Positions 1 through 64,000 of a stretch of 64,000 nucleotides of DNA are shown here, piece after piece. Origin of the DNA: Sphaerodactylus townsendi (taxonomy: Eukaryota); the NCBI RefSeq assembly GCF_021028975.2, contig NC_059430.1, positions 37,448,001 through 37,512,000 of the forward strand. The letters are read 5' to 3'. The notes below the pieces were generated by a model, which was given only the letters and a program-made list of their open reading frames with translations, searched no databases and was not told the origin of the DNA. Within the stretch, counting starts at the first letter, position 1. Each line of letters begins with the position of its first letter. The position numbers and the translations under genes are program-made.

Positions 1-107
1 GACATCTGCCTATGGCAGCAATCGAATGATTACTTTCAAGAAAAACATGCATTTCTTTATTTATATCACACTTTCTCCCCAGTGGAGACCCAAAGCAAAC
101 TTACATT

Positions 108-205
108 GGGGTGCTGTGTGGTTTCTGGGCTGTATGGCCGTGTTCTAGCAGCCTTCTCTCCTGACATTTCGCCTGCATCTGTGGCTGGCATCTTCAGAGG
201 ATCTG
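108..205 (-). mobile_element. Penelope-like element 3' end (hammerhead-bearing), inserted in an older SINE
   Basis: Reverse complement of the terminal sequence at 36572-36669; flanked by aacttaca(t/c)t direct repeats. Confidence 0.75.
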
Positions 206-1235
206 AACTTACACTGTTTTCCTCTGAACCTCTTTAGCCTCACAACAACTTTATGATGTCAGTTAGACTTAAAGGATGTGATTGGCCCAAGGTCATCTAG
301 TGACCTTCCATGGCAGAGTAGGAATTCAAACCTGGGTCTCCCAGATCATAGTCTGACATTCTAATCACCACACCATGCTGGTAGATTCATAAGTGGTGGA
401 CCAAAACACTATTTTCCCCTTAGCCAACATCACAGTTTCTTGGCAAGCCCAAAAGTCACTCCATGTCCCCTTTTCTCTTCTGAAATGATAACTATAGGGC
501 TAGCCACCATAGCTCTGATGGCCACATTTAGCCTCCAGCTGCTGATCCCTCATTTGTGGAAGGTTACAAAGATAATTCTCCTCGCATCCCAGAGATCACA
601 GGTTTCTTGGACCTCTGTGGCACAGAAGATCCAGGCCTCTTTGCAAGTAAACACTTTGTTACCTTACTACGCAAGGTTTTGCCTACAAACAGTTGCACAT
701 ATTCCTATTCCCCCAAGATAATCAATGCAGAAAAAACCTGAACCAAACACAAGATCACAAGCACAAAGGTCATCACGCCAGATTGATCTGAGAAAAGGCA
801 ACACAGTCCTACATCTGCCATTGATCAACCCCGCTGACTGCATCTGCTTTGTTAAATGTTCTGGATCAGGGAAGTGTTTTACATCTCTGAAACAGCGATC
901 TGACCAAGAAAGCTAAAGATGCCATCTTTCATTTGGCAAGTGGCAAATCTACACTCGCCTCCACCTTGTCCCTGACTCTGCTATCAACAGCTACGCTGGA
1001 AGATGCAAGACAGAAATAATAAACTATCTAGGCTAGATTTTCTCTTGCTGAAAATTGGCCCATGTCATGCTACTAAAAGCCCCTTTCCCCAGCTTTCCCG
1101 CCCTTGACACAAGCCACAGTTCCTTCTCACACTTGCCCAACCCCTCTGAACTCAATTGATGGGGCAGCAGAGTCCAGAAGTTCTTGTAAGAAAGAATTCC
1201 CTCTTTCCTCTGACCTGAAAATGAATGGTACATAC

Positions 1236-1270
1236 CCGTCTCCTACCACCACACATTTGATGGCTTGCAT
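1236..1270 (-). CDS. RAC2: RAC2 (Rac family small GTPase 2), coding exon 1; the rest of the gene lies left of the window
   Basis: The minus strand reads ATG CAA GCC ATC AAA TGT GTG GTG GTA GGA GAC GG|gtatgt = MQAIKCVVVGDG, the 35-nt first coding exon of Rac genes, with a GT donor. This peptide is shared by RAC1/2/3; RAC2 is assigned from head-to-head synteny with CYTH4. Confidence 0.9.
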
Positions 1271-1520
1271 CTCTGCAGCCTGGCAGGGCTTAGGGGGTCC
1301 GGTAACTCTCCGGGGGAAAAAATGACGGCTCACGAAAGCGGATGGTGGAAAGTGCAGTACAGTTATGTCAAAACTGAAGCTGAATTGAACAGCAGGTTGT
1401 GGGCTGGGAGGAAAGGGAAGAGAGCATGTTTCTCAACTTGTTCTACCAGTCCCTTCCCCCACCAGCAGGCAGCCCTGCCTGTTTGCTGGGGGGAGGGACA
1501 TGCAAGTGTGTGGTTTGAGA
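1271..1520 (-). promoter_or_regulatory. Putative RAC2 5'UTR/proximal promoter
   Basis: Lies immediately upstream of the RAC2 ATG; purine-rich GGAA ETS cores (gggaggaaagggaag near 1406-1420). TSS not determinable. Confidence 0.4.
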
Positions 1521-2329
1521 GATATTTCTATCTTTGCATGCCCCAGATGGCTAAGCATTTCCTTTCATCACATTCTGTGACTCCAAGGGTTTGGGCAGTT
1601 AGGAAAGACGTTGCTATGCAGCTTCTAGCTAGGAAGCGCCATAAAAGGGGAGCAGATGGGAGGGGGAGAGGATGCAGAAGGAAAAGCATTTCCTCTTTCC
1701 CAGTGCTCCAACTCAGGGGCAAGAAAAACTCATGGGCAAATGGCTTTGGCTTTGTATCCTGTGTGATGCCATGCTGAAGATTTACAAACGCAGAGCAAGG
1801 ATTCCCCATGTACACGAGATCAAAAAGAAGTGAATGTAAGCCATCCTATAACCCTATTCTTAACTAAAAGAATAATCTTCCCTTTCCACTTGAACAATTT
1901 GTGGAACCCACCCATACTTCCACACACTTACCTGTATCAATAACCAATGTGACCTTCTCCCTCTTGGTCAGGACCTTTTATGCCCCTTAACTCTGTCCTC
2001 CAACTTCTCAAATAGCTTTGATCATTATAAGGAAATCTGCAGGCAAAAAACCCACAACACACCAAAACTGAATCATTAAAAACCCACCACAAATCCTCCA
2101 AATCATTAACAATCACCACAAATCATTAAAAACCCACCACAAATCTTACTGTCACACACTGTGTTTGGGCTTCCTTCAATTAACATGTTCCATAATAAAA
2201 CACCTCTTGTTACAACCACGACAAACCATACAACTCATCCCTTTATCATTTCCTGGCACTTTACCAGGAGGACTGGAATATTTGGCTTTCAGAAGCCATC
2301 AATGAGATCACATGCCAATGCCCCCTGAT

Positions 2330-4680
2330 TCTCACTCCAAATTGGCTACGTGGTACACCACGGAGCTAAGAAGGAAGAAATAAGAACCAAGACCGCCAGA
2401 GTGAATGTGGCAGAAGTCTCATGATGAAGCAGTAAGAATATTTTATATGACGCTTATGCAAGCCTATGAGAGGATGGTGAAGGCCACAAAGAGAGAATAC
2501 TTCTCGGCTAATATCACAGCTGCAAGCTCATGTCCAGCCTATTTATTTATGGTCTTATTTATTTATGGCCTTAACTGAGAGGCCCCCAAATAAGAATGAT
2601 TTGGTTTTGAGCTGTGACTATTTTGTGAACTTTTTTGCAGATAAAACCTTTAACCTTTTCCATGACATTTCTGCCGATTTGGAAGGAGGAAGTGAGCTAG
2701 AGGCCCCTTGACTGTCTTTGGGTCCCTTGCTGGAGAAATTCAGTCAGCTCTCCCAGGACAATGTGGACAGAGTCCTGTGCTCTGTGAGGGCCACCACATT
2801 CCTCTTGGACCCATGTCCATCCTGGTTGGTGAAGGCCAGCAGGGATACGACATGGGCCTCTTTGGGGAATGTTATAAATATATCCCTGAATTCAGAGATA
2901 GACCCTGAGGGGTTAAAAAAAACCTTGTGGTGAGACTGCTCTTTAAAAAGCCATCTTTGGATCCTCGTGAGCCATCCAATTACTGCCCAGTATCTATTCT
3001 TCCTTCTCTGGGCAAAGTAATTGAGAGAGTGGCCACTGAGCAGCTCCAGCTCTTCCTGGATAAAATGTCAGCTTTAGATTCCTTCCAGTCCAACTTCTGT
3101 GCTGGCCATGGGGTGGATACAGCTCTGACCACCTCCAAAGACACCTAGACTGGGGTATGTCAGTGCTGTTATAAAGCGCACCAGGACTGCCATTGCGGCA
3201 GGGGAGGAAGGAGCGATCGGCTCACCACCCTGTCGTCAGATCGACGGGTCACATGACGGGGGTGGGAACCGTCACATGATGAGGGAGCGGGGCAGGCTAT
3301 TTAAGCCTGTGCCCAGTTCAGCCCAGCCTCCTTACAAGGCTGCCGGCAAGCGGAACCCACCCTCCCCACCCTGAGTTTTGGGCTGTTGTTTTGTGGTAGG
3401 TTGTTTATGTCAGACATTTGTCACAGTCTGGGCGGATTCAGGGCATAGGGGCACATCCTTTGGGGGAGGCAGGCTTGCATGCCAGACCTCCCTAGGCGGG
3501 GGCCTCAATAAGAGGTCTGGGGGTAGGGTTGGGCTTGAGGATGCAGGCCTGGAAGCCCTGTTTCAAGCTCGCTACCCCTGGTAGGAGGGGGTGTCACAAA
3601 TGGGTAGGCGCCCAAGTGACATCTAGTAACCTTCTGTCCTGGTCCCCATTGGGGGACGGTGCCGGGTTCAGCGGTGCGCTGCCCGAAGGGCCAGGGGTCA
3701 GCTGTGGAGCTGACAGTGACCAGGTTCAGCGGTTCGCTGCCTGGTGGCCAGGATGTGCCCCGATATGCCAGCTCAGCTTCCAAAAGAGTTATGCGTTATT
3801 TGTTAATAAACCGGGCTGCGGCCATTTCTTTTCCAACAAATTTAAGTGTGTGTTTGGTTTGTGAGGGAAGTGGAATCCGCGCATCTGCACGCAATACTAT
3901 TACACCTGACAACAGCATTTGACTTGGTTGATTATAATATAATGACCAACTGTCTTGCTGACATTGGAGTTTGTGGGACAGCCTTACAGTGGATGCATTT
4001 ATTGCTCCAGAGTTGGTGACAATCTGTGAGAGAACCGCCATACACAAGGGGTGATTCTCTCACTGATATTGTTTAACATCTATATGTTTCTTCTTGCTGG
4101 GTTGATTTGTAGTTTTGGATTGGGATGTCATCAATATGCTGATGACATGCAATTGTATCTGTTAATGGTTGATCATCCAGATGCCGCCCCTGATGTTTTG
4201 GCCTGTTGCCTGGGAGTTTTAGTGCAATGGATGAAAGAGAGCTGACTGAAATTAAATCCAGCAAAGATGGAGGTCCTGGGGCTGGATCAGGGTGCAGGAA
4301 CGAGGTGGGGAATGCCAGCTGCCAACACTTGATGGTGTGCAGCTAAAGACTGTACCCATTGTCAGGATCCTAGGTGCATTCCTTGATGCCTCTTTGACAA
4401 TGGAGATTGAAGTGATGCACACGACTCACGTGACATTTTTCATCTTTACCTGGTGAAACAACTGGTCCCCTAGCTGTTCCAATCTGATCTAGCCTCAGTG
4501 ACCCGTGCAACAGTCACCTTTAGATTAGACTACTGCAATTCACAACTGGTCCAAAAGGCATCAACAAGAGTCCTTAGAGGACCTCGTGAAGAGAATGCAT
4601 TTAACCAGTGCTCTGCCAGCTGCACTGGCTCTGTGTGGAGTATCAGATCAGGTTTAAGGATTTGCTATTAACTTATAAGC
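2330..4680 (+). mobile_element. Decayed L2 LINE ORF2 fragment, split by an insertion at 3174-3893
   Basis: KKPSLDP..NY.PVS.LP.LGKVIER, LFNIYM...HQYADDMQLYL and LDYCNS-type L2 motifs, with frameshifts and stops. Confidence 0.85.
3174..3893 (+). mobile_element. Non-coding retroelement terminal repeat (DIRS/Ngaro-like or solo LTR) inside the L2
   Basis: Interrupts the L2 VLL|ILLDL..AFD motif; contains TATTTAA and AATAAA; relatively CpG-rich; ATA on both sides. Confidence 0.5.
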
Positions 4681-6534
4681 CCTCAGTTGGGGTTTATCAT
4701 GAAGTGCCATCTTAAGAAGAAATGATTAACTAAGTCTTAAATTGTTTTGGGTTTTAATTGTTGTAAGTTGTGTAGTTGGAATTTTACATTTAAGTGGTTC
4801 TGTGGATTGTGGAAATGTTGGCAACTGCTCCGAGCCTATATAGGGAGGAGCAGTATATAAACCTAATAAACATAAATACAAACATTTGTGAATTGACAGC
4901 TTAACACATTAGATAATTAATAATGAGAAATTAGACCAGAAAAAATGGTGCAATGCTTGCAAACGTTTTTGTATTGCTGCCATTATGCAAAGAAGAGAGG
5001 TTTATTTGGGGGGGGGGCGGGCGGGCGGGAAGAGTATATTACTTTTAAATTGTGGTATTTTAATTAAGAGTGTAAACCACCTTGAACCATGTGGAAAGGC
5101 AGCATATAATATTGTAATTAATAAAATAAGTTAAAAATATCTACCCTGGCAAGCACAACTTCCTGATTTCCTCTCTCTATGCTGGGCATACACATACACT
5201 GCTTCTGAAACCCCGGAGATGTAGCAAAATACAATGCTGTATGTCAATAAAATTGACCCATGGGAATCTGTTGCGTTGCCAGCCCTGGACTGGGAAATAC
5301 CTGGATATTTGGGGGTGGGGGGAGTCTGGGGAGAATAGGGTTTGGGGAAGGGAGAGACCTCAGCAGGGTACACTGACACAGAGTAATACTGGGAGATCTC
5401 CAGATCTCACCTGGAGGTTGGTAGCCACAGGAATCTGTCATCACACGGCATCTCATTTAAACTTGGCTGCTACCTGTTCTAAGCGAATTTGTGGCATGCA
5501 AAATAGTCTAGTCCAGTTTAAATGAGACAGTGTATGAGTGCAAAATCCCATGGGTCACCGTGGGACTTTGCTTTGCCAGCACTGTTTTTAAACCAGGCTT
5601 CAGTAATGGGCTCAGGCTGAAGTCGACCACTTCTTTATCTCGGTTAAAAGCAAGTCTGTCTATTTATTTAACAAGGAATGAATTATCCTTGTGATAATTG
5701 CAGCTATCGTCTGATAATTCAAAAAATTGCTCCATTACTCATGACTCAGCTCTGCCAACACTAAATTATTGTATGATTAATTATCATAGTTACCTCTTAT
5801 CATACCAAATAATTATCAGACAATGGAAGTTAATGCAGGGGTTACAGGTCTAGCAGATGATTGGATATAGAACCACGAGGAGGTATGATTTTGCACCTAT
5901 GGAGGGTTGAATGTCCCCAGACACACTGAGGGTGATATGTCTTTCCACAGTATCCTCAACCTTTCAGAATAAGGCACTGTAATCACTATTATTACACTGC
6001 ACAAAAGGTAATTGCTAAATTACAGGTATCATAATGATATCTATCTTCTCTTTGAATACAGACTGTCTTCTGTAGATCTTTCACCTACAGTTTTTCTCTG
6101 AGTTGTTTCTCAAGAGGTACTCCGCATCGACCTCCACTTAGTTATCTTTGTCACATACCATCCTGCTTTAGACCTTCCTCTAGTTCACCTGCTTCAGAAG
6201 AGTTTTTCCTTACCTTGGCACCCAGAGGGCACTAGGGATGTGCCACTGGACATTTAATACATAAGGTTCACCCCATAATACCCGGCTCTTCTTTTCATAA
6301 ACAGTGTAAATGCTCCAACTTGCAACCGAATTACTTTCAGCATTGTGGAATGGTTGGAAACCTTCCCATTTGATCGTATATTCTGGTACCTCACTGTCTG
6401 GTTGCATTTTCTTGGGCTACTGTGGTGGTGGGGACTAAGGAAGAAAATGACACAGCAGATATCCTGCAAAGACCTCTTTACAAAAGCTGATCACTTCAGA
6501 ATGCAATGCTGTTTTATAAGGCCTTCCTTTTACA

Positions 6535-6705
6535 CGGGGGGGGGGGCAAGGGGGGAAAGCGCCTGGTGCACTGGTGTGTCCTCTGCCCTGCCTCGGAACG
6601 CCCCCGTCCCACCACGGAATGCCCCCGGAATGCCCTCACCACACCCCCACAGTGGCATGCACCCGGTGCGTTTTCACCCCCTGTCCCCTTGGAGCTACAC
6701 CTCTG
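6535..6705. mobile_element. hAT-type MITE (same family as 41747 and 53313)
   Basis: 8-bp TSD CTTTTACA; ends ...GCTACACCTCTG. Confidence 0.7.
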
Positions 6706-8309
6706 CTTTTACATGCATTGAGGCAGGATGGTGGGGGGTGGTGGTGGTGAGGCAGAGGATCTACATTAGACTACATTCCTCTCCCCCCCTTCTCTATGAA
6801 TACAAAAACACCTGTTGGAGGGGAAGAGGCAAAGGTTTTGCTTAGTCTTGTTGACAGGGGCTAGTATTGCCAATTCCAGGCTCAAAATTCCTAGAGATTT
6901 GGAAGTGGAACTTAGGGAGCGTCGTGTTTGGGAAGGAACCTGAGTGGGCTATAATGCCATAGAGGCCACCCTTCAAAGTAAACATTTTCTTCAGGGAAGA
7001 ATGAGTAACCCTTGTGAGGCAGGGTTGTGAGGCAGGCCACACTCACTTTGAAATAGCTGCTGGAATTTTGCTAGTCAAGGAAATTCAAGTGGGCGGCTAG
7101 AGAGTCTGCAACAGAATGCTGTCCAAATGGGAAAACAGGAATGCTTTTACATGTTTAAAGCTTTGACTGATAAGAAAGAGGACACTGACATATGGTATAT
7201 TATATTCTACTTTACAGAGTACTGTGAAATGGTTAAATGTGAGAAGCTCTGGAGTACCGGTAAGTACTATTCCAGGTTCAGTCTCTATGTACAATTTGTG
7301 CATTTAATACTTACAAATATATTGCTTACACTGTAGATATTTCAAGCCTGCAAGAAAATGGTGAGGTTAGGCATCCCCTAGAAGCTGAGTAGCTTGATAT
7401 TATTAATTTCAAATCTGCCTTTGACAGGTAGGTGGTGCTTTAGGATAGGGATTACAGGGAAAAGACAGGAATTTCAAAACCCAGAGTTGGCAGCTGTACC
7501 CCTCCACCATCACTGTTTTTCTTGCCAGCCTAGACGCAGCATGTAGGAAGCCTGGAATGCCAGGAAAACCCAAAGAAAGTAAGCAGTATTCCTGACCCAC
7601 CCATGCTGATGCCCTACATGTATACATAGCAGCTTTTTGGGCATATATTGAGTTGAAACTTCCAGGCCTCAGGTCAGTGAAACAAGTCAGTAACTAGAAA
7701 TGTTATAATGAGGGGTTATGAGTACATTGGGTAGGGTAGGTTTGCTGGGCCCCTGAGACTCACTGGGTGGGACCTCATGATAGTGTGTGTGAGTGGGGTT
7801 GCCAGCTGCAGGTTGGGAAATAGCTGGAGATTTTGGGGGGTGAAGTCTGAAGAGGAAGAGGGTTGGGATGAGGAGGGAATTCAATTTTACACAATACTGT
7901 AGAGTCCACCTTCCAAAGCAGCCATTTTCTCCAACAAAACTTCTCCCTTTCACCTGGAGATCAGCTGTAATCCCAGGAGATCTCCAGCTACCTGGGGTGT
8001 ACCTGGAGGTTGGCAGCTCTATGTGTGAGGTTCAGCAATGGGATATGGGGAGGTCACATGAACTAGTGGAGTTAAGTGTAGTATTTACACATGGACTAAG
8101 TACGTACCACGTGGTATCTGTGTGTAATCATGATCATGGTTATGAAAACGAAGAGGTGGGGGAGATGAATCCGTGCCTTACAGAACAAGACTAAGAAGAG
8201 TGACGCCCTTCTAAGCCCACTCACTTCAATGGATGTCACTCTGAGTAGGATGTCACTGCCAATTACTCAAATGGGAGGTTCCTGAGTTATAACCTGCCAC
8301 AACAGCCAG

Positions 8310-8343
<34 letters not shown>
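8310..8343. repeat. (GA)n microsatellite
   Basis: Visible directly. Confidence 0.9.
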
Positions 8344-8542
8344 TTGGCTATTGTCAGACTATCTGGCTATTATTATCCTTTGCTGTGAAATAATTTCTTT
8401 CTGTTTCTGAAGTGAGACGTCATGGAACTTAAACCTTCTGGAGAATTATTTCTCTTTGGTCCGTTAGGGAGATTTTGAAGGAGGCGAGGAGAAGAACTTC
8501 ACAGTGACTCTGTTCTGGTGACTAGGAAGTTCTGCATTTGGT

Positions 8543-8671
8543 CAGTGGTGGGATTCAGCAGGTTCGCAGCACTTTGGCAGAACCGGTTGTTAAAATGGTG
8601 CTTGTAAACCACCAGTTGTTAACTTATTTATCATCAGAACCGGTTGTTAAATTATTTGAATCCCACCACTG
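8543..8671. mobile_element. hAT-type MITE (CAGTGGTGGGATTC TIR family)
   Basis: TIRs CAGTGGTGGGATTCA / TGAATCCCACCACTG; related copies at about 19377-19517 and 52217-52352. Confidence 0.75.
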
Positions 8672-9873
8672 GTTAAAGGCATACATTCTTTCACACTGGC
8701 AAACTACAGCAAAGTGGTTTGCAATTAACGATTAAAACAAGGTATTAGGCTGAGTGAAACTAAACATTTTCTGCTCCTCTTCCCTTCTGTAGCCCCACCT
8801 ACTTGTGGGCCAAATCCTCCCCACAATAGAGGAGATAAGCCCCAAACCAATTTAAATCTCACTTAATTTTCTGACCCGTGTTCTCACTTGTCATATACAA
8901 GCGATGGGAAAAAAAAGAGAGAGGAAAAAAGAGAGAGGAAAGGGGCAAGGAGGAGAAATGCTTTGACACAACAGAAGAGAATTAATTGGATCAGGAGGGG
9001 GTTAATAGACTCAGCTCCGGTCATTTTGGCCTTGCCTTTCCAGAAAATCCAGGCAGTCCTTGTTTGTATGCATTCCCTTGTGTCTCTGCAATGAAAACAG
9101 CTAGACACTTTTTAAAAATAAAAGCCAAGAATTCAAAGAGGGGGAATGACATGTTTTTGGAGGGGCATTTCCCCAATTTGCCCATATAGCTATAAGCTGG
9201 TGTCTCTAGAAATGCCAGTTTCAGAACCTCTGTGACATGATATATATATTCCTGGATGAACACCGATTAAAAAACCTGAGACTGCTAAATCTTTTTTTGG
9301 GGGGGGGGAGGGGGGGGAGGAACAGAATCAGCTTGTTCTCTCTAGGGTTGGTCTGACCTGTATTATGCAAGTAGGGGGTGTACATATTTCCTGCCAGTTG
9401 CTACTTCTGTGTAAACAGGCTTCCTGCTTATCAGGAACTAAATATGCAATAAGTAGAGACCATAAAACTCTTTGAACAGGAGCCAAGGTGAAGCCTCCTT
9501 AGCCAATAATACGTTTTATACATTGAAAGTGCCCAGCATTGTGGGAAGCTTGCTGGCCAGGCCAGGCCCTCCCTGCTCTATGGCACTTTCCCATTTGTAT
9601 AATATTTATCTGACTCGCATATTATTTATTTGCAGTAAGCATGCAACTTATATTAGGCAGTGTCTGCTCAACTAAAAGACATCTTAATCAGATGTTTGGA
9701 TTTTAATCCGTTCATTGGTTAAACTTTGCAAAAATTTATGCTCTGCCATTCTCCTTGCCAAGGAGTCCTTGGCAGTCAAGGCAGATTACAAAAATTAGGA
9801 AAAAAACAATACCATAAAAAAATACACATACGATAAACAATGCAATAACAGGATTGCAAAACTTAGAAAACAA

Positions 9874-10020
9874 TGCAATGCAAAATTATCTATGTTGCCA
9901 GAAAATCTGGAGAAAAATCTCCTGTTCCTTTAATCGAAACTCATTGTGTAGAAATGGACAGGTAGCTCCACGCAACCATGTCATAGAGGGAAATAACATC
10001 ACCTGGTAAATTAACAGCCC
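9874..10020 (+). repeat. Left copy of the 147-bp host duplication flanking the LTR element
   Basis: Matches 13188-13334 with one mismatch seen by eye (catgTcatag vs catgGcatag). Confidence 0.92.
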
Positions 10021-10374
10021 TGTGGAGAAATGGCTCCTTCCCCCGCCCCCTTCCGTTTTCTTTTTCTTTCATAATCTCCTTCTCCAACCAGGTACCAGAG
10101 ATTTGGAGGACTTAGAAATCCCAGAGAAACATCAGGAAATGCTACCTGACCTAGGGGGAAATGATATCTTGACCCAGCCTGATCTGGTCAAAGGAGGGTG
10201 GGGTCTGGGATCTGATAAATTGAGGGGAAGAGAGGGGCGAGGGCTCTTGGCTCAGGTCTCTCTGGAGGGGAGCAGAGCTCTTGCCTGAACTGGGAAGGCG
10301 GCAGCCATTTTCTGGACCATGTGCTCAGCCAGGTAATGTGAGCTCTTAGCCAAAAGCAAGCCCGTTTCGCCACA
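10021..10374 (+). repeat. 5' LTR (354 bp)
   Basis: Starts TGTGGAGAAATGG, ends CCCGTTTCGCCACA; direct repeat of 12840-13185. Confidence 0.93.
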
Positions 10375-10377
10375 ATT

Positions 10378-10395
10378 TGGTGGCAGCGGTGGGAT
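10378..10395 (+). other. Primer binding site complementary to the tRNA-Leu (AAG/UAG) 3' end
   Basis: TGGTGGCAGCGGTGGGAT is the reverse complement of ATCCCACCGCTGCCA-CCA; it lies 3 nt (ATT) after the LTR CA. Confidence 0.85.
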
Positions 10396-10531
10396 GAGAA
10401 CAAACAGAGAACTGGTGATTTAAAACCAAACAGGGAACTTGGAATTGGGCAAACGCACACACAGTGAGAGCAACGGAAGTTTTGTTTTTTTTCCGGGTCA
10501 ACTGGAGTAGGGTCAGAACAGTTTAGCTAGG

Positions 10532-12721
10532 ATGGAGCTAGAGGAGCATGTGAGAATTCTAAAAATGACCAAGCAACAGCTTCAGGAGGAATGTCAAAAG
10601 CAGAATATATTCTGTGAGAACAAGTCTGTAGATGAGATGAAGGCTCTCCTGCTAAACAAGTTGATGGCAGCAGGGGCAGCTTCAGCTCTCATCACCCAAA
10701 CAAGCCCCAGCCCAAAGGATGCAGTCCGGATCCAGGAGTTAGAACTGGAAAAGTTGAGGCTGCAGGCAGAGAAAGAGATAGAACTCCAGTGGCTGAGAAT
10801 CCAGGAGGAGCAACGCAAAGAGGTGCAAAGACAGGAAGACAGAGAAGCCCGCAGGAGAGAGCGCGAGTGGGAGGAGAAGATTCCTAAGGCAAAGAAGTCA
10901 GTGGTTGATTATGTCCTGTCATTCAGAGAATGGCTTAAAGATATGATGAGTGTTGTTCAGGAGAACCTAGCCAAGGCCCAAGCCACACAGAGCAGTTGGC
11001 ATGATAAGACAGCAAGGTCTCGTACTTTTGAGTTAGGGGACAAAGTGATGGTTTCTCTGCCTCTTCGCTCAGACAAGCTGAAGGCGGCATGGGAAGGACC
11101 GCATGTGATTGTGGATAGGCTGGATGATGTTACTTATGCAGTGGCATTGGAAAGGTCTGGGAAAAAGACCAAGGTTGTGCATGTTAATATGCTGAAGCCA
11201 TATCTTGAGAGGAGGATGGTGTTGAATGTGACCAGGAGAGAGGAGGGAGACGAGGAACCAGATGACACCTTAGTGGATGTTTTGGCCCACTTCTCTAAAC
11301 CTGCCCAGTGGGAGGAGCTGGTGTGGCCTGCAAGTGTACCGGTAATAGACAAGGAAAGAATCCTGTCAGTGTTGCACAGGTTTGAGGATGTTTTTAGGAA
11401 AGAACCAGGGAGGACAACCTTGGCTAAGCATGGAATAGATACAGGGACCCATGGACCTATCCAGTGCCCCCCTTACCGGGTGAATGGGCGAGTGCTGGCA
11501 GATGTCCGGAGGGAGGTAGAAGAAATGTTGGGACTGGGAGTGATCCAGCCCTCACTAAGCCCATGGGCGGCCCCTGTTGTACTAGTGGCCAAGCCAGATG
11601 GTTCGATTAGGTTTTGTGTGGACTACAGGAAGCTCAATAGTATCACAAAACCAGACGCTTACCCTATGCCTCGAATAGATACTCTGCTGGATATGCTTGG
11701 ATCTGCCAAGGTGATATCCACTGTAGATCTTTGCAAGGGATACTGGCAGATGGAATTAGAGCCAGAAGCCAGAGCTAAGTCTGCCTTTATTACCCCAGAT
11801 GGACTGTATGAGTTCACAGTTCTCCCCTTTGGCCTCAGAAATGTGCCTGCATCGTTCCAGAGACTGGTGAATAACTTGCTGAATGGCATGTCTGAGTTTG
11901 CAGTGGCTTACATTGATGACATAGCCATCTTTAGCAAGGACTTGGATTCACACCTGGAACATTTAGCCAGGGTGCTGGGTGCCATTCAGGGGGCAGGTCT
12001 CACCATCAAATTGAATAAATGCCAATTTGGGATGTCGGAGGTGGTTTATTTGGGACACAGAGTGGGGAGTGGGAATATCACCCCAATGTGGGACAAGGTA
12101 GAGGCAATCCGAAATTGGGAGGCCCCACGGACAAAAAGGCAGGTCCGGGCTTTCCTGGGCATGGCAAATTATTACCGACGGTTTGTCCCAGATTTCGGGA
12201 CGATAGCAGACCCCTTCTCCTCCCTCACCAAGAAATCCCTCCCAGACAAGGTGGTTTGGACCCCAGCCTGTCAGGCCACTTTTGAGCAGTTGAAACAAGC
12301 GTTAGTGTCCCTACCTGTACTCAAAGCTCCTGATTTTGACAGGCGGTTCTTTGTTGCAACTGATGCCTCAGACTCGGGGATCGGGGCTGTTCTACTGCAA
12401 GAGTGGGAGGGCACCAGACATCCAATTGCATATCTCAGCAGGAAACTGATCCCTTGGGAGAAAAACTTGTCTTCAGTGCAAAAAGAATGTTTGGCAATTG
12501 TATGGGCACTGGACAAACTGCGACCTTACTTGTGGGGGCAAGAATTTACCCTCTTGACAGACCATTCATCCCTCCAATGGCTGCAGACCATGAAGAACTC
12601 AAACACTAAGCTGCAGAGGTGGTCATGGAGGATTCAGGAATTCAACATGAAGATTGAAGAGAATGATGGACGGAACAATGTGGGGGCAGATTTCGTGTCC
12701 AGGAAGGACATGGAGTCATGA
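10532..12721 (+). CDS. Retrotransposon polyprotein, deleted form: Gag N-terminal coiled coil, integrase C-terminal GPY/F region, RT, RNase H (729 aa)
   Basis: WEGPH and VVHVNMLKPY (IN C-terminus); SPWAAPVVLV, RFCVDYRKLN, YIDD at 11909-11920 (RT); TDASD, KECLAIVWA, TDH, ADFVSR (RNase H). No protease or IN DDE core. Confidence 0.9.
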   Translation: MELEEHVRILKMTKQQLQEECQKQNIFCENKSVDEMKALLLNKLMAAGAASALITQTSPSPKDAVRIQELELEKLRLQAEKEIELQWLRIQEEQRKEVQRQEDREARRREREWEEKIPKAKKSVVDYVLSFREWLKDMMSVVQENLAKAQATQSSWHDKTARSRTFELGDKVMVSLPLRSDKLKAAWEGPHVIVDRLDDVTYAVALERSGKKTKVVHVNMLKPYLERRMVLNVTRREEGDEEPDDTLVDVLAHFSKPAQWEELVWPASVPVIDKERILSVLHRFEDVFRKEPGRTTLAKHGIDTGTHGPIQCPPYRVNGRVLADVRREVEEMLGLGVIQPSLSPWAAPVVLVAKPDGSIRFCVDYRKLNSITKPDAYPMPRIDTLLDMLGSAKVISTVDLCKGYWQMELEPEARAKSAFITPDGLYEFTVLPFGLRNVPASFQRLVNNLLNGMSEFAVAYIDDIAIFSKDLDSHLEHLARVLGAIQGAGLTIKLNKCQFGMSEVVYLGHRVGSGNITPMWDKVEAIRNWEAPRTKRQVRAFLGMANYYRRFVPDFGTIADPFSSLTKKSLPDKVVWTPACQATFEQLKQALVSLPVLKAPDFDRRFFVATDASDSGIGAVLLQEWEGTRHPIAYLSRKLIPWEKNLSSVQKECLAIVWALDKLRPYLWGQEFTLLTDHSSLQWLQTMKNSNTKLQRWSWRIQEFNMKIEENDGRNNVGADFVSRKDMES

Positions 12722-12839
12722 AGCGAAGGTCGGTATGTATCCTAATGTGTATCTAGCTGCAAATGACATTGCTTGGATTTTCTGCAGAGCGCCCTTCTGT
12801 AAAAGGGTGCTCCTCCGCTTGAATCTTAGGAGGGGGAGA

Positions 12840-13185
12840 TGTGGAGAAATGGCTCCTTCGGCCCTCCGCTGTCTTTCTTTCATCCTCTCCTTCTCCAACC
12901 AGGTACCAGAGATTTGGAGGACTTAGAAATCCCAGAGAAACATCAGGAAATGCTACCTGACCTAGGGGGAAATGATATCTTGACCCAGCCTGACCTGGTC
13001 AAAGGAGGGTGGGGTCTGGGATCTGATAAATTGAGGGGAAGAGAGGGGCAAGGGCTCTTGGCTCAGGTCTCTCTGGAGGGGAGCAGAGCTCTTGCCTGAA
13101 CTGGGAAGGCGGCAGCCATTTTCTGGACCATGTGCTCAGCCAGGTAATGTGAGCTCTTAGCCAAAAGCAAGCCCGTTTCGCCACA
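12840..13185 (+). repeat. 3' LTR (346 bp)
   Basis: Direct repeat of 10021-10374, preceded by the polypurine tract AGGAGGGGGAGA (12828-12839). Confidence 0.93.
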
Positions 13186-13187
13186 AT

Positions 13188-13334
13188 TGCAATGCAAAAT
13201 TATCTATGTTGCCAGAAAATCTGGAGAAAAATCTCCTGTTCCTTTAATCGAAACTCATTGTGTAGAAATGGACAGGTAGCTCCACGCAACCATGGCATAG
13301 AGGGAAATAACATCACCTGGTAAATTAACAGCCC
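13188..13334 (+). repeat. Right copy of the 147-bp host duplication flanking the LTR element
   Basis: Direct repeat of 9874-10020. Confidence 0.92.
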
Positions 13335-14639
13335 ATTAAACATATATGAATAGGGCTGTCAACTAGTGTTGTATACCTGGTGGCCCTAGAGATCTCCTGC
13401 TATTACAATGGTTCGATCCCCAGGCGACTAAGATCAGTTACCTTTGAGAAAATGGCTGCCTTGGAGGGTGGACTCTATGGCATTATGCCTTGATAAGGCC
13501 TCTTCCCCCCTCCCCAAACCCTGTCCTCCTTAGGCTCCACCCCCCAAACCTCCACGTTTTCCCCAACCCAGACTAGGCAGCCCTGCTGCTGATTCTAGCA
13601 TAGGAAATTCCTAGAAATTTGGTGACAGTGCTTGGAGAGGGTAGGGAGGGAACTCGGTGAAAATGTGGGGGCTTGGAGTCTGCTTTCTGAAGCTGCCATT
13701 TCCTTCAGGGAAACTCTATAGTTTGGATCAGTTGTAATTCTGGGAGAACTCCAGGCCACACTTTGAGGCTGGAGCCCCTACTGTCTCGAAGGGACAGGAT
13801 ATTCTTCTGCAGGCTTCTTGGCAAGCCTAGCCTTACAGCAGGAACCCTTCTCTTTGATCACCTATGGAAGGCATGCCTGCCTCCTTCAAGGATGGCGTTT
13901 GTGTGTCACCTGCAGTTTTTTTTATGTATTCTTCTCAAAAAAATGTTTTAAAAAAAGAATCTGCTTGCTAATTAAAATTAATCTGCTTTTCAGTAAACAA
14001 AATATTTTGATTATTGATTAGCTGATCAAATGTTGCAGCTCTAGAATATTGCATACTCATTTTCCAGCTGGGGGCACTATTGCTCTGGTTTCACCATCCT
14101 GTGTCATAGAGATACAGAGTGTTTCTATTTCTGTTCTCTTCAGTTTGTGGAAGATAATAACAGGAAGTAGAGAAGGAATTCTTGATAGGCCGGTTCCACT
14201 TGGGGACACTTGACCATCCCTTGTGACTCATTGGAAATAAAGTTGATGATGTGTGTAACTTTGGGGGCTTGGAAGGGGAGGGTAGAAAAGGAGAGGAATC
14301 TGAGATATGTGGGATTTAATGCAAAGCTTGTCAAGTCATCAATCCATAGGAGGAGATGCTTTAACAACCCTTTTAAGTCTCTGGTGAAATAGAGCAAATG
14401 GATCAGGTAGAAAGTAGAGGCTTAGGATTGACAGCTCTGAGTTTGGAAATTCCTGGGGATTTGTGGGTAGAACCTGTGAGGGCCAGGTGTGGGGAAGGGA
14501 GGAACCTCAGTGGAATATAATGCCATATTCTAGCCTCCAAATGACCTGTTTTCTCCAGGGGTACTGATTTCTGGAGTCCAGTTATAATTCTGAGAGAGTC
14601 TGGAGGTTGGCAATAGTTGGATGAATCAGAAGGACCCAA

Positions 14640-15000
14640 GGATGTTTTTTTTTCAACAGTGGTCTCACCAACCCTTCCTTCAATCTCTCTGGAAAGACCC
14701 CCGAACTAACGAAAAAATTGATAATGTCCACCAGAGGGTCTCATATCCCATCACCGCTGGCTTTAAGCAGCCATGATGGGCACAGATCTAGGAGGCAGAT
14801 GGTAGACTTCAGCAGCCAGGAGTCTGTCAGCTTTGGCTGAAATGATCCAATGCATGACGTGAAGATGGCCAAAGTGGCTCCCGCTTGCTTACTGTAACAA
14901 TATGTTCTTATGTTCTTATTGACAGGGAGATCCTGACAGAGCAGCAAGGCTCTGCAAAGTGGCTCACAAAAACCTTGCAGCTGATTCCCAAATCACTAAC
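14640..15000 (-). mobile_element. L2 LINE fragment
   Basis: Minus-strand STICLLDLCPSWLLKAS, homologous to the L2 at about 2790. Confidence 0.6.
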
Positions 15001-15768
15001 ATTTTAAACAAAATGTTAGTGATTTGGGAATCAGCTGCAAGGTGATTACAGGGGATCAGCATTATATGCTGGTTTCAACTACAATTCCCATCAAGTATTA
15101 CAGGGGATCAGCATTATATGCTGGTTTCAAGATTGGGTCACCATGGGGGAGCCAGACAACACAACAGTCCACCACAATTGCTGTCACGATTGCACTGTGG
15201 TCATTTATACAGAAGTTGGGACAGTGTCAACGTGGGATCTTTCTGTTCCATGCCATCCTTTCTCCATAGCCCCTCCTTCTGTTTCCTGCCACATTGCAGA
15301 AGCAGAAGGGAGTTATTCAGACAAATACCAAGTTGCTTAACTAGCAACACGGAGAAATAGAGATCTATGACTGCATCCAGATGACAACAGTTTTCAATGT
15401 TCCTTTTAATACTTTCACATGCTAGTTTCCCCCTCACTTCCCTTGCCCCAATCTCCTACAACTGTCTCCTTAATAAGAAGGTGCTCTGAAGTTCCATGTT
15501 GCCTTGATTCTTTCTCCCACAGCCTACTAAATAAAACTGTAGAATAGCTAAAGTTCCAATCCTAAGCAGTAGGACATGAGTCAATAGGCTTAGGATCGGG
15601 ACCAAACCTTGGGCCATGCAACTTCTTGGGTGTGAGCACACTGCAGGGGTTCTGTTTGACAGCACAGGTATTAGGCATTGCCTAGCCCTAGACCCATGCC
15701 ACCACTAGTCAACTTGGACCTGGTCAGCAGTGCTGTGTCTTAGCTGCACTGTAAATCATTCCGTAGAA

Positions 15769-15992
15769 CAGGGGTCTGCAACCTGCAGCCATGCTGGCAG
15801 GGGCTGATGGGAGTTGTAGTTCATGCTGGCAGGGGCTGATGGGAATTGTAGTTGGCCATGCTGGCAGGGGCTGATGGGAGTTGTAGTTCATGCTGGCAGG
15901 GGCTGATGGGAATTGTAGTTGGCCATGCTGGCAGGGGCTGATGGGAATTGTAGTTCATGAACATCTGGAGAGCCGCAGGTTGCAGACCCCTG
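15769..15992. mobile_element. hAT MITE with an internally amplified tandem unit
   Basis: TIR CAGGGGTCTGCAACCTGC; TSD ccgtagaa/ccctagaa; 5 copies of a 31-35 bp unit. Confidence 0.85.
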
Positions 15993-16469
15993 CCCTAGAA
16001 CTAAGATCATGTGCAATTGGGCAAGCCATTAAACTACCAGTTCTTAACACATTTAACTTAAGAGAATGTCTTTAAGTTGTCATTATAGAAGGCACAGCCA
16101 TTGCCTGCTGACAGACCACTCCCGACCAGGTCCAGTGATAGGGATTACAGGGAAAGGACAGGAATTTCAAAACCCAGTTGTCCAGTGGTGGCATGGGTCT
16201 AAAAGGCAATGCCTAACACCCCTTGTGCTGTCAGCCACAACGGCTTAAGAAGATGTAACATTGCCCAGAATAAGACTGTTGTAGATGGTTGAGTTGCTCT
16301 TCATATTAAAGTTGGTCAGCCACTGTTTATTCAGGCAGTCTATCAGTGGGCCTAGCAATAGAACACCTTCCTTGGGATGACAAAATACCTTGCACTGGCT
16401 CTGCTTAGGCTCACGATGCTAACCTTCCAGATCCTGCTTAACACGAAGAGAATGGCCCCTCTTGTCAAT

Positions 16470-16734
16470 ATGATTCATGGCACTGTGGGTTTCCCAGGAA
16501 ACATCCGTAATTCATTTTACACTTGTGCAATATAAGCAAATGGTTTCCTCTGTCAATCAGAACAGATGAGGAAGAACCTGGAGGAAAAGGGAGGAGTCAC
16601 AAATAAGAGCAGGCCTCTTGGGTTGCTTCCTGCTGTTTAGTTATGATTGCACTGAAGTCACTTTAATTCTGAAGAAGCAAAGGGAAGTGAAATCGGCAGC
16701 TACACTGCAGCTGGGGCCGTCTTGAGACTTCATG
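16470..16734 (+). promoter_or_regulatory. Putative CYTH4 proximal promoter/5'UTR with ETS/PU.1 and ETS-IRF composite motifs
   Basis: GGAAGTGAAA (EICE consensus GGAAnnGAAA) at 16683-16692; TTCCCAGGAA (N4 GAS-type) at 16491-16500; several GAGGAA/TTCCT ETS cores; no CpG island. Motif matches only. Confidence 0.55.
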
Positions 16735-16753
16735 ATGGATGTTTGTCCCACCA
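16735..16753 (+). CDS. CYTH4: CYTH4 exon 1 (MDVCPT, phase 1); a second in-frame ATG lies at 16732
   Basis: ATGGATGTTTGTCCCACCA|gtaagt with a consensus donor; resembles human MDLCHP; 19 nt. Confidence 0.85.
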
Positions 16754-19700
16754 GTAAGTCTTACCTTAAAGAAATGTTGGCTGCGCCTTTATGCTGTCTT
16801 CTTGGTATATGTGCTTGAAATTCAAAATGACTCGTCTGTTAAGTATTAAGGGACAAACGAGAAAATGGGAATTGCTCTGATTTCAGAGTGTGACTTTTGT
16901 CAGTCACGTTTAAGCTTTTAAAAAACACTCCCAATGCTTAAAAGAAAATCCAGCTCCTTTGCCGTTATGACAGGAACTGTTTGGAGCTATACCACTGGCT
17001 CTGGTGCTATACCACTTCTTTGGAAGTGTGCCCAACTGAAATTCCTGGGACTTCTTTCTGAGTAAATGTGTATTTGCATTGGTGCAATTTCTGATAATTA
17101 TGAACATGCTTTACATCTGTAAAAGGAAGGCAAAATTCTACATGGCGGTGTTTCAGTGAATTAAATGAATTAAATGTTTCAGTGAATTAAATGAATTAAA
17201 TGTTTCAGTGAATTAAATGAGGGAAAAAAGGAAAATATTAGAATAAGGATATTCCAGAAAACTAGAATGTTGCAGTTTTGATGCTTTTCCGAGAATCTTG
17301 TGTAGGATTTCTCCTTTTCATTTTGGAACTATTTAAGTTGGGCCTTAGTGATCATTTTTAAAATATCAAACATTTTAGGAGATGATAAAATTAACATACA
17401 GCAGGAGTCCTTTTCCAGCCCATAAAGAGATTTCCTCCCCCTGCGCTTCAATCAAATGTATTGGTTTTGACCATAAATCAGAAAGATAATTCTGAAGAGA
17501 TATCAGAGTATAGGTCAGAACGGCAAAACAGCTATTTTAATTTCATACACAAGAGACACAGTGTCAAGATGTATTACGTATCCAGCATATTTGACCAAAA
17601 CAAATACAAAGAAAGCCATGAACACAACAGCTCAATAGCAGAGTCTTTTAGGGTCATAGCTCATGAATCAGGTTTAAGAAGTACCAACTGAAATTCCCTC
17701 TTCCCTGCAGAGCCATGAAAATGTACAGATGCCATTTGTGCTGTGTAAACTATATCTGAAATATAGTTTACATAATCTATATATAGTATAGTACAGAACA
17801 AACTGTGAGAGCCAGTGTGGTGTAGTGGTGAAGAAATCCAAATCCCCTTTCTGCTGAGGAAACTTGCTGGATGGGAGATTCGAAGGAATACCAAGGGTCT
17901 GATTCAGATGCAGGCAATGGCAGACGACTTCTGAATGTCTCTTGCCTTGAAGAACCTATGGCCGTGGTGGTGAACCTTTGGCACTCCAGATGTTATGGAC
18001 TACAATTCCCATCAGCCCCTGCCAGCATGGGCAATTGGCAGGGGCTGATGGGAATTGTAGTCCATAACGTCTGGAGTGCCAAAGGTTCGCAACCACTGCC
18101 CTATGGGGTCACCATGAGTCATATGTGACTGGATGGCAAAAAAGAAGATAAGCGACACAGTTCTCTCAGAACTCTTTCAGCCTCACCTGTCTCACAAAGT
18201 GCCTGCGAAGGGCAGAGGAGGGGAATGCGATTGTAAGTTTTGAGAATAATTAAGGTGTAGAAAAGCGGGGTACAAAAACCAGCTCTCCTTCTTTGCCCCT
18301 GTTCATAGACCTAAGTACCCCACACTTTGCTTCACATATCATCCTAAAAGAGCTGTTTGCAAAACCCCACGTAACCCTGGGGGGATGGGTTCATTGGCCT
18401 GGATTTTTTTTCATAGGCAATGTATTCAGTAAGCCCCCCATTAAACTACAGAGATCAGTTTCCCATGAAGAAAATGGCATCTTGGAGGTGTATTCCATGG
18501 CATCACATCCCTGCTCCCTCCTCTCCCAGCTTCTACTATGAAATCTCCAGGAACTGTCTAAGACTGGGGTTGGCAGCCTTAATGCTAGAACTTTCTATAT
18601 CTGAAGCATCCACTGGGTCCCTGCCTGAGACCAGCTGGCAGAGAGAGGTCCAGTGGTTGGATCCAAAAATTTTAATAACAGGTTCCGATGGTGGTGGGAT
18701 TCAAACAGTGGCGGCGCCGCACACACGCACCTCCAGTCCCTATTGGGCAGGGAGGTTACTTTAGTAACCCCTTCTCGGCACTCAGAAAAAATTAGTAACC
18801 ACTTCTAGAGAAGTGGTGAGAACTGGTTGGATCCCACCTCTGGAGAGGTCCCTTGCATATGAAAATAGACACTACCTAAATCACTGTTCTGTGTCGCTTC
18901 TGTGGGGTAAAGTTCTTAAGCTCACAAACCTGGACAAAGAATGATCTTCTGAGAATTTTTCAAAGCAGATGTTAGATTTCTATCCATCGATGGATCAAGC
19001 AGCGAAAGGCCAATTCTCTTGCCAACAGTTTCTTTTTTAGGATATCTAGCAGCTAGCAACTTTGAGGAAAAATGATCAAATTATCCACCATCTGCCCAAA
19101 AACTGGAGCCATAAAATGCTTGCCAAGAAACAACAAAGAAATGAAAGAGCATAAATTAAGCTAACTGACCTGCTTTATCTGCTTTAAATATGTCTTGTTT
19201 TCTCCTTCCATTTTCCCTTTTTCCAAGTGGTGAATATTCTTTTATTCCTCTCCTGTTTTCCTCCTGATTGGTCAAATGGGCAAATACACTGAAGTATTGT
19301 TGAAGGCTTTCACAGCTGGAATCAACTGGCTGTTGTGGGTTTTCTGGGCTGTGTGGCCATGCCCTGGTGGTTTTAGACAGTAGTGGGATTCAAACAATTT
19401 AACAACCAGTTCTGGTGGTGGGATTCAAATAATTTAACAACTGGTTGTTTACAAGCACCATTTTAACAACCGGTTAAAACTGTCAAAGTGGTGCGAACCT
19501 GCTGAATCCCACCACTGGTTTTAGGTCTTAATATTTCACCCACATCTTTGGGCTTTAGAAAAAGACAACCAGACTGGGGGTGGTTGACAGAAATTATAAC
19601 GGTGCGATCACTTCTGCCAGCATGGTGTGGTGGTTAGAGTGTTGGGTTAGGATCAAGGTTCATACCTTTGCTCTTTCGTGGAATCTTGCTGGGCCTGTCA

Positions 19701-22700
19701 CACACTTGCAGTTTAACCTACCTCACAGGATGGTTGTTGGGTTGATGAAATGTAACAGAGGAGAATGATGGTGTAAGTTGTTTCGAGTCCCCACTGTGGA
19801 GAAAAGCAGAGTATAAGCATATAAATAAATAAATGTCATCACTTGTGGTTGTTCAATAAGGAGATCATGCAGGCCGGTCCGTCAACAACTATTAGTCTTG
19901 ATAGTCAAAATGAACTACTGAGTGTGCCGGATGCAGATGACAAATTACAGATGATGGCTGGACCAGATGGATCTTGGCCTTGATCCCACAGGATTCTTTT
20001 CACTAGGAAAACAAAACAGTTCCTGGGAATTGGCTGTTATAGGTTTCCAGGCTGTGTCTCTGTGGTCTGGTAGTTTTTGCTCCTAATGTTTCTCCTGCAT
20101 CTATGGTTGGCATCTTTAGAGGTATGTTACGGTGAGATGTGTTTCTCTCTGTGGCACATCTCACTGTGACATGTCTCTGAAGATGCCAACCATAGATGAA
20201 AGGGCTAAGAACAAAAGCTACCAGACCATGGCTACACAGCCCGGAAAACCCACAACAGCCAGTTGATTACATTATGTCCATGGAAGCTTTCAATAGTTCC
20301 TGGGAATGTTGTATCAATTTTATATGGCCATATTACTCATGTCATGGAAAAAGTATTGCTGCTGATTCAGACACGTCCTTGGAAGATGTGAAACTTCTTT
20401 AGTGAACACTGTTCTTCTGGGTACTAGTGTAAAACTTTGCTGAAGTCCCCACTACTTCCAGATGATAAGCCAGTGAGCAGTATTTGCCACTAACTTTATG
20501 AAGAACTCTGATGAGTAGTTTCCCAGCGTGGTGTAGTGGTTAAGAGCAGGTGGATTCTACTCTGGAGGTTTGATTCCCCATTCCTCCACCTTAGTGGCAG
20601 AGGCTTATGGCGTAGGAGGTTAAGAGCTCGTGTATCTAATCTGGAGAAACCGAGTTTGATTCCCAGCTCTGTCGCCTGAGCTGTGGAGGCTTATCTGGGG
20701 AATTCAGATTAGCCTGTACACTCCCACACACGCCAGCTGGGTGACCTTGGGCTAGCCCCACCTACCTCACAGGGTGTTTGTTGTGAAGGGGGAAGGGCAA
20801 GGAGATTGTAAGCCCCTTTGAGTCTCCTGCAGGAGAGAAAGGGGGGATATAAATCCAAACTCTTCTTCTTCTTCTTCTTCTTCTTCTCTGCTGAACCAGA
20901 TGTGTTTCCACTCTCCTACATTCCTGCTGGGTGACCTTGGGCTAGTCACAGTTCTTCGGTGCTTCCTCAGCCCCACCTGCCTCCCAAGGTGTCTCTTGTG
21001 GGGAGAGGAAAGGAAAGGAGCTTGTAAGCCACCTTAAGTATCCTTCCAGGAGAGAAAGGTGGGATATAAATGCAAACTCTTCTTCTCTTCTTCTTTCTCC
21101 CTGGTCATGTTGGTGGTGAAAAAATGGATTACTCAATTGCTTGCAGGGTTTTGTCTAAGAATGCCATTTGCATATGACTTGCAGTTACCGCTGGTTCAAA
21201 GTATTTATTATTTTTATTTATTTATTATTTGTTTGAACTTTTATACCGCCCCATCCCCGAAGGGCTCTGGGCGGTGTACAACATAATATAAATAAGAAAA
21301 ATTACTAAAATCTTTACTAAAAGTACCTTGTCATGCCAAAGCAAGGTACACTAGTCATGTTCCCCTTCCCCCAGCCACCACTCTGGCAATATCACAGGGG
21401 CTTGGCCAAGGTCGAAATGATGATGTGTATTGGTAATAGCTATCACCTTCTCTTGAACCAGCAGCCAGAGATGAGCAGAGTTTCTGTGGAATGTCAGCCC
21501 TCTCCTCATGATGGTATCCAACAAAAATACTTTGGTAGCTTGGCTGGAGAACCAGTCCTAACTATCAAAAAGGTGATGAAACTTACTTAACCAGTGGCAT
21601 GGGCAAGCATGAGAAGCTTGATGTGGCAACTGTGCTTGTGGCTATATGAATCCTCCCCCCCCCCCCGCCCCAGTGTAGATCAGTGGGGCTGAAAATTCCA
21701 GAAGAGTAGAAGGACACTTTCTTCCTTTAGTCAGTCAAGCCCTAAGGTATGGGGCGCAAGGGGGGGGCGTTCTATTTGTTCCATGCTCTTAACTCCCCAA
21801 AGACCTATGTCATAGCTTCCTCTTCTCTATTATATATTTAGCAATGATTGCACACATAAGATCCAAAATAGAGAAAAAGTTTCCAGGACAATTGGAGTGG
21901 ACTTCCCCTTCCTATCCCAACAGGAGAAGTTCAAATGATAGAGTATGGAAGATTCTTTTAAAGCATGGTGTATGCTTGCTCAAGAAAAATAATTTTTTCT
22001 TAAGTCTTAAGTATTTCAGTTCACTTTCTTCATTTGAAGATCTTTATAGACCTGTGATTCATAAGCTGATTGTAATGGAAATTAGGAATTGATTACAAGC
22101 AACAGTGAATAACAAATCCAACTATTAAAATCATAGTTGCAAGAAAAGAAATATGTCATATTCTTCCCAAAAGGCACCTTTCCTAATCTTTAGACAGAAG
22201 AGTCCACAGGTAAAACAGAAGGGTCCAGAATAAGGTCTTTATGGTAGGGCAATCACTATAAAGGTCTTGCTTCTTAGCGGCCAGTGATGGGGCAATGTGC
22301 TCCATCTGCTGCTTGTCTGAACTCATGGCTCATGAATTCATCATACCTGGCAGATACAGCGCTGATGACATCCAATCAGGAGGGGTAGCTAATACCTCAG
22401 AGGACAAGGTCAGAAATCAAAATGACCTTGACAGATTAGAGAGCCAAAGCTAGGAAAAATAATTCCAACAGGGAGAAATGTAAGGCACTACTCTTTGATA
22501 TAACAATGAATAATACAGATATAAGATGAATGACACTTGGCTTGACAACAATACACGTAAAAGGGATCTGGGAGTCTTAGAAGGCCACAGGCTGGACATA
22601 AGTCAACAGTGTCATGTGGCAGCTAACAAAGCCAATGTCATTCTGGGTTGGAACAATAGGAGTGTAATGTCTAGATCAAGTGAATCAATAGTTTCACCCA

Positions 22701-25700
22701 ATTCTGTGTTGGTCAGACCTCAGCCGGAATACTGTGTCCACTTCTAGGCACCCCAGTTCAAGAAGGGGATTGACAAGCTGGAGCACGTCCAGAGGAGGGT
22801 GACCAAAATGGTAAAAGATTTGGAATATGTGCCCTATGCGGAGAGACTTAGGGAGCTGGGTATGTTTAGTCTGGAGAAGAGAAGGTTAAGGGGTGATATG
22901 ATAGCCATGTTTAAATATTTGAAGGGATGTCATGTTGAAGAGGGAGCAAGCTTGTTTTCTGCTTCTGCAGAAACTTGGACAAAGAGTAATGGATTCAAAC
23001 TACGAGAAGAGAGATTCCACATAAACATTAGGAAGACCTTTCTGATGGTAATGCCTGTTCGACAGTGGAATATGCTGCCTCGGAGGGTGGTGAAGTCTCC
23101 TTATTTGGAGCTTTTTAAACAGAGGCTGAATGCCCATCTATCAGAAGTGCTTTGGTTGTGTGTTCTAGCATGGCAGGGGGTTGGACTGGATGGCGCTTGT
23201 AGCCAGCTATGATTCTATGGTTGATACTGGTGCAGCTTTAAAAGCATGTGATATATTAGTTTTTACAACCCTACGCAGGATGACATTCTTTGAAGTCCAC
23301 TGAAATAAATGGACTTAACATAGGTGTAACTACTTAGGATTGCACTGATGGTCACCTACAGTTTGTTGTTGTTTGGTGATATTTCCAAAATCTGCCCTTT
23401 ACAGTGAGCTTCCTGCTTCCTATCTAATAGCAAACCCGTGTTCCCTTCCCATTGAAAAAACTTTGGTTTGTAAAAACCTGTCCAATCCAAAGACCATTCT
23501 GAATATCCAGTTGAGTTTTCAAGCAAGATCTGAATCTGGACCCTGACATTTATTTTCAGTTACAGCTGAAGGTTCCCATTTGCTGTCAGAGTCTTGCCGA
23601 GTGCTCGAAGCAACCTTTATTTAACTGCAGGAACTGGTGTCCCAAAACCGCTACTTCTGCTTTAGTTTGGTCTGAAGTGAATCATATGTGGTCTTTTCAT
23701 CTCTGACATCATTCACCCAACTTCCTAAGTATGAAAGCAGAACTGAGCACAACTTTTCAGGCAGCTTCTCTGTGAAGCCTCTGCTTGGTAGCTGGACCTC
23801 CCTCGTCTCTGAAGATCCACAAATGTTTTAGCCTCATGTAAAACGGAGGAAGGGACAACCAAAAGTATTTTTAAAAAATTGAAGACATATTTTAAAAATC
23901 TAAGAATTGGGCCATGTTCCCACCAAGTGGGAACTTTCTTTTTTCCTCAAACTTTTTCTATCTAAAGATCTCGATCAGTAGATAGGGAGTTTTTATTTCT
24001 TTTAGGAAAATATGGCAGAGAGATACTTAGCCACTGCCAGTGCAGTTCTTGGATTTCTAGCCACCAACAAAAAGGGGACTGTATTAACTTTCATTTTGGC
24101 AAAAGGTAACTCAGTGATCTTATATTGAGGGCATTCCAAAATCATGTAGGATAGACAGTCAACCTTTTGAAAGCTGCATTGACAGAGTCCATCTGGGTAG
24201 GGCAGTTTATGGTATCTCTCTGATAAGTCTACTGAAGGTACATCATTCAGATGTGCAAGAAGGAGTGGGAACTTATAATTATTTGTTCAGAACTTTTCCA
24301 CAGAACATTTCTCAAATGTGGGCTGTTACCATCCAAGGGATAATTTGCAATGAAAAAGGATGGTCTATACTTCCAGAAGTTGAGCTTTTGCAGATCTGGG
24401 CATGAGGAGGATGGGAAGAAAATTCCTACATTTTCCCCTCTCCTTGGCTTATATTTGCATCCCCAAATTGCATTGTGTACTTGTGAGAGTTTAAAGAACA
24501 GTTTGTTGACTTTGTGGGGAAAAGGGCTTTTAAAAGGTAGCAGAAAATCCAGGAGCTCCCATGGAATATGCAGGTGTGTCTCTCTGGACCAGCTATTAGG
24601 CTGCATTCAGATATTATGATAAATTGTACATTATAAGCCATCATATGATCAAACTCCAGTTAGTTGTGACATCTGAGAATTGACAGTCCACTTTTGTAAG
24701 TAGGGGTTTCTCACTAGAGCTCATTTCTGATTTGTGAACTGTAGTTTTTACTAATTATAGTTGGACATGAGGTCTGAATTTACAAGCCACAGTTTGCTGG
24801 GTAACATTGTTTCTTGTAGCCACCTGGCCTCAGAGGAAATAGGACAGGTAGGTTGTCCTCCCAGCTGGCAAGCAAAGAGTGGGTGAGAAGCAGACACATC
24901 AGGATTTATGCACAAGCCAGAATCTACCACATAAATCTGGTAGACTAACAGGAATTTGTTGCACAAACCATGGCCTAATCTTGGTTTATCATGACTTCAG
25001 GCTGTAACCTTAGAATGCAGCAACTTTAAGGGATGGGGGTAAAAAGGTTTCTTGTGTGGTTTCCTTCCAGGCTCCTCTGACTTGAGTGAGACTGAAGAAA
25101 TTGAGATCGACGTGATCAAGAAGCACAGGACAGAACTGCTAGAAGACATTCAGGTAAGACCTGCTGCCCTTCTGTAAATGGGTCAGTGTAGTGTCTGAAT
25201 AATCAGTCTTGTCACAAGTGCAAAGCCAAACTCTCCGCTCCTGTTGTAGGGATTTCTCAGAGGAAGAGCTGTGCCAAGAGAACTCAGCCCTGTCACAACC
25301 CCAGCCGGCAGAGAACGAAAGGCAGATTGGCCAGGACCCTCAAACTAGAGTGCCTGCCTAAACACCTTAGTTTCCCAATCCAATGCCTTCTGTTAGCACT
25401 CAGGCTGTTAGTTCACTGCAGCCCCCTGTACCAGCAGAACTCTGCAGGCAGTGCTGCAGGATGGAACTACAGGATCAAAGGTGTGGTGCCCACTTGCTAG
25501 CCCATTAGTGCCTGATTGAACAAGACACAAATGAGCTGTTGCAGGATGAGGATTAGTCTCCTGTGGGGGGCTTGTAAGATGGCTGGCTGAGAGGCAGGCA
25601 GGCAGGCTCAGATGCAATGTGCAACATGATTGTTGCCTTGCTGATACCATTCTTGTGTTCCTGAAGACTCTGACACTGGACTGGACCAACCTGACCTTGA

Positions 25701-28700
25701 TTCATGAACAGAATCCTGTCTCCTTGCTTTACGGTCTCTCAGCTTTGAGAGATTGTCACCCTGCCTCTTGACTCCTCTGATGCTTTGGATGCAGTGGTGG
25801 ATTCTAATAATTTAACTGGCTCGCCTTCCCCCGCTGCGTGTCCCCCCTGCCACTTACTTACCTGCTGTGGAGGAACTTCTTGTGGGGGCGGAGGGGGGCA
25901 ACAGGGCCTTGCCACCGCTGCTCTGAAAGCCCCCATGCTCCCCTGGGAGAGTGGGCAATGGGGCTTTTAGCGCCTTAGAGCCGCCAGAAGGCAAGACGCC
26001 TGGCTGCTCCAGGGCTCTGAGGGCCCCCTTGCTCTCCCTCCCCTGGTAGAGGGGGCAATGGGGCTTTTGGTGCTCAGCTCTGAAAGCCCCCTCACTACTG
26101 TTCCTCTGGGAGAGGGGGCGATGGGGCTTTTAGCGCCTTGGAGCAGCTGGGTGGCAAGGCGCTCCGGGGCTCTGAAAGCCACTTTTAACAACCTGTTCAC
26201 TGAACTCAACAACAAAAAAATTAGGTACCGGTTTTACTGAACCGGTGCAAATTGACTGAATCCCACCATTCTCTGGATGGTCTCTGACTTCAGTTATTCT
26301 AGTGCCTGACTTGGTTTCTCTCAGGTGGCAAGGATGCTGAAACCTGACACCAGCTGCCTGCAGCCTAACTCAGCACAGTCCACACGTACAAAATACCATT
26401 CAAAGGCTGCATCCCCACAGCATGGATTCTCTGTTTTGCATTTATTACTACTGCAAACATGGAGGCATTCACTTTGGGAACAGAGCATCCACACTGGGGT
26501 TTTCTGCTCAATTTCTTCCATCAGCTTCTCTTTTCCTCTGTCTTACCACCAGAGGATTTTTTTTCAGGGTAGTCAGCTCTTGCGATAGCATTATAGTAAT
26601 TTCTCATTTTAAAAATCTTTGGGGAAAAACCTCTGGTGGCATGGCAAAAAAAGCGGTGGTTGTGAGGGGCTGGTGGAAGGAACATGGTTGCAATGAGTGT
26701 GGGATTGTAGAACATGTGGACTTCCCTGTCTAGTTGACATGCTAATGTGTTTGCATTCTTTCTGAAAAAAATTTATAGAAAAGCAGGTTTGAGAAAGAGA
26801 TTGCTGAAAATAGAGAAAATACGGAAAGGGAACAATTAGAAGATGGTGTCATGTGAATGCCCCCCAAACCAGTATTCCAGTTCAGGCACATAGTTGGAGA
26901 AAAATGTCGATGTGAAAGCAGCCCTAATGAAAACTGACATGCTTTGTGGAAAGAGACTGCAGTTCTCTGAATGAAGTGGGACACACATCTGAAACAATAT
27001 GGGTAGATCTGTAAGAGAGCAGCAGTGGTGTAGGAGGTTAAGAGCTCGTGGGCAATCTGGGCAATTCAGATTAGCCAGTACATTCCCACACATGCCAGCT
27101 GGGTGACCTTGGGCAAGTCACAGCTTCTCGGAGCTCTCTCAGCCCCACCTGCCTCACAGGGTGTTGGTTGTGAGGGGGGAAGGGCAAGGAGATTGTAAGC
27201 CCCTTTGAGTCTCCTGCAGGAGAGAAAGGGGGGGATATAAATCCAAACTCTTCTTCTTCTTCTTCTTCTAGACTTTCATCCAAGAGACCCGTATTCAACA
27301 ATATTTGTTCGATTTCTGACTCACTCATGTGAATCACTGCCTCTCAGCAAATGTTCCTTGTCTTAGAGACAGGAACAGCAGCACTCTACCTCATAAGACA
27401 GCAGCTTGAAAAACACTTGCTAGGGCTGAAGCTGCCCCACCAATTTCTGTTTGAGAAGGGGGCCATGGCTTAGTGCTAGAGCAGGGGTCTGCAACCTGTG
27501 GCTCTCCAGATGCTCATGGACTACAATTCCCATTAGCCCCTGCCAATTGACCATGCTGGCAGGGGCTGATGGAATTGTAGTCCATGAACATCTGTAGAGC
27601 CACAGGTTGCAGACCCCTGTGCTAGAGCATCAGCTCTGCATGCAGGAGGTCCCAGGTTCAATCTTTGGCATCTTTAGTTAAAAAGACAAGGTTGTGGGTG
27701 ATGTGAAAAACTTCTTGGAGAGCTACTGTCAGTCAGAATGGACAATACAGACCAGCAGTCTGACTTACTCAAGAGAACTTCATTGGTACCATTATAGGTT
27801 ATACCATGCTCTGTCAACTCCTGATGCTATGGATGCCCCTTCTAATCAGGGTTGACTGAAATTGGCCCATCACCCATGGTCAGAACAAAGCACTGCTGAT
27901 AATTGCTGCAAAGGACAAACATCCTTTCCACATAAAGGACTTCTGCAACGCATGATGAGAAAGGATTCCTCTTGTTCTTTTGTGATTCCCCCCCTTATTC
28001 TCTTTCTCTCTGTCTCTCTCACAGAGGCTAAAAGATGAGATTGCTGACATATTTGAAGAGATAGATCATTTCCAGCAGTCACAGACCAGGTGAGGAACCA
28101 GCACCCTATGAAGAGAACTAGCAGAGCAGGGAAGATCTATGGCAAGGTTGTCCCCTTCTCCGAATAGGGATGGGATCAATGGCCTTTTGCAGAGTTCAAG
28201 CTTTCAGTCATTTTTAGAACACTTCCCAAAAGGGGAGTGTGTTTCTTGCTCTAGCTGGGCTGAGAGCCCACATGGGGCTGGGCAAGCTATAAAGGGAACT
28301 GTCCTTCATTAGAAGCCACTGGAGCAGCTAAGAGCAGCAACAGCACTAGAAGCAACAACAAGCAATTACTCTGAGATTAGAGAGATGGTCAGACCTGGGA
28401 ACTTCAGGACCCAGGAGAGCTCCTGAGGGTGGCAGATGCTGATCTAATAAAAGCCCAAGACCCTCTGGGATCTTATGTTCCCAGACAGGACCAGCTTAGT
28501 ACCAGAGCCCCATCTCTTGAGTGAAAGTGAAAAGAAATTAAAGAGGCAGTACTCTGGCTAAAGACTGGGCACGGTGGCACTACTGAACAGCATCAAATTA
28601 CACTTTCTGCCTTCTCAAAAGTTGGTTATATGGATAACTTGGGGTAGTTGGGTGATAGTTGGGGTAGTTGGATGATAAAAAAGCTCTTCCCTTGAAGGGT

Positions 28701-31700
28701 ATGAGTTATCACCTTCCAGGTTTAGATTCTTGTAACATCTCCTCTTCAGAGTGGTTGACAGACGGCTGACGTAGTGCCGGGATTAAGAGCAGTGGGTCTG
28801 GGAATTATCCATGTTTGATTATTCAGCTATGAACTTGGTGGCCGTAAGCAAATACATGGAGTGATGATGTGATGGACTTTTGGGGGAATGAAAAGTATCT
28901 TCTGGAGAGGACAGTTGGGAGTGGAGAAGCTGTTTCCTTATTCCAGATTGCCCCCTCCCAAGAAAAAGGTGGGCAGCTTTCTGTGCATAACATATACTTT
29001 GGCTATATGTTCTGGCTCAGTGTAAAAGCAGTGAGTAATTAATATCCATAATACATGAACAGTCAGTCATACCAAATATATATGGTGAAACAGTGGTGAA
29101 GCAGTTGTGTGAAATGGTTGTGAAGGAAGCAAAATGGGGAAAAGCTGAAAACCAGCCCTCAGGAGGCAAAGACAGAAAGTTGCCCTTCCCTGATCAGTTC
29201 TGTATTCACATTGCCGTTCATGTATTTGCAGCAAACTAATCCAGAGAGATAAAGTTCTGAGCACAGGAAGAAAGAAATTTAACATGGACCCAACTAAGGT
29301 ACAATCAGACCTCGGTCTATTTTGCACTGTACAAGCTCTGAAGTTGGTGATTAGTTATAATGTTGGAGTTCTTAAGAATCACAGAATCAAGTTTCTTGCC
29401 CATGTAACTGTGAAGGTGTGTGTCTGGAGGTTTGTTTATTTTTTACAAAGAAAGCTTGCCCTGCCCTGCCCTGCCCTGCCCTGCCCTGCCCTGCCCTGCC
29501 CTGCCCTGCCCTGCCCTGCCCTGCATAAAACAATTCACTGACATGCATCCTATGGAGCTCTTTTTTCAGGTTAAAGCTGCCTGCTTCAAAGAAACAGAGT
29601 GTGGGGTGGAGTACACAGCAATAGCTTTATGGAAACTGCTGATGACATCAATGAGAAATGAGTGGCTGTAGTCTTACTATTTTGTGTATTTTCAGCATTT
29701 ACACCCAACCCTTGTAACCAGATTGATTCCCTGTAACCAAATTGGTTCTCACAAGAAAAGGCAAGGATAAAAGTCAACCCAAAACCCTAGCCATAAAAAT
29801 AATAAAAGATAACCTTACCGCAACAGAATCACTGCAAGCAGCAGCAAAACTGCTGACCAGGTTGTAAAACAGCTGTTCAATTAGGCTTAGGGTTGAGGCA
29901 ATGGTGGCACCAACTGTCTTCCCCCTCCTTTCTTCTTCCTCTCACTTTTCCCTTTTTCTTTTGGTCTCCCCTTCTCCTTTTCCATCATTTTCTGCCCCTG
30001 CTTGTTGGAATACTGATGTGTCACACCTTGAAGATATAAAAATTGGCTCTTGAATCCATTGGAATAGTTGTAACGTTTGAATGACAGAGTTTTAATGCTG
30101 AATGTTTTAATGTGCGCGGATGATGATTTATTGCATTTAATTCATGTTGTAAGTCACCCCAAGCCTGAAGGGAGAATGGTAGCCTATTAAATTTAATTAG
30201 TTAAAAAAATAAAAAATGACTAAATAGTGATCAAAACAAACACTCCTTTTTAGAATAAAACAGACTAAAAGCAATTTTTAAAACGTTCGAAAGAAAGAGT
30301 GGAAAACTCAAGAGACACAATTTAATTGCACCAAATCAGCAAATTCCACCCAAAAAATATGCCTGGCTAAACTATTGTCTTAAACTTAATTTGACTTCAG
30401 CCAGGTCCTCCAAATGATGTTTCATACTCAAGGTGCCACCACAGAAAAAGCCTTGTTACTACCTACCTCTCTCCTGAAAGTGGGAGCACAGAGTGTGGTC
30501 TCTGTTACAGATCTTAGGTGATAGACTGGGCCATGTAGGGGAAGGCATTCTGCCAATCATTCCACTACCTGGCTCCTTAAGGGTTTTAGGTCCGACTTTG
30601 TGCCTTCCTAAATATGGAAGAGAACAATGTGTTCTGGCGCTGACCTTGCTCTGAGAATCCTTTCCTTGCAAGGAGCACACTTGCTTCTCTTTCTCAGCCT
30701 TAGGGCCCAGATCCTGTTCTAGTTGTCCCACAGATTCTGACCTGAACATAACTGTGAAAAAGTATGGCAGTTAAAAAAAAGGTGAAATGAGACATGTGAG
30801 ATGTACCCCCCCCCCTCCACTACAGGATCAAAAGCATCTGTTTTAGAAGAAAAGCCACAAGCTATGCTATGAATAATTTTAACCACAGCTGTTTATAGGA
30901 GCCTTTGTTCATTGCTAGCTTCTTGTGCTCTCACTGGATTTCCTTCTCTCCTCCATCTGCCAAAGGGAGCTTTGACTCTCAAAAGCTTATACCTTGAAAA
31001 TATTGTTGATCTCTAAGGTGCCACTTGATTTGACTCTAGCTTTTCTGCTGCAGACCAGCATGGCTACCCTCTGAAACTTCCTTTCTTCATGTTTGTTGCT
31101 GTCCCAAAGGGGCGTTTGGTCAAAGGGCCTCTACCCACCACCCTTCCCACTCTGAAACCAGCAGTCACCATTGTCAGAAGAACCTGCAGTCCTTTCTGTG
31201 TGGAGACTGAGAGGTCTCCTTTGAGAAAGTATAGTTATCAATCAGCTGAGTAGCTGAGCATAGGGGCAGCTAAGAAGACTTCTCCCTGAGGCTGTGCTTC
31301 CAATTTTTAAAAGGTTTTTTCTATATACACTGAAAGAGATATGAAGATGAAGGAAAAGGGACACAGAGTCTAAAAGAAAACAAATATCCAGTTTCTAGCT
31401 AACCCTAAACTTACAATATTTCTCGTTCATCTCTCTCACAAACTGGGCCAGTCTTATATTCAATGGATGAAGATCGATAACATCTGATTTTGGCCAATTA
31501 TTATCTTAGGAATTTTGATAGAAAGATGGGGGGGGGGGATTTTAGACAGTCCAAAAGGGGGTGGGTGCCTTATACAAGTTCCTCCAGGCCTATGGCTTTC
31601 AACTAGCTGACCTCCCTCCCCCACCCTTTGTCTCTTTTCTGACTGGCCCCCATTTTTGAACATATGATGGTGCCATTGACTGATTAATTAAGGGTTATAA

Positions 31701-34700
31701 TTGTATTATTTTCAATTTTCAATTGTTTTATTGTGTTGTACGCCACCCTAAGCCTGACACTGGCTTCCCAAGATCAGGTGGGTGCTGCATCCCTTACTTT
31801 GAGGAAATGTGGGTGCCAGAAGTACCAAAATGGAGGACATTTCCCCAGTGATGGGCCATCTCTGTCTCTCCATATTGTTTCTTTCAGGAAATACCCACTA
31901 GAAGTGCTGGGCATTTGACTGACAGGTTTCATCTAGTAAAAGAGAATTTGTGCCTTGGGAGCTCTACATAAAACAGACATTCCTGCATTGACAGCAGCAA
32001 GAGGCGAGATACTACATCTAAGCAGTGTATCAGCTAGGCCTTGACTGCATTTTTCATTGAGATTCCCCCAAAATCTCTGTCTATCAGTGGAAAAGCTGTC
32101 AGGATTTCAGCGGACAGAGCCAATTTGCTCTCTCAAATGGTGTGCATAAGGCAAGGTTCCACCTCTGCTTTCCTGGGCCTTTTAAACATCACTCTGCTTT
32201 TACAAGAGTGGCTTTATTTTAAGCCCCTTCTGTGCAAATGGAGAAACAACACAGAAAAGACCTAACTGTACTGGCTGTGTGAACAGAATTAGTGTCTGTC
32301 ATCTGGCAGGGGAGCAGTCCCATCACCAGGTGGCTGCTAATCAGCTCCCATCCATATGGTCGTGTCATGAAAGCATACTTGCCCGGGGAACAAATCCTAA
32401 CTGCATAAAGTGGGACTTACTTCTGAGTAGACCTGCTTAGGCTTGCTCCCTTCAGTCTTGCAGAAAAGGAGCTAGAAAGCAGAGGTCTTCAAACTATGGC
32501 CTTCCAGATGTTCAAGAACTACAATTCCCATCAGCCTCTGCCAGCATGGCCAAGTAGCAGGGCTGATGGGAATTGTAGTTCCTGAACATCTGGAGGGCCA
32601 TAGTTTGAAGACCCCTGAGCTAGAGGATCAAGAGCTCCATAGGCTCTCTGTCATAAATGGTTTGGTTTGTTCCAAGCAGGGGATCCAATATCTGACTGAG
32701 CACAAAATGCTGTCCTCAGATGGGCAAGAAATTGCCAGATTCCTTTACAAAGGAGAAGGCCTCAACAAGACGGCCATTGGAAATTATTTGGGAGAGAGGT
32801 GAGTGTGCTGTCTCTTCTCTTTGAACACATTGATGGTCTGCAAGCTCAGGGCAAGTGTGTGCCTGTGTGAGTGGTGGGTGCAGGGGGGGGTAATTATTTA
32901 TTATTTACTTTATTTTTAGTCCACCTTTCTCACTGGAACTCAAGGCAGCTTCCACAGGGTAAATCAACCGAATGTGACATCCAGTAAACAATGCAATAGG
33001 AATGGGGCTGTAGAACTAACTAGAACGCTAAAAACAGAACTGAAGCAAGCTTAGCTATTAACATGTTAAACAATGCAAAAATTACATAGAGAGGTCCTAC
33101 TTAAAGCAACAGGCAGTACAGACTATACATAGTAGAATAGACTAGTCTCTAAACATGTACTCAAGTATCTTTCTGAACCATCTGCAGCCCAATCTAAATG
33201 TGGGGGAGGGGGAATGGGTCGCAGGAGTGGCAGAGCCCAACACCAGCATGTGTGCCCACCCTGCCAGTGTAAGAGGCACCTACACAAATATGCTGGTGGG
33301 CGCCACACAACACTGTGGCACCCAAACTCAGAAGGGCCTATTTCCCTGAAGCTGCACCAGTGAAGGAGAGCATGCTGGTGCAGCAGAAGGAAAGGTGCAT
33401 TCCCAAGAGTGCAGCTGACTTTAGTTGGCTTCCATTGAGGTTTCAGCTTGGGAATGCCCCCTTCCTCGACCACAGACTTATGCCACCAGAAAGAGTGGTG
33501 TAAGCCTGTTGCTATATGGGCATCAGGAGGTTTCTGAGTTTTGCCTCCTTGCCATGCCACTTAAAACTCCTTTGGAGGCGATGCAGCAGAACTTTCTCCA
33601 TGCTGTCCCCAGCTGCTACAGAAATCCTCTACCTCGATCTGAATTGGGCTGTTAGTAACAGTAGAACCCAGTTACCTGTGTAGAAAAGCCCTCTGGGAAC
33701 ACATACAGTTCCCCTTTGTTGTCTCCTAACCCTGTCCTTTTCCTTCTTCCAGGGAGCCATTAAACCTCCAGATTCTCCAGGCCTTTGTTGAGTGCCACCA
33801 ATTTGCCAACCTCAACCTAGTGCAAGCACTAAGGTGAGTAAAATCCTGGAAATGCAACAAAGCAGCAGCCTTGCTAAACAAGGTATAGGTTGTGCAACTG
33901 CCACATAATTACAGAAAAGAAACCTCAGCGTTACTAAGTAGAGTACCTCGGTATGGATTCTCAAGTTTGTCTAATGTGACTAAACATTTGTTTTCTGTGT
34001 GTATCTGTGAGTAGATTCTGGGCCTGCAATGCAAATCCAACTCACTTGCTAGCAATGGAAGCCCAAAAGGGGCATACATTGTTCGTCTATACTCCATTTT
34101 AGCTTCACAACAACCCTGTGAGGTAGGTTAGGCTGAGAGAGAGTGACTGACCTGAGATCACTCAGCAAACTTGCATGGCAGAAAGAGATTTGAACCTGGA
34201 TTTCCCAGATCCTAGTCTAATTCTCTCACCACTACACCATGCCATACCCAGGATATCTGGTCATGGCCCACCCACCTTGGGGGGAGGGGGCCTGGAATCT
34301 GGTCATGCCCCACTCACCCTAGGGGTAGAGACAGGGAGTAGGGAATAAGGAAGGGGGCTCATTATCTGGTTGTGGTCCACCCACCCTGGGAGTAAGGGTA
34401 GGGAGGGGGAGGGGGAATTTGAACTTGAGTGAGTCTCCCAGAGCCAGCACACTAACCATCAGACCACACTGTCCCTCAAGAGAGAAATACAGAACAACAC
34501 TCTGACAGACCCTTGGAATGCTGATATTCAGTTCTGTTTATTTGTGATTGACAATATTTTTCAGTCCTGTGCATTGAGGGATTTCTGGGCTGTATGGCCG
34601 TGGTTTGGTAGATTTAGTTCCTAATGTTTCACTGCATCTATGTCATCTTTGTCACATGCCTCAAAATGCCAGCCATAGATGTCGGCAAAACATTAGGAGC

Positions 34701-36035
34701 TAAAACTCCCAAACCACAGTCTCACAGCCCAGAAAACCCACTATAGCCTTCACCAAAAAAAAAAAGACAACAAAGGGAAAGGTGTGGTGGCAATAAGAGG
34801 CTTTGATGATTGAGGCTGAGATCAAGCTTGGGAGAGCCACGCTATCTCGCCCCAATCCCGGGTCCATTTCCCTCCAATGACTCCAGACCAGCTGAGTTCT
34901 CAAGGATTTATTGAAAAATAGAAATAAAAGAAATAAAACATAAATGCAGTTACAGAGATTGCTCAGTTGAATACATTCTTAGGTTCTGTTGGGACCTCTT
35001 GCCCAAGAGATGCTTCTCTTAGCTTAGCCCATGGTAGAATCACCTTGGTCTTTGTTCTTAGTCTCCAAGAAAACTTCCCTCCTTGCCATGCGGTCCCCAA
35101 AGCCTTTGAAGCGCCTTATTTGGGCATCTTCCTGTCCTGGGTACATTTCCATGGCCTTTTGGTTTCCCCATCGGGAGATCAAAGACCATTTTAACATGTA
35201 GGTGTGATGCTGCTAGATTTACAGTACAATTCCATCACAGAGGCTATAAACAACAGATAAGATTGGGCAAGCTTCAACTTTTTGTGCTGCTGATGAAGCA
35301 GTTTTGAGCTATGAAACAGGGCGGGAAAGCCAGATCTGGAAAGAAAAGTCCAATAGTCCCATCCTCTCACAGCTCAGCATCTCCAACCTTTGCTCACCTA
35401 CCCTGCAGTTCTGTTTCTTTGAATATACTGGACTTTACCACTGTCCTGAAGCCTTTTGTGCATTTCAGTTCATTCCATTTAGTGGCCACATATGCTATTA
35501 TTATATTCCCTTTGCCTTCTGTTGTGCTGTTGTTTTGGATCTTTGTGTTTCCTCTGACTCCTGCATACATGTTGATGCAGATTGTGTGTGGGTTTTTTTT
35601 CTTATCTGTTGTTTAAAGCCTTCACCAATACACTTTTCTGTCACCTCCCTGACTAAAGGCAACCGATACTGCTGCTAATACTAAGTGCCATCCTAAGCAG
35701 AGTTATGCCTTTCAAAGCCCACTGACTGTAATGGATTTTGAAGGGTGTAACTTTGCTTAAGATTGCACTGTAAAATCGTTATAATGCAAGCCAGTCAAGA
35801 TCTGCCATTTCTTCTTGAATGTCTCTTCATTTTCTTTTTTGACATCTGACATCACAGAGTAGCTTTAAAAGGTTCCTGAGTATTTGGAATGAAATAGCAG
35901 AATGTTGGCAGAAGCAGTACTGGTAGAATGACAGATTCTTGGATTAGAGATGCTCGCACATGGCAAAAACTGATACCCAGAAATCCACCAATGTGTATTA
36001 TTTCATTGCTCTTTACATCACCATTTGGAACAAAT

Positions 36036-36067
<32 letters not shown>

Positions 36068-39000
36068 TCAAATGACTAACTTTCAATAAATATCTTGCCC
36101 ATTTAAAATATAAATACAATCCAAGAAATGTCTTTCATGGCGTTGTGTGTGTAAAGTGCTGTTACTGTGTGTGTAAAGTACTGATTACAACTGGCTACCA
36201 CAGCAAGGGCTTTCAAGGCAAGTGATCAAGCAGAGAAGCCATTGAAATTCACAAGCACATGGACAATTTCAACAGGAAGGAAGAAACCATGAAAATGAAC
36301 AGAATTTGGCTGCCAGTGTTGAAAAACTCTAGAATCGACAGTGACTAATCAGCTCCACACAAACACAGGACAATTATAGACAATAGCAATCAAAGGGAAC
36401 AAAGACCAGGATACTTCTATTCAGATGCATTCACCTATTGACCTTGCTATCTTCATTGTTACTCACATGCTACAGACTTCTTTGTGACTCACATGCCAGG
36501 CTACTGTATTCAGATGGCCTCATCTTTTGACCTCACAGTATATATACTCCACTTGCTTTCCATTCCTACTATCAGATCCTCTGAAGATGCCAGTCACAGA
36601 TGCAGGCGAAACGTCAGGAGAGAATGCTGCTAGAACACGGTCATACAGCCCGGAAACCACACAGCACCCCAAGCAGAGGTGATTTGCCATTGCCTTCCTC
36701 TGCAGAGACTTCCTGGAGAGGTCTCCCTTCCAAATACCAACCCTATTTAGCTTCTGAGATCTTATGAGAGCATGTTATACCATTCTGCCTTCCTTCCCTA
36801 CATGGCACTATCATCAGTCAGTAATCCTAAACATACTTACTAAGGATTAAACAGCACTGAACTCCATGAGATTTATTAACACGTGCTTAGGATTGTTGAA
36901 TAAATTTCTTCTTATTAGGTTGCATAAATTTTTCTCCATTGCAAAACAAGACTCAACATATGTATAATTTGGGCACACTGGAAGTACTGACCAAGACAAA
37001 CAAGCCCCACAAATTATATGTATGCAGAATTGCCACTGCAAACAATCTATCTGTGTGGATCAGGAAATTTCAGAAAGTGATTTCACAAAATGATTCTCAT
37101 GTAGAACTCTACCTGTGTGTAAAATGGTCCAGGTTATTGAATTAAGATAGGAAATAATCATTTCTGAGAAGATCTTTTTTTTTCTACTACTTTTTTCTGC
37201 TTTCTGTGGAAGAGGAAAAACTTCCTCTTGCGTAAGAAGGACTAATCTGATAGCAATTTTCGCAATCTGACTTTTTTCATTCACAGGCAGTTCCTGTGGA
37301 GCTTCCGGTTGCCTGGAGAAGCACAGAAAATTGATCGTATGATGGAAGCTTTTGCCAACTGGTACTGTCAGTGCAATCCAGGTGTTTTTCAATCCACAGG
37401 TAACTGCGAGAGAAGCTCTTTTTTGGTGGAGGGATGGGGGGGGAGGAATTGTTGGAGTTTACTAACACATTGATTTAAAGGCAAAATGCCTATTAGGAAG
37501 TGCATTTAGGATAGGAAAGAGGGCAGGATATCATGCTGCTGTCTTGCTGAAGAGTCTCTGCAACTAACTTCCAAAAAGAAGCAGGATATTAGACCTGAGA
37601 GTATCAGTCTAAGGGTAGACAAGAGGTTACACAAAAGGACGGAGGGGTCAGTAACTTTATAGGCTTCTAGCTGACCACTTGCCCGTCCCATGCTGGGTCT
37701 TCTTCTCAGTTCCTTTGTACATTACACATTGCTACATCCAACAGGAACAATGCATTCAAGAGTTTGCCAAAATGAAGGAATGGCCAGCTTAAGACACTTG
37801 TAGGCTTACCGATGTCAACTGAATACAGCTGATCTCCTGACTACAGATATCCTTTTCCCTGGAGAAAATGTTAGCTTTGGAGAATAGACTCTATGGCCGT
37901 GGTGGCGAACCTTTGGCACTCCAGATGTTATGGACTACAATTCCCATCAGCCCCTGCCAGCATGGCCAATTGGCCATACTGGCAGGGGCTGATGGGAATT
38001 GTAGTCCATAACATCTGGGGTGCCAAAGGTTTGCCACCACTGCTCTATGGCATCACATCCCTACTGAAGTTCCACTTCTGTCCCAATTCTTACCACCCCA
38101 GGCATCCCCCCCAAATCTCCAGGAATCTCCAAAGACAGAGTTGGCACCCATAACCATTCGACTGCCATGTTGAAAACCAGTTCTCTTATCTTTCTCTATA
38201 GTTATATGCCCTTCCCTTGACGGCACAGGCTAGCCTGATCTCATCAGAGCTTGCAAGAGAAGCAGGGTCTGAAGAGGAAAACACTCGGGCAGGTTTAAGT
38301 TCCACAACATCTCACTTCAGAAAAAAAAAATCCTCACTGCAGAGGATCATCATAGCCAGGCAGTCTGAAGCCCCACTCTCTCTACTGCCTGTTGCGGGCA
38401 TGATCTGCTGGCAGGTGGAACCACCCATTTGAGTAACTGACAGTGACATCCTATTCAGAGTGACAGCCACCGAAGTCAATCGGCTCGGAAGAGTGTTACT
38501 CTGCTTAGTCTTGTACAGTGAGACACCAATTCATTGTCATCACCCCGACCCCTCAGCTTCCGTAACCATTTTAAATGTGCCACACGTACACACAGATGCT
38601 GCCTTGTGCCCTGCTACAGATCTTGAGGGGATAATATTGATGTACAAAGCAAATCAATGAAGGACACATAATGTGATTATAAGGAAATTACTTCCCCCCA
38701 GGTAGCTGACAACGTGACCCTTTCTGCACTTGTCTCTTTCGCACTGAGCATACGTTCCCTTGGGGTTGGATTCTTGATTGTGCACACTTTCCACTTATTC
38801 AGAAGCCAGTATGCTCTCAGATTAGAGAATCTCCATGGTTTCCAAAAGCTCTGAAAGTGCAACTTTTCCTTTCCCTTTACAGGGAGAGTGAAGGGAAACA
38901 GCATGCATTTTGCTTTCTTCAGATTTTGTCGCTCCTCCCTGTTTCCCCTGCCTACACAACAGTTTCTCCTCCTCTTCTGGCCACAACTTTCAAAGAATTG

Positions 39001-42000
39001 AAAGGACTGTGGGGGGGGGGGGAGGGTTTCCACTCTGAAGGTCTATCACTGGACCACAGATAGCACCAAAAAACCCTCCAAAAACAAAAAGGCAGCAGGC
39101 AACCTTCCCAGATGGAGGTTGCATGTAAAGAACAAGGAAACAGCGGGTGGGCAAGGTGACAGATCGACTCAACTGGGAACTCTTCACAGGAGGAGAATCC
39201 CAGGTATAAACAAAAAAAAACCTATGGGAAAAACTCACTGCAAAGCAAACAGCCATGGGGTAAGTACTGAGTAGTACATGCTCAAAGGGTCTTTGTCACA
39301 GAATAATCAGCCAGCTTCTTCTAAAACATCTATGCATGCCTGCTTGTGTAACTATTGCACAGGCCAATTGAATATGGAAGGTAATAAATGTTGCTAAAAC
39401 CTCAGTTGCATATTACACTTAGCAGATAGTGTCCATGTTCTTTTTAAAAGTTTGGCACGCAGTCTATGCTCTGACCTGAAAAGCCCAGCTAGTTCGATCT
39501 TGGAAGCTAAGCCGGGTTAGCCCCTGGTTGGTCCTTGAATGGGAGACCTCTGTGGCAGTCCAGGGTCACTACACAGAGGCAAGCAATGAATACTGAGTGA
39601 ATTTATTTGTATTTAGCCATAGGCCATTACAACCACATCAACACTTAAATCAAAAACAGTTTGAATATATATGATAAAATATACAACACTGGCTTAAATA
39701 TAGAGTGATATTAACTAAAATATACAGCAACATACCAATTAATCATAACAACCAAGAATCAGCTCTAAAAGACTGCTCCCTTAGCAACCTCATTGGACCT
39801 TATTTTCTTCGCTGCCAGAGCATGTAAAGGCTTTCTATGAAAAACTTACTCTTCAGAGTCTGATATCAAAAATATTAGTTTCTCGGCATTAGAGAGAATA
39901 TTTAAACCAGAAATCATCCTGGCAAGAAATTTAGTCCTGGGTTCTGCATACAGTAGTAGACAGTCAAATATATAATGGGACAAGTCCTCCAGTGAAAGAG
40001 ATCCACAGATACAAAAGCACTTCTCTTTTGTCATTTGATAATAACAACTGGCTGGTACAGCCGTTGACATCATTTTGAAGTGTAAAGACATTAAAGCTGC
40101 TCTAAGATCTTGATTTGGGATATTGACTAGGTAGGAAGACAGGGGTGTCAAACCTATGACCCACCAGATATTCATGGACTACAATTTCCATGAGCTCTGC
40201 CAATTGGCCATGCTGGCAGGGGCTGATGGGAATCGTAGTCCAAGAACATCTGGAAGGATACAGGTTGGAGGCCCCTGCTCTAAGATGATTGTTTTTGAAT
40301 AATTTAAACCATGGAGCCGTTGTCGATTTCAGGATTAGTGATCTACCCATCAAATCTATACACCCAGTCTCTAAGTTGGGAATTGTCTGCTGACAACTCT
40401 AGAAGGTTGTCTGAGATTGCGTATTGTGATAGTATATCATTGAAAAAATCAAGGTGTGTTGGATCTTTTGATAGCACAAGATTAAATGATCAGCTGCTAA
40501 ACAATTTTAGTGTAGTTATTCTGATTTTTCTCCATAATTTTAGAATGGCTAGATGTGCAAACGTCCTAAGAGAAGGGAGGCCAGCTTCTGCTCTCATAAG
40601 GGCAGCTGGGGAGGACTAGAATGTACCTTAAAAGTTGGTTTTGATTAATTTCCAGACTAGCTAACATGTTCTCTTCCATCCCCACACTTCCACTCCATAT
40701 AGGAGATGTGCAAGAACTTTACTTTTATATAATTTTAAGACGTAAAGAAAAAACACAGGGGCCCCTTCCACACATGCAGAATAATGCACTTTTAATCCAC
40801 TTTCAATGCACTTTGAAGCTGTGCAGAATAGCAAAATCCACTTTCAAACGATTGTGAAAGTGAATTGAAAGTGCATTATTCTGCATGTGCAGAAGGGGCA
40901 GACTAGACCCCACTATCCTTAACACAGGAGGTTTAACTGTTGCCAAACACACATTCCATTTTAAGGACTCCTTAAATGTCAATCCAAAATATTTAAAAGA
41001 GCTGCACAGCTTAATTGGGTTTCCAAGTATACTCCGAGATGAAATTTTTGCCCATTTCCTGAAGACATTCACTTCAGTCGTCTCATAATTGAGGTTAAGA
41101 GCTTCTTCATTGCAGTATAAACTCAGTTCCTGCAACAGTCTTCTCAAGCCAATTGAAGTAAGGGAGATTATGGGCGTGTCATCCACATGTAATAGAATTT
41201 AAATTTTGTGATGGCCAAGTGAAGGTGGAACAAATTGCAGGCCTGAAAGCTTCTCAACAATGTCACTTATAAACAGATCAAATAGCAACAAGGAGAGGCA
41301 GGCAATGGCAACTCACCTCTGAATGTCTCTTCCCTTGAAAACCCTAAAAGGTTGCCATAAATTGGCTGCAACTTCACAGTACTTTCCAGCACACCATGAT
41401 TATGCAGTCTTGTTCTCCTCCGAAGCCCTGTCTGTTCTCTTTCTTTGAAGACTTATTTACCTATGCTGCCTAAAATACTTCTTTGCAGCTTTTCTCACTT
41501 GTGAGTGCATTTGTTTAAAACACAAATATTTGGTATGAAAAGCGGAAATGTATGAAAAGTTGTTAATGTGCTTGAGTTGAATTGATAGTTGTGCTACTGT
41601 CTTTTTCTTTGTAAACAAGACAATTGTGGGGGGGGGGTGAACAATTGTTGTTGGGCAATAACAGTACACAGCCAAGCTGCATGGGGCAGGCAGGGAAAGT
41701 TCTTTCTTCCTGTTACCTTCCTCTTGGGAGAGGGGCTAGATGAGGACAGAGGTGTAGCAAGGGGGGAAAGCACCCGGTGTACCAGTGCGTCCTCCACCCC
41801 CATCCCACCCCGGAACGCCCCCATCCTGCCCCAGAACACCACACCACGGTCCTGGAACGCCCCCGGAATTCCTTCACCACACACCCACAGGGGCACGCAC
41901 CCGGTGCATCACCCCCGGTCCCCTTGAAGCTACACCTCTGGCTGAGGAACAGGTCTGTTTTCCCAAGCCTTTTTTCCCTTCCCAGTCTCCCCCTGACTGC

Positions 42001-45000
42001 AGGTCAGGCAAATGGCCATCCTTCTCCTGTACTATCACTCCTGCCCCACTAACCCATCACCCTGGCCCATCCTTCGTCTTCCAAATGCTACTGTGAGTGA
42101 TCATAGCACACTCTGAGTAATCTGAGTAATCATAGCACAGGAATTTCTTTTAGCATGTTTCTTTCATCCTATTGCATATACTGTTTGGTAAAGCTCTGAC
42201 AGGAACAGCCACAGGTCAGCTGGCTTTCGGAAACCAACTTGGAAGTCCTTCCTGCAGGCTTTCTTGGCAGAGATGTCACCTTGAACTGCACCTCTTAAAA
42301 CCCAAGGGCTTACCCACCCACTCCATTCTCTTGTTTTGTTTTTGGTAGACACCTGCTACATCCTCTCCTTTTCCATCATAATGTTGAACACCAGCCTGCA
42401 TAATCCCAATGTCAAAGACAAGCCTCCACTTGAGAGGTTTGTGTCCATGAACAGAGGCATCAATGATGGAACGGACTTGCCGGAACCACTCCTAAGGGTA
42501 AGAAAGCATTGGGCATTTTTTCTGTTTCAGGTGGCTTGAAGTCAAAACAGACTCCCCTGCAAGAAAGTCTGGATCCTCTTCCATGGTTCTGGATACACAA
42601 AGAAGCATCAGCAATAGCTGTTCCAAACAGTCAAATGTCATATTATCCTGGAGACCCATGATCAGATTTTCAAATGTATCATTTATCTAGTGGGTTGTGG
42701 TGGTGGTGATACAGAGTAGGGTTTGTTTGTTTTTACTCTTCCCCTCCTTGCAATCAACATGGGCATGAAATGATAAGGGAAACATCACTGGCTGGATATC
42801 TGGCTATCCTAGGCCAATTATAAGCCAGGCAGTGTAGTGTAGTGGGTGGCAGGATTAAGGAGAATCGGGTTCAAATCTCCAGACTGCCATGAAACTCACT
42901 TGGGTCAGCCACTGTCATCCTAGCCATATCTATTTCACAGTGATATTAGGAGGATAAAATAAGACGAAAGTCTATATGTCTTCTGAGTTCCTTGGAAGAG
43001 GGGCAGGGTAAAAATTCTATCATTGTTCCCCAGTTCGTTATTATAGATTCCAAAAGAGAACTGTCTATGCCACTCTTTTTTCTTACAAGCCACAGTTTAG
43101 CCAGTCAATTTTGGAATCCAGTCATTCATTCATTCGTTTGTTCATTTGTTCATTCATTTGATTTATATTCCAGTCTCCCTGTCAAGCAGGCTCAGAGCGG
43201 CTAACAATCCATATATTAACACAGTTTACATATTAATAATGAATCAGTGATGTGTGTGATGTCAATGATTAATTGCCTCCTGGAGACAATTCAGAATTTT
43301 TTGCACACATTTTTTTAAAAAGCGATACATTTGGCATTCATGCTCAATCAGTTCCCAGGTGCAAGAATTCCCTCCAGTGTTTCAAATGACATGCTGAATC
43401 AGCCTTCCACATGCATTGGAAATATTGCCTCCATTCCTCTATCACTTTGTGCAGAGTGATAAGCTGCAGTATTGCAGTCAAGTTTCAGGTAGCCTGCTCA
43501 AGGTTGACTCAGCCTTCCATTCTCCCAAGGTCAGTAAAATAAGTACCCAGCTTGTGTAGACAACTGGGGAAGGCAATGGCAAACCAATCTGTAAACATAG
43601 CCTACCGATTAAACGTGATGTGATGTCACTTCATGGGTCAGGAATTATATTTCACCTTTCTCTTTGTAGCTTTAAATAATCCAAGTTGTCTGCAAGAGGT
43701 TTTTGTAAAACCTTGGTGGAAAATGTTGATGGAGTTGTGTTTATTTTCATATATAACTAATATAACTGGCAACCTTTATGTGTATTGTGCCTTAATAGAA
43801 TGACATTTACTGACTATATTTTTTTAGATATTATGTGCTCTAAAGCTTTTTCTTTTCAATTAAATAATGAACATGTTTGGATTCTCTGTTCAAATGTTTA
43901 AGATACAGGAACTTAACCAAAATGTTGTGGCCACCTTTCATTTACAAGACCTCTTCAGGCATTGAGCTTTTGGTGTTCCCATAGGCCAGGAGAGCATGCT
44001 ACACACAAGAGCATGCTACCTACATGCAATTGCCTTTTTGTGTAAAAAGGGCAACACATGTATTTAATCACAAAATATGCCAATTACATTTGTCAGACAA
44101 AAAGTGTATTGAGATGATTGTACATAGCGCACTTCTTCAGTTCTGGTCGCCACATCTCAAAAAGGATATTGAAGAGATAGAAAAAGTGCAGAGAAGGGCA
44201 ACGAGGATGATTGAGGGACTGGAGCACCTTCCTTATGAGGAGAGGTTGCAGCATTTGGGACTCTTTAGTTTGGAGAGGAAACGTCTGAGGGGGGATATGA
44301 TTGAAGTCTATAAAATTATGCATGGAGTAGAAAATGTTGACAGAGAGAAATTTTTCTCTCTTTCTCACAATACTAGAACCAGGGGGCATCCATTGAAAAT
44401 GCTGGGGGGAAGAATTAGGACTAATAAAAGGAAACACTTCTTCATGCAACGTGTGATTGGTGTTTGGAATATGCTGCCACAGGAGGTGGTGATGGCCACT
44501 AACCTGGATAGCTTTAAAAGGGGCTTGGACAGATTTATGGAGGACAAGTCAATCTCTGGCTACCAAACTTGATCCTTCTTGATCTGAGGTTGCAAATGCC
44601 TTAGCAGACCAGGTGCTTGGGAACAGCAGCAGCAGAAGGCCATTGCTTTCACCTCCTGCATGTGAACTCCCAAAGGCACCTGGTGGGCCACTGCGAGTAG
44701 CAGAGTGCTGGACTAGATGGACTCTGGTCTGATCCAGCAGGCTCTTTCTTATGTTCTTATGTGGGACTGCAGCACCAGTAATGTAATTCCTGAAAGTGCT
44801 ACTTTAGAACCATCTGTGAGTCTTGAAGTTGTAGACAGTGAACCCTTTATATGTGGGTACATTGAATATGTATGGGGAGATGTGCCTATTGGCATACATC
44901 CCCTGTTCATGTTCAGTATAGCATCTGAACAGTATCTACTTTTATACAAGTTTACATGTGTTGGCTATTCCACTCAGTAGCCCTTTTCCACTGGCATAAT

Positions 45001-48000
45001 GCCCATTGGGCAAGGTGGGCAGCTGCCCAGGGCATCACCTTGTGAAGGGCATCAAAATGCTGGGTTCGTTTTGGGGTATTTTTGTGGTTTTCCATTTTTG
45101 GCCTGCAGGGCGTGCATGTTTAAGGCTAGCAGCACCAAAATTTCAGGGTACCATTCAGAAACTGTCCTGATGATATCACCCAAATTTGGTGAGGTTTGGT
45201 TCAGGGAGTCCAAAGTTATGGACTCCCAAAGAGGGCCCCTATCCCCCATTGTTTCCGATGGGAGCTAATAGGAGATGGGGGCTACAGTTTTGAGGGTCCA
45301 TAACTTTGGCCCCCCTGAATCAAACTGCACCAAACCTGGGGGGTATCATTAGGGCAGTCTCCTGATGAGACCCTGAAAGTTTTGAGACTGTGCCTTCAGA
45401 AATGTACCCCCCGCAGCCTGCAACCCCCATTGACAGCAATGCAGAAAACTCAATGCAGAACAAAGATTCTTGGGAAAATTTCGGGATGTTCTTGCAGGGA
45501 GGGCATTCTTGGACTTATAAGCACCAAAATTTCAGGGTATCATCTGGAGACTGTCATGATGGCAACCCCAAGGTTTGGTGCAGTTTGGTTCAGGGGGGCC
45601 AAAGTCATGGACCTTCAAAAGGGTAGCCCCCATCTCCTTAGCAAAGAATGTGGGATGGGGTACCCCCTTTGAGGGTCCATAACTTTGGACCCCCTAAACC
45701 AAACTGCACCAAACTTGGGGGTCCCATTAGGACAGTTTCCAGATGATACCCTGACATTTTGGTGCTGATACATCCAAAAATGCGCCCCCTTCAGGAACAT
45801 CCCAGAAATTTGCCCAAGAATCTTTGTTCTGCATTGAGTTTTCTGCATTGCTGTCAATGGGGGTTGCAGGCTGCGGGGGGCACATTTCTGAAGGCACAGT
45901 CTCAAAACTTTCAGGGTATCATCATGAGACTGCCCTGATGATACCCCCCAGGTTTGGTGCAGTTTGGTTCAGGGGGGCCAAAGTTATGGACCCTCAAAAC
46001 TGTAGCCCCCATCTCCTATTATCTCCCATTGCAAGCTTTTATTGGCATAGACAACAGTACAACAATAATAAAAACGGATTAAAAAGCATATACAATACAG
46101 GAAATAAATGTTAGGTCGAAGGAAATCCACTGGCGTTTAGTAATTTCCAGGAGCAAGTCTGCCACTATCATACAGAGAGAAGGATCAGGATTGTCCAACA
46201 AGTAGTGTAATCTAATTAAAACGGGGAGATCTGGTAAATGTAAAGGAGTAAGATTCACATACTTGGATCTGATTTCCTTGAATCTGAGACAGTGTAGTAA
46301 TTGGTGGGCCAGAGTTTCAACTGAGCCATCATTACATGGGCCCAATCTTTTAGCCTTTTCTTGCTTATTAAATCTGCCATGCAACAAGGCAGAAGGCATA
46401 ACAACCTGGCGAGCATTATGGCTCTCCTTTGAGCAGGGTTTATTAAGCAATACAGGTAGTGTGCCAAGTGGCCCTGTTCAAATGGGAGAGAAAAATACAG
46501 GGGGGAGCATGTTTTCTTGGCTGCGGTGATTAGGGTAGAGAACTCTCTATCCAATAGTTGACCTTTTAATTTTCTATAAGCTTCTGAATAGGACAAAGGG
46601 CAAAGTGAATCCACTGACAGTCCAACAGAGGCCATTTTTTCTTCAATTATGGAAAACCACGGGTTGGAATGGGTGTCAGAGCAGACGGTGGACCAGGGAA
46701 TTACAGTCCAAGAGAAAATGAATTCGCAGCCAGAATCTAAAAGCCCTCAGCCAAGCAGCTGATTCCAAGGAGTTTTGACCTAACTCCAGACAAAGGGATG
46801 CATAGGGCACGCAATTTGGGGATTAGCTCCCATTGGAAACAATGGGGGATGGGGCACCCCTTTAGGGAGTCCATAACTTTGGACTCCTTGAACCAAACCT
46901 CACCAAACTTGGGGGGTAGCATAAGGACAGGCTCCTGATGATATGCTGAAATTTTAGTGCTGATATGTCTAAAAATGCACTCCCTGCATGCACCAATGTC
47001 CTGGTGCAAAAAATTTGGTCGTGGTGGAGTGGCCGACCATGGGGGGGGGGGGCATCCAACTCAGGTTTTGCCCTGGGCTACAGTTTGCCTCGTTACGCCC
47101 CTGCCCTTTTCAGTAATTATATTTTGGATTCTCCTACCTCCCGTACAGAAAGTGATCCTCCCAATACATGTAATTTCCATTTTGTATACATAGCGCAACA
47201 CGTACATTTTCAAGTTTTGGTACTCATGAATGTGTACTCCTTCGGAAATTGTGCTGAACATTTAAAGGGATGAGGTAAGGTGCACAGTTCTACTCCCCAC
47301 TCACATTTGCAGTGTATGTGCCCTGGATCTGTATGATCACAATGGATCAATAATGCACGACAGAGAACCACTTCCTAAATGAGGTTTTGTTTTTGGCAAA
47401 GCAGGGCTGCTTAGAATGCCAGAGGGTTTCACAAGGTCAACACCCCTTACGAAGTGCCCATACTAATTCTGCAACGCCTCTCAAATTCAGCATCCACTAT
47501 ATAAAATTGTGGTCTTCACTGGACTGTCGCTCCGGTTGCACCTCTGATGTACAGTGCCCTCCTAAGCAGAGTTGCACCCTCAGTAGATTTTTTTGGTGCT
47601 ATTTTTTGAATGTCAAATCGCAGGTAACTAATGGTGACTCCATAGGGTTTTCAAAATGGTTTGCCATTGACTTCCTCCATGTCATGACCCTGCTAGTCCT
47701 TGGGAGTTACTGATTCAGTTGCTAACCTTCTTAACTTCTGAGATCTGATGAGATCAGGCTAGCATGGGGCAATCCAGGTCAGACTTAGAATGTTGCTTAA
47801 GATGGCACTAATATAAGAAGCATGGAATGGCCCTTTCTGTATAAAGTCTGGATTTGTCTGCAGAAGCCACTTCCTGCTGGTAGTTTAGAGGAAGTAGCAG
47901 GAGATTTACAAATCTGTGACATCAAATTCCAGAAGTCCCAGTTCTGTTACTGTACTGGACAAGCAGATCAACATTCCCCTTTTGTGAGTGAGCAAAGTTT

Positions 48001-51000
48001 CTCTTCACACCAAGTACTTCTGTTTCTGCTAGTGAAAGATAATGTTCCTTTTTGCCTGGGTTGCCGGCCTCCAGATGGAGTCTAGATATATCCTGGAATT
48101 ACAGTTGATCTCTATACTTTAGGAATCAGTTCCCCTGGATAATATGGAAGCTTTGGAGTTCAAATTCAATGGCATTGCATCCCTGCTGAGTTCCTTCCCG
48201 TCTCCAAGCTGTGCCCTTAATCTCTAGGAATTTCCCAGGTTGCAATTGGTAAACCCCCCCCCCCCCACACACACACACACTTTCCTGCCTCCCGCTGAAT
48301 TCCATCAGTCTCCTCAAAACACTGCTTCTGGGGGACAGGGCACCCTCTGAGGCAAGAAGAGGGCACTCCCTTTGCACTGGCAGAAAAGTTAACTGGATCC
48401 AATCCACAACACATGGATTTCAAAATGTAAGTGTGGTTGAAGGCAAGAGAAGAGGGTACAGAAATACAAAATGGATTCATGGTAGCCAGGGCAGGTGGGA
48501 AGGAGGGACAAGGGCCATTGGAAAGGCCCCACGATCACAGGAAGCCACCTGACCATTGCTCTGCCTATACATTTCAGTCTCTTTGCTGTAGCCAAGAGGA
48601 AGAAAGAACTAAGACTGAATCTACACAGGCAGTAAAATGATGGTAGAGCCCTAAATGGACTAAGTGGGCCAAGGATACCATTTTGGGATGCGCTTATGTA
48701 TTAACCCTGCCTATTTGCTGTAGACCTTTTACAAAGAGAAGTGTTATAATCTTAATGCAATTGCTACATGTGTAGACCAAGGCTAATTTTTAACATGCCC
48801 ATTTCTAGGCATTACTGAGCATTAACGGAGAGGTTTCAGTTGCCCATTTCCATCTATGATCCTTTCCATATGGGTTACTTGCCTCAGGTTCAATGCTATT
48901 GTTAAGCATTTCCCCCCTGCTTCTCAACCGCATTGTGGTACATTTCTGAACCCCCTGGATTTTCATCTTTCCTAGGCTGATTTTTCCCAAATATGCGTTT
49001 CTGGGAAGTTTTGTAAAAGATTGCCTCAAAGGCTGCAATGGCCTGCCTCTCTCCTTGCAGCAGGCATCAGGGGGCAGGGAGTGTGTGTGTGGGGGGGGGG
49101 GGGGGGTTGGGGTTTTTTAAATCAGCAATTGAATATTGTTATAATGTCCTAACAAACTGTTATCAGTTTCTCTGAATTTCTCTGAATTTCTAGCTTTCAT
49201 TTTTTTTTAATTAACTCTCTGGTTCTTTTCATTGCAAACATATTATGCCTTTTCCTTTATTTCTTCATAATGAAAGGGGCTAGAATTGGTTAAAAAAAAT
49301 GAAATTTGGGGAATCTGGTTATGCAGAATGATATAAAATTATACCAATATTTAATTGCTAAGTTAAAAAAACCCCTAAAAAACCACCCTGGTGCAGGGGG
49401 TAGCTACTGCTAGAAGTGTGAGGCAAGGAAAATGTGGAGAAACCTGCTACGTAGAGCCTCATTGCTGCTGTATACAAGCCTGTCCCCATCTAGAAAGCGC
49501 CTAAGTGTAAATCTAAGCAGTGTGCCTGTATGGCCCTGCACAGGATGGCTTGTACTACAGGGCTGAAGTAATTCCTGCTTTGTGCCTGTGTGATTATTGT
49601 TAGGGGATTGCAGGTAGGCAGGAGTGATGGGAATATTGATGAGATGTCCTTTATAAGTTGGCACCCTCAGGGATTTTCTTGTCTTTTCCCCATTCTTTTT
49701 CCTCTGCGGCAGAATTTGTTCGATAGCATCAAGAACGAACCGTTTTCCATCCCCGAGGACGATGGGAATGATCTCACCCACACTTTTTTCAACCCCAGTC
49801 GGGAAGGCTGGCTCCTTAAACTAGGTAATGCTTGTTTTTTGCTGAAAATCTTCCTGCTGCCCTCTGCGCTAAGTAAACCCTCTCCTGAGGCAAGCCTCCT
49901 AATTAGTTTAAGACCGCTGCAGCAGTCTGCCTTTCTCTGTGGTGGGGTGACAGTGACCCCTAGCGTTCAGCTTGAGTGTGTATTCCCTGGAGAGTCCCTT
50001 TTCTGAATGCACAAGCTGCTTTGGCTTGGATGAAGGAGAGAGATGCCGTACTGTGCTCTCAGCTGCCCCTGTTCTCTGTCTGTATTCTGGTGGTGTGGGG
50101 AAAGAGAGCAAACAGAATGTGTTTCTCGAGAAGATCTTTGAAGAATAATATTATCAGAGTATGGGCAGAGCACAGATCAGTCGACACGGAGACCCTGCTT
50201 CATGATTTAGAATTCTCTTCTATCTGAACCCAGGGACTTGGGTGTATAGCTGTGTGTGTTTACGCACATGTGCGTGCATGCAGTTTTGTTCCCCAAACCC
50301 TCTGAGACAGGCTACACAGCAAATATCACAGCTGGGCAAGGATTTGATTCTGTCAGAAGATACCCTTCTTGCTGCAGCACATCGCTACATCACACTCACA
50401 CTGAAATTAGCTTTGATACAGAGATGAGCATTTGATTTCGGCACACCTGATAATGTAGGTATTGCTTTTCAGCCATCTTGTTATGGACTGTTTTGAGGGA
50501 GAGCAAGCAGGATGCATAGATAATAATCATGGACACTTCTGAAAATGCACAGTTTGACAAGATCCGTGAAGTATAAGATTTTTGCTGCTGTTGTTGTTGT
50601 GCATGTTTGTAAAGAGACTACCAGCTCACCCACTTTAGCTAACCCACTTTGATCCTTTTCCTGTAGGGGGCAGAGTGAAGACTTGGAAGAGGCGTTGGTT
50701 CATCTTGACTGACAACTGCTTGTACTATTTTGAATACACCACGGTAATGGCTCCATTAAAACAGACCTTATCAAAGAGATATGTCCCCAGAGGGTGAGAG
50801 AAGGATACTCTCCTTATCTCACAGCTGGAATTTGAACCTGAGGAGATCAGGCCTGAAGCTACGGATGCTTGAATGGCCTGTCCAGCTGAGCCCAGATATA
50901 TTCAGTAGGGAACATGGTACAGCCACCGGGAGCCCCTGAATCACAGGAGGCTACAAGACCCCTGGAAGGAGAAATGATCCTGAATGGTTCAGTACACAAG

Positions 51001-54000
51001 TTGAAGTTTCTTTTTTATTTTGTTTGGGGTTTTTGGAGTTCAGACCCCCATTGCTTTGTGTGTGCAGGCAAGGAGCCACTGCCTCCTACCTGTTTTATCA
51101 CTTCTGTTTGCTGTTCTGTGCTTCGTAGGGGAGTGCAGAGAATGGATTAACGATTGTAAAAGCAGGAGCTCAGTTGCCTGAACATGGCATTGACAAATGT
51201 ATAGCCCTTCATAATACTTTGGCAGATGGTTCCTTCCACAGTGAGACTGTGGCATTTCTCTCCTCGGCCGTTTCTGCACGGCCCCCTCGCGCCCCCACGC
51301 CGGCAGGAGTTCCGTCGGCGTGGGGGCGGGAGCCTGCTCGCACGCAAGCGTGCGAGCAGGCAACGGGGAGGCCGGCAGAAGGCAGGGCGGCTCAGCTTCG
51401 CTTGCTGTGTCTTCCTTGTCGCCTGCCGGGCGTCAGCAGCCTCGCCATCGCTGCCCTCCGACCCCTGGAGGTCGGAGGACAGTGTGGGCGGGCTGCGACG
51501 CCTCGCAGGCTTACGAGGAAGACACAGGCATGGGAGGAGAAAGAGTCGCCCGGGCGCTGTTCGCACCGGGCCAGGGAAGACGATCCTCCCAACAACAACC
51601 CTTTAAAGGGTTAGTTGTTTAGGCGGCTTGACGCCTGGGGAGGGAAGAGGCATCAGGTCGCCGCTGCTGCGTTGCAGCAGCGGCGCCTGTGCGAACGGCG
51701 GCCTGGGGGCGCCTTTTTTGGCGCCCCCAGGCCGTCGTAAACGGGCTGTGCAGATACGGCCCTCTACACTCACCACTCTATGGCAGTCTCAGCTCCCATT
51801 CAATGAGTAGGGTTATGGGGAGCTCCAAAGGTCTCTTGGAAAGGCACAAAAACTGGTATTGTGTTCACATTAAGGAAGGTACTCACCCATGATTTGCACT
51901 GTTTTTTTCCAGGATAAGGAGCCTCTAGGGATTATTCCCCTGGAAAACCTCTCCATTCGGAAAGCAGATGACCCAAAGAAGCCAGTAAGCTAACTGCTGC
52001 TAACTTTGTGACTAGGATTTCCTTCATCCCCAGTCCAGGCCAAGCCGCATGCTACAAAATCCTCCTATCCAGCAAATATTCTGGGAATTATATGATCAAA
52101 ACGTAATTCCTGGGCACATTTGTGAGTTTGGATTAGGAGTGCAGCATGTGAGGACCAGGGGTTTAAACCTCCCGCCCTGTTCATCAGTTCTCTTCCAACT
52201 TGAAATGGCCCAGGGACAGTTGTGGGATTCAGCAGGTTCGCACCACTTCGACAGAACCGGTTGTTAAAATGGTGCTTGTAAACAACCAGTTGTTACATTA
52301 TTTTAATCCCACCACCGGAACCGGTTGTTAAATTATTTGAATCCCACCACTGCCCAGGGAACCGCTATTTGCCCTGCTGGGGAAACCTGCATGTAGCTTA
52401 TCAGTACATAAAATTTTCCAGTGGGGAAAAGAATGTCACCTTGACCATTCAGGTCAGAAAGATAACATGGAGAAGTGTGCTATAGGCCTTCTCCCCACGT
52501 CATGCCATGGTCACCTGGGACTTAAATTCTGAGCACAGTGTTCATCTCTGGTATCATAGGGGACATGAGGACTTTGTAATATGGGACTTTGTAATTTGTG
52601 TGCCCAAGGGAGTTACTGTGTGTCAGTGGGACTTTGCTGTCGTGTGGAACAAACCCTTGGCTTTAGTTTTGGGTATGTGTGATTATGTTTGCCATCCAGA
52701 AACATTTTCCTGGTCCAACCAGTAAAACTGTATTTTGTGAGGTTACCAATATTGTGGTATGAGAAGCCAGCCAAAAAATAATCCAAATTTAAATAATTTA
52801 TTTACAGATCACTGTTCTTCCTTCCCCTTGTTCAACAAAATCCAGGATCCTCCACACTCTTGCCTCTTCTGTTCCATCCTTAACAAAACAGGTTCTTTCA
52901 GGCTTTGCCCTTGAGTCACAAGAGCTCTCTGCTGGCTCCAGTCTGAAGCAGTCAGAGAGTCAATATTTCTGAACTTCAAAAATTGTCAGCCCTCTATTCA
53001 AAACTCTCAGGGAGGAGGAGTAGATCAAGTGATACTTAACTGGGCCAGTTTCTCCTCCTTCCCTACTCCTCTTCAGGCCCTTAGCTGTGCTAAAATTATT
53101 GTCTATGGCCTTAGAAATGTTAAAAGACAAGAACGATAAATGAGCCCATTATGAATTGGTGAGAAAGAGCAAAACGCAAAATACAAACTGCTGTCTAGTA
53201 TGCACCTTCAGTCATTTGAATAATGTTAACACCACAAAAAGTAATTTTAATTTAAAACGTGTTCAAGTGGCTTGTCTGTCATCCCTGTGCATTTCCCCTA
53301 ACTGGACAGAACCAGAGACAGAGTGAGGGGGAACTGTGCCTGGTGCGTACGTGCGCCCTGAGCCCCTCCAAGCCCCTGTCCGCCCCCGGAACATCCCTGG
53401 AACATCCCACCACACCCCCACCATGCCTTGGCAGGGGCGCATGCCCGGATTGCCTCGCACCTCCCCCCTTGGCGCCTCTGGACAGAACACAGAGAGGCTA
53501 AAGCGGGCATATTTCTTGCTGAGTCATTAGCTAGAAGGTTGCCTTGTTTTTCGTTCTATCTCCATAAAGCAGAGTCCTAGACTGGAGACTTACTTTTTTC
53601 AAGCAAAAGCTCAGCATTTAGGGAAGGACTTGTTTGACTAGCCCTATCCTGTTCTTTCTGCCTCTGCTCATTCAGTGCACACTGAACCAAACTAGATCTG
53701 ACAGCATCCTCCTGTCCCCCCAGCTATTTCAGCACCTGAAAAGGTGTATGTGGGAGGTATCATCACTTTTAATCTTTAAAATGATGGCAGCATCCCTGTG
53801 GTGGATGCAAGGATGATGTTGTGTCTAGTGTTGCTCTGCCCTTGAGGGACACCTATAACAAATCTGAGACAACAGAAGATTTCTAAATCCCATTTTAGAA
53901 ACTTACAGTGTCCTAAAGCAAGCACCTGACATTTTCAAATTACGTTTGCATGTATGGATCTTCTGATACGAGTATTACCACGAAAATATACTTGAGTTTA

Positions 54001-55622
54001 AGGAAGTAGTTTGGGAAGCAGCCCTTGGTGATTGTTTTGATGCTGCCTACTCGGATCTTGAGAGAACCCACCCCCTTTCACAGCATTTCAATTGGGATTG
54101 TCTCATTGGAAAGCTTACACTGTTCAAGATAAGAACAAAAGAGTCCTACGAGCAGCTTTTCTCAAAGAGTGGAGCATGATTGATTCCCAGATTGCTTGAT
54201 AGCTTAGCTAAAAGTAGGCTTGACAGAAAGGGACACGGTTGCTGTAATAGGATTTCAAATCATGTTTGGTGCCAGATCTTTCTGGAAATTACTGGGAAAG
54301 AGGAGAAAATGGAAGCAGTGAAGATTATCTTACAAAGCTGACATCAAACTGCCCAACTTTCTGGCTTTTTGAGTATATATGTTAACAAGGCATCAGGCTG
54401 GATTATCCTTGCTAAGGATAAGGAATAGAAGGGCCCTTCAGGTGGGCAGCCACCTCTGATCCCAAAAGGATTTCAAACCAGTAATGCCATTTTGCATTAG
54501 AAAAGTGATCTATTTTATTTGTATTTAGGACAACTCCCAAGAGTTCAGGGCAGCGTACATCACTCTGCCTCTGAATGTAGAGCTCCGGTTTGTGTAAAGT
54601 GCTGTCAAGTCACCCAGTAGGGTTTTCAACACATCAGACTTAACAGAAGTGGTCTGCCGCAGCCTTCTTCGGCATGGCAACCTTGGTATGCCTTGGAGGT
54701 CTCCCAGCCACATACTAACCTGGACTGACTCTTCTTCGATTCTGAGGTCTGCCAAGATCAGGCTAGCCTGAGCTATCCAAGTCGGGGCTTAGAAGTCCTA
54801 CTTAGTTGTTATTCCTAATGCTGAATGATAAACTAGTCCCTCCATAAATCTGCCCAGCTCCCTTTTAAATCCATTTAAGGAAGCAACCGTCACTGTATTT
54901 AGTGGCAGTGAGCCTCACAAGTCAATTCCCCACTGATGAATTAGTACTTCCTTCCTTTCTGTCCTGAATCTATTACCAATCCGTTTCATGGGACGACCCT
55001 GAACTCTAGTGCCACAGGAAAGGTAGGAACAGTTTCTCTCTGTTCCCTTTTTCTATACTACACATAATTCAGTAGACCTGTTACGTTAAATAAAAACTCC
55101 TTGACTCACACTGAATGGGACTTCCTCCTGAGTAAGCCTACACAGGAGTTACTGCAATCTAATGTGCTTAACTTGATCTCTTTTGAGTGGCATTCTGGAA
55201 TCACTCAAATTCTAAAATCTTCTTGAGATAAGATCTTGTACAAACAAAACCTCCATAGTCTGATGGCTAGAGTGCTTAGCTTTGCCACTCAGATATGAAA
55301 ATGTGGAGGGTTATCTTAGGCAAGCTGTCACCTCTCAGCTCAACCTACCTAACAAGGTTGTTGTGTGAAGTCAAGTCATAAATATGACACATCAATTAAA
55401 CTGCAGCTTCTACTGCAAATACCCTCTAAGCTGCAGTCTAAATGCACAGTAGTAAGATATTATGGATGGTGATTATCCCAGGGTCAAAGAGTCAGTCAGT
55501 GTCATGAAAATAATAATTTTCAAGACCTCTAGCATCCTTGGCATTGGATCATATGAGATTTATTACATATGAATATGTGAACATATAATGAATAATGCCT
55601 TGGCATATTTAATTACAGCACA

Positions 55623-55654
<32 letters not shown>

Positions 55655-58600
55655 CACACAGAGGGTACTGAAACTCATGCTCTGATCCTCTTCAATTATC
55701 TCCCCTTAGAACTGTTTTGAGCTTTTTAATGAAAACTGCAAGGGCCAGAAGATCAAAGCCTGCAAAACCGATGGGGATGGGAAGGTGGTTGAAGGCAAGC
55801 ACCAGTCTTACAAGATCTCAGCCGCCTTGCCAGAGGAGCGTGACCTATGGATTGAAGCAATCAGGTAAGGGGAGAAGGTGAAAGGGCTTCCTCTGTGGAG
55901 ATAGGAGTGTATTGATCTTATGGGACCAGACAGCAACAGCATGGCATGTATTCTTCCAAGGAGACACGCTCAGGAATAAAGTACATGGGAGTTTTCCAGT
56001 CACAGATTGGGAGTCTAATGTGAATCTAATGGCGGGCATCAATGTCCATCACATACTACTTGATTGTCTTATCACTGGGCAACTATGGGGCAAGTGATCA
56101 ATCTTATGATGAAACGCAATTCCCCATCCACCATCTGTGGTCTTTGGATTGCCAAGTTCTGGCTGCTCCCTCATTTAAAGAAGCAGTCTGAAGCAGCTCT
56201 AGTCATAATGAAGTCTCACGTTATTCAGCGGGGCTTGCTCCCAGTGTATGGCAGCAGGCTGAATGAGAAACTTATTCAGCTTATTCTCATTCAGTGAGGC
56301 TTATTCTGGACAAGTGTGACATTCTGGTGGTTGGATTGGTAGCTGATCAGGAGACTGGGAGACAGCCTATACAGGATGGGATAAGTAGTTTCTGGTGCAG
56401 TGTGGAGTGCAATGAAATCCACACTTACAAATCTCAACTGTAATACATGGAACTTTTTTTTTATAGCTGGGGCTGGTTCTCCAGCTGTGTCCCATCATCA
56501 AAGTGGGATCCAGCAATAGTGATCTGAGTGAAAATCACTTCCTGATTAGATTGTTGCAATGTGCTACATGTAGGGCTAGAAACTTTAAATGGTTCTGAGC
56601 GCAGCTGCCTGCTTATTGCCTAGAGTCAGTTATCAACAAATTATCACTCAGCTTTAAAGATCTTTGCCGGTTATCAGGCCCAATTCAAAATGCTGGTTTT
56701 GACTGATAAACTCTATAGTCTGGGAGCAGAGTGTTTATGGCACCACTTCCTATTTTATTGTCTTGCCTGGATGCTGAGGCTGTTATCACAGGCTGTTCCC
56801 TCCTTCAAGTGAAATAAGGAGAGTTGCCATAAGGGAGACAGCCAGAGACCTTTTTCTGCTGTAGCTTCCCATTCTCAGAAATGTCTTCCCTTTGGAAGTC
56901 CATGTGGACCCTCTCTGGCTCTTTCAGATGTGGATACAGATGCATCTATTTGGACAAGCTTTTTGCTAAGCATTCCAATTATTTTTCAGAGTCGTAATGT
57001 AATGACTGATTTCGTGCCAACAACTGTTCTTTTTATTGATTATGGTTTTCTTTTTCTAAGTCACATCAAGTCCATTGTGCGGAGGTGGTAGTTTAAGTAA
57101 ATAATTCAGCATTTAAGGGTTGTGCAGATTAGAAGTACATGGTATAGATGCGTAGAAGTACATAGTATAGGTAAAAAAGACCTGCAACAAGCCCTGCACC
57201 TATACAAATGTGTGTACATATTCCACATGATTGCAGGGTCCTGATCACTAATTCATCAGGGTCCTGATCACCAACATACATAAATCCATATGCACCAAAA
57301 GACCCATCTAGTCACTAAAATGTGGTGCCCAAAACCCCATGTGTAAATGGATAATGTATGACCTGTAGGCAGCCCTATATGTGCTGTCATCTTTTCTTTT
57401 CTTTTTTTTTGTGAAAGGGCAATGTGTATTTTCCAGGTTTGGTATGAATGATCAGGAATTCCAATTAGTGTTCATGAATATCAAAGCTGGAAAATATACC
57501 CACTTCCCTATTCACACGAAATAACAGCCTTGGATATGAGGAGGATGTTGTGTGGTACAATCTTTTTTCTCTTCTGATTTAAGTGATAAAATTGTAGCGA
57601 CTGAAAAGGGCTTAGAACATTCAGGCATGTGTGTGTAGGCATTTGTCTGGATGCACAGAAACTAGGGATTAAGGCGAGAAATGCCACCTCCGCAGGATAG
57701 ACACTGTTCTCAGATTCTTTGGAACCGGGCAATACCAGCCAAAGTTGATTCCATGGGAGTCAGAGCTCACTGCACTTTTAAGAAATTTGTTGAAAAATAA
57801 TGTATTATTCAGTGGATACCAGAACATCAGAAGGCCTTTAAAATGGTTAAACAGCAGTTGTGTCAGGCACCTTTACGTCAATATTTTGATAGTACAAAAC
57901 CAGTATTTGTGCAGGCGAATGCGTCAGAATATGTCCTGGGAGCATGTTTGCTTCAGGAGAATAGGCTGGTATCCTATGCTTTGTGGTCAGTTAATTCATC
58001 AGAACAAAATTATGCTCAGATAGAGAAGGAACTGCTTGCTCAATTGAATACAATGAGAAAATTCCATCAGTATGTGTTTCATAAGGTTGTTTTAGCTCAG
58101 ACTGATCATAAACCGTTCAAAGTAATGTTTTAAAAAATGAGTTTGTGATTCTCCTGCTCGTTTGCAGTGTATGCGTCTACAGCTTTAGAGGTATTAACTT
58201 AATGTAGTCTATACCCCATCTACCTTGCTGATACATTATCATAAGCTATTGTGGATTCTCCTGTAAGTGATGAAGAACTGGTAGAAGGTGAGACAGTAGT
58301 ATATGAATTCAGTATAATAGCTATGCACACAGAAGGAGTAGCTACTATACAGGAAGCCACAAGTCAAGATTGTCAATATCAAGTGGTAGTAGCCCTTAAA
58401 AGGCACATACGGCCACAGTATTTGAGAGATCTCCTCCCCCCCTCCCCATTGCAAGGCCATTTTGGTCTGTGAAGAATTCTTTATTCTGTAAAGATGGTAT
58501 TCTTTATATGGGTGAAAGGGTAGTTATTCTTTTGCCCCAAAGGTGAAATATGCTTTCTCAGCTTCATGATTCACATCAGGATACGCGGAGAAGTAAAGCT

Positions 58601-60015
58601 AGGGTAAGAGGGTTAATGTATTGTATGTGTTGAAACAATTGTTGGAAACTGTTCTGTGTGTGCATGTCTTGCACCAAAATATCAAAAAGAGACACATGAG
58701 ACTTCTGAATTTCCATGAGAAAAGGTGGGTGTAGACATTTTCGAATATGGCTCCTCCTCATTCCTTCTTGTGATAGATTATTTTTCAAAGTATCTAGAGG
58801 TATTGACCTTACCTGATAAGACTGCAAGAACTATGCTTGCAAACCTTAAGGCTGTGTTTGCTCTTTGTGGCATTCCTAAGATAGCAAATTATGTATTTTG
58901 CTACGTGAGAGTTTCAGCAGTTTGCTCGTGATTGGGGCTTTGAGCAATGTTTTAGTAGCCCAGGGTACTCACAATCAAATGGGATGGTTGAAACAGCTTA
59001 TTTAAAAGACAAAAGATGCTCAGAGGTAACCACATTTGCATTGATGGAATGTTGAAAAACATCTGTTACTGGAATGTTGTATTCTCTATCTCAGATGCAT
59101 CATCTGCTAAAGAACCTGATGTGAAATGTGATGAGCCTTATAGTATAGTCCAGTGGGGATATGGAAGATATTAGTCAGAATAACAATGTATTTTGTGAGA
59201 CACATGTTCTTCAGGCTGAAGAAAGGCATCCTGTATATGTAACATCCAACTTCTGACACCATGCAGTATCTTTATATCAGATGAGGGCATAAAGGATATT
59301 TATGAAGTATTCAGGCATCCTACACAGCAAACAGTTCAGTTTGTTAATGTCTTGAAAAGCTTCCTTCAAGGCTACACATAGAATGAGGCTGACTGCCCAG
59401 AAAATACTAGAGTAATCAATACTTTACACCTGTGCTAGGAGATTGCTCCTGTTAAAGGGACATTATACCACAGGTGTGATGTCATAATCCTGCCATTGGA
59501 TGTGTGAACTGGCTCCACTGAAGAGTATTGTGTTTTAACTGTTAACGACAGTTGTGGGATCATGGGTGTTGGAATCTTTCAGTGGTGGAAGTTGGGAGAA
59601 ATAGATAAGTATAGAATATTAGCAGCTTGTTTGGCAATATATTTCATCCACATGCTTTCATGAAGTTACAATGCCAGAAAATATTACAGAAACTTGGGGG
59701 GGAAATGTAATATACTTTTCACATGAGAGCATTTATGGTTCTGGAAAGGCCTTGGTTCTACACTCTTTTCAGCAACAGCATGACCCTTCATTCTGACTTT
59801 ATTCTCCTTCAGACCTTTGTGTTGATTACCTGGTGAGCATGATGTTCTTGTTCATCTGTGTGTTTGAGCTAAGTTCTGAGATACTTCTGTGGACCCTGCA
59901 AGGATGTTGAATTCTTCTTCTGTTTTTTTTCCCTTATTCCAGAACCAGCATTACTCGAGATCCTTTCTATGACCTAGTTGCAGCTCGTAAGAAAAAGATT
60001 GCCAACAAAAAATGA
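16735..60015 (+). CDS. CYTH4: Cytohesin-4 (coiled-coil, Sec7, PH, polybasic ARF-GEF), complete 13-exon gene span
   Basis: 13 GT-AG exons of 19+83+65+67+119+81+113+149+112+77+72+155+73 = 1185 nt give 394 aa plus stop with compatible phases. Includes Sec7 FRLPGE glutamic finger, [16 protein letters not shown], and the CYTH4-type N-terminus MDVCPT and VEGKH. Confidence 0.96.
17149..17220. repeat. 26-bp tandem repeat, about 2.7 copies
   Basis: Repeated unit tgtttcagtgaattaaatgaattaaa. Confidence 0.85.
17962..18098. mobile_element. Palindromic hAT MITE inserted in a 5S-derived SINE
   Basis: Near-perfect hairpin; TSD acctatgg/ccctatgg. Confidence 0.85.
18651..18842. mobile_element. hAT-type MITE
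   Basis: 8-bp TSD GAGAGGTC; CAG...CTG termini. Confidence 0.75.
19295..19560 (-). mobile_element. Penelope 3' fragment with a nested hAT MITE (about 19377-19517)
   Basis: Same terminal sequence family as 20030-20290; MITE TSD gttttaga/gttttagg. Confidence 0.6.
20030..20290. mobile_element. Head-to-head (inverted) pair of Penelope 3' ends
   Basis: 20030-20140 is the reverse complement of 20155-20265; contains the ctgaagatgcc core remnant. Confidence 0.7.
20527..21095 (+). mobile_element. Squam3-like tRNA-derived SINE with a second SINE of related type nested at about 20608-20887
   Basis: A-box TGGTGTAGTGGTT, B-box-like GGTTTGATTCC, L2-like tail, (TTC)n ends. Confidence 0.75.
22360..23220 (+). 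mobile_element. CR1 LINE 3' fragment
   Basis: [29 protein letters not shown]; ends in a GATTCTATG repeat remnant. Confidence 0.9.
25071..25153 (+). CDS. CYTH4: CYTH4 exon 2 ([28 protein letters not shown])
   Basis: ttccttccag| ... CAG|gtaaga; 83 nt; coiled-coil LLEDIQ. Confidence 0.92.
25792..26271. mobile_element. hAT-type non-autonomous element with internal GC-rich repeats
   Basis: CAGTGGTGGATTC ... GAATCCCACCATT termini; TSD tttggatg/tctggatg. Confidence 0.65.
27020..27268 (+). mobile_element. Squam3-like SINE
   Basis: Near-identical to the inner SINE at 20608-20887; (TTC)n tail. Confidence 0.75.
27482..27619. mobile_element. hAT MITE inserted in the head of a tRNA-derived SINE (about 27458-27770)
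   Basis: Perfect 8-bp TSD TGCTAGAG; TIR CAGGGGTCTGCAACCTG. Confidence 0.88.
28025..28089 (+). CDS. CYTH4: CYTH4 exon 3 ([21 protein letters not shown])
   Basis: Polypyrimidine tract plus acag| ... AG|gtgagg; 65 nt. Confidence 0.93.
28150..28487 (+). mobile_element. Possible solo LTR
   Basis: TATAAA near 28288, AATAAA near 28446, ends ...CCCAGACA. Boundaries and TSD not established. Confidence 0.25.
29232..29298 (+). CDS. CYTH4: CYTH4 exon 4 ([22 protein letters not shown])
   Basis: tttgcag| ... AAG|gtacaa; 67 nt; Sec7 start GRKKFNMDP. Confidence 0.95.
29457..29524. repeat. (GCCCT)n microsatellite, about 13 units
   Basis: Perfect pentanucleotide array. Confidence 0.95.
30960..31078 (+). 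mobile_element. Penelope (Neptune-type) 3' end remnant
   Basis: gactctcaaaagcttat...ctctaaggtgccac terminal motif; related inverted pair at 62030-62268. Confidence 0.55.
32480..32617. mobile_element. Palindromic hAT MITE just upstream of exon 5
   Basis: CAGAGGTCTTCAAACTATGGC / GCCATAGTTTGAAGACCCCTG TIRs; agctaga flanks. Confidence 0.8.
32680..32798 (+). CDS. CYTH4: CYTH4 exon 5 ([40 protein letters not shown])
   Basis: aagcag| ... AG|gtgagt; 119 nt; Sec7. Confidence 0.96.
33185..33651. mobile_element. MITE with CAGCCCAAT TIRs (PIF/Harbinger-like)
   Basis: cagcccaatct ... aattgggctg termini. Confidence 0.5.
33753..33833 (+). CDS. CYTH4: CYTH4 exon 6 ([27 protein letters not shown])
   Basis: ttcttccag| ... 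AG|gtgagt; 81 nt. Confidence 0.96.
34578..34750. mobile_element. Inverted pair of Penelope 3' ends, degenerate
   Basis: tttctgggctgtatggccgtgg ... cacagcccagaaaaccc arms. Confidence 0.6.
36040..36067. repeat. (GT)n microsatellite
   Basis: Visible directly. Confidence 0.9.
36232..36669 (+). mobile_element. 5'-truncated Penelope (Poseidon-type) element: endonuclease C-terminus plus 3' UTR, inserted in a 5S-derived SINE
   Basis: Encodes [30 protein letters not shown] (PLE GIY-YIG tail); flanked by CAAGCAGAG direct repeats (36227-36235 and 36670-36678). Confidence 0.85.
36577..36619 (+). ncRNA. Minimal type I hammerhead ribozyme motif (PLE-associated)
   Basis: Stem I TCCT/AGGA; core CTGAAGA(T); stem II GCC/GGC; GAAA; palindromic ACGT stem III; GTC cleavage triplet ending at 36615. 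Confidence 0.7.
37287..37399 (+). CDS. CYTH4: CYTH4 exon 7 ([37 protein letters not shown]), catalytic glutamic finger
   Basis: ttcacag| ... G|gtaact; 113 nt; FRLPGE motif. Confidence 0.97.
37897..38042. mobile_element. Palindromic hAT MITE
   Basis: Perfect 8-bp TSD CTCTATGG; same family as 17962-18098. Confidence 0.88.
39472..39590 (+). mobile_element. 5S rRNA-derived SINE (SINE3) head; other copies near 17865 (+), 36690 (-), 47600-47780 (-), 54590-54785 (-)
   Basis: gatcttggaagctaagccgggttag...gaatgggagacc aligns with the 5S internal control region, then runs into non-5S body sequence. Confidence 0.7.
39600..41290 (-). mobile_element. Decayed non-LTR retrotransposon (RT plus C-terminal Cys/His motif; RTE-X/Crack-like) with nested MITEs at about 40140-40277 and 40760-40900
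   Basis: Minus-strand DD...[11 protein letters not shown]....L.LN, FKYFG, and C.CG...[10 protein letters not shown]. Confidence 0.7.
40760..40900. mobile_element. PIF/Harbinger-like palindromic MITE
   Basis: GGCCCCTTCCACACATGCAGAATAATGCAC ... GTGCATTATTCTGCATGTGCAGAAGGGGC. Confidence 0.7.
41747..41940. mobile_element. hAT-type MITE
   Basis: CAGAGGTGTAGC / GCTACACCTCTG TIRs; TSD gatgagga/gctgagga. Confidence 0.85.
42349..42497 (+). CDS. CYTH4: CYTH4 exon 8 ([50 protein letters not shown])
   Basis: ttggtag| ... AGG|gtaaga; 149 nt; [10 protein letters not shown] Sec7 motif 2. Confidence 0.97.
44137..44762 (+). mobile_element. Young CR1 LINE 3' fragment with an open ORF2 end and 3' UTR
   Basis: [25 protein letters not shown]...[20 protein letters not shown]; ends in (TTCTTATG)2. 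Confidence 0.92.
44989..47103. mobile_element. Large non-autonomous fold-back hAT element interrupted by a LINE
   Basis: Perfect 8-bp TSD CCCTTTTC (44981-44988 and 47104-47111); imperfect TIRs CACTGGCATAAT / GTTACGCCCCTG; internal palindrome centred near 45644. Confidence 0.85.
46032..46826 (-). mobile_element. 5'-truncated LINE 3' fragment (RTE-X/Crack-like) nested in the hAT element
   Basis: TSD CTCCCATTG (46023-46031 and 46827-46835); minus-strand [19 protein letters not shown]...[14 protein letters not shown]. Confidence 0.8.
49713..49824 (+). CDS. CYTH4: CYTH4 exon 9 ([37 protein letters not shown])
   Basis: gcggcag| ... G|gtaatg; 112 nt; Sec7-PH linker. Confidence 0.97.
50667..50743 (+). 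CDS. CYTH4: CYTH4 exon 10 ([26 protein letters not shown]); direct splicing gives the diglycine PH form
   Basis: cctgtag| ... ACG|gtaatg; 77 nt. Confidence 0.97.
51266..51761. mobile_element. CpG-rich PIF/Harbinger-like MITE in intron 10
   Basis: TIRs GGCCGTTTCTGCAC / GTGCAGATACGGCC; 3-bp TSD CTC. Confidence 0.75.
51913..51984 (+). CDS. CYTH4: CYTH4 exon 11 ([24 protein letters not shown])
   Basis: ttttccag| ... CCA|gtaagc; 72 nt. Confidence 0.96.
52217..52352. mobile_element. hAT-type MITE
   Basis: 8-bp TSD CCCAGGGA; same family as 8543. Confidence 0.85.
53313..53480. mobile_element. hAT-type MITE
   Basis: 8-bp TSD GACAGAAC; related to 41747. Confidence 0.8.
55619..55660. repeat. (CACG)n(CA)n compound microsatellite about 50 bp upstream of exon 12
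   Basis: Visible directly. Confidence 0.9.
55710..55864 (+). CDS. CYTH4: CYTH4 exon 12 ([52 protein letters not shown])
   Basis: cccttag| ... AG|gtaagg; 155 nt. Confidence 0.97.
56480..56970 (+). mobile_element. Old L2 3' fragment
   Basis: Degenerate L2 ORF2 end (gattagattgttgcaatgtgct; gagacctttt...gtagc). Confidence 0.45.
57540..59080 (+). pseudogene. Decayed Ty3/Gypsy pol remnant (RT end, RNase H, integrase; canonical order) in intron 12
   Basis: [13 protein letters not shown]..., [25 protein letters not shown]....[18 protein letters not shown]; many stops and frameshifts; no LTRs seen. Confidence 0.85.
59943..60015 (+). CDS. CYTH4: CYTH4 exon 13, coding part ([23 protein letters not shown])
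   Basis: ttattccag|; polybasic C-terminus; TGA at 60013-60015. Confidence 0.96.
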
Positions 60016-61833
60016 TCTACCGTCTTAGTTTCCTAATGTTTAACTTTAAGAAAAAGACTTCCTCAGAGTTCTTTCAAGGAAGAAACTTGTGGTACCCCAG
60101 CTTCCTGTCTGAAACAGGAATAGGACTGGTGAACTGGACTACATCTTTCTATTTCCAGAGCCAGAATCTGAAGAAACGGACACAATTTTCAGGAATTACG
60201 GCTCTCTTGTATTTGCAGAAAACAAATGTAACAGCTTCTGAACATCCCCTGACATTTTATGCATCATACAAAACAGGGTTAGATGCTTGTGATCCCTTGA
60301 TCGTGGATCTAGGTCTACATCAGCAGATCAGAAGGAACTTGGAAAGAGATGCAGCTGCCATGTCTTTATATTTTAAAGAACTGAGACAAGAAGACCAGCA
60401 TGTCTGTGAGTGGATGGCCATTCAACTCCCCAATGAGGCGGGAGAAGCTTGCTTACGTGGAATCCTCTCCAGCTTGTTCTGGGATCTCCTAAATAATTGT
60501 ACAAATCGGAGTGTTCCCTAGTATGTCGCACAGAATGAGGGAATCATTGAATTCTGATTCAAAGGGCAGAGGTCACCTGGAGGAGTAAAGGGACATGGTG
60601 CACTGTGGTGGGGTCTGGCAAGAGGAAGCACTTCTGTATTATTTGCTCATAGGGCCTGAAAGTGTGAACTGCTGCCAACCAAGGCAACTTTAATGCTGAA
60701 GTGTGGATTCTCAGGACAGAAGCTTCCAGCCATCTTGGCTCTAAAATGACAATTCAGGGAGTGGGCAGTTCTTACGTTCATTGAGCTGGCTGCCGCATCA
60801 ATGCAGAAGCCGATGGGGAAAGCGGTTAGTCAAGGGATTAGTAATACACTTAAAGGACAGACCCATCCAGTGAATCAAGAACTGAATTTTGGACTGGGAG
60901 GCTTGCATTCAAGCTCAATTTCTGTTACAACTCACGCCATGTCCTCAGACAACTCGTTCCCTATTGGCTGGCTTCAGTCTCTCATCTGTGAAATGAGCAT
61001 TCAGAAATATCCTGGTTCAGTGGGAGCAAACATGATAACTACTCTGTAAAGCTCTTTGTGAAGCAGAAATGCTATATAAATGGTAAATTGGGGAGGGGGG
61101 GTAGTTGGCACAGAATGATAAAAAATGATGTTTTGAAAACTCAAAAGCAAAGGGATGCAAAAATGTCTAATGCATCAACACACACGCTCAAAGCCTAAAG
61201 GATGGACAAATGCCAATTTTTTAGAAAAAAATAAAAATGGGGAAAAACATCTTACAGCCTTTGCCACTTTCAGACTGGTTTTGTTTTATCAACACCAAAC
61301 AGAAGCAGTCGGCATGCTGAATTGCTGTGGTTCTCATTCTTTATAATAATGAGTCCCAGCTGCATAATTTTATTGGTCATATTTATCACCTATCTGGTTT
61401 TAAATTAGCTTGACAACACTTAAGGATGCAGAAAAGGAAGCCTGGAGGGTAAGAACCTAAATTTAGGCCTCCATTTCAAATCCTCTCTTTGCCACGAACT
61501 CCCTGAGAGATCTTGAGTAAATCTTTGAACCTGTGAACTTGGAGTTTTACTGTCCAACCAAAGGGGATTTTTGTGAGACGTACAAGAGAAGCACTGTAAA
61601 ACTCACTAAAACTCTATAGATGTGAGAGATCATATTGGTCATAATTAAGCCTTTTTTATACACTCCAATTCCATGAAAATTCAAGGCGGGGGGACGAATG
61701 CAAAAAGGAACACATAACTGACAGTGTCATCCTTAGCAGAGTGTAAAGGCAGTCGCAGATGGGCATAGGAGGGTGAAACTGCATCTAGGATTGCACTAGG
61801 AATTTCCTAGGATTTTCTGCCTTTTTAAAATGA

Positions 61834-61839
61834 AATAAA
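61834..61839 (+). terminator. Candidate CYTH4 polyadenylation signal AATAAA
   Basis: AATAAA followed by GT-rich sequence; another AATAAA occurs near 61230. Confidence 0.3.
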
Positions 61840-62029
61840 TGTAGTGTCCTCATGGCAGAAATGATAGACTTGTTGGTATGTGTGAATTGCCAGCTAAAAT
61901 AACATCAGCAGCAGCAGCAGCAGCAATGTAGAGGTTGCTAGGTAAGACTTCTGGTGTTCAGCATGGGGTTGCAACAACCTTGCAGAGCTCTTTCTCTGAC
62001 TGACAACTAGCAAGCTTGAATATACTCTC

Positions 62030-62268
62030 AGAGGGTGGCTGTGTTGGTCTGCAGTAGATCAGCTAGACTAGAATCTAGTAGCACCTTAGAGACCAACATG
62101 AGTTTCAGGGTATAAGCTTTTGAGAGTCAAATCTCCCTTCCTTAAGATACAAAATCTCATATTCGACGAAGGGAACTGACTCTTGAAAGCTCAACACCCC
62201 CCCCCCACACACACACACACACATTTTTGTTGGCCTCTATGGTGCTACCAGATTTGAATCTAACTGTT
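62030..62268. mobile_element. Inverted pair of Penelope (Neptune-type) 3' ends
   Basis: gtagcaccttagagaccaac...aagcttttgagagtc mirrored by gactcttgaaagct...gttggcctctatggtgctac. Confidence 0.6.
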
Positions 62269-62628
62269 CAAACCTGGATAGGTTATCTGAAAGCAAGACA
62301 TTTTGCCACTCTGCTCCGTTCGCATGATCAATACAAATTGCACACTGCAATTTTCCTCGCTGCAGAGTTTGGGTTACCTAGGTGTAGGCTGTTTATTTTT
62401 AAAATAGTGGCGTATCTATGATGCATTCAGAGGTCAAGATGTTGTCATGTAACAAATTATGGCGAGTTAGCAAGATGTACAAAACAAATCCTGATTTATG
62501 CAAGCAGTCTGGTGTTTTATGTTTCTTGCCTCCTCAGTTGCCTCCCTGTAGAAGCCCCATAGGCTACCCCAAATGTCTCAGCCTTGCCTGTCCCTGCTCA
62601 TAATGCTTATTATGTGAAGGGCATAGAA

Positions 62629-62744
62629 CATGGGTCTGCAACCTGCGGCTCTCCAGATGTTCATGACCAATTGGCCATGGTGGCAGGGGCTGATGGGAAT
62701 TGTAGTCCATGAACATCTGGAGAGCTGCAGGTTGCAGACACCTG
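62629..62744. mobile_element. hAT MITE
   Basis: Perfect 8-bp TSD GCATAGAA; same family as 27482 and 15769. Confidence 0.88.
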
Positions 62745-63861
62745 GCATAGAACAAGTAAATGTGAGAAAGAGAGCACAACATTCACATACACTGAATACC
62801 TTGGGAATTCTTCCTCTTTCTTTTTCAGTGGCTTCCTCTTACCCTGATCTCCTAGTTGCTTGCTCTTTCTAGTTTGTTATAGTACCATTTCCAGTGCCCT
62901 GACATTCCTTATCCACCCTCCTTATCTGAACTGCAATCCCTCCCAGCTGGAATTTCTCACCTTTCTTCCTGAAGGGGGCTCTGTCCACAAGGAAATCTTC
63001 AGCCAGCACTGCGCAGCCAGTTCATTTACCTTTTTTTCCCCTTCTTCTTCTGCCAATGCAACAGGGCAGTTGAATTAATTCCAACAGGCAGAGAGAGGAT
63101 GTATCTGCAAGTCAAGGCACGTGCAGACCTGCAAGGAAGAACATGGAGGTTTTCTCCTAATGATGGTAGCGTGCGGGTTTTTCTTTCCTGTAATGAGATT
63201 GATGCACTCAGGATTTTGTTTTATTCCTTATATATTTAGCGCATGTCATGGGCCTCCCTCTGGCAAGGGAATAAAGTGCCGCCCCTCCCACAAGCACAGC
63301 AGTAGAAATCCCTGAGGATTCCAGGCATGGTAATAACAGGAGGGAGGGTCAGAACATTTTGCTCATCTGGAAATGAATCCTCTGAATATATGGGAAAGGT
63401 GGACGACGCCAGCAGTTTGCTCGCCAGCCTGGCACCCAACCAGATGATCTTCGGAATGTCTGTGTGCTGCTTGGTTTTGGATTCTTTGGAAGCTGCACAA
63501 TGAGAGTCTATTCTTAAGGGTACAGCAATCCACTTGTGGTTCTTTTGCACCTCCCCAGAAACTGTCTTCAAAGTTCATTCTGGCTAGAATGAAATCCACT
63601 TCCAAATCTTGCTTTCCACTGCAAGGCACGCTGACTTTCTAAGCGTCATTTTGCCAGGGCTCACACTCACCTGAAGGGCAACAAGTCAATAAGCAGCAGC
63701 ATGTCAGGCAGAAATTCAACCAATGAAGTTTCCCCCATCTCTGCATCTCTATGGCAAGAAATGCTTTACCTGGTGAATTTTTGCATGTTGCACAGCTGTC
63801 AAAAGGCACAAAAATATATATTGTAATAATCAAGACACACCATAAAACAGAACATAACCTT

Positions 63862-64000
63862 GGGTGCTGTGTGGTTTCCGGGCTGTATGGCCGTGTTCTA
63901 GCAGCATTCTCTCCTGACATTTCGCCTGCATCTGTGGCTGGCATCTTCAGAGGATCCTGCATCTGTGGCTGGCATCTTCAGAGGATCCATACAGCCTGGA
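63862..64000 (-). mobile_element. Penelope 3' end with a 31-bp tandem duplication; runs off the window
   Basis: Same sequence as 108-205; ctgcatctgtggctggcatcttcagaggatc occurs twice. Confidence 0.75.

Follow-up and report, generated by a model that had tools for sequence, protein, structure and literature searches.

A Gmr1-like Ty3/Gypsy element enclosed by a 147-bp host duplication in Sphaerodactylus townsendi: a probable one-ended germline integration completed by host repair

The window, meaning the whole 64,000-nucleotide stretch analyzed here (Sphaerodactylus townsendi, contig NC_059430.1, positions 37,448,001 to 37,512,000), contains a cytohesin-4-like gene on the plus strand (16735-60012), in which named lizard proteins allowed 13 coding exons to be mapped; the probable first one, at 16735, is a weak match of 13 residues. 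A 3.17-kb Gmr1-like element (10021-13185, plus strand) shares the orientation of this gene and precedes its probable start codon by about 3.4 kb, with no sign of an effect on the gene in this analysis. The element possesses TG...CA LTRs, a primer binding site (PBS) and a polypurine tract (PPT), and is enclosed by two copies of a 147-bp stretch of host DNA.

9874-10020, plus strand: left copy of the 147-bp host duplication
10021-10374, plus strand: 5' LTR, 354 nt, TG...CA
10375-10377, plus strand: spacer ATT, 3 nt, between the LTR and the PBS
10378-10395, plus strand: PBS, starting with TGG
12828-12839, plus strand: polypurine tract adjoining the 3' LTR
12840-13185, plus strand: 3' LTR, 346 nt, TG...CA
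13186-13188, plus strand: ATT after the 3' CA, identical to the LTR-PBS spacer
13188-13334, plus strand: right copy of the 147-bp host duplication

Terminal inverted matches amount to 10/12 in both LTRs, and the PBS (10378-10395) is presumably tRNA-Leu-like. The motifs AATAAA, ATTAAA and TATAA are missing from both LTRs (10021-10374 and 12840-13185), and both carry a GATAAA around position 190 and, close to the 3' end, a CAGGTAA resembling a splice donor.

The coding content of the element is confined to a single open reading frame, in which three Pfam domains and one deletion junction were located.

10532-12721, plus strand: single ORF of 729 aa, gag N-terminus fused to the integrase C-terminal SH3, followed by reverse transcriptase (RT) and RNase H
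10868-10879, plus strand: internal deletion junction at a WEEK motif (alignment to relatives)
11048-11203, plus strand: integrase C-terminal SH3-like domain (PF24626/PF22938), residues 173-224 (Pfam)
11588-12064, plus strand: reverse transcriptase (PF00078), residues 353-511 (Pfam)
12257-12643, plus strand: RNase H (PF17919/PF17917), residues 576-704 (Pfam)

The closest named proteins are both from S. townsendi, namely P0001 (97% identity over 471 aa and 90% over the first 124) and P0121 (86-93%). The longer relatives show the order SCAN, integrase zinc finger, integrase core, integrase C-terminus, RT and RNase H. As in these relatives, the integrase part of the gecko copy lies upstream of RT-RNase H in one gag-pol ORF, with 86-97% identity over the matched stretches. 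This corresponds to the Gmr1-like domain order as given in 10.1101/2025.03.03.638093 and in the accessible part of PMC11117352, and by domain order and similarity the element is classified as a Gmr1-like Ty3/Gypsy LTR retrotransposon. Unlike its relatives, the gecko copy lacks about 850 aa comprising the SCAN capsid, the protease region and the integrase zinc finger and core, and it is thus devoid of most of gag, protease and the integrase core. The WEEK motif occurs at both edges of the missing stretch, where the alignment passes from residue 113 to residue 967 of P0121. SCAN falls inside the deleted part of this copy and is present in P0001 and P0121, the first 124 residues of which match this copy at 90%. 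None of 240 fetched proteins aligned across the gag-integrase fusion, in protein sets that miss most repeats; this weighs little either way on the timing of the deletion or on a possible non-autonomous lineage mobilised in trans.

The two copies of the host stretch (9874-10020 versus 13188-13334) differ by a single mismatch (T at 9981, G at 13295), exactly as the sequence-only reading had reported. No further copy of the 147-mer or of the LTR was detected within the 64-kb window. The possibility that the 147-mer is an exon or an RNA gene was rejected, as none of 50 short flanking ORFs had a Pfam match and the Rfam search of 9000-14200 gave no match. It was likewise rejected as a part of the LTR, since it is positioned before the 5' LTR but after the 3' LTR. 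The duplication diverges at 1/147 positions and the LTR body at 2/299 (Fisher p=1.0, with very low power); this similar divergence is weakly compatible with one event, and the counts are too small for any dating. CpG depletion is alike in element and host (0.20-0.26) and gives no age signal.

At the left junction (10020|10021) the host meets TG exactly, without PPT-derived bases and without microhomology, in agreement with the clean left end described previously. At the right end, the ATT at 13186-13188 repeats the spacer at 10375-10377, so that the claim of spacer letters at this junction holds. The match of the right end to the 5' LTR plus spacer stops at 13188, the equivalent of 10377, which is the final base before the PBS; this position is the predicted end of the linear cDNA, which counts for a one-ended integration. 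A canonical integrase insertion is marked by a 4-6 bp target site duplication (TSD). No such TSD was found when the left flank was compared with the bases after the 3' CA (at most one mismatch, offsets 0-6).

The host sequence immediately preceding the left copy revealed a further feature of the right junction.

9870-9874, plus strand: host microhomology ACAAT, equal to the LTR ACA plus the spacer AT (5-nt suffix match with one T looped out)

The right junction thus consists of a 5-nt microhomology and one extra T, and BLAST carries the duplication on across 9870-9874 with a one-base gap. Given this match of the host to the element end, the length of the duplication is readable as 146-151 bp. 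A microhomology of at least 5 nt, one T loop being allowed, exists at 153 of 60,666 host positions (0.25%), and a homology-blind junction would therefore rarely have one. Integrase joining requires no homology. The microhomology at the right junction consequently favours priming by short homology over joining by integrase. The single T is explained neither by a clean CA end nor by the host and, because host ACAAT matches the element end, it is the only base diagnostic of element origin. A processed end would be indistinguishable after fill-in by a host polymerase, so that the "unprocessed" state proposed for the right end is not established, although the spacer letters themselves are present. 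The host after the right-hand copy (13335-13337) also begins with ATT, the same as the spacer. That only one T separates the element end from the host, and that the host beyond the duplication starts with ATT, counts against the one-ended reading. The ATT at 13335 as the join site was considered less parsimonious, as the insertion would have to be blunt and the template be switched after three bases, and it was treated as a coincidence.

These observations bear on whether the duplication is an artefact of haplotype merging, gap filling or polishing during assembly. The one mismatch between the copies could be a heterozygous SNP, and the divergent LTR patch described below is situated within pyrimidine runs and might have been pieced together as a mosaic from paralogous copies. 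However, if a filled and an empty allele had been merged, a normal TSD should directly follow the CA, and none does; nor does an assembler have any means to invent the spacer at the junction. Moreover, the window contains no N bases and both junction 31-mers are unique. An artefact is very improbable as the origin of the locus; the patch by itself could more readily be artefactual than the duplication.

The left end is exact at its conserved terminus and the right end combines short homology (5 nt with an extra T) with a large duplication (147 bp), as expected if only one end had been joined by integrase. We consider it probable (about 0.68) that the left end is the work of integrase and the right end that of host repair. 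According to this scenario, the cDNA of a Gmr1-like Gypsy element would have been inserted in the germ line by a half-failed integration. Integrase, its own if the deletion came later and otherwise that of a helper copy, would have joined the left end precisely at TG (10020|10021). The right end would have stayed unjoined, and its free 3' end, consisting of CA plus the spacer ATT, would have paired, by looping out one T, with the ACAAT of the host that lies 147 bp upstream, allowing a host polymerase to extend the paired 3' end along the host. Recombination or replication would then have resolved the intermediate, leaving 9875-10020 on both sides of the element. This reading of the mechanism rests on one locus in one assembly. 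The one-ended, host-repaired integration put forward in the sequence-only reading fits this anatomy and is strengthened by the microhomology, which had been overlooked together with the 36-nt LTR patch; the patch, on the other side, needs an extra event. Deletions between short repeats may arise in reverse transcription or after insertion, and the internal deletion of this copy may postdate its insertion. Because the deletion is possibly later, a link between the aberrant insertion and the missing integrase is unsupported. A copy that is also devoid of most of gag and of protease needs helper proteins anyway.

The same junctions could have been generated if the element had inserted normally and a later break at the end of the 3' LTR had been mended by copying, via microhomology, of the upstream flank or of the empty homologue, whereby the TSD was lost and one T was added. 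The ACAA(T) microhomology would serve this repair equally well, and pseudo-TSD models are discussed for HERV-K in the accessible part of PMC5488345. However, a random break has no reason to hit the LTR terminus exactly, the added base is the last spacer base, and the LTR patch is left unexplained, which together make a later break distinctly unlikely.

A one-ended integration has precedents among retroviruses. In the accessible part of PMC5041404, integrase is described to join one end while a host polymerase extends the other 3' end from a short homology, leading to a duplication or a deletion. Among the examples given there is an HIV-1 provirus whose upstream LTR is normal and whose downstream LTR carries a 1-bp insertion, the duplication being 178 bp long; a second case combines normal ends with 152 bp. 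The gecko locus resembles these aberrant HIV-1/ASLV proviruses in having one normal end and another end with short host homology and zero to few extra bases, and its 147 bp compares with host duplications of tens to thousands of bp reported there. In contrast, the proviruses came from cultured cells and were induced by drugs, integrase mutants or mutated ends, whereas the gecko case is natural, inherited and non-retroviral. Natural germline insertions with long direct repeats are known for HERV-K(HML-2) (PMC5488345, PMC4422153, as far as their accessible parts show). Among 451 putative HERV-K TSDs, 8 exceeded 10 bp and 6 of these were 61-450 bp long; for two of the long repeats the empty alleles were verified (PMC5488345). 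The long repeats have been tied to inefficient or aberrant integration with host polymerases in the accessible part of PMC4422153. According to the available text of PMC5488345, they may also be pseudo-TSDs from later rearrangement, a caveat that counts against the one-ended reading. HERV-K(HML-2) is, however, a retrovirus and not a Gypsy element, and retention of the spacer and microhomology at the junctions were not analyzed in the accessible parts of these reports. The earlier suggestion of a germline fossil thus matches the layout of published aberrant proviruses, but the idea is already in print for HERV-K (accessible parts of PMC5488345 and PMC4422153).

The gecko Gmr1-like copy is devoid of a short TSD; somatic TSDs of 23-26 bp have been described for three LTR families in Drosophila (accessible part of PMC8090852), and plant surveys select on TSDs of 4-6 bp (accessible part of PMC6911290), a filter that would remove copies like this one. 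No precedent of comparable duplication size was found for a Ty3/Gypsy element of a natural genome in the open-access literature, and subscription papers or supplements may hold one; the available text of PMC2857682 and PMC5668417 contained nothing decisive in this respect.

The comparison of the two LTRs revealed a feature that a plain integration does not explain.

10040-10075, plus strand: divergent U3 patch of the 5' LTR, 36 nt (versus 12859-12886 of the 3' LTR)

Reverse transcription should yield identical LTRs, apart from scattered later mutations. Outside the patch this expectation agrees with the data, as only 2 substitutions were found in 299 nt (99.3% LTR identity). The patch near the start of U3, however, contains 5 substitutions and 3 gaps (edit distance 13). 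The clustering of 8 of 10 events in 36 nt was reached in 64 of 2,000,000 simulations, but is not significant (p=0.22) when the patch is counted as 3 compound events. Nearby DNA gave no source of either U3 patch, since 158/200 and 178/200 shuffles scored as well. The patch looks like a block from another family member. Its presence counts against one-ended integration as the sole event: either an extra event is needed or it points to a rival, and it is the main support for rivals with two contributing elements. The one-ended reading could be complemented by a separate event, either a chimeric cDNA of two family members, a later gene conversion or a repeat mosaic of the assembly. Gene conversion has been reported for HERV-K LTRs (accessible part of PMC4422153). 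Recombinant LTRs of Onsen are documented in the accessible part of PMC5668417, where a mismatch of 5' and 3' LTR at insertion is not shown, and no report of LTRs that were non-identical at insertion was found in the open-access literature.

A mechanism without any action of integrase on this cDNA would account for the patch directly. An older normal copy or a solo LTR would have been present at 10021 on one homologue, and an integrase-less cDNA would have recombined with the LTR of this older copy just past the U3 patch, so that the clean left junction was inherited; on the right, the cDNA end would have used the microhomology at 9870-9874 of the empty homologue as its priming site. Thereby one event would cover the foreign U3 patch, the right-end spacer and the missing integrase. 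According to the accessible part of PMC11042837, most insertions of Tf1 without integrase fall on related copies already present, and those at unique sites favour homology to CA plus the start of the PBS; the gecko right end likewise resembles the joining of this Gypsy-type cDNA via homology to CA and the bases past the LTR. However, at existing copies Tf1 usually gives rise to tandem elements, unlike the arrangement observed here, and the accessible text describes no long host duplication combined with an exact opposite end. Furthermore, a heterozygous earlier insertion, a break in the LTR and two serial modes of repair are all required, and gene conversion of ERV LTRs offers an ordinary alternative for the patch. 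Hence, an integrase-free origin appears unlikely.

Two contributing elements are also assumed if two insertions of the same family had occurred 147 bp apart on different alleles and had been joined by unequal crossover within the elements. The two LTRs would then differ in origin, in line with the patch. Required, however, are two insertions in the same orientation within 150 bp and an indel, and both the ACA preceding the right junction and the ATT following it (each found at about 2% of host positions) would have to be there by chance; this origin is extremely improbable.

With one-ended integration as the preferred reading, the locus is a well-preserved example of an aberrant insertion of a type already known, not a new mechanism, and as a single locus it changes no model. 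It would add a vertebrate Gypsy element to the retroviruses in which such accidents are known, with junction evidence that is unusually legible owing to spacer bases at the predicted cDNA end and to the microhomology. Since annotation tools that require a TSD of 4-6 bp discard such copies, their frequency among LTR retrotransposons is probably under-counted, and a family-wide count would measure the rate of half-failed integration in a germ line. A more far-reaching but doubtful view is that this germline insertion took place without any integrase, its left junction being borrowed by homologous recombination, its U3 patch being the scar and its right end being primed by microhomology. If this were true, and if deleted copies commonly showed long duplications, spacer retention and mismatched U3 starts, defective LTR elements of vertebrates would have a natural way of spreading by means of host repair.

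Other repeats were observed in the window. The last mapped intron of the cytohesin-4-like gene contains, at 57801-58130 (plus strand), a fragment of the RNase H of a Gypsy-type element that is older and only distantly related; it shares 27-34% identity with the Gmr1-like relatives, and no LTR pair was found around it in 53001-62000. A cluster of direct and inverted repeats at 45100-47000, with 233-nt arms that are 96% complementary and 316 nt apart, resembles nested or tandem non-autonomous DNA transposons. Finally, near-perfect short tandem duplications are present at 15788-15959, 17149-17220 and 63925-63988 (units of 67, 26 and 31 nt, respectively), two of which sit inside palindromic MITE-like repeats.
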